Assembly: GCF_006345805.1 (NCBI RefSeq)
Contig: NW_021833764.1
Span: 1-64,000 of the forward strand
Origin: Octopus sinensis
Lineage: Eukaryota
Direction: 5' to 3'
DNA length: 64,000 bases
Part shown: in pieces, positions 1-64,000 of the stretch
Position numbering within the stretch: position 1 is the stretch's first letter
Layout of the letters: each line of letters starts with the position of its first letter
Position numbers and translations under genes: made by a program
Notes under the pieces: generated by a model
The model's input: the letters and a program-made list of their open reading frames with translations, nothing else
Told to the model about the DNA's origin: nothing
The model's database searches: none

Positions 1-13
1 ATAATAAAGGACG

Positions 14-127
14 TTACCGTATACATTTTACAACCAAAGACGTTATATTGACCTTCCTTGATTCAAGTTAGAGAAGGGGTGCGTATTATACACAAGGTTT
101 AGGTTATTCAGAGGTACAAACACCTCC
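14..127 (+). mobile_element. Fragment of a Tc2/pogo-like MITE, same family as 8409-8602
   Basis: ccgtataca...aaggggtgcgtattatacacaaggtttagg...cagaggtaca closely matches 8439-8545. That copy ends in a TIR-like ...CTCGAGGATTTACGG followed by TA. Confidence 0.55.
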
Positions 128-182
128 TAAGGCCGCAGTCAAATGACTGAACCAGGTAAAGGATAAAAGATACAAAAGATAG
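128..182 (+). mobile_element. 3' tail fragment of an octopus-type SINE
   Basis: ggccgcagtcaaatgactgaa followed by (AAAGAT)-like repeats. Reverse-complement similarity to the tail at 61495-61550. Confidence 0.5.
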
Positions 183-562
183 ATTAAGTGTCCCCAAATA
201 TCCCGTGCATATTGTACATCAAAAACAGCCCCATCAGCTTTTCAGCCATTATCTAATCTGGCCAATCCTTATTAAGGAAACCGAAGTCTGGTTTGTACTA
301 CATTACGTTGCTGCTATTTCTAGCGGACCTAAGAACCATCACGTAATATTTCTCTTCCAAGGTGACATCGAGTGCTGTCATAATCATGTGCAGATGATAC
401 CATTCCAATGGTTGGCGAGGTCACAGGGTACGAGGCAATGGCTACTAAGACAGACACGGTGCCCTGCTATGGAAGCACGGTAATGATACGATCATTTGTC
501 ATGCAGAGAAACCTGATCTCTGAAAGAAGGCATTCACGGAGTGCAACAGTTAGCCATTATAA

Positions 563-714
563 TACACACACATACACACACACCCGCATATATATATATG
601 CATGTATAATTATATACATTCATGTATATATATATACATACAAGCATGTATATATCTATATTCATATATATACATATAAGTGCATATCATTGGTATAGCG
701 CATATATACATGTA

Positions 715-774
<60 letters not shown>

Positions 775-1144
775 CATCTATATGGTATATATATATATAT
801 ATATATTATATACATATATGTGTATATATATATATATAGTATATATACACACATATATATATATACATATATAAATGCGTATACCAATGTATATATACAT
901 ATATGCATTCATATACATAGACAATAGGACGAGGAGACATATATATACACACATATATACACATACGTACACATAAATACGCATATCGCTTGAATTTACG
1001 TGTGTGTATTATGGGTATATATTAGTATGTATATATATATATATGATACATATATATATATATATATACATATATATATACATATATACATATATATATA
1101 TAGATAAAGATATACATAGATATATATATGTATATAAATATATG

Positions 1145-1183
<39 letters not shown>

Positions 1184-1530
1184 TATATATATATACATAT
1201 CTGCATACGTGTATGAATCTATCCATCTATGTACGTATCTACATATGTATGCATATATTTATGTGTGTGTAAATGTGTGTATGTATATACATATATATAT
1301 ATATATGTATATTATATAATATATTACATATATATGTATATATATATAATGTTATATATTTATATATATAATGTATATATATATATATTAATATATATAT
1401 ATGTATGTATATATATATATATGTATGTATATATATATATATATGCATATATTATATGTGGTTGTGTATCTGTGTATGCAAGCATGTATGTATGCGTGTG
1501 TGTGTGTGTGTGTTTGTACGTGAATGTGCT
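563..1530. repeat. Compound (TA)n/(CA)n/(TG)n microsatellite
   Basis: Direct reading of the sequence. Confidence 0.95.
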
Positions 1531-1744
1531 TGCATTGGTGCACCGGTCTCTCCGACTCAGTAACTATGACATGACAAGATGTACGTCCGATATCAAATTC
1601 CCATTGACCTTAGTGTCCAGATACGACAATACTCTGTGTCTCACTGTATCGATTACAAATCCACTTGACCACGCGCTCACGCCATCGACATGTTCCACGC
1701 TAGAGGGCGTCGCTACATGGACACATGTACCGGCATGAAATAGC

Positions 1745-1956
1745 AACAGAATTTAGCAACCGGAATTTTAACGACCTGAAAAACTATAGAGATATTGGAT
1801 AATTTTCTAATAGATGAAAATGATGGAACGGTCACAAGTGGAGCGCTATTGAGCATACATAGGATCAGTCGTGCAGAAAACTGGTAATGGAGTTGGCTAC
1901 ATATGGTGGATAGGACTCGCCTAAGAATCGTCATCTAATGTTTTGGGGAGTATGAT
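1745..1956 (+). mobile_element. Possible degraded LTR-retrotransposon (BEL/Pao-like) pol 3' end with polypurine tract
   Basis: Frameshifted peptides ILDNFLIDEN, GHKWSAI and VVQKTGNGV loosely resemble the BEL C-terminal GDxVLIxDEN..W..KTxxG segment. They are followed by ggggagta|tgatg, a PPT/LTR-like junction. Weak support. Confidence 0.25.
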
Positions 1957-1975
1957 GATATATATATACACACAC

Positions 1976-2032
<57 letters not shown>

Positions 2033-2047
2033 TTATATATATATATA

Positions 2048-2096
<49 letters not shown>

Positions 2097-2143
2097 ACAC
2101 ATATATATATAAAAACATACATAGATATTCACACATATTATAC

Positions 2144-2174
<31 letters not shown>

Positions 2175-2175
2175 A
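1957..2175. repeat. (TA)n microsatellite
   Basis: Direct reading of the sequence. Confidence 0.95.
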
Positions 2176-2314
2176 GTAGATGAATGAATTATCCTAGTAT
2201 GGATAATTCGGTTAATCGACACCTGGGTAGCAAATTCACGTCAGTAAAACACGGTTGAAGTTACATGCCAAGGGCCGAACCCCGTGTTCGTGTGTGGAAA
2301 TGTGTGTGTTTTTT

Positions 2315-2642
2315 TATATGAATAAATGAAAAGAATGGAGTTCAACGAAGATTTTAACAAAATTCCTTTACTTTCGTACATATGTTTCGAAGACTGCATA
2401 CTTTTAATTCCGAAGGAATGAAGGTTGCATTATGCCGTCTTCTCATCATGTAGGCAGACGGTAAGAAGCTTTTGTTCGTCTTGAGGCTGATAGAGGTTCC
2501 TTGTATTTCCTGATGAGAAGACGGCATAATGCAACCTTCATTCCTTCGAATTAAGAGTATGCAGTCTTCGAAACATATGTACGAAAGTAAAGGAATTTTG
2601 TTAAAATCTTCGTTCAACTCCATTCTTTTCATTATTCATATA
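2315..2642. mobile_element. Palindromic element with ~133 bp inverted arms (2315-2448 and 2511-2642); probably a Penelope-like inverted pLTR relic
   Basis: The arms are reverse complements with about 4 differences around a 62 bp spacer. The 3' ends point outward into TA-rich sequence, and the element carries a hammerhead core. Confidence 0.75.
2497..2595 (+). ncRNA. Type I hammerhead-ribozyme-like motif
   Basis: CTGATGA at 2510-2516. Stem II: GAAGAC/GTCTTC (2517-22/2564-69), extended by GCATA/TATGC. GAAA at 2570-73. Palindromic minimal stem III ACATATGT and a GUA triplet at 2579-81. Stem I: TTCCTTGTATTTC (2497-2509) with GAAAGTAAAGGAA (2583-95). One extra nucleotide (C2582) sits at the cleavage junction. 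Confidence 0.7.
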
Positions 2643-2710
2643 TATACTATATATACATATATTATATATATATATATATCTATATATATATATATATATA
2701 TATACTATAT

Positions 2711-2753
<43 letters not shown>

Positions 2754-2763
2754 CTATATATAC

Positions 2764-2807
<44 letters not shown>

Positions 2808-2821
2808 CTATATATATATAC

Positions 2822-2904
<83 letters not shown>

Positions 2905-3015
2905 TATATTTATGTATATATGTGTGAACATATATACATACATATATACTATATATATATAGTATATATATATATTTATGTATATATTGTGAACATCTAT
3001 GTATGTTTATATAAT
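2643..3015. repeat. (TA)n microsatellite
   Basis: Direct reading of the sequence. Confidence 0.95.
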
Positions 3016-3018
3016 CTG

Positions 3019-3137
3019 CCAAGGCTTTGGTCGGCCAGAGGCTATAGTAGAAAACATTTAGTGAAAATGCCTCACAGTGGGACTGAACCCGGAAACAAGC
3101 TTCCTATGTCAGAGCCGCACTTGCGCCTATAGCCATG

Positions 3138-3140
<3 letters not shown>
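3019..3140 (-). mobile_element. Degraded tRNA-derived SINE head
   Basis: The minus strand reads aggcgcaagtgcggct...ccgggttcagtcccactg (B-box-like). It is homologous to the plus-strand copy at 12211-12370. Confidence 0.65.
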
Positions 3141-3176
<36 letters not shown>

Positions 3177-3249
3177 CTACATGTGAATCATTGGTGATTT
3201 TTTCCTCCCTCTTCGTTTTCTCTCGGTCTTTCCTCTGTCTCCTGTTTCT

Positions 3250-3374
3250 TTCGGGGTCGATAAATTAGGTACCAGTTACGCACTCTGGTCGATATAATCG
3301 ACTTAATCCGTTTGTCTGTCCTTGTTTGTCCCCTCTGTATTTAGTTCCCCTTGTGGGCAATAAAGAAATAAGAA
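3250..3374 (+). mobile_element. 3' half of the Meta/MESC-domain SINE that gave rise to the 152-bp satellite
   Basis: ttcggggtcgataaattaggtaccagttacgcactctggtcgatataatcgacttaa matches the satellite monomer. It then continues tccgtttgtctgtcc...aataaagaaataagaa into a SINE body and tail. Confidence 0.8.
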
Positions 3375-3571
3375 AGACGTATGCTGACCGTGTGACTTTG
3401 AACGACGAGCCAAGCGCAACTGTTGACGAATTTCACTATTTAGCTACCAAAATAACAATGAGTGGAGACTGCATTCATGAAATAAATACAAGCATCGGCA
3501 AAGCCGACCAATCATTCATTCTGTTAAACGGAATATGGAAATAATCAATACTCAGCAAGAACATGGAAATA

Positions 3572-3962
3572 AGGAAGGAAGCACTCCGTCGGTTACGACG
3601 ACGAGAGTTCCGGTTGATCCGAATCAACGGAACAGCCTGCTCGTGAAATTAACGTGTAACTGGCTGAGCACTCCACAGACACTTGTACCCTTAAACGTAG
3701 TTCTCGGGGATATTCATCGTGACACAGAGAGTGACAAGGCTGGCCCCTTTGAAATACAGGTACAACAGAAACAGGAAGTAAGAGTGAGAGAAAGTTGTGG
3801 TGAAAGAGTACAGCAGGGATCACCACCATCCCCTGCCGGAGCCTCGTGGAGCTTTAGGTGTCTTCGCTCAATAAATACTCACAACGCCCGGTTTGGGAAT
3901 CGAAACCGCGACCCTACGACCGCGAGTCCGCTGCCCTAACCACTGGCCCATTGCGCCTCCAC
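3572..3962 (-). mobile_element. Full-length tRNA-derived SINE with 11-bp TSD
   Basis: TSD ACATGGAAATA at 3561-3571 and 3963-3973. The minus-strand head has an A-box-like TGGGCCAGTGG and a B-box-like GTTTCGATTCCC; the tail is (CTTC)n. Confidence 0.85.
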
Positions 3963-4132
3963 ACATGGAAATACTATCTTACAAAAGCAATATACTCAGC
4001 ATCGTCTTCTATGGATCCGAATGTTGGAAAACAACCAAAAGTATTGGAAAGAAATTGGAGGTGTTTCAAAATAAATGTTTACGAAAAATTTTGAAGGTCT
4101 ACTGGTCGAATATGATGTCGAATAGCCAACTG

Positions 4133-4472
4133 AAGGCGCATGGCTCAGTGGTTAGAGCGTCGAGCTTACGATCGTGAGGTTGTGAGCTCGATTCCCGGAC
4201 CGGGCTGCGTGTTGTGTTCTTGAGCAAGGCACTTTATTTCACGTTGCTCCAGTTCACTCAGCTGTAGAAATGATTTGCGACGTCACTGGTGCCAAGCTGT
4301 ATCGGCCCCTTTGCCTTTCCCTTTGATAACACTGGTGGCGTGGAGAGGGGAGGCCGGTATGCATGGGCGACTGCTGGTCTTCCATAAACAACCTTGCCCG
4401 AACATGTGTCTAGGAGGGTAACTTTCTAGGTACAATCCCATGGTCATTCATGACCGAAGGGGGTCTTTACCC
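4133..4472 (+). mobile_element. Full-length tRNA-derived SINE with CORE-like central region and 10-bp TSD
   Basis: A box TGGCTCAGTGG, B-box-like GCTCGATTCCC, CORE-like gtgttcttgagcaaggcactt. TSD TAGCCAACTG at 4123-32 and 4473-82. Other copies at 9221 and 10704. Confidence 0.9.
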
Positions 4473-4760
4473 TAGCCAACTGCACACCAACGCTAACGTA
4501 AAAGCCACAAGAGAAGCCTTTGGAGCAAGGAGATTCGAAATGGCTGGGTCGAATTTGTAGCTAGGATCGCTTTGCAAAGGGTTCCACAAGGTAAAAGAAG
4601 AAGTGGCCAACCAAAGGAAACGTAGCGGAGGGCAATGACAAAAGATCTTAAAAGCAGAGGGTTAACAATGGAACAAAAACTCAAGGGCGGTTTTAGTGTT
4701 AGAATGATTTTCTTGTCGTCTCAAGTGCCACAAAGCACAATGAGAACCGAATGAATGAAT

Positions 4761-5169
4761 ATGTATGTATGTACGTGTGTATGTATGTATGTATGTATGT
4801 ATGTATGTATATACGTACGGACGTATGTAGGTATGCATGCATGCATGTATGTATGTATATATGTATGTATGTATGTATGTACGTATGTATGCATGTATGT
4901 ATATATGTACGTATGTACGTACGTATGTATGTATGTATGTATGTATGTATGTACGTATGTATGTATGTATGTGTGTATGTATGTATGTATGTATGTATGT
5001 ATGTATGTATGTATGTATGTGTGTATGTATGTATGTATGTGTGTGTATATATGTATGTATGTATATATGTACGTATGTATGTTTGTATGTATGTATGTAC
5101 ATACGTACGTACGTATGTATGTATCTATGCATGCATGCATGTATGTATGTATATATGTATGTATGCATG

Positions 5170-5200
<31 letters not shown>

Positions 5201-5293
5201 GCATGTATGTATGCATGTATGTATGTATGTATGTATGTATGTATGTATGTATGTATGTATGTATGTATGCATGTATGTATGTATGTATGCATG

Positions 5294-5327
<34 letters not shown>

Positions 5328-6784
5328 TGTATGTATGTATGTATGTATGTACGTATGTATGTATGCATGTATGTATGGATGTATGTATGTATGTATGTAC
5401 GTATGTATGTATGCATGTATGTATGTATGTATGTATGTATGTATGCATGTATATATTATGTTATATGTATAATTTATGTATCTATTATGCATGTATGTAT
5501 GTATGTATGTTATGTAATTACGTATGTATGTATGATGTATGTATTATGTATGTATGTTGTATGTATGTATGCATGCATGTACGTACGTATGTTGTATGTA
5601 TGTATGTATGTATGTATGTATGAATGTATGTATTATGTAATGTATGTATTATGAATGATGTATGTAGGTATGTTTGTATGTTATGTATGTATGTATGTAT
5701 GAATGTATGTATGTATGTAATGTATGTATGCATGTATGTATGTATGTATGTATGAATGTATGTATGTATGTTATAATGTATGTATGTATGTATGTATGCA
5801 TGTATTATGTATGTATGTATGTAGTACGTATGTATGTATGTATGTATGTATGTATGTATGTATGTATGTATGTATGTATGCATGTATGTATGCATGTATG
5901 TATGTAATGTACGTATGTATGTATGCATGTATGTATGTATGTATGTATGCATGTATATATGTATGTATGTTTGTATGTATGTGTGTATGTATGTATGTAT
6001 GTATGTATGTATGTATGTATGTATGTACGTATGTATGTATGCATGTATGTATGTATGTATGTATGTATGTGTATGTATGTATGTATGTATGTACGTATGT
6101 ATGTATGCATGTATGTATGTATGTATGTATGAATGTATGTATGTATGTATGTATGTATGTATGCATGTATATATGTGTGTATGTATGTATAAATGTATGT
6201 ATGTATGTATGCATGTATGTATGTATGTATGTATGTACGTATGTATGTATGTATGTATGTATGTATGTATGTATGTATGTATGTATGAATGTATGTATGT
6301 ATGTATGTATGTATGTATGCATGTATGTACGTATGTATGTATGTATGTATGTATGTATGTATGTATGTATGTATGTATGTATGTATGTATGAATGTATGT
6401 ATGTATGTATGTATGTATGTATGTATGTATGTATGTATGAATGTATGTATGTATGTATGTATGTATGCATGTATGTACGTATGTATGTATGAATGTATGT
6501 ATGTATGTATAAATGTATGTATGTATGTATGCATGTATGTATGTATGTATGTATGTATGTACGTATGTATGTATGTATGTATTATGTATGTATGTATGTA
6601 TGTATGCATGTATGTATGTATGTATGTATGTACGTATGTATGTGCATGTATGTATGTATGTATGTATGCATGTATATATGTATGTATGTTTGTATGTATG
6701 TGTGTATGTATGTCTGTATGTATGTATGTATGTATGTATGTATGTATGTACGTATGTATGTATGCATGTATGTATGTATGTATG

Positions 6785-6816
<32 letters not shown>

Positions 6817-8065
6817 CGTAGTATGTATGCATGTATGTATGTATGATGTATGAATGTATGTATGTATGTATGTATGTTTATGCATGTATATATATGTGTG
6901 TATGTATGTATAAATGTATGTATGTATGTATGTATGTATGTATGTATGTATGTATGTACGTATGTATGTATGTATGTATGTATGTATGTATGTATGTATG
7001 TATGTATGAATGTATGTATGTATGTATGTATATGTATGCATGTATGTACGTATGTATGTATGTATGTAGTATGTATGTATGTATGTATGTATGTATGTAT
7101 GAATGTATGTATGTATGTATGTATGTATGTATGTATGAATGTATGTATGTATGTATGTATGTATGCATGTATGTACGTATGTATGTATGAATGTATGTAT
7201 GTATGTATAAATGTATGTATGTATGTATGCATGTATGTATGTATGTATGTATGTATGTACGTATGTATGTATGTATGTATGTATGTATGTATGTATGTAT
7301 GTATGTATGCATGTATGTATGTATGTATGTATGTACGTATGTATGTATGCATGTATGTATGTATGTATGTATGCACGTATATATGTATGTATGTTTGTAT
7401 GTATGTGTGTATGTATGTATGTATGTATGTATGTATGTATGTATGTACGTATGTATGTATGCATGTATGTATGTATGTATGTATGTATGTATGTACGTAT
7501 GTATGTATGCATGTATGTATGTATGTATGTATGAATGCATGTATGTATGTATGTATGTATGTATGTATGTATGCATGTATATATGTATGTATGTATGTAT
7601 AAATGTATGTATGTATGTATGTATGTATGTATGTATGTATGTATGTATGCATGTATAAATGTATGTATGTATGAATGTATGTATGTATGTATATATGTAT
7701 GTATGTATGTATAAATGTATGTATGTATGTATGTATGTGTGTATGTATGTATGTATGTATGTACGTATGTATGTATGCATGTATGTATGTATGTATGTAT
7801 GTATGCATGTATATATGTATGTATGTATGTATGTATAAATGTATGTATGTGTGTGTGTATGTATGTATGTGTGTTTGTATGTATGTATGTATGTATGCAT
7901 GTATGTATGTATGTATGTATGCATGTATATATGTATGTATGTATGTATGTGTGTATGTATGTATGTATGTATGTATGTATGTATGTATGTATATATGTAT
8001 GTATGTATGTATGTACGTATGTATGTATGCATGTATGTATGTATGTATGTACGTATGTATGTATC
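4761..8065. repeat. 3.3 kb (TATG)n tetranucleotide array with variant units
   Basis: Direct reading; variants include TACG, CATG, TAAA and GAAT. Confidence 0.97.
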
Positions 8066-8069
8066 TATC

Positions 8070-8408
8070 TATGATTATTTTTATAATTTTAAGTTCTTCT
8101 TAAGAGCGTTGCCTGTGCTTGTAAATATGCAGTTGAGTTGGTATGTTGGCTGCGCTGTTGATTCTAACATCTACGTGTGAGCATCGATTCATCTAAAATG
8201 TCTCGAGTAAAGAATTTTTAGAATGTCTCACAGATCTTCACCGCGCCTTAGATAGACTGGATTTGGATAATCTGCGCCAGTTTCTTTTGCTCTTTCTTCG
8301 AGAAACCTAGTATTTCAAGGTGTTTGCATAAATCTGCACACAAATGCACCGATGATGATAGGTGCAAATAAGAATTTATAGTCGGGGCAGAAGAGTTCTA
8401 AGTTCGCA
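8070..8408 (-). mobile_element. 3' end of an R4/Dong-type (RLE) non-LTR retrotransposon
   Basis: The minus strand translates, with a frameshift and stops, as NLELFCPDYKFLFAPIIIGAF then DLCKHLEILGFSKKEQKKLAQIIQIQSI*GAVKICETF*KF. This resembles the RLE C-terminal vPivIGAlG motif. The 3' UTR runs into (GATA)(CATA)n. Confidence 0.7.
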
Positions 8409-8602
8409 TTAATTCACCATTAATTCACATTTCCATCACCGTATACAGTTTTACAAACCAAGGACGTTATATAGACCTCCTTGACTCACGTTAGAGAAGG
8501 GGTGCGTATCATACACAAGGTTTAGGTTTTTCAGAGGTACAGCCACCCAAAAAATCCTCTACGTATTATACTCAAGGGCGGACTATACTCGAGGATTTAC
8601 GG
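8409..8602 (+). mobile_element. Tc2/pogo-like MITE, terminal portion
   Basis: Ends TATACTCGAGGATTTACGG + TA (reverse: TA CCGTAAATCCTCGAGTATA, a CCGTA-type TIR). Homologous to 14-127. Confidence 0.6.
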
Positions 8603-8624
8603 TAGTTAAACACTGAAGGAAACA

Positions 8625-8779
8625 TATATACATACGTAATTGCGTACATACATACGTATACACATACGTACATACGCACATACATACATACATACATACA
8701 TACATACATCCATACATGCATACATACATACATACATACATACATACATACATACATACATACATACATACATACATAC
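8625..8779. repeat. (CATA)n microsatellite
   Basis: Direct reading of the sequence. Confidence 0.95.
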
Positions 8780-8869
8780 CAATAATAAATGGTGCCCTTG
8801 CATGGATGATAAAGATACTATTGACTTGTCCGGAATGAATACTGTCAATAAGTACTTGCTATTACATTT

Positions 8870-9181
8870 TTAATCAACCAAATATGAACTATTTTGTTGC
8901 ACAATGTGTCTCCATCTTTCCTTCAACTTGAAAATATCCTCTTCCCAGAATTGAGGTGGTTTCATGGCAAATAATTCATCAAGGTATCTTTTTATGTCAT
9001 CCAAGGAATTGGAATTTTTACCCTTAAGACTATTCTGCAGAGACCTGAATAAGTAGAAATCCGAAGGAGCAATATCTGGTGTATATGAGGGTGGGGGGTG
9101 ACACATCCCAACCGAGCCGCAGCAAATTTTGTCTGGTTCCCAAAGTATCAAGTGCCGAAAATGAACTTTCTTATCTTCCAT
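8870..9181 (-). pseudogene. Mariner transposase remnant: N-terminal 15 aa joined to the C-terminal region
   Basis: MEDKKVHFRHLILWE is joined to ...SYTPDIAPSDFYLFRSLQNSL...LKERWRHIVQQNSSYLVD, which carries the mariner YSPDLAPxD motif. Confidence 0.85.
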
Positions 9182-9220
9182 TTTAAAGGGTTACAGAATT
9201 AACACAGGTTATAGGAACAT

Positions 9221-9568
9221 GGAATGGAAGGCGCGTGGCTCAGTGGTTAGAGCATCGAGCTTACGATCGTGAGGTTGTGAGTTCGTATCCTGGACCGGGC
9301 TGCATGTTGTTTTCTTGAGCAAGACACTTTATTTCACGTTGCTCCAGTTCACTCAGCTGTAGAAATGAGTTGCGACGTCACAGGTGCCAAGCTGTATCGG
9401 CCCTTGCCTTTCCCTTGGACAACATCGGTGACGTGGAGAGGGGAGGCCGGTATGCATGGGCGACTGCTGGTCTTCCATAAACAACCTTGCCCAGACTTGT
9501 GCCTCAGAGGGTAAATCTCTAGGTGCACACCCATGGTCAGTGTCTGACCGAAGGGGGTCAACAACAAC
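9221..9568 (+). mobile_element. Full-length SINE, same family as 4133-4472, with (CAA)n tail and 10-bp TSD
   Basis: TSD ATAGGAACAT at 9211-20 and 9569-78; A and B boxes; high similarity to 4133-4472. Confidence 0.9.
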
Positions 9569-9817
9569 ATAGGAACATAAACCTTCTTCCACGAAAATAT
9601 ACCTTAAACTGTGCTCTAAATGGAGGTGTAGTAAAATCCTATTTTATGAACTCAACAATGTTCTAAAATAAGTCGAAAGATAAGCTACTGTAAATCGGCA
9701 CGAACTTTTCGGACAACCCAATATAAACACGATGAGGTCCATTTTTCTTTACTTCTGTTTCGAACTATAAAACACATCTGTCCACTCCAGATCGTTTCGT
9801 ATAGCAACAGGTTATTT

Positions 9818-9866
9818 TTTTTCTATAATTTCAGCTCAGAGCTGCGGCCATGCTGAGGCACCACCG
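9818..9866 (-). mobile_element. Short SINE/LINE 3' tail fragment
   Basis: tttcagctcagagctgcggccatgctgaggcaccacc matches 62866-62910 and 61530-61550. Confidence 0.55.
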
Positions 9867-10149
9867 TTTGATAACCCGTTGCTAATCTTTTCTCTACTGC
9901 AGGTGAAAGGGCAGACTATAAGTTCGTGTTACATGCTAGATATAATAGTCAAGTTCCCCTTAACCTTCCTACGATTCTACATAACAAAGCAATGTAGTAT
10001 TAGACAATGTATCCCTACATGCACAATACCTGAATATCCTACAAGTGGGTCATGGTTGGATTGTCATTAACTGTAAATAATCCCGTCACGACCCATGTCA
10101 CGGTTTAAAATGCAGTGATTATAAAATGGGTATAGAATAATAATTTTTC

Positions 10150-10335
10150 CCAACCTGTGATTGGTTATTGATTTCCGAAAGGACGAAAGATAAAACTGAA
10201 CAACTTCGTTGAGATTTGAAATCAGAATGCTACGATTCAAAACTGATATTGCAAGTCCTTCTATCCAACGCTCCAATTCTTCGCTTTAGCGTCAGTATTT
10301 ACATATTGGTAACATGGCGTCTTCCGAATCTTTCA
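10150..10335 (-). mobile_element. Highly degraded Meta-domain SINE
   Basis: ccgaaaggacgaaagataaaa...gagatttgaaatcagaa aligns with the reverse complement of the satellite monomer. Confidence 0.5.
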
Positions 10336-10364
10336 TTCTATGCATTCGTGTCAGTATTTGCGCG

Positions 10365-10372
10365 CGTATGTA

Positions 10373-10404
<32 letters not shown>

Positions 10405-10501
10405 TTTGTATGTGTGTGTGTGTATGTGTGTGTGTGTATGTGTATGTGTATGTGCGTGCGTGTGTGTATGTGTGCGCCAGTGTCTAGAGAGTGTGAGAGA
10501 A

Positions 10502-10543
<42 letters not shown>

Positions 10544-10545
10544 GG

Positions 10546-10592
<47 letters not shown>

Positions 10593-10645
10593 AAGATCTA
10601 CAGTCGGACGGACAGATGTATAAATGCATTCATACATATATACTC

Positions 10646-10694
<49 letters not shown>

Positions 10695-10700
10695 ATATAT
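10365..10700. repeat. (TG)n, (GATA)n and (TA)n microsatellites
   Basis: Direct reading of the sequence. Confidence 0.95.
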
Positions 10701-10703
10701 ACT

Positions 10704-10924
10704 AAGCTGTAGAAATGAGTTGCGACGTCACAGGTGCCAAGCTGTATCGGCCCCTTTGCCTTTCCCTTGGACAACATCGGTGACGTGGAGAGGGAGAGGC
10801 CGGTATGCATGGGCGACTACTGGTCTTCCATAAAAAAACACCTTGCCCAGACTTGTACTCAGAGGGTAACTCTCTAGGTGCAAACCCATGGTCACTCATG
10901 ACCGAAGGGGGTCTTTACCCTTTT
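10704..10924 (+). mobile_element. 5'-truncated SINE of the 4133-4472 family, inserted in (TA)n
   Basis: agctgtagaaatgagttgcgacgtc...gaagggggtctttaccc matches 4259-4472. Confidence 0.88.
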
Positions 10925-10925
10925 A

Positions 10926-10985
<60 letters not shown>

Positions 10986-11182
10986 CTCGTTATAATATAA
11001 TATATACTACTCGTATATATAATATATATATATATATATACTCGTATATATATATATTTATATATATAATATATATACATACACACAAATAATGCTTTCT
11101 GTTCCAATATGTGTGTATTTTTTATAAGTATATGTAATTATATTTAGATTCATGTATATGCACAGACCCATAATACACACAC

Positions 11183-11546
<364 letters not shown>

Positions 11547-12013
11547 ACAGATATATATATATATATGTATAATGTATATACACACATACATACACCTAGA
11601 TGCATGCTTGCACGCGCGTGTGTCTGTTTATGCATGTATGGATGTGTGTAAGTAATGTGTGCTTATAACTGCGTTGTTTTCAATATATTTTAGTAGGTAA
11701 TAACTTCAGATCCACAACACAGTTCTTTGTATCAGTATCTCGGATTAATATTATTTATTCCAATGGCTCATCTCCGAACCCCCCCGCGGACGTGAAGTAA
11801 AGATAGAATTTATGACGCCTCCATTGCGGTCATTTGATAGGAGTCGGTTCATATTAGTCTAGATGCAGGCCTGAACCATAAACAGGAAATTATCATAAAC
11901 GGCCCCAACTTGGATAAATCAAATATATTTAAAACTACAGCGCGAGTCTATAATTCTCAGCCTTGGATATATAAGTTAAGATATAATTCCTGTAGAATTA
12001 GGTTCTATTATGG

Positions 12014-12049
<36 letters not shown>

Positions 12050-12210
12050 TTCTAGGTGTTGTCGTTTTCTGTATCTTTCTCTCCCTCTTTCTACCTCTCT
12101 CTCACCCCTTCTCTCCCTCTCTCTCTCTTGCAATCGGGAGAGCAGCACACTGACCGTTGGGCTATGTGCCATAGGCGTCTTCAAGTTCACTATAAAATCT
12201 AAATATTACT

Positions 12211-12370
12211 GAAGGTGTAGCTGTAGGGTAAGAAGTTTGCTTCGCAACCACATGGTTCCGCGTTCAGTCCCACTGCGTAGCATATTGTGCAAGTATTTTC
12301 TGCTACTGACCAGACAAAGACCTTGAGAATGGATCTGGTCGATGGAAACTGAAAGAATCTCTTTGTATAC
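12211..12370 (+). mobile_element. Degraded tRNA-derived SINE 5' part
   Basis: A-box-like TAGCTGTAGGG, B-box-like GTTCAGTCCC, then ...gatggaaactgaaagaa and a microsatellite. Homologous to 3019-3140. Confidence 0.7.
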
Positions 12371-12463
12371 ACACACGCACGTACACACACACACACATAT
12401 ATATACGTATATATTTATGTGTATGTATATATATAAGCATGCATATGTATTTATGTGCGTATA

Positions 12464-12857
12464 TCTTTATATATAAAAGTGAGGTTGTCTGTCTGTCTGT
12501 CTCCTACGATTTAGATTCCTAACTACTCCCACATTTTGCGGTGCAGTTTAACCAAATTCGGGTATCTTATAGTCGTGATTCATATCGAGCCCTTCTGGGT
12601 ATTAGCGCGCGTCTACGATGAGTCTACGATTAAAAAAAGTTTACCATCAATTTTTCCCATTTTTAATGCATTTTTGGCATATATAAGGGAAGTAACTCTC
12701 TAAAAATTTATTATTAAATCTCAGAACGTAAAAAGCTACAGTAACACCCCCCCCTTTGTGGTTAGCCATATTGAGATGGCTATTATACTTTACATCTATA
12801 AAATGCATAAATAGTTATTTCCCTTACAACCCGAGCAATGCCGGGCGATACTGCTAG
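12464..12857 (+). mobile_element. Non-autonomous Helitron, copy 1
   Basis: Starts with 5' TC after an A and ends with 3' CTAG before a T. Subterminal hairpin CCCG-agcaatgc-CGGG lies 12 nt from the end. No TSD. Confidence 0.85.
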
Positions 12858-12865
12858 TATATATT

Positions 12866-13259
12866 ATATATATATAAAACTGTAGTTGTGTGAGTGTCTG
12901 TCCCCTTCGATTTAGATTCTTAACTACTCCCACATTTTGCGGTGCAGTTTAACCAAAACCGGGTATCTTATAGTCGTGATTCATATCGAGCCCTTCTGGG
13001 TATTAGCGCGCGTCTACGATGAGTCTACGATTAAAAAAAGTTTACCATCAATTTTTCCCATTTTTAATGCATTTTTGGCATATATAAGGGAAGTAACTCT
13101 CTAAAACTTTATTATTAAATCTCAGAACGTAAAAAGCTACAGTAACCCCCCCCCTTTGTGGTTAGCCATATTGAGATGGCTATTATACTTTACATCTCTA
13201 AAAATGCATAAATAGTTATTTCCCTTACAAACCCGAGCAATGCCGGGCGATACTGCTAG
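12866..13259 (+). mobile_element. Non-autonomous Helitron, copy 2
   Basis: Near-identical to copy 1, with hairpin and CTAG end. The 5' TC is not resolved within the TA run. Confidence 0.85.
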
Positions 13260-13267
13260 TATATATA

Positions 13268-13677
13268 TCTATATATATAAAACTGTAGTTGTGTGAGTGT
13301 CTGTCCCCTTCGATTTAGATTCTTAACTACTCCCACATTTTGCGGTGCAGTTTAACCAAAACCGGGTATCTTATAGTCGTGATTCATATCGAGCCCTTCT
13401 GGGTATTAGCGCGCGTCTACGATGAGTCTACGATGAGTCTACGATTAAAAAAAAAATTACTATCATTTTTTTCCATTTTTAATGCATTTTTGGCATATAT
13501 AAGGAAAGTAACTCTCTAAAAATTTATTATTAAATCTCAGAACGTAAAAAGCTACAGTAACACCCCCCCCCCTTTGTGGTTAGCCATATTGAGATGGCTA
13601 TTATACTTTACATCTCTAAAAATGCTTATATAGTTATTTCCCTTACAAACCCGAGCAACGCCGGGCGATACTGCTAG
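13268..13677 (+). mobile_element. Non-autonomous Helitron, copy 3
   Basis: TC...CTAG termini and hairpin. Has an extra internal GTCTACGATGA unit. Confidence 0.85.
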
Positions 13678-13834
13678 TATATTTATATTATATAACTTGG
13701 TTTGAGAAGTGGCAATATTTAGATAACCATGATATAGTTATGAGTGGCATCAACATAATAAATATATATAACTCAATAACTACATCAAGACAAGGAAATA
13801 TCAATATATTATTTAGAGTAGAAATAAGAAATAC

Positions 13835-14237
13835 ACGAGGTAAACTTTTCTTATTCCACAATGCCAAATTTAGGATCAATGGCAGCATTCATAAATAAGA
13901 ACAAAATCCAATATCAAACATTCAAAACTTCTAAAATTGACAGAAATTCAAATATAAATAATGTAAGTATATCAGGAACACCTAACATACATAATTCAGC
14001 ATCAAATGAAAATAACTCCCACTCGTTGGTAGCCTTAAATAAAGTGAATCCCGCCCCCACCAAAAATAAAGACAATAGCAGACATAAATTGAGAAAGACA
14101 TGTAGTTGTAAGAAAACCCATTCGTGTCTGCTTGAAGTATTTTGTCTCCGTAATGTAACATATTATTGTATAGATAAATTTCCTCTATTTACATAATATT
14201 GAGGTCTCTTTCTTTTGTTATCTTACCGTTTTACCAA
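13835..14237 (+). mobile_element. Penelope-like element relic (RT/GIY-YIG linker region and probable 3' end)
   Basis: VNFSYSTMPNLGSMAAFINKNKI...KTCSCKKTHSCLLEVFCLRNVTYYC resembles the PLE pattern ISYSCMPN...CNCR....CPL.G.CL...VIY that precedes GIY-YIG. It ends at a (TA)n tract. Confidence 0.7.
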
Positions 14238-14248
14238 TATATATATAT

Positions 14249-14301
<53 letters not shown>

Positions 14302-14316
<15 letters not shown>

Positions 14317-14813
14317 TGTAGTTGTGTGAGTGTCTGTCTCCTACGATTTAGATTCCTAACTCCTCCCACATTTTGTGGTGCAGTTTAACCAAATTCGGGT
14401 ATCTTATAGTCGGGATTCATATCGAGCCCGTCTGAGTATTAGCGCGCGTCTACGATGAGTGTACGATTTTTAAAATAATTTAACATCATTTTTTATTCCA
14501 TTTTTAATGCATAATTTTTCGTGTGTCGATGGCGGCGGAGTTGGCGTCCATGGTCACACCTGCACCTGTTTGCTTCTCCCCCTTCTTCCCTCCCTCGTGA
14601 AGCTGTGGGGAAGGGAGTGTAAGGAAATCAACGTCGTAATGCGTTGTCAAGGAGACCAGCGTTCTTTAGAAACAACGACTTCATGGCTTGAAAACACCAA
14701 AACAGAAATGGCTAAGAAAGCCCGAATTGGCATCTATAGGGAAGTAACTCTCTAAAAATGCTTATATAGTTATTTCCCTTACAAACCCGAGCAACGCCGG
14801 GCGATACTGCTAG
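14302..14813 (+). mobile_element. Non-autonomous Helitron, copy 4, with a different internal module
   Basis: Same 5' ~200 bp and same 3' hairpin/CTAG as copies 1-3, but the interior differs (about 14512-14728). Confidence 0.85.
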
Positions 14814-14833
14814 TATATATATATATATATAAT

Positions 14834-14896
<63 letters not shown>

Positions 14897-14931
14897 GGAA
14901 TGAAGTATTTAGCAGCCCTGTTTCTTCCTAA

Positions 14932-14961
14932 CGTGCTAACGTTTCTGCCAGCTCGCCGCCT
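14932..14961 (-). mobile_element. Isolated 5' head of a tRNA-derived SINE
   Basis: The minus strand reads aggcggcgagctggcagaaacgttagcacg with an A-box-like TGGCAGAAACG. I recall this as the head of the octopus Meta-domain SINE family; this is not verified. Confidence 0.5.
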
Positions 14962-15078
14962 CTTCCTACCGTCTTTGAACTTCTTATGCAAACGAAAAAC
15001 AGATGATCGTCTCATACAAGTTAATCTATGATCAGTATTTTATAAGTTGCCTAGTTCAACGCAAAACTTTATTGCATA
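14962..15078 (-). pseudogene. Mariner (Mos1-type HTH) transposase N-terminal remnant
   Basis: YAIKFCVELGNL*NTDHRLTCMRRSSVFRLHKKFKDGRK resembles the mariner pattern AIKFCxKLG...SVFEWHKRFKEGR. Confidence 0.75.
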
Positions 15079-15509
15079 TCAAGCTTTCTGACCACGTTCT
15101 ACAAACTAGTCATCTGTAATAAGCACAGTTAAGCAATGTGTGTTCAAAGAAGTGCTGTTACAACCGTCCCCTTCAATCTGGTAGACCATAAGGGGGAGCT
15201 CGAGGTTATTAGATGCGTAGTAATGATGTTCTAACATCAGACTAATCTGGGTCAGTTGTAGCTGCCTCTCCAACAAAATTCTCAAAACTTCTAGAATGCA
15301 CCTCGTATTTGTGGCCATTGAGAATTTGATGGCTTTTAAATAGTCTTTGGTGTGTGTGTCTGTATATTTGTGTGCTTGTGTCCGTGTGTTAGCGTGTATA
15401 CGTGTTCGTGTGTGTGTGGTCGTATGTGTGTGTGTGTGTGAGAGAGAGAGAGAGTTTCTTTGTGTGTGTTCGTGTGTGTGTGTGTGTGTATGAGTTTTAT
15501 AATTTTACT

Positions 15510-15657
15510 TGTTTCGTTCACGTTCCGAGTTCAAATTCCACTGAGGTCGACTTTGTCTTTCATCCATTTTGGTGGTACCAGTTGCGTACTGGGGCCGATG
15601 TAGTCAACTTACAACTCCTCCCCCTCCTCGAAACTGCTGTCCTTGTGACAAAATTTG
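15510..15657 (+). mobile_element. Diverged Meta-domain SINE abutting the satellite
   Basis: cgttccgagttcaaattccactgaggtcgactttgtctttcatcc...taccagttgcgtactgggg, followed by a different tail (ctcctccccc...ccttgtgacaaaatttg). Confidence 0.75.
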
Positions 15658-18600
15658 TTAAGTGAATGATTTTTTTAAATGAATTATAAAATGTATTTCG
15701 TCTGCCGCTACGTTCTGAGTTCAAATTCCACCGAGGTCGACTTTGCCTTTCGTCCTTTCGGGGTCGATTAAATAAGTACCAGTTACGCACTGGGGTCGAT
15801 ATAATCGACTTAAGTGAATGATTTTTTTAAATGAATTATAAAATGTATTTCGTCTGCCGCTACGTTCTGAGTTCAAATTCCACCGAGGTCGACTTTGCCT
15901 TTCGTCCTTTCGGGGTCGATTAAATAAGTACCAGTTACGCACTGGGGTCGATATAATCGACTTAAGTGAATGATTTTTTTAAATGAATTATAAAATGTAT
16001 TTCGTCTGCCGCTACGTTCTGAGTTCAAATTCCACCGAGGTCGACTTTGCCTTTCGTCCTTTCGGGGTCGATTAAATAAGTACCAGTTACGCACTGGGGT
16101 CGATATAAATGATTTAAGTGAATGATTTTTTTAAATGAATTATAAAATGTATTTCGTCTGCCGCTACGTTCTGAGTTCAAATTCCACCGAGGTCGAATTT
16201 GCCTTTCGTCCTTTCGGGGTCGATTAAATAAGTACCAGTTACGCACTGGGGTCGATATAATCGATTTAAGTGAATGATTTTTTTAAATGAATTATAAAAT
16301 GTATTTCGTCTGCCGCTATGTTCTGAGTTCAAATTCCACCGAGGTCGACTTTGCCTTTCGTCCTTTCGGGGTCGATTAAATAAGTACCAGTTACGCACTG
16401 GGGTCGATATATCGATTTAAGTGAATGATTTTTTTAAATGAATTATAAAATGTATTTCGTCTGCCGCTATGTTCTGAGTTCAAATTCCACCGAGGTTGAC
16501 TTTGCCTTTCGTCCTTTCGGGGTCGATTAAATAAGTACCAGTTACGCACTGAGGTCGATATAATCGACTTAAGTGAATGATTTTTTAAAATGAATTATAA
16601 AATGTATTTCGTCTGCCGCTATGTTCTGAGTTCAAATTCAACCGAGGTCGACTTTGCCTTTCGTCCTTTCGGGGTCGATTAAATAAGTACCAGTTACGCA
16701 CTGGGGTCGATATAATCGACTTAAGTGAATGATTTTTTTAAACGAATTATAAAATGTATTTCGTCTGCCGCTCTGTTCTGAGTTCAAATTCCACCGAGGT
16801 CGACTTTGCCTTTCGTCCTTTCGGGGTCGATTAAATAAGTACCATTTACGCACTGGGGTCGATATAATCGATTTAAGTGAATGATTTTTTTAAATGAATT
16901 ATAAAATGTATTTCGTCTGCCGCTCTGTTCTGAGTTCAAATTCCACCGAGGTCGACTTTGCCTTTCGTCCTTTCGGGGTCGATTAAATAAGTACCAGTTA
17001 CGCACTGGGGTCGATATAATCGACTTAAGTGAATGATTTTTTTTAAATGAAATATAAAATGTATTTCGTCTGCCGCTACGTTCTGAGTTCAAATTCCACC
17101 GAGGTCGACTTTGCCTTTCGTCCTTTCGGGGTCGATTAAATAAGTACCAGTTACGCACTGGGTCGATATAATCGACTTAAGTGAATGATTTTTTTAAATG
17201 AAATATAAAATGTATTTCGTCTGCCGCTACGTTCTGAGTTCAAATTCCACCGAGGTCGACTTTGCCTTTGGTCCTTTCGGGGTCGATTAAATAAGTACCA
17301 GTTACGCACAGGTCGATAATCGACGACTTAAGTGAATGATTTTTTTAAATGAATTATAAAATGTATTTCGTCTGCCGCTACGTTCTGAGTTCAAATTCCA
17401 CCGAGGTCGACTTTGCCTTTCGTCCTTTCGGGGTCGATTAAATAAGTACCAGTTACGCACTGGGGTCGATATAATCGACTTAAGAGAATGATTTTTTTTA
17501 ATGAAATATAAAATGTATTTCGTCTGCCGCTACGTTCTGAGTTCAAATTCCACCGAGGTCGACTTTGCCTTTCGTCCTTTCGGGGTCGATTAAATAAGTA
17601 CCAGTTACGCACTGGGTCGATATAATCGACTTAAGTGAATGATTTTTTTAAATGAATTATAAAATGTATTTCGTCTGCCGCTCTGTTCTGAGTTCAAATT
17701 CCACCGAGGTCGACTTTGCCTTTCGTCCTTTCGGGGTCGATTAAATAAGTACCAGTTACGCACTGGGGTCGATATAAATGATTTAAGTGAATGATTTTTT
17801 TAAATGAATTATAAAATGTATTTCGTCTGCCGCTACGTTCTGAGTTCAAATTCCACCGAGGTCGAATTTGCCTTTCGTCCTTTCGGGGTCGATTAAATAA
17901 GTACCAGTTACGCACTGGGGTCGATATAATCGATTTAAGTGAATGATTTTTTTAAATGAATTATAAAATGTATTTCGTCTGCCGCTATGTTCTGAGTTCA
18001 AATTCCACCGAGGTCGACTTTGCCTTTCGTCCTTTCGGGGTCGATTAAATAAGTACCAGTTACGCACTGGGGTCGATATAATCGATTTAAGTGAATGATT
18101 TTTTTAAATGAATTATAAAATGTATTTCGTCTGCCGCTATGTTCTGAGTTCAAATTCCACCGAGGTTGACTTTGCCTTTCGTCCTTTCGGGGTCGATTAA
18201 ATAAGTACCAGTTACGCACTGAGGTCGATATAATCGACTTAAGTGAATGATTTTTTAAATGAATTATAAAATGTATTTCGTCTGCCGCTATGTTCTGAGT
18301 TCAAATTCAACCGAGGTCGACTTTGCCTTTCGTCCTTTCGGGGTCGATTAAATAAGTACCAGTTACGCACTGGGGTCGATATAATCGACTTAAGTGAATG
18401 ATTTTTTTAAACGAATTATAAAATGTATTTCGTCTGCCGCTATGTTCTGAGTTCAAATTCAACCGAGGTCGACTTTGCCTTTCGTCCTTTCGGGGTCGAT
18501 TAAATAAGTACCAGTTACGCACTGGGGTCGATATAATCGACTTAAGTGAATGATTTTTTTAAACGAATTATAAAATGTATTTCGTCTGCCGCTCGTTCTG

Positions 18601-21600
18601 AGTTCAAATTCCACCAGAGGTCGACTTTGCCTTTCGTCCTTTCGGGGTCGATTAAATAAGTACCAGTTACGCACTGGGGTCGATATAATCGATTTAAGTG
18701 AATGATTTTTTTAAATGAATTATAAAATGTATTTCGTCTGCCGCTCTGTTCTGAGTTCAAATTCCCCGAGGTCGACTTTGCCTCCTTTCGTCCTTTCGGG
18801 GTCGATTAAATAAGTACCAGTTACGCACTGGGGTCGATATAATCGACTTAAGTGAATGATTTTTTTAAATGAATTATAAAATGTATTTCGTCTGCCGCTA
18901 TGTTCTGAGTTCAAATTCCACCGAGGTCGACTTTGCCTTCGTCGTCCTTTCGGGGTCGATTAAATAAGTACCAGTTACGCACTGGGGTCGATATAATCGA
19001 CTTAAGTGAATGATTTTTTAAAATTAATTATAAAATGTATTTCGTCTGCCGCTATGTTCTAAGTTCAGATTCCACCGAGGTCGACTTTGCCTTTCGTCCT
19101 TTCGGGGTCGATTAAATAAGTACCAGTTACGCACTGGGGTCGATATAATCGACTTAAGTGAATGATTTTTTAAAATGAATTATAAAATGTATTTCGTCTG
19201 CCGCTATGTTCTGAGTTCAAATTCCACCGAGGTCGACTTTGCCTTTCGTCCTTTCGGGGTCCATTAAATAAGTACCAGTTACGCACTGGGGTCGATATAA
19301 TCGACTTAAGTGAATGATTTTTTTAAATGAAATATAAAATGTATTTCGTCTGCCGCTACGTTCTGAGTTCAAATTCCACCGAGGTCGACTATGACTTTCG
19401 TCCTTCGGGGTCGATTAAATAAGAGTACCAGTTACGCACTGGGGTCGATATAATCGACTTAAGTGAATGATTTTTTAAATGAAATATAAAATGTATTTCG
19501 TCTGCCGCTACGTTCTGAGTTCAAATTCCACCGAGGTCGACTTTGCCTTTCGTCCTTTCGGGGCCGATTAAATAAGTACCAGTTACGAACTGGGGTCGAT
19601 ATAATCGACTTAAGTGAATGATTTTTTTAAATGAAATATAAAATGTATTTCGTCTGCCGCTACGTTCTGAGTTCAAATTCCACCGAGGTCGACTTGCCTT
19701 TCGTTTCGTCCTTTCGGGGTCGATTAAATAAACCAGTTACGCACTGGGTCGATATAATCGACTTAAGTGAATGATTTTTTTAAATGAAATATAAAATGTA
19801 TTTCGTCTGCCGCTACGTTCTGAGTTCAAATTCCACCGAGGTCGACTTTGCCTTTGGTCCTTTCGGGGTCGATTAAATAAGTACCAGTTACGCACTGGGT
19901 CGATATAATCGACTTAAGTGAATGATTTTTTAAATGAATTATAAAATGTATTTCGTTGCCGCTACGTTCTGAGTTCAAATTCCACCGAGGTCGACTTTGC
20001 CTTTCGTCCTTTCGGGGTCGATTAAATAAGTACCAGTTACGCACTGGGGTCGATATAATCGACTTAAGAATGATTTTTTTAAATGAAATATAAAATGTAT
20101 TTCGTCAGCCGCTACGTTCTGAGTTCAAATTCCACCAGAGGTCGACTTTGCCTTTCGTCCTTTCGGGGTCGATTAAATAAGTACCAGTTACGCACTGGGG
20201 TCGATATAATCGACTTAAGTGAATGATTTTTTTAAATGAAATATAAAATGTATTTCGTCTGCCGCTACGTTCTGAGTTCAAATTCCACCGAGGTCGACTT
20301 TGCCTTTGCCTTTCGTCCTTTCGGGGTCGATTAAATAAGTACCAGTTACGCACTGGGTCGATATAATCGACTTAAGTGAATGATTTTTTTTAATGAATTA
20401 TAAAATGTATTTCGTCTGCCGCTACGTTCTGAGTTCAAATTCCACCGAGGTCGACTTTGCCTTTCGTCCTTTCGGGGTCGATTAAATAAGTACCAGTTAC
20501 GCACTGGGGTCGATATAATCGATTTAAGTGAAAGATTTTTTTAAATGAATTATAAAATGTATTTCGTCTGCCGCTACGTTCTGAGTTCAAATTCCACCGA
20601 GGTCGAATTTGCCTTTCGTCCTTTCGGGGTCGATTAAATAAGTACCAGTTACGCACTGGAGTCGATATAAACGATTTAAGTGAATGATTTTTTTAAATGA
20701 ATTATAAAATGTATTTCGTCTGCCGCTATGTTCTGAGTTCAAATTCCACCGAGGTCGACTTTGCCTTTCGTCCTTTCGGGGTCGATTAAATAAGTACCAG
20801 TTACGCACTGGGGTCGATATAATCGATTTAAGTGAATGATTTTTTAAAATGAATTATAAAATGTATTTCGTCTGCCGCTATGTTCTGAGTTCAAATTCCA
20901 ACGAGGTCGACTTTGCCTTTCGTCCTTTCGGGGTCGATTAAATAAGTACCAGTTACGCACTGGGTCGATATAATCGATTTAAGTGAATGATTTTTTAAAA
21001 TGAATTATAAAATGTATTTCGTCTGCCGCTATGTTCTGAGTTCAAATTCCACCGGTTGACTTTGCCTTTCGTCCTTTCGGGGTCGATTAAATAAGTACCA
21101 GTTACGCACTGGGGTCGATATAATCGATTTAAGTGAATGATTTTTTAAAATGAATATAAAATGTATTTCGTCTGCCGCTATGTTCTGAGTTCAAATTCCA
21201 CCGAGGTTGACTTTGCCTTTCGTCCTTTCGGGGTCGATTAAATAAGTACCAGTTACGCACTGGGGTCGATATAATCGACTTAAGTGAATGATTTTTTAAA
21301 ATGAATAATAAAATGTATTTCGTCTGCCGCTATGTTCTGAGTTCAAATTCCACCGAGGTCGACTTTGCCTTTCGTCCTTTCGGGGTCGGATTAAATAGTA
21401 CCAGTTACGCACTGGGGTCGATATAATCGACTTAAGTGAATGATTTTTTAAATGATTTATAAAATGTATTTCGTCTGCCGCTCTGTCTGAGTTCAAATTC
21501 CACCGAGGTCGACTTTGCCTTTCGTACTTCGGGGTCGATTAAATAAGTACCAGTTACGCACTGGGGTCGATATAATCGATTTAAGTGAATGATTTTTTTA

Positions 21601-24600
21601 AATGAATTAAAAATGTATTTCGTCCTGCCGCTAGGTTCTGAGTTCAAATTCCACCACCGAGGTCGACTTTGCCTTTCGTCCTTTCGGGGTCGATTAAATA
21701 AGTACCAGTTACGCACTGGCGTCGATATAATCGACTTAAGTGAATGATTTTTTAAAATGAATTATAAAATGTATTTCGTCTGCCGCTATGTTCTGAGTTC
21801 AAATTCCACCGAGGTCGACTTTGACTTTCGTCCTTTCGGGGTCGATTAAATAAGTACCAGTTACGCACTGGGGTCGATATAATCGACATAAGTAAATGAT
21901 TTTTTTAAATGAAATATAAAATGTGTTTCGTCTGCCGCTACGTTCTGAGTTCAAATTCCACCGAGGTCGACTATGACTTTCGTCCTTTCGGGGTCGATTA
22001 AATAAGTACCAGTTACGAACTGGGGTCGATATAATCGACTTAAGTGAATGATTTTTTTAAATGAAATATAAAATGTATTTCGTCTGCCGCTACGTTCTGA
22101 GTTCAAATTCCACCGAGGTCAACTTTGCCTTTCGTCCTTTCGGGGTCGATTAAATAAGTACCAGTTACGCACTGGGGTCGATATAATCGACTTATTAAGT
22201 GAATGATTTTTTTAAATGAAATATAAAATGTATTTCGTCTGCCGCTACGTTCTGAGTTCAAATTCAACCGAGGTCGACTTTGCCTTTCGTCCTTTCGGGG
22301 TCGATTAAATAAGTACCAGGTACGCACTGGGTCGATATAATCGACTTAAGTGAATGATTTTTTTAAATGAAATATAAAATGTATTTCGTCTGCCGCTACG
22401 TTCTGAGTTCAAATTCCACCGAGGTCAACTTTGCCTTTCGTCCTTTCGGGGTCGATTAAATAAGTACCAGTTACGCACTGGGGTCGATATAATCGACTAA
22501 AGTGAATGATTTTTTAAAATGAATTATAAAATGTATTTCGTCTGCCGCTACGTTCTGAGTTCAAATTCCACCGAGGTCGACTTTGCCTTTCGTCCTTTCG
22601 GGGTCGATTAAATAAGTACCAGTTACGCACTGGGGTCGATATAATCGATTTAAGTGAAAGATTTTTTTAAATGAATTATAAAATGTATTTCGTCTGCCGC
22701 TACGTTTCTGAGTTCAAATTCCACCGAGGTCGAATTTGCCTTCGTCCTTTCGGGGTCGATTAAATAAGTACCAGTTACGCACTGGAGTCGATATAAACGA
22801 TTTAAGTGAATGATTTTTTAAAATGAATTATAAAATGTATTTCGTCTGCCGCTATGTTCTGAGTTCAAATTCCACCGAGGTCGACTTTGCCTTCGTCCTT
22901 TCGGGGTCGATTAAATAAGTACCAGTTACGCACTGGGGTCGATATAATCGATTTAAGTGAATGATTTTTTAAAATGAATTATAAAATGTATTTCGTCTGC
23001 CGCTATGTTCTGAGTTCAAATTCCACCGAGGTTGACTTTGCCTTTCGTCCTTTCGGGGTCGATTAAATAAGTACCAGTTACGCACTGGGGTCGATATAAT
23101 CGATTTAAGTGAATGATTTTTTAAAATGAATTATAAAATGTATTTCGTCTGCCGCTATGTTCTGAGTTCAAATTCCACCGAGGTTGACTTTGCCTTTCGT
23201 CCTTTCGGGGTCGATTAAATAAGTACCAGTTACGCACTGGGGTCGATATAATCGACTTAAGTGAATGATTTTTTAAATGAATTATAAAATGTATTTCGTC
23301 TGCCGCTATGTTCTGAGTTCAAATTCCACCGAGGTCGACTTTGCCTTTCGTCCTTTCGGGGTCGATTAAATAAGTACCAGTTACGCACTGGGTCGATATA
23401 ATCGACTTAAGTGAATGATTTTTTTAAATGAATTAAAAATGTATTTCGTCTGCCGCTCTGTTCTTAGTTCAAATTCCACCGAGGTCGACTTTGCCTTTCG
23501 TACTTTTTCGGGTCGATTAATAAGTACCAGTTACGCCACTGGAGTCGATATAATCGATTTAAGTGAATGATTTTTTTAAATGAATTATAAAATGTATTTC
23601 GTCTGCCGCTATGTTCTGAGTTCAAATTCCACCGAGGTCGACTTTGCCTTTCGTCTTTCGGGGTCGATTAAATAAGTACCAGTTACGCACTGGCGGGTCG
23701 ATATAATCGACTTAAGTGAATGATTTTTTAAAATGAATTATAAAATGTATTTCGTCTGCCGCTATGTTCTGGGTTCAAATTCCACCGAGGTCGACTTGCC
23801 TTTCGTCCTTTCGGGGTCGATTAAATAAGTACCAGTTACGCACTGGGGTCGATATAATCGACATAAGTGAATGATTTTTTTAAATGAAATATAAAATGTG
23901 TTTCGTCTGCCGCTACGTTCTGAGTTCAATTCCACCGAGGTCGACTATGACTTTCGTCCTTTCGGGGTCGATTAAATAAGTACCATTACGCACTGGGGTC
24001 GATATAATCGACTTAAGTGAATGATTTTTTTAATGAAATATAAAATGTATTTCGTCTGCCGCTACTTTCTGAGTTCAAATTCCACCGAGGTCAACTTTGC
24101 CTTTCGACCTTTCGGGGTCGATTAAATAAGTACCGTTACGCACTGGGGTCGATATAATCGACTTAAGTGAATGATTTTTTTAAATGAAATATAAAATGTA
24201 TTTCGTCTGCCGCAACGTTCTGAGTTCAAATTCCACCGAGGTCGACTTTGCCTTTCATCCTTTCGGGGTCGATTAATAAGTAGCAGTTACGCACTGGGTC
24301 GATATAATCGACTTAAGTGAATGATTTTTTAAATGAAATATAAAATGTATTTCGTCTGCCGCTACGTTCTGAGTTCAAATTCCACCGAGGTCAACTTTGC
24401 CTTTCGTCCTTTCGGGATCGATTAAATAAGTACCATTACGCACTGGGGTCGATATAATCGACTTAAGTGAATGATTTTTTTAAATGAATTATAAAATGTA
24501 TTTCGTCTGCCGCTACGTTCTGAGTTCAAATTCCACCGAGGTCGACTTTGCCTTTCGTCCTTTCGGGGTCGATTAAATAAGTACCAGTTACGCACTGGGG

Positions 24601-27600
24601 TCGATATAATCGACTTAAGTGAATGATTTTTTTAAAATGAATATAAAATGTATTTCGTCTGCCGCTATGTTCTGAGTTCAATTCCACCGAGGTCGACTTT
24701 GCCTTTCGTCCTTTCGGGGTCGATAAATAAGTACCAGTTACGCACTGGGGTCGATATAATCGACTTAAGTGAATGATTTTTTTAAATGAATTATAAAATG
24801 TATTCGTCGGCTGCCGCTACGTTCTGGGTTCAAATTCCACCGAGGTCGACTTGCCTTTCGTCCTTTCGGGGTCGATTAAATAAGTACCAGTTACGCACTG
24901 GGTCGATATAATCGATTTAAGTGAATGATTTTTTTAAATGAAATATAAAATGTATTTCGTCTGCCGCTACGTTCTGAGTTCAAATTCCACCGAGGTCGAC
25001 TTTGCCTTTCGTCCTTTCGGGGTCGATTAAATAAGTACCAGTTACGCACTGGTGTCGATATAATCGACTTAAGTGAATGATTTTTTTAAATGAAATATAA
25101 AATGTATTTCGTCTGCCGCTACGTTCTGAGTTCAAATTCCACCGAGGTCAACTTCGCCTTTCGTCCTTTCGGGGTCGATTAAATAAGTTCCAGTTACGCA
25201 CTGGTGTCGATATAATCGACTTAAGTGAATGATTTTTTTAAATGAAATATAAAATGTATTTCGTCTGCCGCTACGTTCTGAGTTCAAATTCCACCGAGGT
25301 CGACTTTGCCTTTCGTCCTTTCGGGGTCGATTCGATTAATAAGTACAGTTACGCACTGGGTCGATATAATCGACTTAAGTGGATGATTTTTTTAAATGAA
25401 TATAAAATGTATTTCGTCTGCCGCTACGTTCTGAGTTCAAATTCCACCGAGGTCGACTTTGCCTTTCGTCCTTTCGGGGTCGATTATAAGTACCAGTTAC
25501 GCACTGGGGTCGATAAATCGACATAAGTGAATGATTTTTTTAAATGAATTATAAAATGTATTTCGTCTGCCGCTACGTTCTGAGTTCAATTCCACCGAGG
25601 TCGACTTTGCCTTTCGTCCTTTCGGGGTCGATTAAATAAGTACCAGTTACGCACTGGGGTCGATATAATCGACTTAGTGAATGATTTTTTTAAATGAATA
25701 TAAAATGTATTTCGTCTGCCGCTATGTTCTGAGTTCAAATTCCACGAGGTCGACTTTGCCTTTCGTCCTTCGGGGTCGATTAAATAAGTACCAGTTACGC
25801 ACTGGGGTCGATATAATCGACTTAAGTGATGATTTTTTTTTAATGAATTATAAAATGTATTTCGTCTGCCGCTACGTTCTGAGTTCAAATTCCACCGAGG
25901 TCGACTTGCCTTTCGTCCTTTCGGGGTCGATTAAATAAGTACCAGTTACGCACTGGGTCGATATAATCGATTTAAGTGAATGATTTTTTTAAATGAAATA
26001 TAAAATGTATTTCGTCTGCCGCTATGTTCTGAGTTCAAATTCCACCGAGGTCGACTTTGCCTTTCGTCCTTTCGGGGTCGATTAAATAAGTACCAGTACG
26101 CACTGGGGTCGATTAATCGACTTAAGTGAATGATTTTTTAAATGAATTACAAAATGTATTTCGTCTGCCGCTACGTTCTGAGTTCAAATTCCACCGAGGT
26201 CGACTTTGCTTTCGTCCTTTCGGGGTCGATTAAATAAGTACCAGTTACGCACTGGAGTCGATATAATCGACTTAAGTGAATGATTTTTTTAATGAAATAT
26301 AAAATGTATTTCGTCTGCCGCTACGTTCTGAGTTCAAATTCCACCGAGGTCGACTTTGCCTTTCGTCCTTTCAGGGTCGATTAAATAAGTACCAGTTACG
26401 CACTGGGGTCGATATAATCGACTTAGTGAATGATTTTTTTAAATGAATTATAAAATGTATTTCGTCTGCCGCTACGTTCTGAATTCAAATTCCACCGAGG
26501 TCGACTTGCCTTTCGTCCTTTCGGGGTCGATTAAATAAGTACCAGTTACCACTGGGGTCGATATATCGATTTAAGTGAATGATTTTTTTAAATGAATAAT
26601 ACATGTATTCGTCTGCCGCTATGTTCTTATTCAAATTCCACCGAGGTCGACTTTGCCTTTCGTCCTTTCGGGGTCGATTAAATAGTACCAGTTACGCACT
26701 GGGTCGATATAATCGATTTAATGAATGATTTTTTAAAATGAATTATAAAATGTATTCGTCTGCCGCTATGTTCTGAGTTCAAATTCCACCGAGGTCGACT
26801 TTGCCTTTCGTCCTTTCGGGGTCGATTAATAAGTACAGTTACGCACTGGGGTCGATATAATCGACTTAAGTGAATGATTTTTTAAATGAAATATAAAATG
26901 TATTTCGTCTGTCGCTACGTTCTGAGTTCAAATTCCACCGAGGTCGACTTTGCCTTTCGTCCTTTCGGGGTCGATTAAATAAGTACCAGTTACGCACTGG
27001 GTCGATAATCGACTTAAGTGAATGATTTTTTAAAATGAATATAAAATTATTTCGTCTGCCGCTATGTTCTGAGTTCAAATTCCACACCGAGGTCGACTTT
27101 GCCTTCGTCCTTTCGGGGTCGATTAAATAAGTAGCAGTTACGCACTGGGTCGATATAATCGACTTAAGTGAATGATTTTTTAAATGAAATATAAAATGTA
27201 TTTCGTCTGCCGCTACGTTCTGAGTTCAAATTCCACAGAGGTCGACTTTGCCTTTCGTCCTTTCGGGGTCGATTAAATAGTACCAGTTACGCACTGGGGT
27301 CGATATAATCGACTTAAGTGAATGATTTTTTTAAATGAATTATAAAATGTATTTCGTCTGCGCTACGTTCTGAGTTCAAATTCCACCGAGTCGACTTTGC
27401 CTTTCGTCCTTTCGGGGTCGATTAAATAAGTACCAGTTACGCACTGGGGTCGATATAATCGACTTAAGTGAATGATTTTTTTAATGAAATATAAAATGTA
27501 TTCGTCTGCCGCTACGTTCTGAGTTCAAATTCCACCAAGGTCGACTTTGCCTTTCGTCCTTTCGGGGTCGATTAATAAGTACCAGTTACGCACTGGGGTC

Positions 27601-30600
27601 GATATAATCGACTTAAGTGAATGATTTTTTAAATGAAATATAAAATGTATTTCGTCTGCCGCTAGTTCTGAGTTCAATTCCACCGAGGTCGACTTTGCCT
27701 TCGTCCTTTCGGGGTCGATTAAATAAGTACCAGTTACGCACTGGGGTCGATATAATCGACTTAAGTGAATGATTTTTTTAAATGAATTATAAAATGTATT
27801 TCCTCTGCCGCTACGTTCTGAGTTCAAATTCCACCGAGGTCGACTTTGCCTTTCGTCCTTTCGGGCGATTAAATAAGTACCAGTTACGCACTGGGGTCGA
27901 TATAATCGATTTAAGTGAATGATTTTTTTAAATGAAATAAAATGTATTTCGTCTGCCGCTATGTTCTGAGTTCAAATTCCACCGAGGTCGACTTTGCCTT
28001 TCGTCCTTTCGGGGTCGATTAAATAAGTACCAGTTACGCACTGGGGTCGATATAATCGACTTAAGTGAATGATTTTTTTTAATGAATTATAAAATGTATT
28101 TCGTCTGCCGCTATGTTCTGAGTTCAAATTCCCGAGGTCGACTTTGCCTTTCGTCCTTTCGGGGTCGATTAATAAGTACCAGTTACGCACTGGGGTCGAT
28201 ATAATCGACTTAAGTGAATGATTTTTTTAAATGAAATATAAAATGTATTTCGTCTGCCGCTACGTTCTGAGTTCAAATTCCACCGAGTCGACTTTGCCTT
28301 TCGTCCTTTCGGGGTCGATTAAATAAGTACCAGTTACGCACTGGGGTCGATATAATCGACTTAAGTGAATGATTTTTTTAAATGAAATATAAAATGTATT
28401 TCGTCTGCCGCTACGTTCTGAGTTCAAATTCCACCGAGGTCGACTTTGCCTTTCGTCCTTTCGGGGTCGATTAATAAGTACCAGTTACGCACTGGGGTCG
28501 ATTAATCGACTTAAGTGAATGTTTTTTTAATGAAATATAAAATGTATTCGTCTGCCGCGACGTTCTGAGTTCAAATTCCACCGAGGTCGACATTGCCTTC
28601 GTCCTTTCGGGGTCGATTAAATAAGTAGCAGTTACGCACTGGGTCGATATAATCGACTTAAGTGAATGATTTTTTTAAAATGAATAATAAAATGTATTTC
28701 GTCTGCCGCTACGTTCTGAGTCAAATTCCACCGAGGTCGACTTTGCCTTTCGTCCTTTCGGGGTCGATTAAATAAGTACCAGTTACGCACTGGGTCGATA
28801 TAATCGACTTAAGTGAATGATTTTTTTAAATGAAATATAAAATGTATTTCGTCTGCCGCTACGTTCTGAGTTCAAATTCCACGAAGGTCGACTTTGCCTT
28901 TCGTCCTTTCGGGGTCGATTAAATAAGTACCAGTTACGCACTGGGGTCGATATAATCGACTAAGTGAATGATTTTTTTAAATGAAATATAAAATGTATTC
29001 GTTGCCGCTATGTTCTGAGTTCAAATTCCACCGAGGTTCACTTTGCCTTTCGTCCTTTCGGGGTCGATTAAATAAGTACCAGTTACGCACTGGGGTCGAT
29101 ATAATCGACTTAAGTGAATGATTTTTTTAAATGAAATATAAAATGTATTTCGTCCGCCGCTCTACGTTCTGAGTTCAAATTCCACCGAGGTCGACTTTGC
29201 CTTCGTCCTTTCGGGGTCGATTAATAAGTACCAGTTACGCACTGGGGTCGATATAATCGACTTAAGTGAATGATTTTTTAAATTAAATATAAAATGTATT
29301 TCGTCTGCCGCTATGTTCTGAGTTCAAATTCCACCGAGGTCGACTTTGCCTTTCGTCCTTTCGGGGTCGTTAAAATAAGTACCAGTTACGCACTGGGGTC
29401 GATATAATCGACTTAAGTGAATGACTTTTTTAAATGAATATAAAATGTATTTCGTCTGCCGCTACGTTCTGAGTTCAAATTCCACCGAGGTCGACTTGCC
29501 TTTCGTCCTTTCGGGGTCGATTAATAAGTACCAGTTACGCACTGGGGTCGATATAATCGACTTAAGTGAATGATTTTTTTAAAAAAATGATTATAAATGT
29601 ATTTCGTCTGCCGCTCTGTTCTGAGTTCAAATTCCACCACCGGGGTCGACTTGCCTTTCGTCGTCCTTTCGGGGTCGATTAAATAGTACCAGTTACGCAC
29701 TGGGGTCGATATAATCGATTTAAGTGAATGATTTTTTAAAATGAATTATAAAATGTATTTCGTCTGCCGCTATGTCTGATTTCAAATTCCACCGAGGTCG
29801 ACTTTGCCTTTCGTCCTTTCGGGGTCGATTAAATAGTACCAGTTACGCACTGGGTCGAATAATCGACTTAAGTGAATGATTTTTTTAAATGAATTATAAA
29901 ATGTATTTCGTCTGCCGCTATGTTCTGATTCAAATTCCACCGAGGTCGACTTTGCTTTTGTCCTTTCGGGGTCGATTAATAAGTACCAGTTACGCACTGG
30001 GGTCGATATAATCGACTTAAGTGAATGATTTTTTTTAATGAATTATAAAATGTATTTCGTCTGCCGCTACGTTTCTGAGGTTCAATTCCACCGAGGTCGA
30101 CTTTGCCTTTCGTCCTTTCGGGGTCGATTAAATAAGTACCAGTTACGCACTGGGGTCGATATAATCGACTTAAGTGAATGATTTTTTTAAATGAAATATA
30201 AAATGTATGTCGTCTGCCGCTACGTTCTGAGTTCAAATTCCACCGAGGTCGACTTTGCCTTTCGTCCTTTCGGGGTCGCTTAAATATGTACCAGTTACGC
30301 ACTGGGGTCGATATAATCGACTTAAGTGAATGATTTTTTTAAATGAAATATAAAATGTAGTTCGTCTGCCGCTATGTTCTGAGTTTAAATTCCACCGAGG
30401 TCGACTTTGCGTTTCGTCCTTTCGGGGTCGATTAAAAAGTACCAGTTACGCACTGGGGTCGATATAATCGACTTAAGTGAATGATTTTTTTAAATGAATT
30501 ATAAAATGTATTTCGTCTGCGTCTGCCGTACGTTCTGAGTTCAAATTCCACCGAGTTCGACTTTGCCTTTCGTTCCTTTCGGGGTCGATTAAATAAGTAC

Positions 30601-33600
30601 CAGTTACGCACTGGGGTCGATATAATCGACTTAGTGAATGATTTTTTAAATGAAATATAAAATGTATTTCGTCTGCCGCTACGTTCTGAGTTCAAATTCC
30701 ACCGAGGTCGACTTGCCTTTCGTCGTTTCGGGGTCGATTAATAAGTACCAGTTACGCACTGGGGTCGATATAATCGACTTAAGTGAATGATTTTTTAAAT
30801 GAAATATAAAATGTATTTCGTCTGCCGCTACGTTCTGAGTTCAAATTCCACCGAGGTCGACTTGCCTTTCGTCCTTTCGGGGTCGATTAAATAAGTACCA
30901 GTTACGCACTGGGGTCGATATAATCGACTTAAGTGAATGATTTTTTTAAATGAAATATAAAATGTATTTCGTCTGCGCTACGTTCTGAGTTCAAATTCCA
31001 CCGAGGTCGACTTTGCCTTTCGTCCTTTCGGGGTCGATTAAATAAGTACCAGTTACGCACTGGGGTCGATATAATCGACTTAAGTGAATGATTTTTTTAA
31101 ATGAATATAAAATGTATTTCGTCTGCCGCGACGTTCTGAGTTCAAATTCCACCGAGGTCGACTTTGCCTTTCGTCCTTTCGGGGTCGATTAATAAGTACC
31201 AGTTACGCACTGGGGTCGATATAATCGACTTAAGTGAATGATTTTTTTAAATGAAATATAAAATGTATTTCGTCTGCCGCTACGTTCTGAGTTCAAATTC
31301 CACCGAGGTCGACTTTGCCTTTCGTCCTTTCGGGGTCGATTAAATAAGTACAGTTACGCACTGGGGTCGATATAATCGACTTAAGTGAATGATTTTTTTA
31401 AATGATTATAAAATGTATTTCGTCTGCCGCTACGTTCTGAGTTCAAATTCCACCGAGGTCGACTTTGCCTTTCGTCCTTTCGGGGTCGATTAAATAAGTA
31501 CCAGTTACGCACTGGGGTCGATATAATCGACTTAAGTGAATGATTTTTTAAATGAAATATAAAATGTATTTCGTCTGCCGCTACGTTCTGAGTTCAAATT
31601 CCACCAAGGTCGACTTTGCCTTTCGTCCTTTCGGGGTCGATAAATAAGTACCAGTTACGCACTGGGGTCGATATAATCGACTTAAGTGATGATTTTTTTA
31701 AATGAAATATAAAATGTATTCGTCTGCCGCTATGTTCTGAGTTCAAATTCCACCGAGGTCGACTTTGCCTTTCGTCCTTTCGGGGTCGATTAAATAAGTA
31801 CCAGTTACGCACTGGGGTCGATATAATCGACTTAAGTGATGATTTTTTTAATGAATTATAAAATGTATTTCCTCTGCCGCTACGTTCTGAGTTCAAATTC
31901 CACCGAGGTCGACTTTGCCTTTCGTCCTTTCGGGGTCGATTAAATAAGTACCAGTTACGCACTGGGGTCGATATATCGACTTAAGTGAATGATTTTTTAA
32001 AATTAAATATAAAATGTATTTCGTCTGCCGCTATGTTCTGAGTTCAAATTCCACCGAGGTCGACTTTGCCTTTCGTCCTTTCGGGGTCGATTAAATAAGT
32101 ACCAGTTACGCACTGGGGTCGATATAATCGACTTAAGTGAATGACTTTTTTAAATGAATTATAAAATGTATTTCGTCTGCCGCTACGTTCTGAGTTCAAA
32201 TTCCACCGAGGTCGACTTTGCCTTTCGTCCTTTCGGGGTCGATTAAATAAGTACCAGTTACGCACTGGGGTCGATATAATCGATTTAAGTGAATGATTTT
32301 TTTAAATGAATTATAAAATGTATTTCGTCTGCCGCTATGTTCTGAGTTCAAATTCCACCGAGGTCGACTTTGCCTTTCGTCCTTTCGGGGTCGATTAAAT
32401 AAGTACCAGTTACGCACTGGGGTCGATATAATCGACTTAAGTGAATGATTTTTTAGATGAATTATAAAATGTATTTCGTCTGCCGCTATGTTCTGAGTTC
32501 AAATTCCACCGAGGTCGACTTTGCCTTTCGTCCTTTCGGGGTCGATTAAATAAGTACCAGTTACGCACTGGGGTCGATATAATCGACTTAAGTGAATGAT
32601 TTTTTTAAATGAAATATAATATGTATTTCGTCTGCCGCTACGTTCTGAGTTCAAATTCCACCGAGGTCGACTTTGCCTTTCGTCCTTTCGGGGTCGATTA
32701 AATAAGTACCAGTTACGCACTGGGGTCGATATAATCGACTTAAGTGAATGATTTTTTTAAATGAAATATAAAATGTATTTCGTCTGCCGCTACGTTCTGA
32801 GTTCAAATTCCACCGAGGTCGACTTTGCCTTTCGTCCTTTCGGGGTCGATTACATAAGTACCAGTTACGCACTGGGGTCGATATAATCGACTTAAGTGAA
32901 TGATTTTTTTAAATGAAATATAAAATGTATTTCGTCTGCCGCGACGTTCTGAGTTCAAATTCCACCGAGGTCGACTTTGCCTTTCGTCCTTTCGGGGTCG
33001 ATTAAATAAGTAGCAGTTACGCACTGGGTCGATATAATCGACTTAAGTGAATGATTTTTTTAAATGAAATATAAAATGTATTTCGTCTGCCGCTACGTTC
33101 TGAGTTCAAATTCCACCGAGGTCGACTTTGCCTTTCGTCCTTTCGGGGTCGATTAAATAAGTACCAGTTACGCACTGGGGTCGATATAATCGACTTAAGT
33201 GAATGATTTTTTTTAAATGAAATATAAAATGTATTTCGTCTGCCGCTACGTTCTGAGTTCAAATTCCACGAAGGTCGACTTTGCCTTTCGTCCTTTCGGG
33301 GTCGATTAAATAAGTACCAGTTACGCACTGGGGTCGATATAATCGACTTAAGTGAATGATTTTTTTAAATGAAATATAAAATGTATTTCGTTTGCCGCTA
33401 TGTTCTGAGTTCAAATTCCACCGAGGTCGACTTTGCCTTTCGTCCTTTCGGGGTCGTTTAAATAAGTACCAGTTACGCACTGGGGTCGATATAATCGACT
33501 TAAGTGAATGATTTTTTTAAATGAATTATAAAATGTATTTCGTCCGCCGCTACGTTCTGAGTTCAAATTCCACCGAGGTCGACTTTGCCTTTCGTCCTTT

Positions 33601-36600
33601 CGGGGTCGATTAAATAAGTACCAGTTACGCACTGGGGTCGATATAATCGACTTAAGTGAATGATTTTTTAAAATTAAATATAAAATGTATTTCGTCTGCC
33701 GCTATGTTCTGAGTTCAAATTCCACCGAGGTCGACTTTGCCTTTCGTCCTTTCGGGGTCGATTAAATAAGTACCAGTTACGCACTGGGGTCGATATAATC
33801 GACTTAAGTGAATGACTTTTTTAAATGAATTATAAAATGTATTTCGTCTGCCGCTACGTTCTGAGTTCAAATTCCACCGAGGTCGACTTGCCTTTCGTCC
33901 TTTCGGGGTCGATTAAATAAGTACCAGTTACGCACTGGGGTCGATATAATCGACTTAGGTGAATGATTTTTTAAAATGAATTATAAAATGTATTTCGTCT
34001 GCCGCTCTGTTCTGAGTTCAAATTCCACCGAGGTCGACTTTGCCTTTCGTCCTTTCGGGGTCGATTAAATAAGTACCAGTTACGCACTGGGGTCGATATA
34101 ATCGATTTAAGTGAATGATTTTTTAAAATGAATTATAAAATGTATTTCGTCGTCTGCCGCTATGTTCTGAGTTCAAATTCCACGAGGTCGACTTTGCCTT
34201 TCGTCCTTTCGGGGTCGATTAAATAAGTACAGTTACGCACTGGGGTCGATATAATCGACTTAAGTGAATGATTTTTTAAATGAAATATAAAATGTATTTC
34301 GTCTGCCGCTATGTTCTGAGTTCAAATTCCACCGAGGTCGACTTTGCCTTTTGTCCTTCGGGGTCGATTAAATAAGTACCAGTTACGCACTGGGGTCGAT
34401 ATAATCGACTTAAGTGAATGATTTTTTTAAATGAAATATAAAATGTATTTCGTCTGCCGCTACGTTCTGAGTTCAAATTCCACCGAGGTCGACTTTGCCT
34501 TTCGTCCTTTCGGGGTCGATTAAATAAGTACCAGTTACGCACTGGGGTCGATATAATCGACTTAAGTGAATGATTTTTTAAATGAAATATAAAATGTATT
34601 TCGTCTGCCGCTACGTTCTGAGTTCAAATTCCACCGAGGTCGACTTTGCCTTTCGTCCTTTCGGGGTCGATTAAATAAGTACCAGTTACGCACTGGGGTC
34701 GATATAATCGACTTAAGTGAATGATTTTTTAAATGAAATATAAAATGTATTCGTCTGCCGCTATGTTCTGAGTTTAAATTCCACCGAGGTCGACTTTGCG
34801 TTTCGTCCTTCGGGGTCGATTAAATAAGTACCAGTTACGCACTGGGTCGATATAATCGACTTAAGTGAATGATTTTTTTAATGAATTATAAAATGTATTT
34901 CGTCTGCCGCTACGTTCTGAGTTCAAATTCCACCGAGGTCGACTTTGCCTTTCGTCCTTTCGGGGTCGATTAAATAAGTACCAGTTACGCACTGGGGTCG
35001 ATATAATCGACTTAAGTGAATGATTTTTTTAATGAATTATAAAATGTATTTCGTCTGCCGCTACGTTCTGAGTTCAAATTCCACCGAGGTCGACTTTGCC
35101 TTTCGTCCTTTCGGGGTCGATTAAATAAGTACCAGTTACGCACTGGGGTCGATATAATCGACTTAAGTGAATGATTTTTTTAAATGAAATATAAAATGTT
35201 CGTCTGCCGCTACGTTCTGAGTTCAAATTCCACCAGGTCGACTTTGCCTTTCGTCCTTTCGGGGTCGATTAAATAAGTACCAGTTACGCACTGGGGTCGA
35301 TATAATCGACTTAAGTGAATGATTTTTTAAATGAAATATAAAATGTATTTCGTCTGCCGCTATGTTCTGAGTTCAAATTCCACCGAGGTCGACTTTGCCT
35401 TCGTCCTTTCGGGGTCGATTAAATAAGTACCAGTTACGCACTGGGGTCGATATAATCGACTTAAGTGAATGATTTTTTAAATGAATTATAAAATGTATTT
35501 CCTGCCGCTACGTTCTGAGTTCAATTCCACCGAGGTCGACTTTGCCTTTCGTCCTTTCGGGGTCGATTAAATAAGTACCAGTTACGCACTGGGGTCGATA
35601 TAATCGACTTAAGTGAATGATTTTTTAAAATTAAATATAAAATGTATTTCGTCTGCCGCTATGTTCTGAGTTCAAATTCCACCGAGGTCGACTTTGCCTT
35701 TCGTCCTTTCGGGGTCGATTAAATAAGTACCAGTTACGCACTGGGGTCGATATAATCGACTTAAGTGAATGATTTTTTAAATGAATTATAAAATGTATTT
35801 CGTCTGCCGCTACGTTCTGGGTTCAAATTCCACCGAGGTCGACTTGCCTTTCGTCCTTTCGGGGTCGATTAAATAAGTACCAGTTACGCACTGGGTCGAT
35901 ATAATCGATTAAGTGAATGATTTTTTAAATGAAATATAAAATGTATTTCGTCTGCCGCTATGTTCTGAGTTCAAATTCCACCGAGGTCGACTTTGCCTTT
36001 CGTCCTTTCGGGGTCGATTAAATAAGTACCAGTTACGCACTGGGGTCGATATAATCGACTTAAGTGAATGATTTTTAGATGAATATAAAATGTATTTCGT
36101 CTGCCGCTATGTTCTGAGTTCAAATTCCACCGAGTCGACTTTGCCTTTCGTCCTTTCGGGGTCGATTAAATAAGTACCAGTTACGCACTGGGGTCGATAT
36201 AATCGACTTAAGTGAATGATTTTTTAAATGAAATATAATATGTATTTCGTCTGCCGCTACGTTCTGAGTTCAAATTCCACCGAGGTCGACTTTGCCTTTC
36301 GTCCTTTCGGGGTCGATTAATAAGTACCAGTTACGCACTGGGGTCGATAATCGACTTAAGTGAATGATTTTTTTAAATGAAATATAAAATGTATTTCGTC
36401 TGCCGCTACGTTCTGAGTTCAAATTCCACCGAGGTCGACTTTGCCTTTCGTCCTTTCGGGGTCGATTAAATAAGTACCAGTTACGCACTGGGGTCGATAT
36501 AATCGACTTAAGTGAAATTTTTTTTTTAAATGAAATATAAAATGTATTTCGTCTGCCGCGACGTTCTGAGTTCAAATTCACCGAGGTCGACTTTGCCTTT

Positions 36601-39600
36601 CGTCCTTTCGGGGTCGATTAAATAAGTAGCAGTTACGCACGGGTCGATATAATCGACTTAAGTGAATGATTTTTTAAATGAAATATAAATGTATTTCGTC
36701 TGCCGCTACGTTCTGAGTTCAAATTCCACCGAGGTCGACTTTGCCTTTCGTCCTTTCGGGGTCGATTAAATAAGTACCAGTTACGCACTGGGGTATATAA
36801 TCGACTTAAGTGAATGATTTTTTTAAATGAAATATAAAATGTATTTCGTCTGCCGCTACGTTCTGAGTTCAAATTCCACGAAGGTCGACTTTGCCTTTCT
36901 GTCGTCTTTCGGGTCGATTAAATAAGTACCAGTTACGCACTGGGGTCGATATAATCGACTTAAGTGAATGATTTTTTTAAATGAATATAAAATGTATTTC
37001 GTTTGCCGCTATGTTCTGATTCAAATTCCACCGAGGTCGACTTTGCCTTTCGTCCTTTCGGGGTCGTTTAAATAAGTACCAGTTACGCACTGGGGTCGAT
37101 ATAATCGACTTAAGTGAATGATTTTTTAAATGAATTATAAAATGTATTTCGTCGCCGCCGCTACGTTCTGAGTTCAATTCCACCGAGGTCGACTTTGCCT
37201 TTCGTCCTTTCGGGGTCGATTAAATAAGTACCAGTTACGCACTGGGTCGATATAATCGACTTAAGTGAATGATTTTTTAAAATTAAATATAAAATGTATT
37301 TCGTCTGCCGCTATGTTCTGATTCAAATTCCACCGAGGTCGACTTTGCCTTTCGTCCTTTCGGGGTCGATTAAATAAGTACCAGTTACGCACTGGGGTCG
37401 ATATAATCGACTTAAGTGAATGACTTTTTTAAATGAAATTATAATGTATTTCGTCTGCCGCTACGTTCTGAGTTCAAATTCCACCGAGGTCGACTTGCCT
37501 TTCGTCTTCGGGGTCGATTAAATAAGTACCAGTTACGCACTGGGGTCGATATAATCGACTTAGGTGAATGATTTTTTAAATGAATTATAAAATGTATTTC
37601 GTCTGCCGCTCTGTTCTGAGTTCAAATTCCACCGAGGTCGACTTTGCCTTTCGTCCTTTCGGGGTCGATTAAATAAGTACCAGACGCACTGGGGGGACGA
37701 TAATCGATTTAAGTGAATGATTTTTTAAATGAATTATAAAATATTTCGTCTGCCGCTATGTTCTGAGTTCAAATTCCACCGAGGTCGACTTTGCCTTTCG
37801 TCCTTTCGGGGTCGATTAAATAAGTACCAGTTACGCACTGGGGTCGATATAATCGACTTAAGTGAATGATTTTTTAAATGAATTATAAAATGTATTTCGT
37901 CTGCCGCTATGTTCTGAGTTCAAATTCCACCGAGGTCGACTTTGCCTTTTGTCCTTTCGGGGTCGATTAAATAAGTACCAGTTACGCACTGGGGTCGATA
38001 TAATCGACTTAAGTGAATGATTTTTTTTAATGAATTATAAAATGTATTTCGTCTGCCGCTACGTTCTGAGTTCAAATTCCACCGAGGTCGACTTTGCCTT
38101 TCGTCCTTTCGGGGTCGATTAAATAAGTACCAGTTACGCACTGGGGTCGATATAATCGACTTAAGTGAATGATTTTTTTAAATAAAATATAAAATGTATT
38201 TCGTCTGCCGCTACGTTCTGAGTTCAAATTCCACCGAGGTCGACTTTGCCTTTCGTCCTTTCGGGGTCGATTAAATATGTACCAGTTACGCACTGGGGTC
38301 GATATAATCGACTTAAGTGAATGATTTTTTTAAATGAAATATAAAATGTATTCCGTCTGCCGCTATGTTCTGAGTTTAAATTCCACCGAGGTCGACTTTG
38401 CGTTTCGTCCTTTCGGGGTCGATTAAATAAGTACCAGTTACGCACTGGGGTCGATATAATCGACTTAAGTGAATGGTTTTTTTAAATGAATTATAAAATG
38501 TATTTCGTCTGCCGCTACGTTCTGAGTTCAAATTCCACCGAGGTCGACTTTGACTTTCGTCCTTTCGGGGTCGATTAAATAAGTACCAGTTACGCACTGG
38601 GGTCGATATAATCGACTTAAGTGAATGATTTTTTTAAATGAATTATAAAATGTATTTCGTCTGCCGCTACGTTCTGAGTTCAAATTCCACCGAGGTCGAC
38701 TTTGCCTTTCGTCCTTTCGGGGTCGATTAAATAAGTACCAGTTACGCACTGGGGTCGATATAATCGACTTAAGTGAATGATTTTTTTTAAATGAAATATA
38801 AAATGTATTTCGTCTGCCGCTACGTTCTGAGTTCAAATTCCACCAAGGTCGACTTTGCCTTTCGTCCTTTCGGGGTCGATTAAATAAGTACCAGTTACGC
38901 ACTGGGGTCGATATAATCGACTTAAGTGAATGATTTTTTTAAATGAAATATAAAATGTATTTCGTCTGCCGCTATGTTCTGAGTTCAAATTCCACCGAGG
39001 TCGACTTTGCCTTTCGTCCTTTCGGGGTCGATTAAATAAGTACCAGTTACGCACTGGGGTCGATATAATCGACTTAAGTGAATGATTTTTTTAAATGAAT
39101 TATAAAATGTACTTCCTCTGCCGCTACGTTCTGAGTTCAAATTCCACCGAGGTCGACTTTGCCTTTCGTCCTTTCGGGGTCGATTAAATAAGTACCAGTT
39201 ACGCACTGGGGTCGATATAATCGACTTAAGTGAATGATTTTTAAAATTAAATATAAAATGTATTTCGTCTGCCGCTATGTTCTCAGTTCAAATTCCACCG
39301 AGGTCGACTTTGCCTTTCGTCCTTTCGGGGTCGATTAAATAAGTACCAGTTACGCACTGGGGTCGATATAATCGACTTAAGTGAATGACTTTTTTAAATG
39401 AATTATAAAATGTATTTCGTCTGCCGCTACGTTCTGAGTTCAAATTCCACCGAGGTCGACTTTGCCTTTCGTCCTTTCGGGGTCGATAAATAAGTACCAG
39501 TTACGCACTGGGGTCGATATAATCGATTTAAGTGAATGATTTTTTAAAATGAATTATAAAATGTATTTCGTCTGCCGCTATGTTCTGAGTTCAAATTCCA

Positions 39601-42600
39601 CCGAGGTCGACTTTGCCTTTCGTCCTTTCGGGGTCGATTAAATAAGTACCAGTTACGCACTGGGGTCGATATAATCGACTTAAGTGAATGATTTTTTTAA
39701 ATGAATATTAAAATGTATTTCGTCTGCCGCTATGTTCTGAGTTCAAATTCCACCGAGGTCGACTTGCCTTTCGTCCTTTCGGGGTCGATTAAATAAGTAC
39801 CAGTTACGCACTGGGGTCGATATAATCGACTTAAGTGAATGATTTTTTTAATGAAATATAAAATGTATTTCGTCTGCCGCTACGTTCTGAGTTCAAGTTC
39901 AAATTCCACCGAGGTCGACTTTGCCTTTCGTCCTTTCGGGGTCGATTAAATAAGTACCAGTTACGCACTGGGGTCGATATAATCGACTTAAGTGAATGAT
40001 TTTTTTAAATGAAATATAAAATGTATTTCGTCTGCCGCTACGTTCTGAGTTCAAATTCCACCGAGGTCGACTTTGCCTTTCGTCCTTTCGGGGTCGATTA
40101 AATAAGTACCAGTTACGCACTGGGGTCGATATAATCGACTTAAGTGAATGATTTTTTTAAATGAAATATAAAATGTATTTCGTCTGCCGCGACGTTCTGA
40201 GTTCAAATTCCACCGAGGTCGACTTTGCCTTTCGTCCTTTCGGGGTCGATTAAATAAGTAGCAGTACGACCTGGGTCGATATAATCGACTTAAGTGAATG
40301 ATTTTTTAAATGAAATATAAAATGTATTTCGTCTGCCGCTACGTTCTGAGTTCAAATTCCACCGAGGTCGACTTTGCCTTTCGTCCTTTCGGGGTCGATT
40401 AAATAAGTACCAGTTACGCACTGGGGTCGATATAATCGACTTAAGTGAATGATTTTTTTTAAATGAATATAAAATGTATTTCGTCTGCCGCTACGTTCTG
40501 AGTTCAAATTCCACGAAGGTCGACTTTGCCTTTCGTCCTTTCGGGGTCGATTAAATAAGTACCAGTTACGCACTGGGGTCGATATAATCGACTTAAGTGA
40601 ATGATTTTTTTAAATGAAATATAAAATGTATTTCGTTTGCCGCTATGTTCTGAGTTCAAATTCCACCGAGGTCGACTTTGCCTTTCGTCCTTTCGGGGTC
40701 GATTAAATAAGTACCAGTTACGCACTGGGGTCGATATAATCGACTTAAGTGAATGATTTTTTTAAATGAATTATAAAATGTATTTCGTCCGCCGCTACGT
40801 TCTGAGTTCAAATTCCACCGAGGTCGACTTTGCCTTTCGTCCTTTCGGGGGCGATTAAATAAGTACCAGTTACGCACTGGGGTCGATATAATCGACTTAA
40901 GTGAATGATTTTTTAAAATTAAATATAAAATGTATTTCGTCTGCCGCTATGTTCTGAGTTCAAATTCCACCGAGGTCGACTTTGCCTTTCGTCCTTTCGG
41001 GGTCGATTAAATAAGTACCAGTTACGCACTGGGGTCGATATAATCGACTTAAGTGAATGACTTTTTTAAATGAATTATAAAATGTATTTCGTCTGCCGCT
41101 ACGTTCTGAGTTCAAATTCCACCGAGGTCGACTTGCCTTTCGTCCTTTCGGGGTCGATTAAATAAGTACCAGTTACGCACTGGGGTCGATATAATCGACT
41201 TAAGTGAATGATTTTTTTAAATGAATTATAAAATGTATTTCGTCTGCCGCTCTGTTCTGAGTTCAAATTCCACCGAGGTCGACTTTGCCTTTCGTCCTTT
41301 CGGGGTCGATTAAATAAGTACCAGTTACGCACTGGGGTCGATATAATCGATTTAAGTGAATGATTTTTTAAAATGAATTATAAAATGTATTTCGTCTGCC
41401 GCTATGTTCTGAGTTCAAATTCCACCGAGGTCGACTTTGCCTTTCGTCCTTTCGGGGTCGATTAAATAAGTACCAGTTACGCACTGGGGTCGATATAATC
41501 GACTTAAGTGAATGATTTTTTAAAATGAATTATAAAATGTATTTCGTCTGCCGCTATGTTCTGAGTTCAAATTCCACCGAGGTCGACTTTGCCTTTTGTC
41601 CTTTCGGGGTCGATTAAATAAGTACCAGTTACGCACTGGGGTCGATATAATCGACTTAAGTGAATGATTTTTTTTAATGAATTATAAAATGTATTTCGTC
41701 TGCCGCTACGTTCTGAGTTCAAATTCCACCGAGGTCGACTTTGCCTTTCGTCCTTTCGGGGTCGATTAAATAAGTACCAGTTACGCACTGGGGTCGATAT
41801 AATCGACTTAAGTGAATGATTTTTTTAAATAAATATAAAATGTATTTCGTCTGCCGCTACGTTCTGAGTTCAAATTCCACCGAGGTCGACTTTGCCTTTC
41901 GTCCTTTCGGGGTCGATTAAATATGTACCAGTTACGCACTGGGGTCGATATAATCGACTTAAGTGAATGATTTTTTTAAATGAAATATAAAATGTATTTC
42001 GTCTGCCGCTATGTTCTGAGTTTAAATCCACCGAGGTCGACTTTGCGTTTCGTCCTTTCGGGGTCGATTAAATAAGTACCAGTTACGCACTGGGGTCGAT
42101 ATAATCGACTTAAGTGAATGATTTTTTTAAATGAATTATAAAATGTATTTCGTCTGCCGCTACGTTCTGAGTTCAAATTCCACCGAGGTCGACTTGCCTT
42201 TCGTCCTTTCGGGGTCGATTAATAAGTACCAGTTACGCACTGGGGTCGATATAATCGACTTAAGTGAATGATCTTTTAAAATGAAATATAAAATGTATTT
42301 CGTCTGCCGCTACGTTCTGAGTTCAAATTCCACCGAGGTCGACTTGCCTTTCGTTCTTTCGGGGTCGATTAAATAAGTACCAGTTACGCACTGTGGTCGA
42401 TATAATCGACTTAAGTGAATGATTTTTTAAAATGAATTATAAAATGTATTTCGTCTGCCGCTCTGTTCTAAGTTCAAATTCCACCGAGGTCGACTTTGCC
42501 TTTCGTCCTTTCGGGGTCGATTAAATAAGTACCAGTTACGCACTGTGGTCGATATAATCGATTTAAGTGAATGATTTTTTAAAATGAATTATAAAATGTA

Positions 42601-45600
42601 TTTCGTCTGCCGCTATGTTCTGAGTTCAAATTCCACCGAGGTCGACTTTGCCTTTCGTCCTTTCGGGGTCGATTAAATAAGTACCAGTTACGCACTGGGG
42701 TCGATATAATCGACTTAAGTGAATGATTTTTTTAAATGAAATATAAAATGTATTTCGTCTGCCGCTATGTTCTGAGTTCAATTCCACCGAGGTCGACTTT
42801 GCCTTTCGTCCTTTCGGGGTCGATTAAATAAGTACCAGTTACGCACTGGGGTCGATATAATCGACTTAAGTGAATGATTTTTTTTAATGAATTATAAAAT
42901 GTATTTCGTCTGCCGCTACGTTCTGAGTTCAAATTCCACCGAGGTCGACTTTGCCTTTCGTCCTTTCGGGGTCGATTAAATAAGTACCAGTTACGCACTG
43001 GGGTCGATATAATCGACTTAAGTGAATGATTTTTTTAAAATGAATATAAAATGTATTTCGTCTGCCGCTACGTTCTGAGTTCAAATTCCACCGAGGTCGA
43101 CTTTGCCTTTCGTCCTTTCGGGGTCGATTAAATAAGTACCAGTTACGCACTGGGGTCGATATAATCGACTTAAGTGAATGATTTTTTTAAATGAAATATA
43201 AAATGTATTTCGTCTGCCGCTATGTTCTGAGTTTAAATTCCACCGAGGTCGACTTTGCGTTTCGTCCTTTCGGGGTCGATTAAATAAGTACCAGTTACGC
43301 ACTGGGGTCGATATAATCGACTTAAGTGAATGATTTTTTTAAATGAATTATAAAATGTATTTCGTCTGCCGCTACGTTCTGAGTTCAAATTCCACCGAGG
43401 TCGACTTTGCCTTTCGTCCTTTCGGGGTCGATTAAATAAGTACCAGTTACGCACTGGGGTCGATATAATCGACTTAAGTGAATGATTTTTTAAAATGAAA
43501 TATAAAATGTATTTCGTCTGCCGCTACGTTCTGAGTTCAAATTCCACCGAGGTCGACTTGCCTTTCGTTCTTTCGGGGTCGATTAAATAAGTACCAGTTA
43601 CGCACTGGGGTCGATATAATCGACTTAAGTGAATGATTTTTTAAAATGAATTATAAAATGTATTTCGTCTGCCGCTCTGTTCTAAGTTCAAATTCCACCG
43701 AGGTCGACTTTGCCTTTCGTCCTTTCGGGGTCGATTAAATAAGTACCAGTTACGCACTGGGGTCGATATAATCGATTTAAGTGAATGATTTTTTAAAATG
43801 AATTATAAAATGTATTTCGTCTGCCGCTATGTTCTGAGTTCAAATTCCACCGAGGTCGACTTTGCCTTTCGTCCTTTCGGGGTCGATTAAATAAGTACCA
43901 GTTACGCACTGGGGTCGATATAATCGACTTAAGTGAATGATTTTTTTTAAATGAATTAAAATGTATTCGTCTGCCGCTATGTTCTGAGTTCAAATTCCAC
44001 CGAGGTCGACTTTGCCTTTTGTCCTTTCGGGGTCGATTAAATAAGTACCAGTTACGCACTGGGGTCGATATAATCGACTTAAGTGAATGATTTTTTAAAA
44101 TGAAATATAAAATGTATTTCGTCTGCCGCTACGTTCTGAGTTCAAATTCCACCGAGGTCGACTTTGCCTTTCGTCCTTTCGGGGTCGATTAAATAAGTAC
44201 CAGTTACGCACTGGGGTCGATATAATCGACTTAAGTGAATGATTTTTTTAAATGAAATATAAAATGTATTTCGTCTGCCGCTACGTTCTGAGTTCAAATT
44301 CCACCGAGGTCGACTTTGCCTTTCGTCCTTTCGGGGTCGATTAAATAAGTACCAGTTACGCACTGGGGTCGATATAATCGACATAAGTGAATGATTTTTT
44401 TAAATGAAATATAAAATGTATTTCGTCTGCCGCTACGTTCTGAGTTCAAATTCCACCGAGGTCGACTTTGCCTTTCGTCCTTTCGGGGTCGATTAAATAA
44501 GTACCAGTTACGCATGGGGGTCGATATAATCGACTTAAGTGAATGATTTTTTAAAATGAATTATAAAATGTATTTCGTCTGCCGCTATGTTCTGAGTTCA
44601 AATTCCACCGAGGTCGACTTTGCCTTTTGTCCTTTCGGGGTCGATTAAATAAGTACCAGTTACGCACTGGGGTCGATATAATCGACTTAAGTGAATGATT
44701 TTTTAAAATGAATATAAAATGTATTTCGTCTGCCGCTACGTTCTGAGTTCAAATTCCACCGAGGTCGACTTTGCCTTTCGTCCTTTCGGGGTCGATTAAA
44801 TAAGTACCAGTTACGCACTGGGTCGATATAATCGACTTAAGTGAATGATTTTTTTAAATGAAATATAAAATGTATTTCGTCTGCCGCTACGTTCTGAGTT
44901 CAAATTCCACCGAGGTCGACTTTGCCTTTCGTCCTTTCGGGGTCGATTAAATAAGTACCAGTTACGCACTGGGTCGATATAATCGACTTAAGTGAATGAT
45001 TTTTTTAAATGAATTATAAAATGTATTTCGTCTGCCGCTACGTTCTGAGTTCAAATTCACACCGAGGTCGACTTTGCCTTTCGTCCTTTCGGGGTCGATT
45101 AAATAAGTACCAGTTACACTGGTGTCGATATAATCGACTTAAGTGAATGATTTTTTTAAATGAAATATAAAATGTATTTCGTCTGCCGCTACGTTCTGAG
45201 TTCAAATTCCACCGAGGTCGACTTTGCCTTTCGTCCTTTCGGGGTCGATTAAATAAGTACCAGTTACGCACTGGGTCGATATAATCGACTTAAGTGAATG
45301 ATTTTTTTTAAATGAAATATAAAATGTATTTCGTCTCCCGCTACGTTCTGAGTTCAAATTCCACCGAGGTCGACTTTGCCTTTCGTCCTTTCGGGGTCGA
45401 TTAAATAAGTACCAGTTACGCACTGGGGTCGATATAATCGACTTAAGTGAATGATTTTTTTAAATAAATTATAAAATGTATTTCGTCTGCCGCTACGTTC
45501 TGAGTTCAAATTCCACCGAGGTCGACTTTGCCTTTCGTCCTTTCGGGGTCGATTAAATAAGTACCAGTTACGCACTGGGGTCGATATAATCGACTTAAGT

Positions 45601-48503
45601 GAATGATTTTTTAAAATGAATTATAAAATGTATTTCGTCTGCCGCTATGTTCTGAGTTCAAATTCCACCGAGGTCGACTTTGCCTTTTGTCCTTTCGGGG
45701 TCGATTAAATAAGTACCAGTTACGCACTGGGTCGATATAATCGACTTAAGTGAATGATTTTTTTAAATGAAATATAAAATGTATTTCGTCTGCCGCTACG
45801 TCTGAGTTCAAATTCCACCGAGGTCGACTTTGCCTTTCGTCCTTCGGGGTCGATTAAATAAGTACCAGTTACGCACTGGGGTCGATATAATCGACTTAAG
45901 TGAATGATTTTTTAAAATGAAATATAAAATGTTAGTCTGCCGCTACGTTCTGAGTTCAAATTCCACCGAGGTCGACTTTGCCTTTCGTCCTTTCGGGGTC
46001 GATTAAATAAGTACCAGTTACGCACTGGGGTCGATATAATCGACATAAGTGAATGATTTTTTTAAATGAAATATAAAATGTATTTCGTCTGCCGCTACGT
46101 TCTGAGTTCAAATTCCACCGAGGTCGACTTTGCCTTTCGTCCTTTCGGGGTCGATTAAATAAGTACCAGTTACGCACTGGGGTCGATATAATCGACTTAA
46201 GTGAATGATTTTTTAAAATGAATATAAAATGTATTTCGTCTGCCGCTACGTTCTGAGTTCAAATTCCACCGAGGTCGACTTTGCCTTTCGTCCTTTCGGG
46301 GTCGATTAATAAGTACCAGTTACGCACTGGGGTCGATACAATCGACTTAAGTGAATGATTTTTTTAAATGAATTATAAAATGTATTTCGTCTGCCGCTAC
46401 GTTCTGAGTTCAAATTCCACCGAGGTCGACTTGCCTTTCGTCCTCGGGGGTCGATTAAATAAGTACCAGTTACGCACTGGTGTCGAATAATCGACTTAAG
46501 TGAATGATTTTTTTAAATGAAATATAAAATGTATTTCGTCTGCCGCTACGTTCTGAGTTCAAATTCCACCGAGGTCGACTTTGCCTTTCGTCCTTTCGGG
46601 GTCGATTAAATAAGTACCAGTTACGCACTGGGTCGATATAATCGACTTAAGTGAATGATTTTTTTAAATGAAATATAAAATGTCTTTCGTCTGCCGCTAC
46701 GTTCTGAGTTCAAATTCCACCGAGTCGGTCGACTTTGCCTTTCGTCCTTTCGGGGTCGATTAAATAAGTACCAGTTACGCACTGGGGTCGATATAATCGA
46801 CTTAAGTGAATGATTTTTTTAAATGAATTATAAAATGTATTTCGTCTGCCGCTACGTTCTGAGTTCAAATTCCACCGAGGTCGACTTTGCCTTCGTCCTT
46901 TCGGGGTCGATTAAATAAGTACCAGTTACGCACTGGTTGTCGATATAATCGACTTAAGTGAATGATTTTTTTAAATGAAATATAAATGTATTTCGTCTGC
47001 CGCTACGTTCTGAGTTCAAATTCCACCGAGGTCGACTTTGCCTTTCGTCCTTTCGGGGTCGATTAAATAAGTACCAGTTACGCACTGGGGTCGATATAAT
47101 CGACTTAAGTGAATGATTTTTTAAATGAAATAAAAATGTATTTCGTCTGCCGCTATGTTCTGAGTTCAAATTCCACCGAGGTCGACTTTGCCTTTCGTCC
47201 TTTCGGGGTCGATTAAATAAGTACCAGTTACGCACTGGGGTCGATATAATCGACTTAAGTGAATGATTTTTTTAAAATGAATATAAAATGTATTTCGTCT
47301 GCCGCTACGTTCTGAGTTCAAATTCCACCGAGGTCGACTTTGCCTTTCGTCCTTTCGGGGTCGATAAATAAGTACCAGTTACGCACTGGGGTCGATATAA
47401 TCGACTTAAGTGAATGATTTTTTTAAAATGAAATATAAAATGTATTTCGTCTGCCGCTACGTTCTGAGTTCAAATTCCACCGAGGTCGACTTTGCCTTTC
47501 GTCCTTTCGGGGTCGATTAAATAAGTACCAGTTACGCACTGCGGTCGATATAATAACGACTTAAGTGAATGATTTTTTTAATGAAATATAAAATGTATTT
47601 GTCTGCCGCTATGTTTTGAGTTCAAATTCCACCGAGGTCGACTTTGCCTTTCGTCCTTTCGGGGTCGATTAAATAAGTACCAGTTACGCACTGGGGTCGA
47701 TATAATCGACTTAAGTGAATGATTTTTTAAATGAATTATAAAATGTATTTCGTCTGCCGCTACGTTCTGAGTTCAAATTCCACCGATGTCGACTTTGCCT
47801 TTCGTCCTTTCGGGGTCGATTAAATAAGTACCAGTTACGCACTGGGGTCGATATAATCGACTTAAGTGAATGATTTTTTAAATGAATTATAAAATGTATT
47901 TCGTCTGCCGCTACGTTCTGAGTTCAAATTCCACCGAGGTCGACTTTGCCTTTCGTCCTTTCGGGGTCGATTAAATAAGTACCAGTTACGCACTGGGGTC
48001 GATATAATCGACTTAAGTGAATGATTTTTTTAATGAATTATAAAATGTATTTCGTCTGCCGCTACGTTCTGAGTTCAAATTCCACGAGGGTCGACTTTGC
48101 CTTTCGTCCTTTCGGGGTCGATTAAATAAGTACCAGTTACGCACTGGTGTCGATATAATCGACTTAAGTGAATGATTTTTTTAAATGAATTATAAAATGT
48201 ATTTCGTCTGCCGCTACGTTCTGAGTTCAAATTCCACCGAGGTCGACTTTGCCTTTCGTCCTTTCGGGGTCGATTAAATAAGTACCAGTTACGCACTGGG
48301 GTCGATATAATCGATTTAAGTGAATGATTTTTTTAAATGAAATATAAAATGTATTTCGTCTGCCGCTATGTTCTGAGTTCAAATTCCACCGAGGTCGACT
48401 TTGCCTTTCGTCCTTTCGGGGTCGATTAAATAAGTACCAGTTACGCACTGGGGTCGATATAATCGACTTAAGTGAATGATTTTTTAAGTGAATTATAAAA
48501 TGT
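15658..48503 (+). repeat. SINE-derived 152-bp tandem satellite, about 216 monomers (32.8 kb)
   Basis: First monomer 15658-15809; the next TTAAGTGAATG starts at 15810. The array is uninterrupted, head-to-tail and highly homogeneous. About 115 bp of each unit is homologous to the SINEs at 3250 and 15510. Confidence 0.98.
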
Positions 48504-49190
48504 GCCAACAAATGATGAATGAGTGAATTGATGAATGTGAGTTTAAAATGAAGGAGTGAAAAGAATATTGGAATGGATAAATGATTGAATAACGAAGGAA
48601 TTATCCATTGAAAGAAGGAATGAACAATGAAGGAATGGGATGGATGAATGAAGTGAAGAAAGAATGAGAGGCTGAATGAATGGATGAATGAATGAATGCA
48701 CGAGAGGATGGGTGGGTGAATGAATGAATGAACGAGGAAATGGATGAATGAATGAATCGACTGAAGAATGAATTTATGAAAAGGTGAATGAGTGAATGAA
48801 CGAATGCATGACTGAATCAAAGAAAAAACGAACGAAAGAACGAGGAATGAATGAATGAACGAAGGGGTAGATAAATGAAAGATTTAATGAATGAATGAAG
48901 GGACGAGGGAATCGATGAAGGAATGGGATAGATGAATGAAGTGAAGAAAGAATGAGAGGCTGAATGAACGAATAAGCTAATGCATGAATGAAAACGAATT
49001 AATGAAGGAATAAATGTAAAACGCAGAATGAAATGAAGGAATGAAAGGGAAAAAATGAAGGAATGAATGAAGAGGTGACTGAACGAGTTGATAAATCAAT
49101 GAATGAAAAGGAAGAAATGAATCGACGAACGAAGATCGAATGGACAAATGAATGGAAAACAAAAACAGGGACGAAGAAAGAAAATGAAGA
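48504..49190. repeat. Degenerate (GAAT)n-derived purine-rich region, left flank
   Basis: GAAT/GGAT/GAAC-rich; shares a ~290 bp unit with 60887-61232. Confidence 0.85.
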
Positions 49191-52100
49191 AATGAGTGAA
49201 TGAGCGAATGAGTGAATGAGCGAATGAGTGAATGAGCGAATGAGTGAATGAGCGAATGAGTGAATGAGCGAATGAGTTGAAGACGAATGAGTGAATGAAG
49301 TGAATGAGCGAATGAGTGGTGAATGAGCGAAATGAGTGAAGAGCGATGAGTGATCGATGAGCGATATGAAAGTGAATGAGTGAATGAGCGAATGAGTGAA
49401 TGAGCGAATGAGTGAATGAGCGCAAAGAATGGAATGAGGAAATGAGTGATGAATGAGCGAATGAGTGAATGATTAGCGAATGAGTGAATGAACGAATAGT
49501 GATGAGAGTGAATGAGAGAAATGAGAATGAGAGATGCGAATGAGTGAGTGAATGAGCGAATGAGTGAATGAGCGCGAATGAGTGAATGAACGAATGAGTG
49601 AATGAGTGAATGAACGAATGAGTGAATGAGTGAATGAGCGAATGAAAGAATGAGTGAATGAACGAATGAGATGAATGAGCGATCAATGGGTGAATGAACA
49701 AATGAGTGAATGAAAGAAATGGAGTTGAATGAGCGAATGAGTGTGAATGAGCGAATGAGTGAATGAACGAATGAGTGAATGAGCGAATGAGTGATGAACG
49801 AATGAGTGAATGAGGTGAATGAGCAATGAGTGAATGAGCGAATGAGTGAATGAGCGAATGAGTGATGAGCGAAGAGTGAATGAGTGAATGAGCGAAGGAG
49901 TGAATGAGCGAATGAGTGAATGAGCGAATGAGTGAATGAGCGAATTGATGTGAATGAACGAATGATGAATGAGCGAATGAGGTGAATGAGCGAATGAAGT
50001 GAATGAACGAATGAGTGAATGAGCGAATGAGGGAATGAACGAGATGAAGCGAATGAGTGAATGAGCGCGAATGAGTGAATGAGCGAATGAGTGAATGAAG
50101 CGAATGAGTGAATGAATGAATGAGCGAATGAGTGAATGACGCGAATGAGTGAATGAGCGAATGAGTGAATGAGCGAATGAGTGAATGAACGAATGAGTGA
50201 AATGAGAGAATGAGTGACTGAACGAATTAGTGAATGAGTGAATGAGAAATGACGTGAATGAGGCGAATGAGTGAATGAGCGAATGAGGGAATGAAAGCGA
50301 ATGAGTGAATGAACGAATGTGTGAGATGAGTGAATGAGTGATAATGAACGAATGAGTGAATGAGTGAATGAGCGAATGAACGAATGAGTGAATGAAAACG
50401 AATGAGTGAATGAGCAAATGAGTGAATGAACAAATGAGTGAATGAACGAAAATGATGTGAATGAGCGAATGAGTGAATGAGCAAATGAGTGAATAAGCGA
50501 ATGGTGAATGAACGATTGAGTGATGAGCGAATGAGTGAATGAACGAATGAGTGAATGAACGAACGAAAGAGTGATGAGTGAATGAGCGAATGAGTGAATG
50601 GGCGAATGAGTGAATGATGAGCGAATGAGAGAATGAGTGAATGAGCGAATGAGTGAATGAACAATGAGTGAATGAGCGAATGAGTGGAATGAGCGATGAA
50701 GAGTGAATGAGCGAATGAGTGAATGAGCGAATGAGTAAATGAGCAAATGAGTGAAGATGGAATGAGCGAATGAGTGAATGTGCGAATGAGTGAGTGACAT
50801 GAAGCGAATGAGCGAATGAGTGAATGAGTGAATGAGCGAATGATGTGAATGAAGCGAATGAGTGAATGAGCGAATGAGTGAATGAGCGAATGAGTGAATG
50901 AGTGAATGAGCGAATGAGTGAATGAGCGAATGAGTGAATGAGCGAATGAGTGAATGAGTGAATGAGCGAATGAGTGAATGAGCGAATGAGTGAATGAACG
51001 AATGAGTGAATGAGCGAATGAGTGAATGAACGAATTAGTGAATGAGTGAATGAGAAATGAGTGAATGAGCGAATGAGTGAATGAGCGAATGAGTGAATGA
51101 GCGAATGAGTGAATGAACGAATGAGTGAATGAGTGAATGAACGAATGAGTGAATGAGTGAATGAGCGAATGAACGAATGAGTGAATGAACGAATGACGTG
51201 AATGAGCAAATGAGTGAATGAACAAATGAGTGAATGAACGAATGAGTGAATGAGCGAATGAGTGAATGAGCGAATGAGTGAATGAACGAATGAGTGAATG
51301 AGCCAATGAGTGAATGAACGAATGAGTGAATGAGTGAATGAGCGAATGAGTGAATGAGCGAATGAGTGAATGAGCGAATGAGTGAATGAGCGAATGAGTG
51401 AATGAGTGAATGAGCGAAGGAGTGAATGAGCGAATGAGTGAATGAGCGAATGAGTGAATGAACGAATGAGTGAATGAGCGAATGAGTGAATGAGCGAATG
51501 AGTGAATGAGCGAATGAGTGAATGAGCGAATGAGTGAATGAACGAATGAGTGAATGAGCGAATGAGTGAATGAACGAATGAGTGAATGAGTGAATGAGCG
51601 AATGAGTGAATGAGCGAATGAGTGAATGAGCGAATGAGTGAATGAGCGAATGAGTGAATGAGTGAATGAGCGAATGAGTGAATGAGCGAATGAGTGAATG
51701 CGCGAATGAGTGAATGAGCGAATGAGTTAATGAACGAATGAGTGAATGAGCGAATGAGTGAATGAACGAATTAGTGAATGAGTGAATGAGAAATGAGTGA
51801 ATGAGCGAATGAGTGAATGAGCGAATGAGGTGAATGAGCGAATGAGTGAATGAACGAATGTGGTGAAGGAGTGAATGGTGAATGGAAACGAATGAGTGAA
51901 TGAGTGAATGAGCGAATGAACGAATGAGTGAATGAACGAATGAGTGAATGAGCAAATGAGTGAATGAACAAATGAGTGAATGAACGAATGAGTGAATGAG
52001 CGAATGAGTGAATGAGCAAATGAGTGAATAAGCGAATGAGTGAATGAACGAATGAGTGAATGAGCGAATGAGTGAATGAACGAATGAGTGAATGAGCGAA

Positions 52101-55100
52101 TGAGTGAATGAGCGAATGAGTGAATGGGGCGAATGAGTGAATGAAGCGAATGAGAATGAGTGAAGAGGAATGAGCGAATGAGTGAATGAACAAATGAGTG
52201 AATGAGCGAATGAGTGAATGAGCGAATGAGTGAATGAGCGAATGAGTAAATGAGCGAATGGTGAATTGAGTGAATGAGCGAATGAGTGAATGTGCGAATG
52301 AGTGAATGAGCGAATGAGCGAATGAGTGAATGAGTGTGAATGAGCGAATGAGTGAATGAGCGAATGAGTCAATGAGCGAATGAGTGAATGAGCGAATGAG
52401 TGAAGGAGTGAATGAGCGAATGAGTGAATGAGCGAATGAGTGAATGAGCGAATGAGTGAATGAGCGAATGAGTGAATGAGTGAATGAGCGAATGAGTGAA
52501 TGAGCGAATGAGTGAATGAGCGAATGAGAGAATGAACGAATTAGTGAATGAGTGAATGAGAAATGAGTGAATGAGCGAATGAGTGAATGAGCGAATGAGT
52601 GAATGAGCGAATGAGTGAATGAACGAATGAGTGAATGAGTGAATGAGTGAATGAACGAATGAGTGAATGAGTGAATGAGCGAATGAACGAATGAGTGAAT
52701 GAACGAATGAGTGAATGAGCAAATGAGTGAATGAACAAATGAGTGAATGAACGAATGAGTGAATGAGCGAATGAGTGAATGAGCAAATGAGTGAATAAGC
52801 GAATGAGTGAATGAACGAATGAGTGAATGAGCGAATGAGTGAATGAACAAATGAGTGAATGAGCGAATGAGTGAATGGGCGAATGAGTGAATGAGCGAAT
52901 GAGTGAATGAGTGAATAAGCGAATGAGTGTATGAACGAATGAGTGAATGAGCGAATGAGTGAATGAGCGAATGAGTGAATGAGCGAATGAGTGAATGAGC
53001 GAATGAGTGAATGAGCGAATGAGTAAATGAGCGAATGAGCGTATGAGCGAATGAGTGAATGTGCGAATGAGTGAATGAGCGAATGAGCGAATGAGCGAAT
53101 GAGTGAATGAGCGAATGAGTGAATGAGCGAATGAGTGAATGAGCGAATGAGTGAATGAGCGAATAAGCGAATGAGTGAATGAGCGAATGAGTGAATGAGC
53201 GAATGAGTGAATGAGCGAATGAGCGAATGAGCGAATGAGCGAATGAGTGAATGAACGAATGAGCGAATGAACGAATGAGTGAATGAGCGAATGAGTGAAT
53301 GAGCGAATGAGTGAATGAGCGAATGAGTGAATGAGCGAATGAGTGAATGAACGAATGAGTGAATGAGCGAATGAGTGAATGAGCGAATGAGTGAATGTGC
53401 GAATGAGCGAATGAGTGAATGAGCGAATGAACGAATGAGCGAATGAGTAAATGAGCGAATGAGTGAATGAGCGAATGAGTGAATGAGCGAATGAGTGAAT
53501 GAGAGAATGAACGAATGAGCGAATGAACGAATGAGTGAATGAGCGAATGAGTGAATGAGCGAATGAGTGAATGAACGAATGAGTGAATGAGCGAATGAGT
53601 GAATGAGCGAATGAGTGAATGAGCGAATGAGTGAATGAGTGAATGAGTGAATGAGCGAATGAGTGAATGAGCGAATGAGTGAATGAGCGAATGAGTGAAT
53701 CAGCGAATAAGTGAATGAGCAAATGAGTGAATGAACAAATGAGTGAATGAACGAATGAATGAATGAGCGAATGAGTGAATGAGCGAATGAATGAATGAAC
53801 GAATGAGAGAATGAACGAATGAGTGAATGAACGAATGAGTGAATGAGCGAATGATTGAATGAGCGAATGAGTGAATGAACAAATGAGTGAATGAACGAAT
53901 GAGTGAATGAGCGAGATGAGTGAATGAACGAATGAGGTGAATGAACGAAATGAGTGAATGAAACGAATGAGTGAATGCCCGAATGAGTGAATGAGCGAAT
54001 ATGGTGAACGAGCGAATGAGTGAATGAACGAATGAGTGAATGAGCGAATGAGTGAATGAACGAATGAGTGAATGAACGAATGAGTGAATGAGCGAATGAG
54101 TGAATGAGCGAATGAGTGAATGAGCGAATGAGCGAATTAGTGAATGAGCGAATGAACGAATGAGCGAATGAGTGAATGAGCGAATGAGTGAATGAACGAA
54201 TGAGTGAATGAACGAATGAATGAATGAACGAATGAGTGAATGAACGAATGAGTGAATGCCCGAATGAGTGAATAAGCGAATGAGTGAATGAGCGAATGAG
54301 TGAATGAACGAATGAGTGAATGAGCGAATGAGTGAAAGAGCGAATGAGTGAATGAGCGAATGAGTGAATGAACGAATGAGTGAATGAGCGAATGAGTGAA
54401 TGAGCGAATGAGTGAATGAGCGAATGAGTGAATGAACGAATGAGTGAATGAGCGAATGAGTGAATGAACGAATGAGTGAATGAGTGAATGAGCGAATGAG
54501 TGAATGAGCGAATGAGTGAATGAGCGAATGAGTGAATGAGCGAATGAGCGAATGCGTGATGAGCGAATGATGTGAATGAGCGAATGAGTGAATGAGCGAA
54601 TGAGTGAATGAACGAATGAGTGATGAGAGAACGAAGAATGAGTGAATGAATGAACGAATTAGTGAATGAGTGATGAGAAATGAGGAATGAGCGACGAATG
54701 AGTGAATGAGCGAAAGAGTGAATGAGTGAATGAGTGAATGAGCGAATGAGTGAATGAACGAATGAGTGAATGACTGAATGAGTGAATGAACGAATGAGTG
54801 AATGAGTGAATGAGCGAATGAGTGAATGAACGAATGAGTGAATGAGCAAATGAGTGAATGAACAAATGAGTGAATGAACGAATGAGTGAATGAGCGAATG
54901 AGGGAATGAGCAAATGAGTGAATAAGCGAATGAGTGAATGAACGAATGAGTGAATGAGCGAATGACTGAATGAACGAATGAGTGAATGAGCGAATGAGTG
55001 AATGAGCGAATGAGTGAATGGGCGAATGAGTGAATGAGCGAATGAGTGAATGAGTGAATGAGCGAATGAGTGAATGAGCGAATGAGTGAATGAGCGAATG

Positions 55101-58100
55101 AGTGAATGAGCGAATGAGTGAAAGAGCGAATGAGTGAATGAGCGAATGAGTAAATGAGCGAATGAGCGAATGAGCGAATGAGTGAATGTGCGAATGAGTT
55201 AATGAGCGAATGAGCGAATGAGTGAATGAGTGAATGAGCGAATGAGTGAATGAGCGAATGAGTGAATGAGCGAATGAGTGAATGAGCGAATGAGTGAATG
55301 AGTGAATGAGCGAATGAGTGAATGAGCGAATGAGTGAATGAGCGAATGAGTGAATGAGCGAATGAGTGAATGAGCGAATGAGTGAATGAGTGAATGAGCG
55401 AATGAGTGAATGAGCGAATGAGTGAATGAACGAATGAGTGAATGAGCGAATGAGTGAATGAACGAATTAGTGAATGAGTGAATGAGAAATGAGTGAATGA
55501 GCGAATGAGTGAATGAGCGAATGAGTGAATGAGCGAATGAGTGAATGAACGAATGAGTGAATGAGTGAATGAGTGAATGAACGAATGAGTGAATGAGTGA
55601 ATGAGCGAATGAACGAATGAGTGAATGAACGAATGAGTGAATGAGCAAATGAGTGAATGAACAAATGAGTGAATGAACGAATGAGTGAATGAGCGAATGA
55701 GTGAATGAGCAAATGAGTGAATAAGCGAATGAGTGAATGAACGAATGAGTGAATGAGCGAATGAGTGAATGAACGAATGAGTGAATCAGCGAATGAGTGA
55801 ATGGGCGAATGAGTGAATGAGCGAATGAGTGAATGAGTGAATGAGCGAATGAGTGTATGAACGAATGAGTGAATGAGCGAATGAGTGAATGAGCGAATGA
55901 GTGAATGAGCGAATGAGTGAATGAGCGAATGAGAGAATGAGCGAATGAGTAAATGAGCGAATGAGCGAATGAGCGAATGAGTGAATGTGCGAATGAGTGA
56001 ATGAGCGAATGAGCGAATGAGCGAATGAGTGAATGAGCGAATGAGTGAATGAGCGAATGAGTGAATGAGCGAATGAGCGAATGAGTGAATGAGCGAATGA
56101 GTGAATGAGCGAATGAGTGAATGAGCGAATGAGTGAATGAGCGAATGAGCGAATGAGTGAATGAACGAATGAACGAATGAGCGAATGAACGAATGAGTGA
56201 ATGAGCGAATGAGTGAATGAGCGAATGAGTGAATGAGCGAATGAGTGAATGAGCGAATGAGTGAATGAACGAATGAGTGAATGAGCGAATGAGTGAATGA
56301 GCGAAAGAATGAATGTGCGAATGAGCGAATGAGTGAATGAGCGAATGAACGAATGAGCGAATGAGTAAATGAGCGAATGAGTGAATGAACGAATGAGTGA
56401 ATGAGCGAATGAGTGAATGAGCGAATGAGTGAATGAGAGAATGAACGAATGAGCGAATGAACGAATGAGTGAATGAGCGAATGAGTGAATGAGCGAATGA
56501 GTGAATGAACGAATGAGTGAATGAACGAATGAGTGAATGAGCGAATGAGTGAATGAGCGAATGAGTGAATGAGTGAATGAGTGAATGAGCGAATGAGTGA
56601 ATGAGCGAATGAGTGAATGAGCGAATGAGTGAATCAGCGAATAAGTGAATGAGCAAATGAGTGAATGAACAAATGAGTAAATGAACGAATGAATGAATGA
56701 GCGAATGAGTGAATGAGCGAATGAATGAATGAACGAATGAGTGAATGAACGAATGAGTGAATGAACGAATGAGTGAATGAGCGAATGATTGAATGAGCGA
56801 ATGAGTGAATGAACAAATGAGTGAATGAACGAATGAGTGAATGAGCGAATGAGTGAATGAACGAATGAGTGAATGAACGAATGAGTGAATGAACGAATGA
56901 GTGAATGCTCGAATGAGTGAATGAGCGAATGAGTGAATGAGCGAATGAGTGAATGAACGAATGAGTGAATGAGCGAATGAGTGAATGAACGAATGAGTGA
57001 ATGAACGAATGAGTGAATGAGCGAATGAGTGAATGAGCGAATGAGTGAATGAGCGAATGAGCGAATGAGTGAATGAGCGAATGAAGGAATGAGCGAATGA
57101 GTGAATGAGCGAATGAGTGAATGAACGAATGAGTGAATGAACGAATGAGTGAATGCCCGAATGAGTGAATGAGCGAATGAGTGAATGAGCGAATGAGTGA
57201 ATGAACGAATGAGTGAATGAGAGAATGAGTGAATGAGCGAATGAGTGAATGAACGAATGAGTGAATGAGCGAATGAGTGAATGAGCGAATGAGTGAATGA
57301 GCGAATGAGCGAATGAGTGAATGAGCGAATGAAACGAATGAGCGATGAGTGAATGAGCGAATGAGTGAATGAGCGAATGAGTGAATGAGCGAATGAGTGA
57401 ATGAGCGAATGAGCGAATGAGGGAATGAGTGAATGAGCGAATGAGTGAATGAGCGAATGAGTGAATGAGCGAATGATGAGTGAACGAGCGAATGAGCGAA
57501 TGAGCGAATGAGTGAATGAGCGAATGAGTGAATGAACGAATGAGTGAATGAGCGAATGAGTGAATGAGCGAATGAGTGAATGAGCGAATGAGTGAATGAG
57601 TGAATGAGTGAATGAGCGAATGAGTGAATGAGCGAATGAGTGAATGAGCGAATGAGTGAATCAGCGAATAAGTGAATGAGCAAATGAGTGAATGAACAAA
57701 TGAGTGAATGAACGAATGAATGAATGAGCGAATGAGTGAATGAGCGAATGAATGAATGAACGAATGAGTGAATGAACGAATGAGTGAATGAGCGAATGAT
57801 TGAATGAGCGAATGAGTGAATGAACAAATGAGTGAATGAACGAATGAGTGAATGAGCGAATGAGTGAATGAACGAATGAGTGAATGAACGAATGAGTGAA
57901 TGCCCGAATGAGTGAATGAGCGAATGAGTGAATGAGCGAATGAGTGAATGAACGAATGAGTGAATGAGCGAATGAGTGAATGAACGAATGAGTGAATGAA
58001 CGAATGAGTGAATGAGCGAATGAGTGAATGAGCGAATGAGTGAATGAGCAAATGAGTGAATGAACAAATGAGTGAATGAACGAATGAATGAATGAGCGAA

Positions 58101-60572
58101 TGAGTGAATGAGCGAATGAATGAATGAGCGAATGAGTGAATGAGCGAATAAGTGAATGAGCGAATGAGTTAATGATCGAATGAGTGAATGAACGAATGAG
58201 TGAATGAACGAATGAGTGAATGAGCGAATGAGTGAATGAGCGAATGAGTGAATGAGCGAATGAGTGAATGAGCGAATGAGTGAATGAACGAATGAGCGAA
58301 TGAGTGAATGAGCGAATGAACGAATGAGTGAATAAACGAATGAGTAAATGAGCGAATGAGTGAATAAGCGAATGAGTGAATGAGCGAATGAGTGAATGAA
58401 CGAATGAGTGAATGAACGAATGAGTGAATGAGCGAATGAGTGAATGAGCGAATGAGTGAATAAGCAAATGAGTGAATGAACAAATGAGTGAATGAACGAA
58501 TGAGTGAATGAGCGAATGAGTGAATGAGCGAATGAGTGAATGAGTGAATGAGTGAATGAGCGAATGAGTGAATGAGTGAATGAGTGAATGAGCGAATGAG
58601 TGAATGAGCGAATGAGTGAATGAGCGAATGAGTGAATCAGCGAATAAGTGAATGAGCAAATGAGTGAATGAACAAATGAGTGAATGAACGAATGAATGAA
58701 TGAGCGAATGAGTGAATGAGCGAATGAATGCATGAACGAATGAGTGAATGAACGAATGAGTGAATGAACGAATGAGTGAATGAGCGAATGATTGAATGAG
58801 ATGGCGAATGAGTGATGAACAAATGAGTGAATGAACGAATGAGTGAATGAGCGAATGAGTGAATGAACGAATGAGTGAATGAACGAATGAGTGAATGCCC
58901 GAATGAGTGAATGAGCGAATGAGTGAATGAGCGAATGAGTGAATGAACGAATGAGTGAATGAGTGAATGAGTGAATGAACGAATGAGTGAATGAACGAAT
59001 GAGTGAATGAGCGATGAGTGAGAGTGAATGAGCGAATGAGTGAATGAGCAATGAGTGAATGAACAAATGAGTGAATGAACGAATGAATGAATGAGCGAAT
59101 GAGTGAATGAGCGAATGAATGAATGAGCGAATGAGTGAATGAGCGAATAAGTGAATGAGCGAATGAGTGAATGATCGAATGAGGAATGATGAACGAATGA
59201 GTGAATGAACGAATGAGTGAATGAGCGAATGAGTGAATGAGCGAATGAGTGAATGAGCGAATGAGTGAATGAGCGAATGAGTGAAGTGAATGAACGAATG
59301 AGCGAATGAGCGAATGAGTGAATGAGCGCAGTGAATGAACGAATGAGTGAATGAACGAATGAGTGAATAAGCGAATGAGTGAATGATGAGCGAATGAGTG
59401 AATGAACGAATGAGTGAATGAACGAATGAGTGAATGAGCGAATGAGTGAATGAGCGAATGAGTGAATGAGCAAATGAGTGAATGAACAAATGAGTGAATG
59501 AACGAATGAGTGAATGAGCGAATGAGTGAATGAGCGAATGAGTGAATGAGCGAATGAGTGAATGAGCGCATGAGTGAATGAGCGAATGAGTGAATGAGCG
59601 AATGAGTGAATGAACGAATGAGCGATTGAGTGAATGAGCGAATGAACGAATGAGTGAATGAACGAATGAGTGAATGAGCGAATGAGTGAATGAGCGAATG
59701 AGTGAATGAGCGAATGAGTGAATGAGCGAATGAGTGAATGAACGAATGAGTGAATGAGCGAATGAGTGAATGAGCGAATGAGTGAATGAGCGAATGAGTG
59801 AATGAGCAAATGAGTGAGTGAACGAATGAGTGAATGAACGAATGAGTGAATGAGCGAATGAGTGAATGAGCGAATGTGTGAATGTACGAATGAGTGAATG
59901 AGCGAATGAGTGAATGAGCGAATGAGTGAATGAGCGAATGAGTGAATGAACGAATGAATGAATGAGTGAATGAGCGAATGAACGAATGAGTGAATGAACG
60001 AATGAGTGAATGAGCGAATGAGTGAATGAGCGAATGAGTGAATGAGCGAATGAGTGAATGAACGAATGAGTGAATGAACGAATGAGTGAATGAGCGAATG
60101 AGTGAATGAGAGAATGAGTGAATGAGCGAATGAGTGAATGAACGAATGAGCGAATGAGTGAATGAGCGAATGAGTAAATGAGCGAATGAGTGAATGAGCG
60201 AATTAGTGAATGAGCGAATGAGTGAATGAGTGAATGAGTGAATGAGCGAATGAGTGAATGAACGAATGAGTGAATGAACGAATGAGTGAATGAGCGAATG
60301 AGTGAATGAGCGAATGAGTGAATGAGCGAATGAGTGAATGAACGAATGAGCGAATTAGTGAATGAGCGCATGAGTGAATGAACAAATGAGTGAATGAACG
60401 AATGAGTGAATGAGCGAATGAGTGAATGAGCGAATGAGTGAATGAGTGAATGAGTGAATGAGCAAATGAGTGAATGAGCGAATGAGTGAATGAACAAATG
60501 AGTGAATGAGCGAATGAGTGAATGAGCGAATGAGTGAATGAGCGAATGAGTGAATGAGTGAATGAGCGAATG
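49191..60572. repeat. 11.4 kb array of the 16-bp unit GAATGAGT-GAATGAGC, with GAATGAAC variants
   Basis: Direct reading: alternating 8-mers derived from (GAAT)n. Confidence 0.97.
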
Positions 60573-61440
60573 AACAAAAGAAAGAAACAATCAACGATTG
60601 ATTGATTGAACAGATGGATGAACAAGTTTATAAATGAATGAGTGAATGAATGAACTAAAATAAATTGATAAACATGCGGATGAATGAATAAAATGATGAA
60701 GAAGTAAACGAATGAATTTATAGATGAATGAAGAGTAAATGGATAGACGAACAAAATAATGAATAAGCTGATGGAAGGATGAATGAATGAATGAACGAAA
60801 GAGCAAAAGAATGAAAATGGAGAAATGAATGAATTAGTAAACGAGTGAACGAGCGAATGAACAAATGGACAAAAGGATGAATGAAAGAATCGACTGAAGA
60901 ATGAATTTGAGAAAAGGTGAATGAATGAGTGAATGAACGAATGTATGACTGAATCAGAGAAAAAACGAACGAAAGAACGAGGGATGAATGAATGAATGAA
61001 CGAAGGGGTAGATAAATGAACGATTTAATGAATGAATGAATGAATGAAAGGACGCGGGAATCGATGAAGGAATGGGATGGATGAATGAAGTGAAGAATGA
61101 ATGAGAGGCTGAATGAATGGATGAATGAATGAATGAATGCACGAGAGAATGGATGGGTGAATGAATGAATGAACGAGAGGATGGGTGGGTGAATGAATGA
61201 ATGAATGAACGAGGAAATGGATGAATGAATCGAATCAATCAAGGAACGAACCAATGTATCAATAAATGGATGGATGGTTAGAATGATTAGCGAACGAGCG
61301 ACTGGACGGATGAATGATCTAATATACATGAATGAATGTGCGAGTGAATCAATAAACAAACACAAGAATGAAAAATGAAGAAATGAATTATGAATGAACG
61401 AGTGATTAGATGAATCATTTAGTGAAGGAATAATTGGAGA
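60573..61440. repeat. Degenerate (GAAT)n-derived region, right flank
   Basis: GAAT-rich; direct repeat of part of the left flank. Confidence 0.85.
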
Positions 61441-61493
61441 CGTAGAAAAGGCAGAGAGAAACGGAGAACATTGAATGGGGGGGGGGCGCATGT

Positions 61494-61735
61494 AATCTTT
61501 TATCTTTTGAATGATTCAGTCATAAAACTGTGGCCACGCTGGGGCACCACCTTGCAGAATTTTTAATCGAATGAATTAACCCTTATACTTCTTTTTTTTT
61601 TTTAGTTTTTTTTCTTTTTAGGCCCGGTACATAATCTATGGGACGCTTTTGTCGAACTGATAGGTTACAGGGATGTAAACACACCAACACCGATTATCAA
61701 GTTCTGGTGGGCGACATACACAAACACAAAGACAC
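61494..61735 (-). mobile_element. 3' part of an octopus-type SINE
   Basis: (ATCTTTT) tail, ctgtggccacgctggggcaccacc..., gtaaacacaccaacaccg..., leading into (CA)n. The tail matches 128-182, 9818 and 62866. Confidence 0.7.
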
Positions 61736-62384
61736 ACACAAACGCACACACAAACACACACACACACATACACACACACACGCACACACACACACACACA
61801 TACACACACGCACGCACACACACAACACACACACACACACATACACACACACGCGGGCGCCCTGAAGAAAAAAGACCCGGTATTTGAAATGCAATGGCAG
61901 CCATGTTAAACGATATGTCGTGGCCAGGAGGGACCCTTAGTTTCAGTGAGGCCCAGCATTCGAGGCCACGTTGACGGCTCTCGTCACGTGTTGTGGTAGA
62001 GCTACGGTAACAGAGTGATTTCTTGATATCGTAGTGGTTTCTGCATTTCTGCTTCAGGGTGGAGGGGCGTTGCAGGAAGGCTGTTCATTTTCGCTGTTAA
62101 AACGGAGATACGGTTGTTGTGACCCCACGGAGGGAAGCATGCGTTGGCAGCATGGTCGCTAGTCTGAAAGTAGTGCAGGTTTGGCGTGCGTTCATTCATT
62201 CAATGAATGAGAGAATGAAACAACGATTGAACAAACGAATAAAGAAATAAATGCTGCAATTTGATTGGTTGGCTGTGTGATTGGATGAACATGTGAAAGA
62301 AAGCAGCGCTGACGGGTTATATCTAGGATTGAAAATTCAATGCATTATGTCATCCCTATATGCTAAAATATACATACTCATCAG

Positions 62385-63640
<1,256 letters not shown>

Positions 63641-64000
63641 TGTTTCTGCAACCTAATCGGTGGAGTAAATCCAGCGACCTTGACCTTTTAGGAAATGACC
63701 TCTGAGACGCGCGCACTGGGCGGGAAATATAGTAGTAGCAAATTGGAAAGAGAGTAGCGAGAGGAGGGGAACCTGTTAGAATGAAAGAGAGAGAGGTGTG
63801 AGGAAGAGAGAAAAGTAGGAGGAGGGAAGAATGGTTGGATGCCATAACTCATGGAACCGTACAGCTCCAAGTATGACATCATGAAGATGAATTTTCCTCA
63901 GGCCGAATACGCCTCGTTGCGAATTCCATTAACAAAACAGATTCCGATAACGCGCCACTCAGAGACATGCTGGAGATCCAGAAACTGCGTGTGTAAGGCA

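What the first reader, a model, noticed from the sequence alone, without database searches (positions are those of the whole stretch)
15658..15809. The founding event of the satellite is still readable at the array ends
Seen: the array begins (15658-15694) and ends (48468-48503) with the same linker, TTAAGTGAATGATTTTTT(T)AARTGAATTATAAAATGT, giving n SINE pieces and n+1 linkers. After the last linker the sequence runs straight into the GAAT-rich flank, whose composition the linker shares. The SINE piece stops at GAC-TTAA, whereas the free SINE at 3300 continues TTAAtccg, so TTAA is shared with the linker start. Both terminal linkers carry GAATTAT; the GAAATAT variant occurs only inside the array. 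Inference: a tail-less SINE fragment was copied in by microhomology-mediated templated repair with a 36-37 bp site duplication, rather than by retrotransposition. The resulting direct repeat then seeded unequal-exchange or rolling-circle expansion.
Basis: partly seen in the sequence, partly recalled or inferred. Interest (0 to 1): 0.75.

Follow-up and report, generated by a model that had tools for sequence, protein, structure and literature searches.

The report
SINE insertion grown into a satellite
A 115-letter piece of a jumping gene (SINE) plus 37 letters of local DNA is repeated 217 times at a single spot in a likely octopus genome; it likely began as one insertion that duplicated its landing site and likely grew by repeated unequal exchange, an arrangement already described in a clam and in flies.

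Summary
Observation confirmed: 217 units and 218 linkers (15658-48503), the same linker at both ends, and both junctions found nowhere else in the 2.7-Gb assembly. The linker is not SINE sequence and matches the GAAT-rich right flank. The SINE piece also lacks its 49-nt head, with GT and TTAA microhomologies.

A single insertion with a 35-37 bp duplication is the simplest origin (about 0.7), but no empty allele was seen in the 5 runs laid, and no laid run showed the right junction. 'Not retrotransposition' is unsupported: both breaks fall at predicted loops of the SINE RNA, the 5' break equals the family's fixed multimer joint, and a tail-less head fragment inside an 8-bp repeat lies 700 bp away. 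I slightly favour internally primed reverse transcription (0.43) over DNA repair (0.27). Changing higher-order periods point to stepwise unequal exchange. Related runs hold roughly 0 to 100 units.

The architecture is known (TSD-(SINE-TSD)n in blood clam; Drosophila R1 array). The scan earlier noted SINE multimers and a SINE-head satellite elsewhere in this genome, not this locus.

The parts
15658..48503 (+). Satellite array: 217 units of about 152 bp (linker + SINE piece) and one extra terminal linker
   Evidence: both junctions unique to this contig
15658..15694 (+). First linker (37 nt), left copy of the inferred site duplication
   Evidence: flank-linker-SINE join also in a contig of run X18
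15693..15813 (+). Central piece of a 232-nt SINE (positions 50-170), head-less and tail-less; unambiguous core 15695-15809
   Evidence: exact 121-nt copy only in this array
15693..15694 (+). GT microhomology at the 5' junction; same position as the family's 184-bp multimer joint, 1-3 nt past a predicted hairpin loop
15810..15813 (+). TTAA microhomology at the 3' junction; predicted mostly unpaired in SINE RNA
48468..48503 (+). Terminal linker (36 nt), with a G absent from all 217 unit linkers; holds a 10-bp internal repeat whose second part (48484-48503) is 20 nt
   Evidence: not seen in the 4 runs
15520..15657 (+). Older, diverged SINE copy with a different tail, ending exactly at linker 1 (left flank)
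   Evidence: 75% to the unit piece; aligned to an old-type copy in L126
48504..61276 (+). GAAT-rich right flank, including a 16-bp satellite of about 717 copies (49191-60573)
   Evidence: 48468-48600 has no second full match in the genome
14923..14968 (-). 30-nt SINE head fragment (14961-14932) starting at SINE position 1, tail-less, between 8-bp direct repeats (14968-14961 and 14930-14923)
3248..3370 (+). Free 3' part of the same SINE, showing the normal continuation after TTAA

Best explanation
The array is 217 head-to-tail copies of one SINE fragment plus one local linker at a single locus; it likely began as one insertion that duplicated 35-37 bp of its target, likely made by reverse transcription of SINE RNA primed internally at UUAA, and likely grew by stepwise unequal exchange. 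Inferred steps: (1) a staggered break 35-37 bp wide opened at the edge of a GAAT-rich region; (2) the target end TTAA annealed to an unpaired UUAA inside the SINE RNA and primed cDNA; (3) copying ended at the apex of the head hairpin, where head-less units of this family always start, and joined through GT; (4) the long direct repeat gave enough homology for a first misaligned exchange, making linker-SINE-linker-SINE-linker; (5) later exchanges copied blocks of 11-29 units. Shown: anatomy, uniqueness, microhomologies, block structure, presence of the locus in related runs. Not shown: the empty site, the template, the enzyme. No function is proposed: the unit lacks the SINE head and is likely neutral. 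Odds for steps 1, 4 and 5 whatever the template: about 0.7.
For: n+1 linkers, with both array ends exactly at SINE/linker boundaries. Single locus. The linker belongs by composition to the right flank. Microhomologies of 4 and 2 nt have a joint chance of about 0.004 in random junctions, and the longer one lies at the SINE's 3' end at the start of the duplication, the geometry of target priming. In 13 of 14 headed copies the 5' break lies 1-3 nt past a predicted hairpin loop; TTAA has mean unpaired probability 0.75, reached by 9.7% of windows. Tail-less retropseudogenes end in loops, pair 2-18 nt with the target, were screened with TSDs of 8-35 nt, and include 5'+3'-truncated forms (PMC5322556). 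Internal priming leaves TSDs, also at staggered breaks, while the two non-classical doubly truncated Alu insertions described lack them (PMC5402677). The 5' break equals the multimer joint seen in 13 of 30 loci. A tail-less fragment with an 8-bp repeat lies nearby. A non-LTR element array with 33-nt duplications exists (PMC5932611). Local periods of 13, 29, 24 and 8 units; lag 24 has z -7.1.
Against: No empty allele and no right junction were seen in any run laid (4 runs, 4, 5 different in all). In 26 distinct clusters of this SINE the adjacent exact repeats were 8-19 bp (about 10 clusters; none over 19), so 35-37 bp is about twice the family norm. The TTAA break is not recurrent: 0 of 30 loci ending GACTTAAG are tail-less insertions with a duplication, and 28 continue into the tail. 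0 of 30 loci have non-SINE DNA joined at the 5' break. The RNA structure is predicted only, was examined after the fact, and single-stranded DNA could fold alike. Three loci carry a joint variant that would give 7 nt of microhomology to the linker end, which explains the 5' coincidence with a DNA donor as well. Terminal and unit linkers differ by one base and one T.
Confidence: 0.43

Rival explanations
1. One reading: during repair or replication restart the end of the linker switched to a genomic SINE copy or multimer, copied 115 bp, and returned 36 bp upstream at TTAA (MMBIR/TMEJ-like), giving the same direct repeat with no RNA step.
For: Microhomology at both junctions; duplication far longer than the family's 8-19 bp; no tail; over 14,500 potential donors; an A-rich joint variant offers 7 nt of homology. 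Templated insertions with microhomology, one with a duplication at the insertion site, are described for large human rearrangements (PMC5120786, passages).
Against: No donor found: the exact piece occurs only here, the two outside carriers of the 63-nt core differ elsewhere (L065 at 5 of 121), and the best of 30 sampled copies matches 119 of 121. The captured DNA is pure SINE with both ends at predicted RNA loops. The repair-type Alu insertions in PMC5402677 lack duplications.
Confidence: 0.27
2. Multi-step origin: an ordinary-sized insertion duplicated only the last 18-20 bp of the linker (which also begins with TTAA); slippage at the linker's internal 10-bp repeat then made the 152-bp unit, and a later deletion between linker ends produced the full terminal linker.
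For: The terminal linker has a 10-bp internal repeat and its second part is 20 nt, close to the family's TSD range. The terminal G is in 0 of 217 unit linkers, as a crossover would leave it.
Against: It needs two further out-of-register events, and the 20-bp repeat would more readily give a 136-bp unit; unit lengths are 147-158 bp. One substitution in 36 bp is also expected from age (2 private changes in 121 nt of the piece) or from assembly error (61 singleton substitutions in 217 units).
Confidence: 0.17
3. The right end is a later join or an assembly join: the array once ended otherwise and was fused to the GAAT region at a linker end, so n+1 says nothing about the founding event.
For: Runs X18 and X19 hold the left flank and the linker but showed no contig over 48504-48557. 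The contig is only 76,486 bp and indel-rich (1.75 indel bases per unit).
Against: A random join would fall within a few bases of the linker end only about 3% of the time. The linker's TGAAT content matches the right flank, not the left. The read tool drops human-like repeats without notice, so a hole in GAAT-rich DNA proves nothing.
Confidence: 0.1
4. The linker is part of a SINE subfamily, or the monomer is a dispersed satellite family.
For: The family does build head-less 184-bp multimers from the same 5' point.
Against: All 136 and all 174 exact junction matches lie in this window; 94 of 98 hits to the shorter 5' junction are in the window and the other 4 are SINE-internal variants.
Confidence: 0.03

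Closest known systems
TSD1-(SINE-TSD1)n arrays of the blood clam S. broughtonii (PMC11481361; passages of sections 5, 12, 15, 16 and reference 84)
   Same: Highly similar SINE copies cut at one 3' position, separated and flanked by the same short local sequence; ascribed to unequal recombination between target duplications; also a mollusc.
   Different: There 4-15 units and TSDs of 6-18 bp for the SINEs screened; here 217 units (33 kb), a 35-37 bp spacer, a piece cut at both ends, and higher-order blocks.
R1 tandem array and TE dimers of Drosophila (McGurk and Barbash 2018, PMC5932611; passages)
   Same: A non-LTR element array with units separated by a long (33-nt) target duplication that records the origin site, expanded by unequal exchange and variable in copy number.
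   Different: Whole autonomous elements in rDNA, seeded by double insertion. Here a 115-bp non-autonomous fragment at unique DNA; two private variants in the unit consensus fit one founder.
SINE-derived satellites (sSat) of squamates (Vassetzky et al. 2023, PMC10702118; abstract, Background, start of Results, Discussion and found passages)
   Same: Tandem units of 70-290 nt shorter than the parent SINE, a few to about 1000 per locus, copy number varying between orthologous loci.
   Different: Most sSats keep a longer terminal unit reaching the SINE's end (in-place duplication) and occur at many loci. This array has neither head nor tail at its ends, holds non-SINE spacer DNA and is single-locus.
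Tailless retropseudogenes and internally primed Alu insertions (PMC5322556, PMC5402677; passages)
   Same: 3'-truncated RNA copies with target duplication, short target complementarity and ends at RNA loops.
   Different: Described for mammalian L1; no partner LINE was identified here, and those insertions are not reported as satellite seeds in the passages read.
Alu target-site triplication (Lee et al. 2015)
   Same: By its title and its citation in PMC11481361, TSD-mediated tandem Alu copies.
   Different: Not read: the paper is not held; only its reference line was seen.

Membership tests
TSD1-(SINE-TSD1)n array | Highly similar SINE copies cut at the same 3' position | tested here: met
   217 units, mean pairwise substitution 2.4%, common end GAC/GAT
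TSD1-(SINE-TSD1)n array | Same non-SINE spacer between all units and at both ends (n+1) | tested here: met
   218 linkers; not SINE sequence
TSD1-(SINE-TSD1)n array | Spacer is a true target duplication (empty allele with one copy) | tested here: inconclusive
   No empty allele in 5 runs; composition fits the right flank
TSD1-(SINE-TSD1)n array | Spacer length in the family's usual TSD range | tested here: not met
   35-37 bp against 8-19 bp exact repeats in 26 clusters. The paper does not define the array class by TSD length.
SINE-derived satellite (sSat) | At least four internal units made of part of a SINE | tested here: met
SINE-derived satellite (sSat), major type | Longer terminal unit reaching the SINE head or tail | tested here: not met
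   No head on the + strand upstream and no tail downstream in the window; the paper lists minor variants without such a unit
SINE-derived satellite (sSat) | Subtelomeric or heterochromatic position | not testable with these tools
   76-kb contig without a known chromosome position
Internally primed (tailless) retro-insertion | 3' end complementary to the target by 2-18 nt, at a loop or single-stranded RNA site | tested here: met
   4-nt TTAA; predicted unpaired 0.41/0.79/0.90/0.89; prediction only
Internally primed (tailless) retro-insertion | Made by a LINE reverse transcriptase from RNA | not testable with these tools
   Junction sequence cannot separate RNA from DNA templates; partner LINE not searched
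DNA-templated repair insertion (MMBIR/TMEJ) | Identifiable genomic donor | tested here: inconclusive
   No exact donor; only 30 of over 14,000 copies aligned
tRNA-derived SINE | tRNA-like head with Pol III boxes | tested here: inconclusive
   ARAGORN found 0 genes in 5 loci; resemblance to A and B boxes is recalled, from no call. Dispersed 232-nt copies with TSDs are shown.
Rolling-circle concatemer | One uniform period across the array | tested here: not met
   Best local lags 13, 29, 24 and 8 in different parts; an early rolling-circle step is not excluded

The most novel reading that the evidence does not exclude
A loop-cleaved, head-less SINE RNA was internally primed into a wide staggered break, and its unusually long site duplication seeded a satellite in one step. 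Living relatives still hold the whole series: no insertion (label C), an unexpanded or barely expanded founder (run X18, label D), about 10 units (X19) and 100-217 units (X17, this assembly). The same loop-cut RNAs would also explain the family's fixed multimer joint.
Probability: 0.2. Interest if true: 0.68.

Novelty: new member of a known kind. Interest (0 to 1): 0.4.

Why it matters
The first duplication that seeds a complex satellite is rarely traceable. Here the origin site, both junctions and the parent element are readable at base level at one locus, and related animals seem to carry very different unit numbers. If the empty and single-unit alleles are recovered, the locus gives a dated series from insertion to a 33-kb array. 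It would also test whether rare long target duplications are what turn ordinary SINE insertions into satellites. The architecture itself is in print, and no function is indicated.

Tried and rejected
Empty allele: sought by laying contigs or reads of X17, X18, X19, X7 on the left end and X18, X19, X21, X7 on the right end. X7 (label C) holds part of the left flank but 0 records lay on the right end, and 48504-48557 had no matching contig in X18 or X19; the tool filters records, so these holes are not counted as absence. Second haplotype or paralogue in the assembly: none (left flank's next-best match 69-77%; right end unique). Exact donor SINE: none. Recurrent break at TTAA: rejected, 0 of 30. 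Recurrent non-SINE join at the 5' break: 0 of 30. Linker-like source elsewhere in the window: only weak local matches. 'Both ends GAATTAT' as evidence of ancestry: weak alone; better support is that the linker contigs of X18 and X19 are all of that type. ARAGORN: 0 tRNA genes in 5 loci. The full linker pattern could not be searched as one degenerate pattern, so linker copies without an adjacent SINE piece are covered only by the similarity search, which scores 40 of 50 candidates. Earlier-findings look-ups near the window, by sequence and by words returned nothing. Eight paper searches listed no paper on this locus or on octopus SINE satellites; this rests on titles and abstract starts. No supplements were read; the sSat supplementary figures may show arrays closer to this one.

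Full report
WHAT IS THERE. The window is G000:C10235:1-64000, a 76,486-bp contig of a 2.72-Gb assembly. 'Octopus' is my recollection of the SINE sequence and the wording of earlier notes; no call names the organism. From 15658 to 48503 lies a tandem array of 217.2 x 152 bp. Splitting it by alignment gives 217 units and one further linker, so 218 linkers. Each unit is a 37-nt AT-rich linker followed by 115 nt of a SINE. GAAATAT is found only inside (86 of 217 unit linkers; GAATTAT 92; other forms 39). The last linker has a G that none of the 217 unit linkers has.

THE SINE PIECE IS CUT AT BOTH ENDS. A 35-nt stretch from the start of the piece has 14,511 exact matches in the genome. The 30 loci fetched show a 232-nt element with a 49-nt head. 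The array piece is positions 50-170. It lacks the head as well as the tail, shares GT with the end of the linker and TTAA with its start. In a null of random junctions between this SINE and local DNA, at least 4 nt of microhomology occurs in 1.4% and at least 2 nt in 15%; jointly about 0.4%. The unit differs from the 30-copy majority at two private sites (15730, 15752).

ONE LOCUS, AND THE LINKER IS LOCAL DNA. The linker-to-SINE junction has 136 exact matches in the genome and 136 in the window; the SINE-to-linker junction has 174 and 174. The exact 121-nt piece has 25 matches, all in the array. The left flank has no second close copy and the right end none. The linker is not found upstream of the piece in any of 30 loci (16 head, 13 tail joint, 1 scored other that reads by eye as a diverged head), nor downstream in any of 30. 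It carries two TGAAT motifs, like the right flank (5 in 150 bp) and unlike the left (0 in 758 bp); 2 of 1112 background windows do so. The left flank is an older SINE with another tail that ends right at linker 1, so the predicted empty site would be old SINE, linker, GAAT flank.

RELATIVES. Twenty of 24 listed runs hold part of the left end; five were laid. X18 (label D) has one 134-nt contig running from the left flank through the linker into the SINE with 1 difference, no fork at the linker start, and no SINE-to-linker contig. X19 (label E) has a SINE-to-linker contig and two linker-to-SINE variants, so a tandem array. X17 (label B) has a 60-nt linker-to-SINE contig with 7 further letters unlike the flank. 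X7 (label C) holds part of the flank and no linker. X21 (label B, raw reads, 1934 Mb) had 0 reads on the linker, where about 131 are expected for 217 units and 3 for 5 units. Rough linker-to-flank depth ratios are about 107 for X17, 9-14 for X19, 3-10 for X18 and none for X7; they halve if the flank contig is one haplotype, and the tool warns that contig depth is not copy number. So the insertion likely predates the split of these lineages (flanks differ at 5 of 394 to 9 of 382 letters), and the large expansion is likely recent or lineage-limited. Against my reading: no empty allele appeared, and neither the terminal linker nor 48504-48557 was seen in any of the four runs. That junction rests on the assembly alone.

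RNA OR DNA TEMPLATE. That does not follow. Tail-less retrocopies with target duplications arise by internal priming, end in RNA loops and pair 2-18 nt with the target (PMC5322556, passages). Internal priming can use staggered breaks and leaves duplications, whereas the two doubly truncated non-classical Alu insertions described lack them (PMC5402677, passages). Three local facts lean the same way. First, 700 bp upstream a 30-nt head fragment of this SINE starts at position 1, has no tail, and sits between 8-bp direct repeats. Second, the 5' break is the point at which the family's head-less 184-bp multimer units begin (13 of 30 loci); earlier notes describe these multimers. Third, in 13 of 14 headed copies that point lies 1-3 nt past the loop of a predicted head hairpin (z -2.8 against mononucleotide shuffles), and TTAA is predicted mostly unpaired (mean 0.75; 9.7% of windows reach 0.7). 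Against: family duplications are 8-19 bp in about 10 of 26 distinct clusters, with none longer; the TTAA break does not recur (0 of 30); the fold is a prediction examined after the fact; and a rare joint variant at 3 loci would give a DNA donor 7 nt of homology. A long duplication is also what one would expect to survive as a satellite seed (inference), and the Drosophila R1 array has 33-nt duplications (PMC5932611, passages). I give 0.43 to internal priming, 0.27 to DNA-templated repair, 0.17 to a multi-step route through a 20-bp duplication, 0.10 to a later or artefactual right join and 0.03 to a dispersed family.

GROWTH. Units differ by 2.4% substitutions on average. Shared variants recur at lags of 11, 13, 24 and 29 units (lag 24: z -7.1 against shuffled order), and the best lag changes along the array: 13 in units 1-100, 29 then 24 in the middle, 8 at the right end. 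This shows a real biological array and favours repeated block duplication by unequal exchange over a single rolling-circle event. The 1.75 indel bases per unit are likely partly long-read error.

COMPARISON AND NOVELTY. The arrangement TSD1-(SINE-TSD1)n, with SINEs cut at one 3' position and separated by the same duplication, is described in the blood clam at 4-15 units and ascribed to unequal recombination between duplications (PMC11481361, passages). SINE-derived satellites of up to about 1000 units are described in squamates, mostly with a longer terminal unit that this array lacks (PMC10702118; abstract, Background, start of Results, Discussion). This locus is a new and unusually large member: 217 units, a doubly cut piece, a long spacer, one site, and graded unit numbers in relatives. 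Eight searches listed no paper on it (listings only). The scan's notes on other parts of this genome report SINE multimers and a 112-unit SINE-head satellite; nothing on this locus.

VERDICT. Observation confirmed; interpretation partly supported. Interest 0.4. It would rise to about 0.68 if empty and single-unit alleles are recovered and head-less SINE RNA is shown.

Noticed in passing
window 14923-14968 (- strand): A 30-nt SINE head starting at position 1, tail-less, between 8-bp direct repeats: a likely tail-less retrocopy.
   Followed up: partly
L095-L124 (G000:C1, e.g. L110 1093-2743 as oriented): The SINE forms multimers with two fixed joints (184-bp and about 209-bp periods). The 184-bp joint sits at the apex of a predicted RNA hairpin, so loop cleavage plus template jumping is an untested alternative to the self-targeting reading in earlier notes. 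Several last units carry a different tail.
   Followed up: partly
window 49191-60573: A 16-bp GAAT-type satellite of about 717 copies directly beyond the array; a roughly 80-bp non-periodic block recurs on both sides of it (48627, 48915, 61064), so it too may have grown inside an older duplication.
   Followed up: partly
window 15510-15657: The older SINE at the left flank also appears to begin near the same head-less start point, after a GT microsatellite, and has a 12-bp internal deletion.
   Followed up: partly
window 12460-13694 and 4760-8073: A 401-bp unit repeated 3 times, and a TATG microsatellite of about 834 copies.
   Followed up: no
L117 about 1683-1830 (as oriented): The 3' end of one SINE plus flanking DNA is tandemly repeated at least three times (unit about 52 bp): a small tail-plus-flank array.
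   Followed up: no
runs X17, X3-X5, X21: Runs under the one label B differ strongly: share of words 0.63 against 0.32-0.41, and about 100 units against no reads. The label may cover two lineages, or the array is polymorphic.
   Followed up: no
L031 (G000:C10235:64001-74000): The sequence beyond the window holds further short repeats and a stretch that looks like a LINE reverse-transcriptase fragment; seen by eye only.
   Followed up: no
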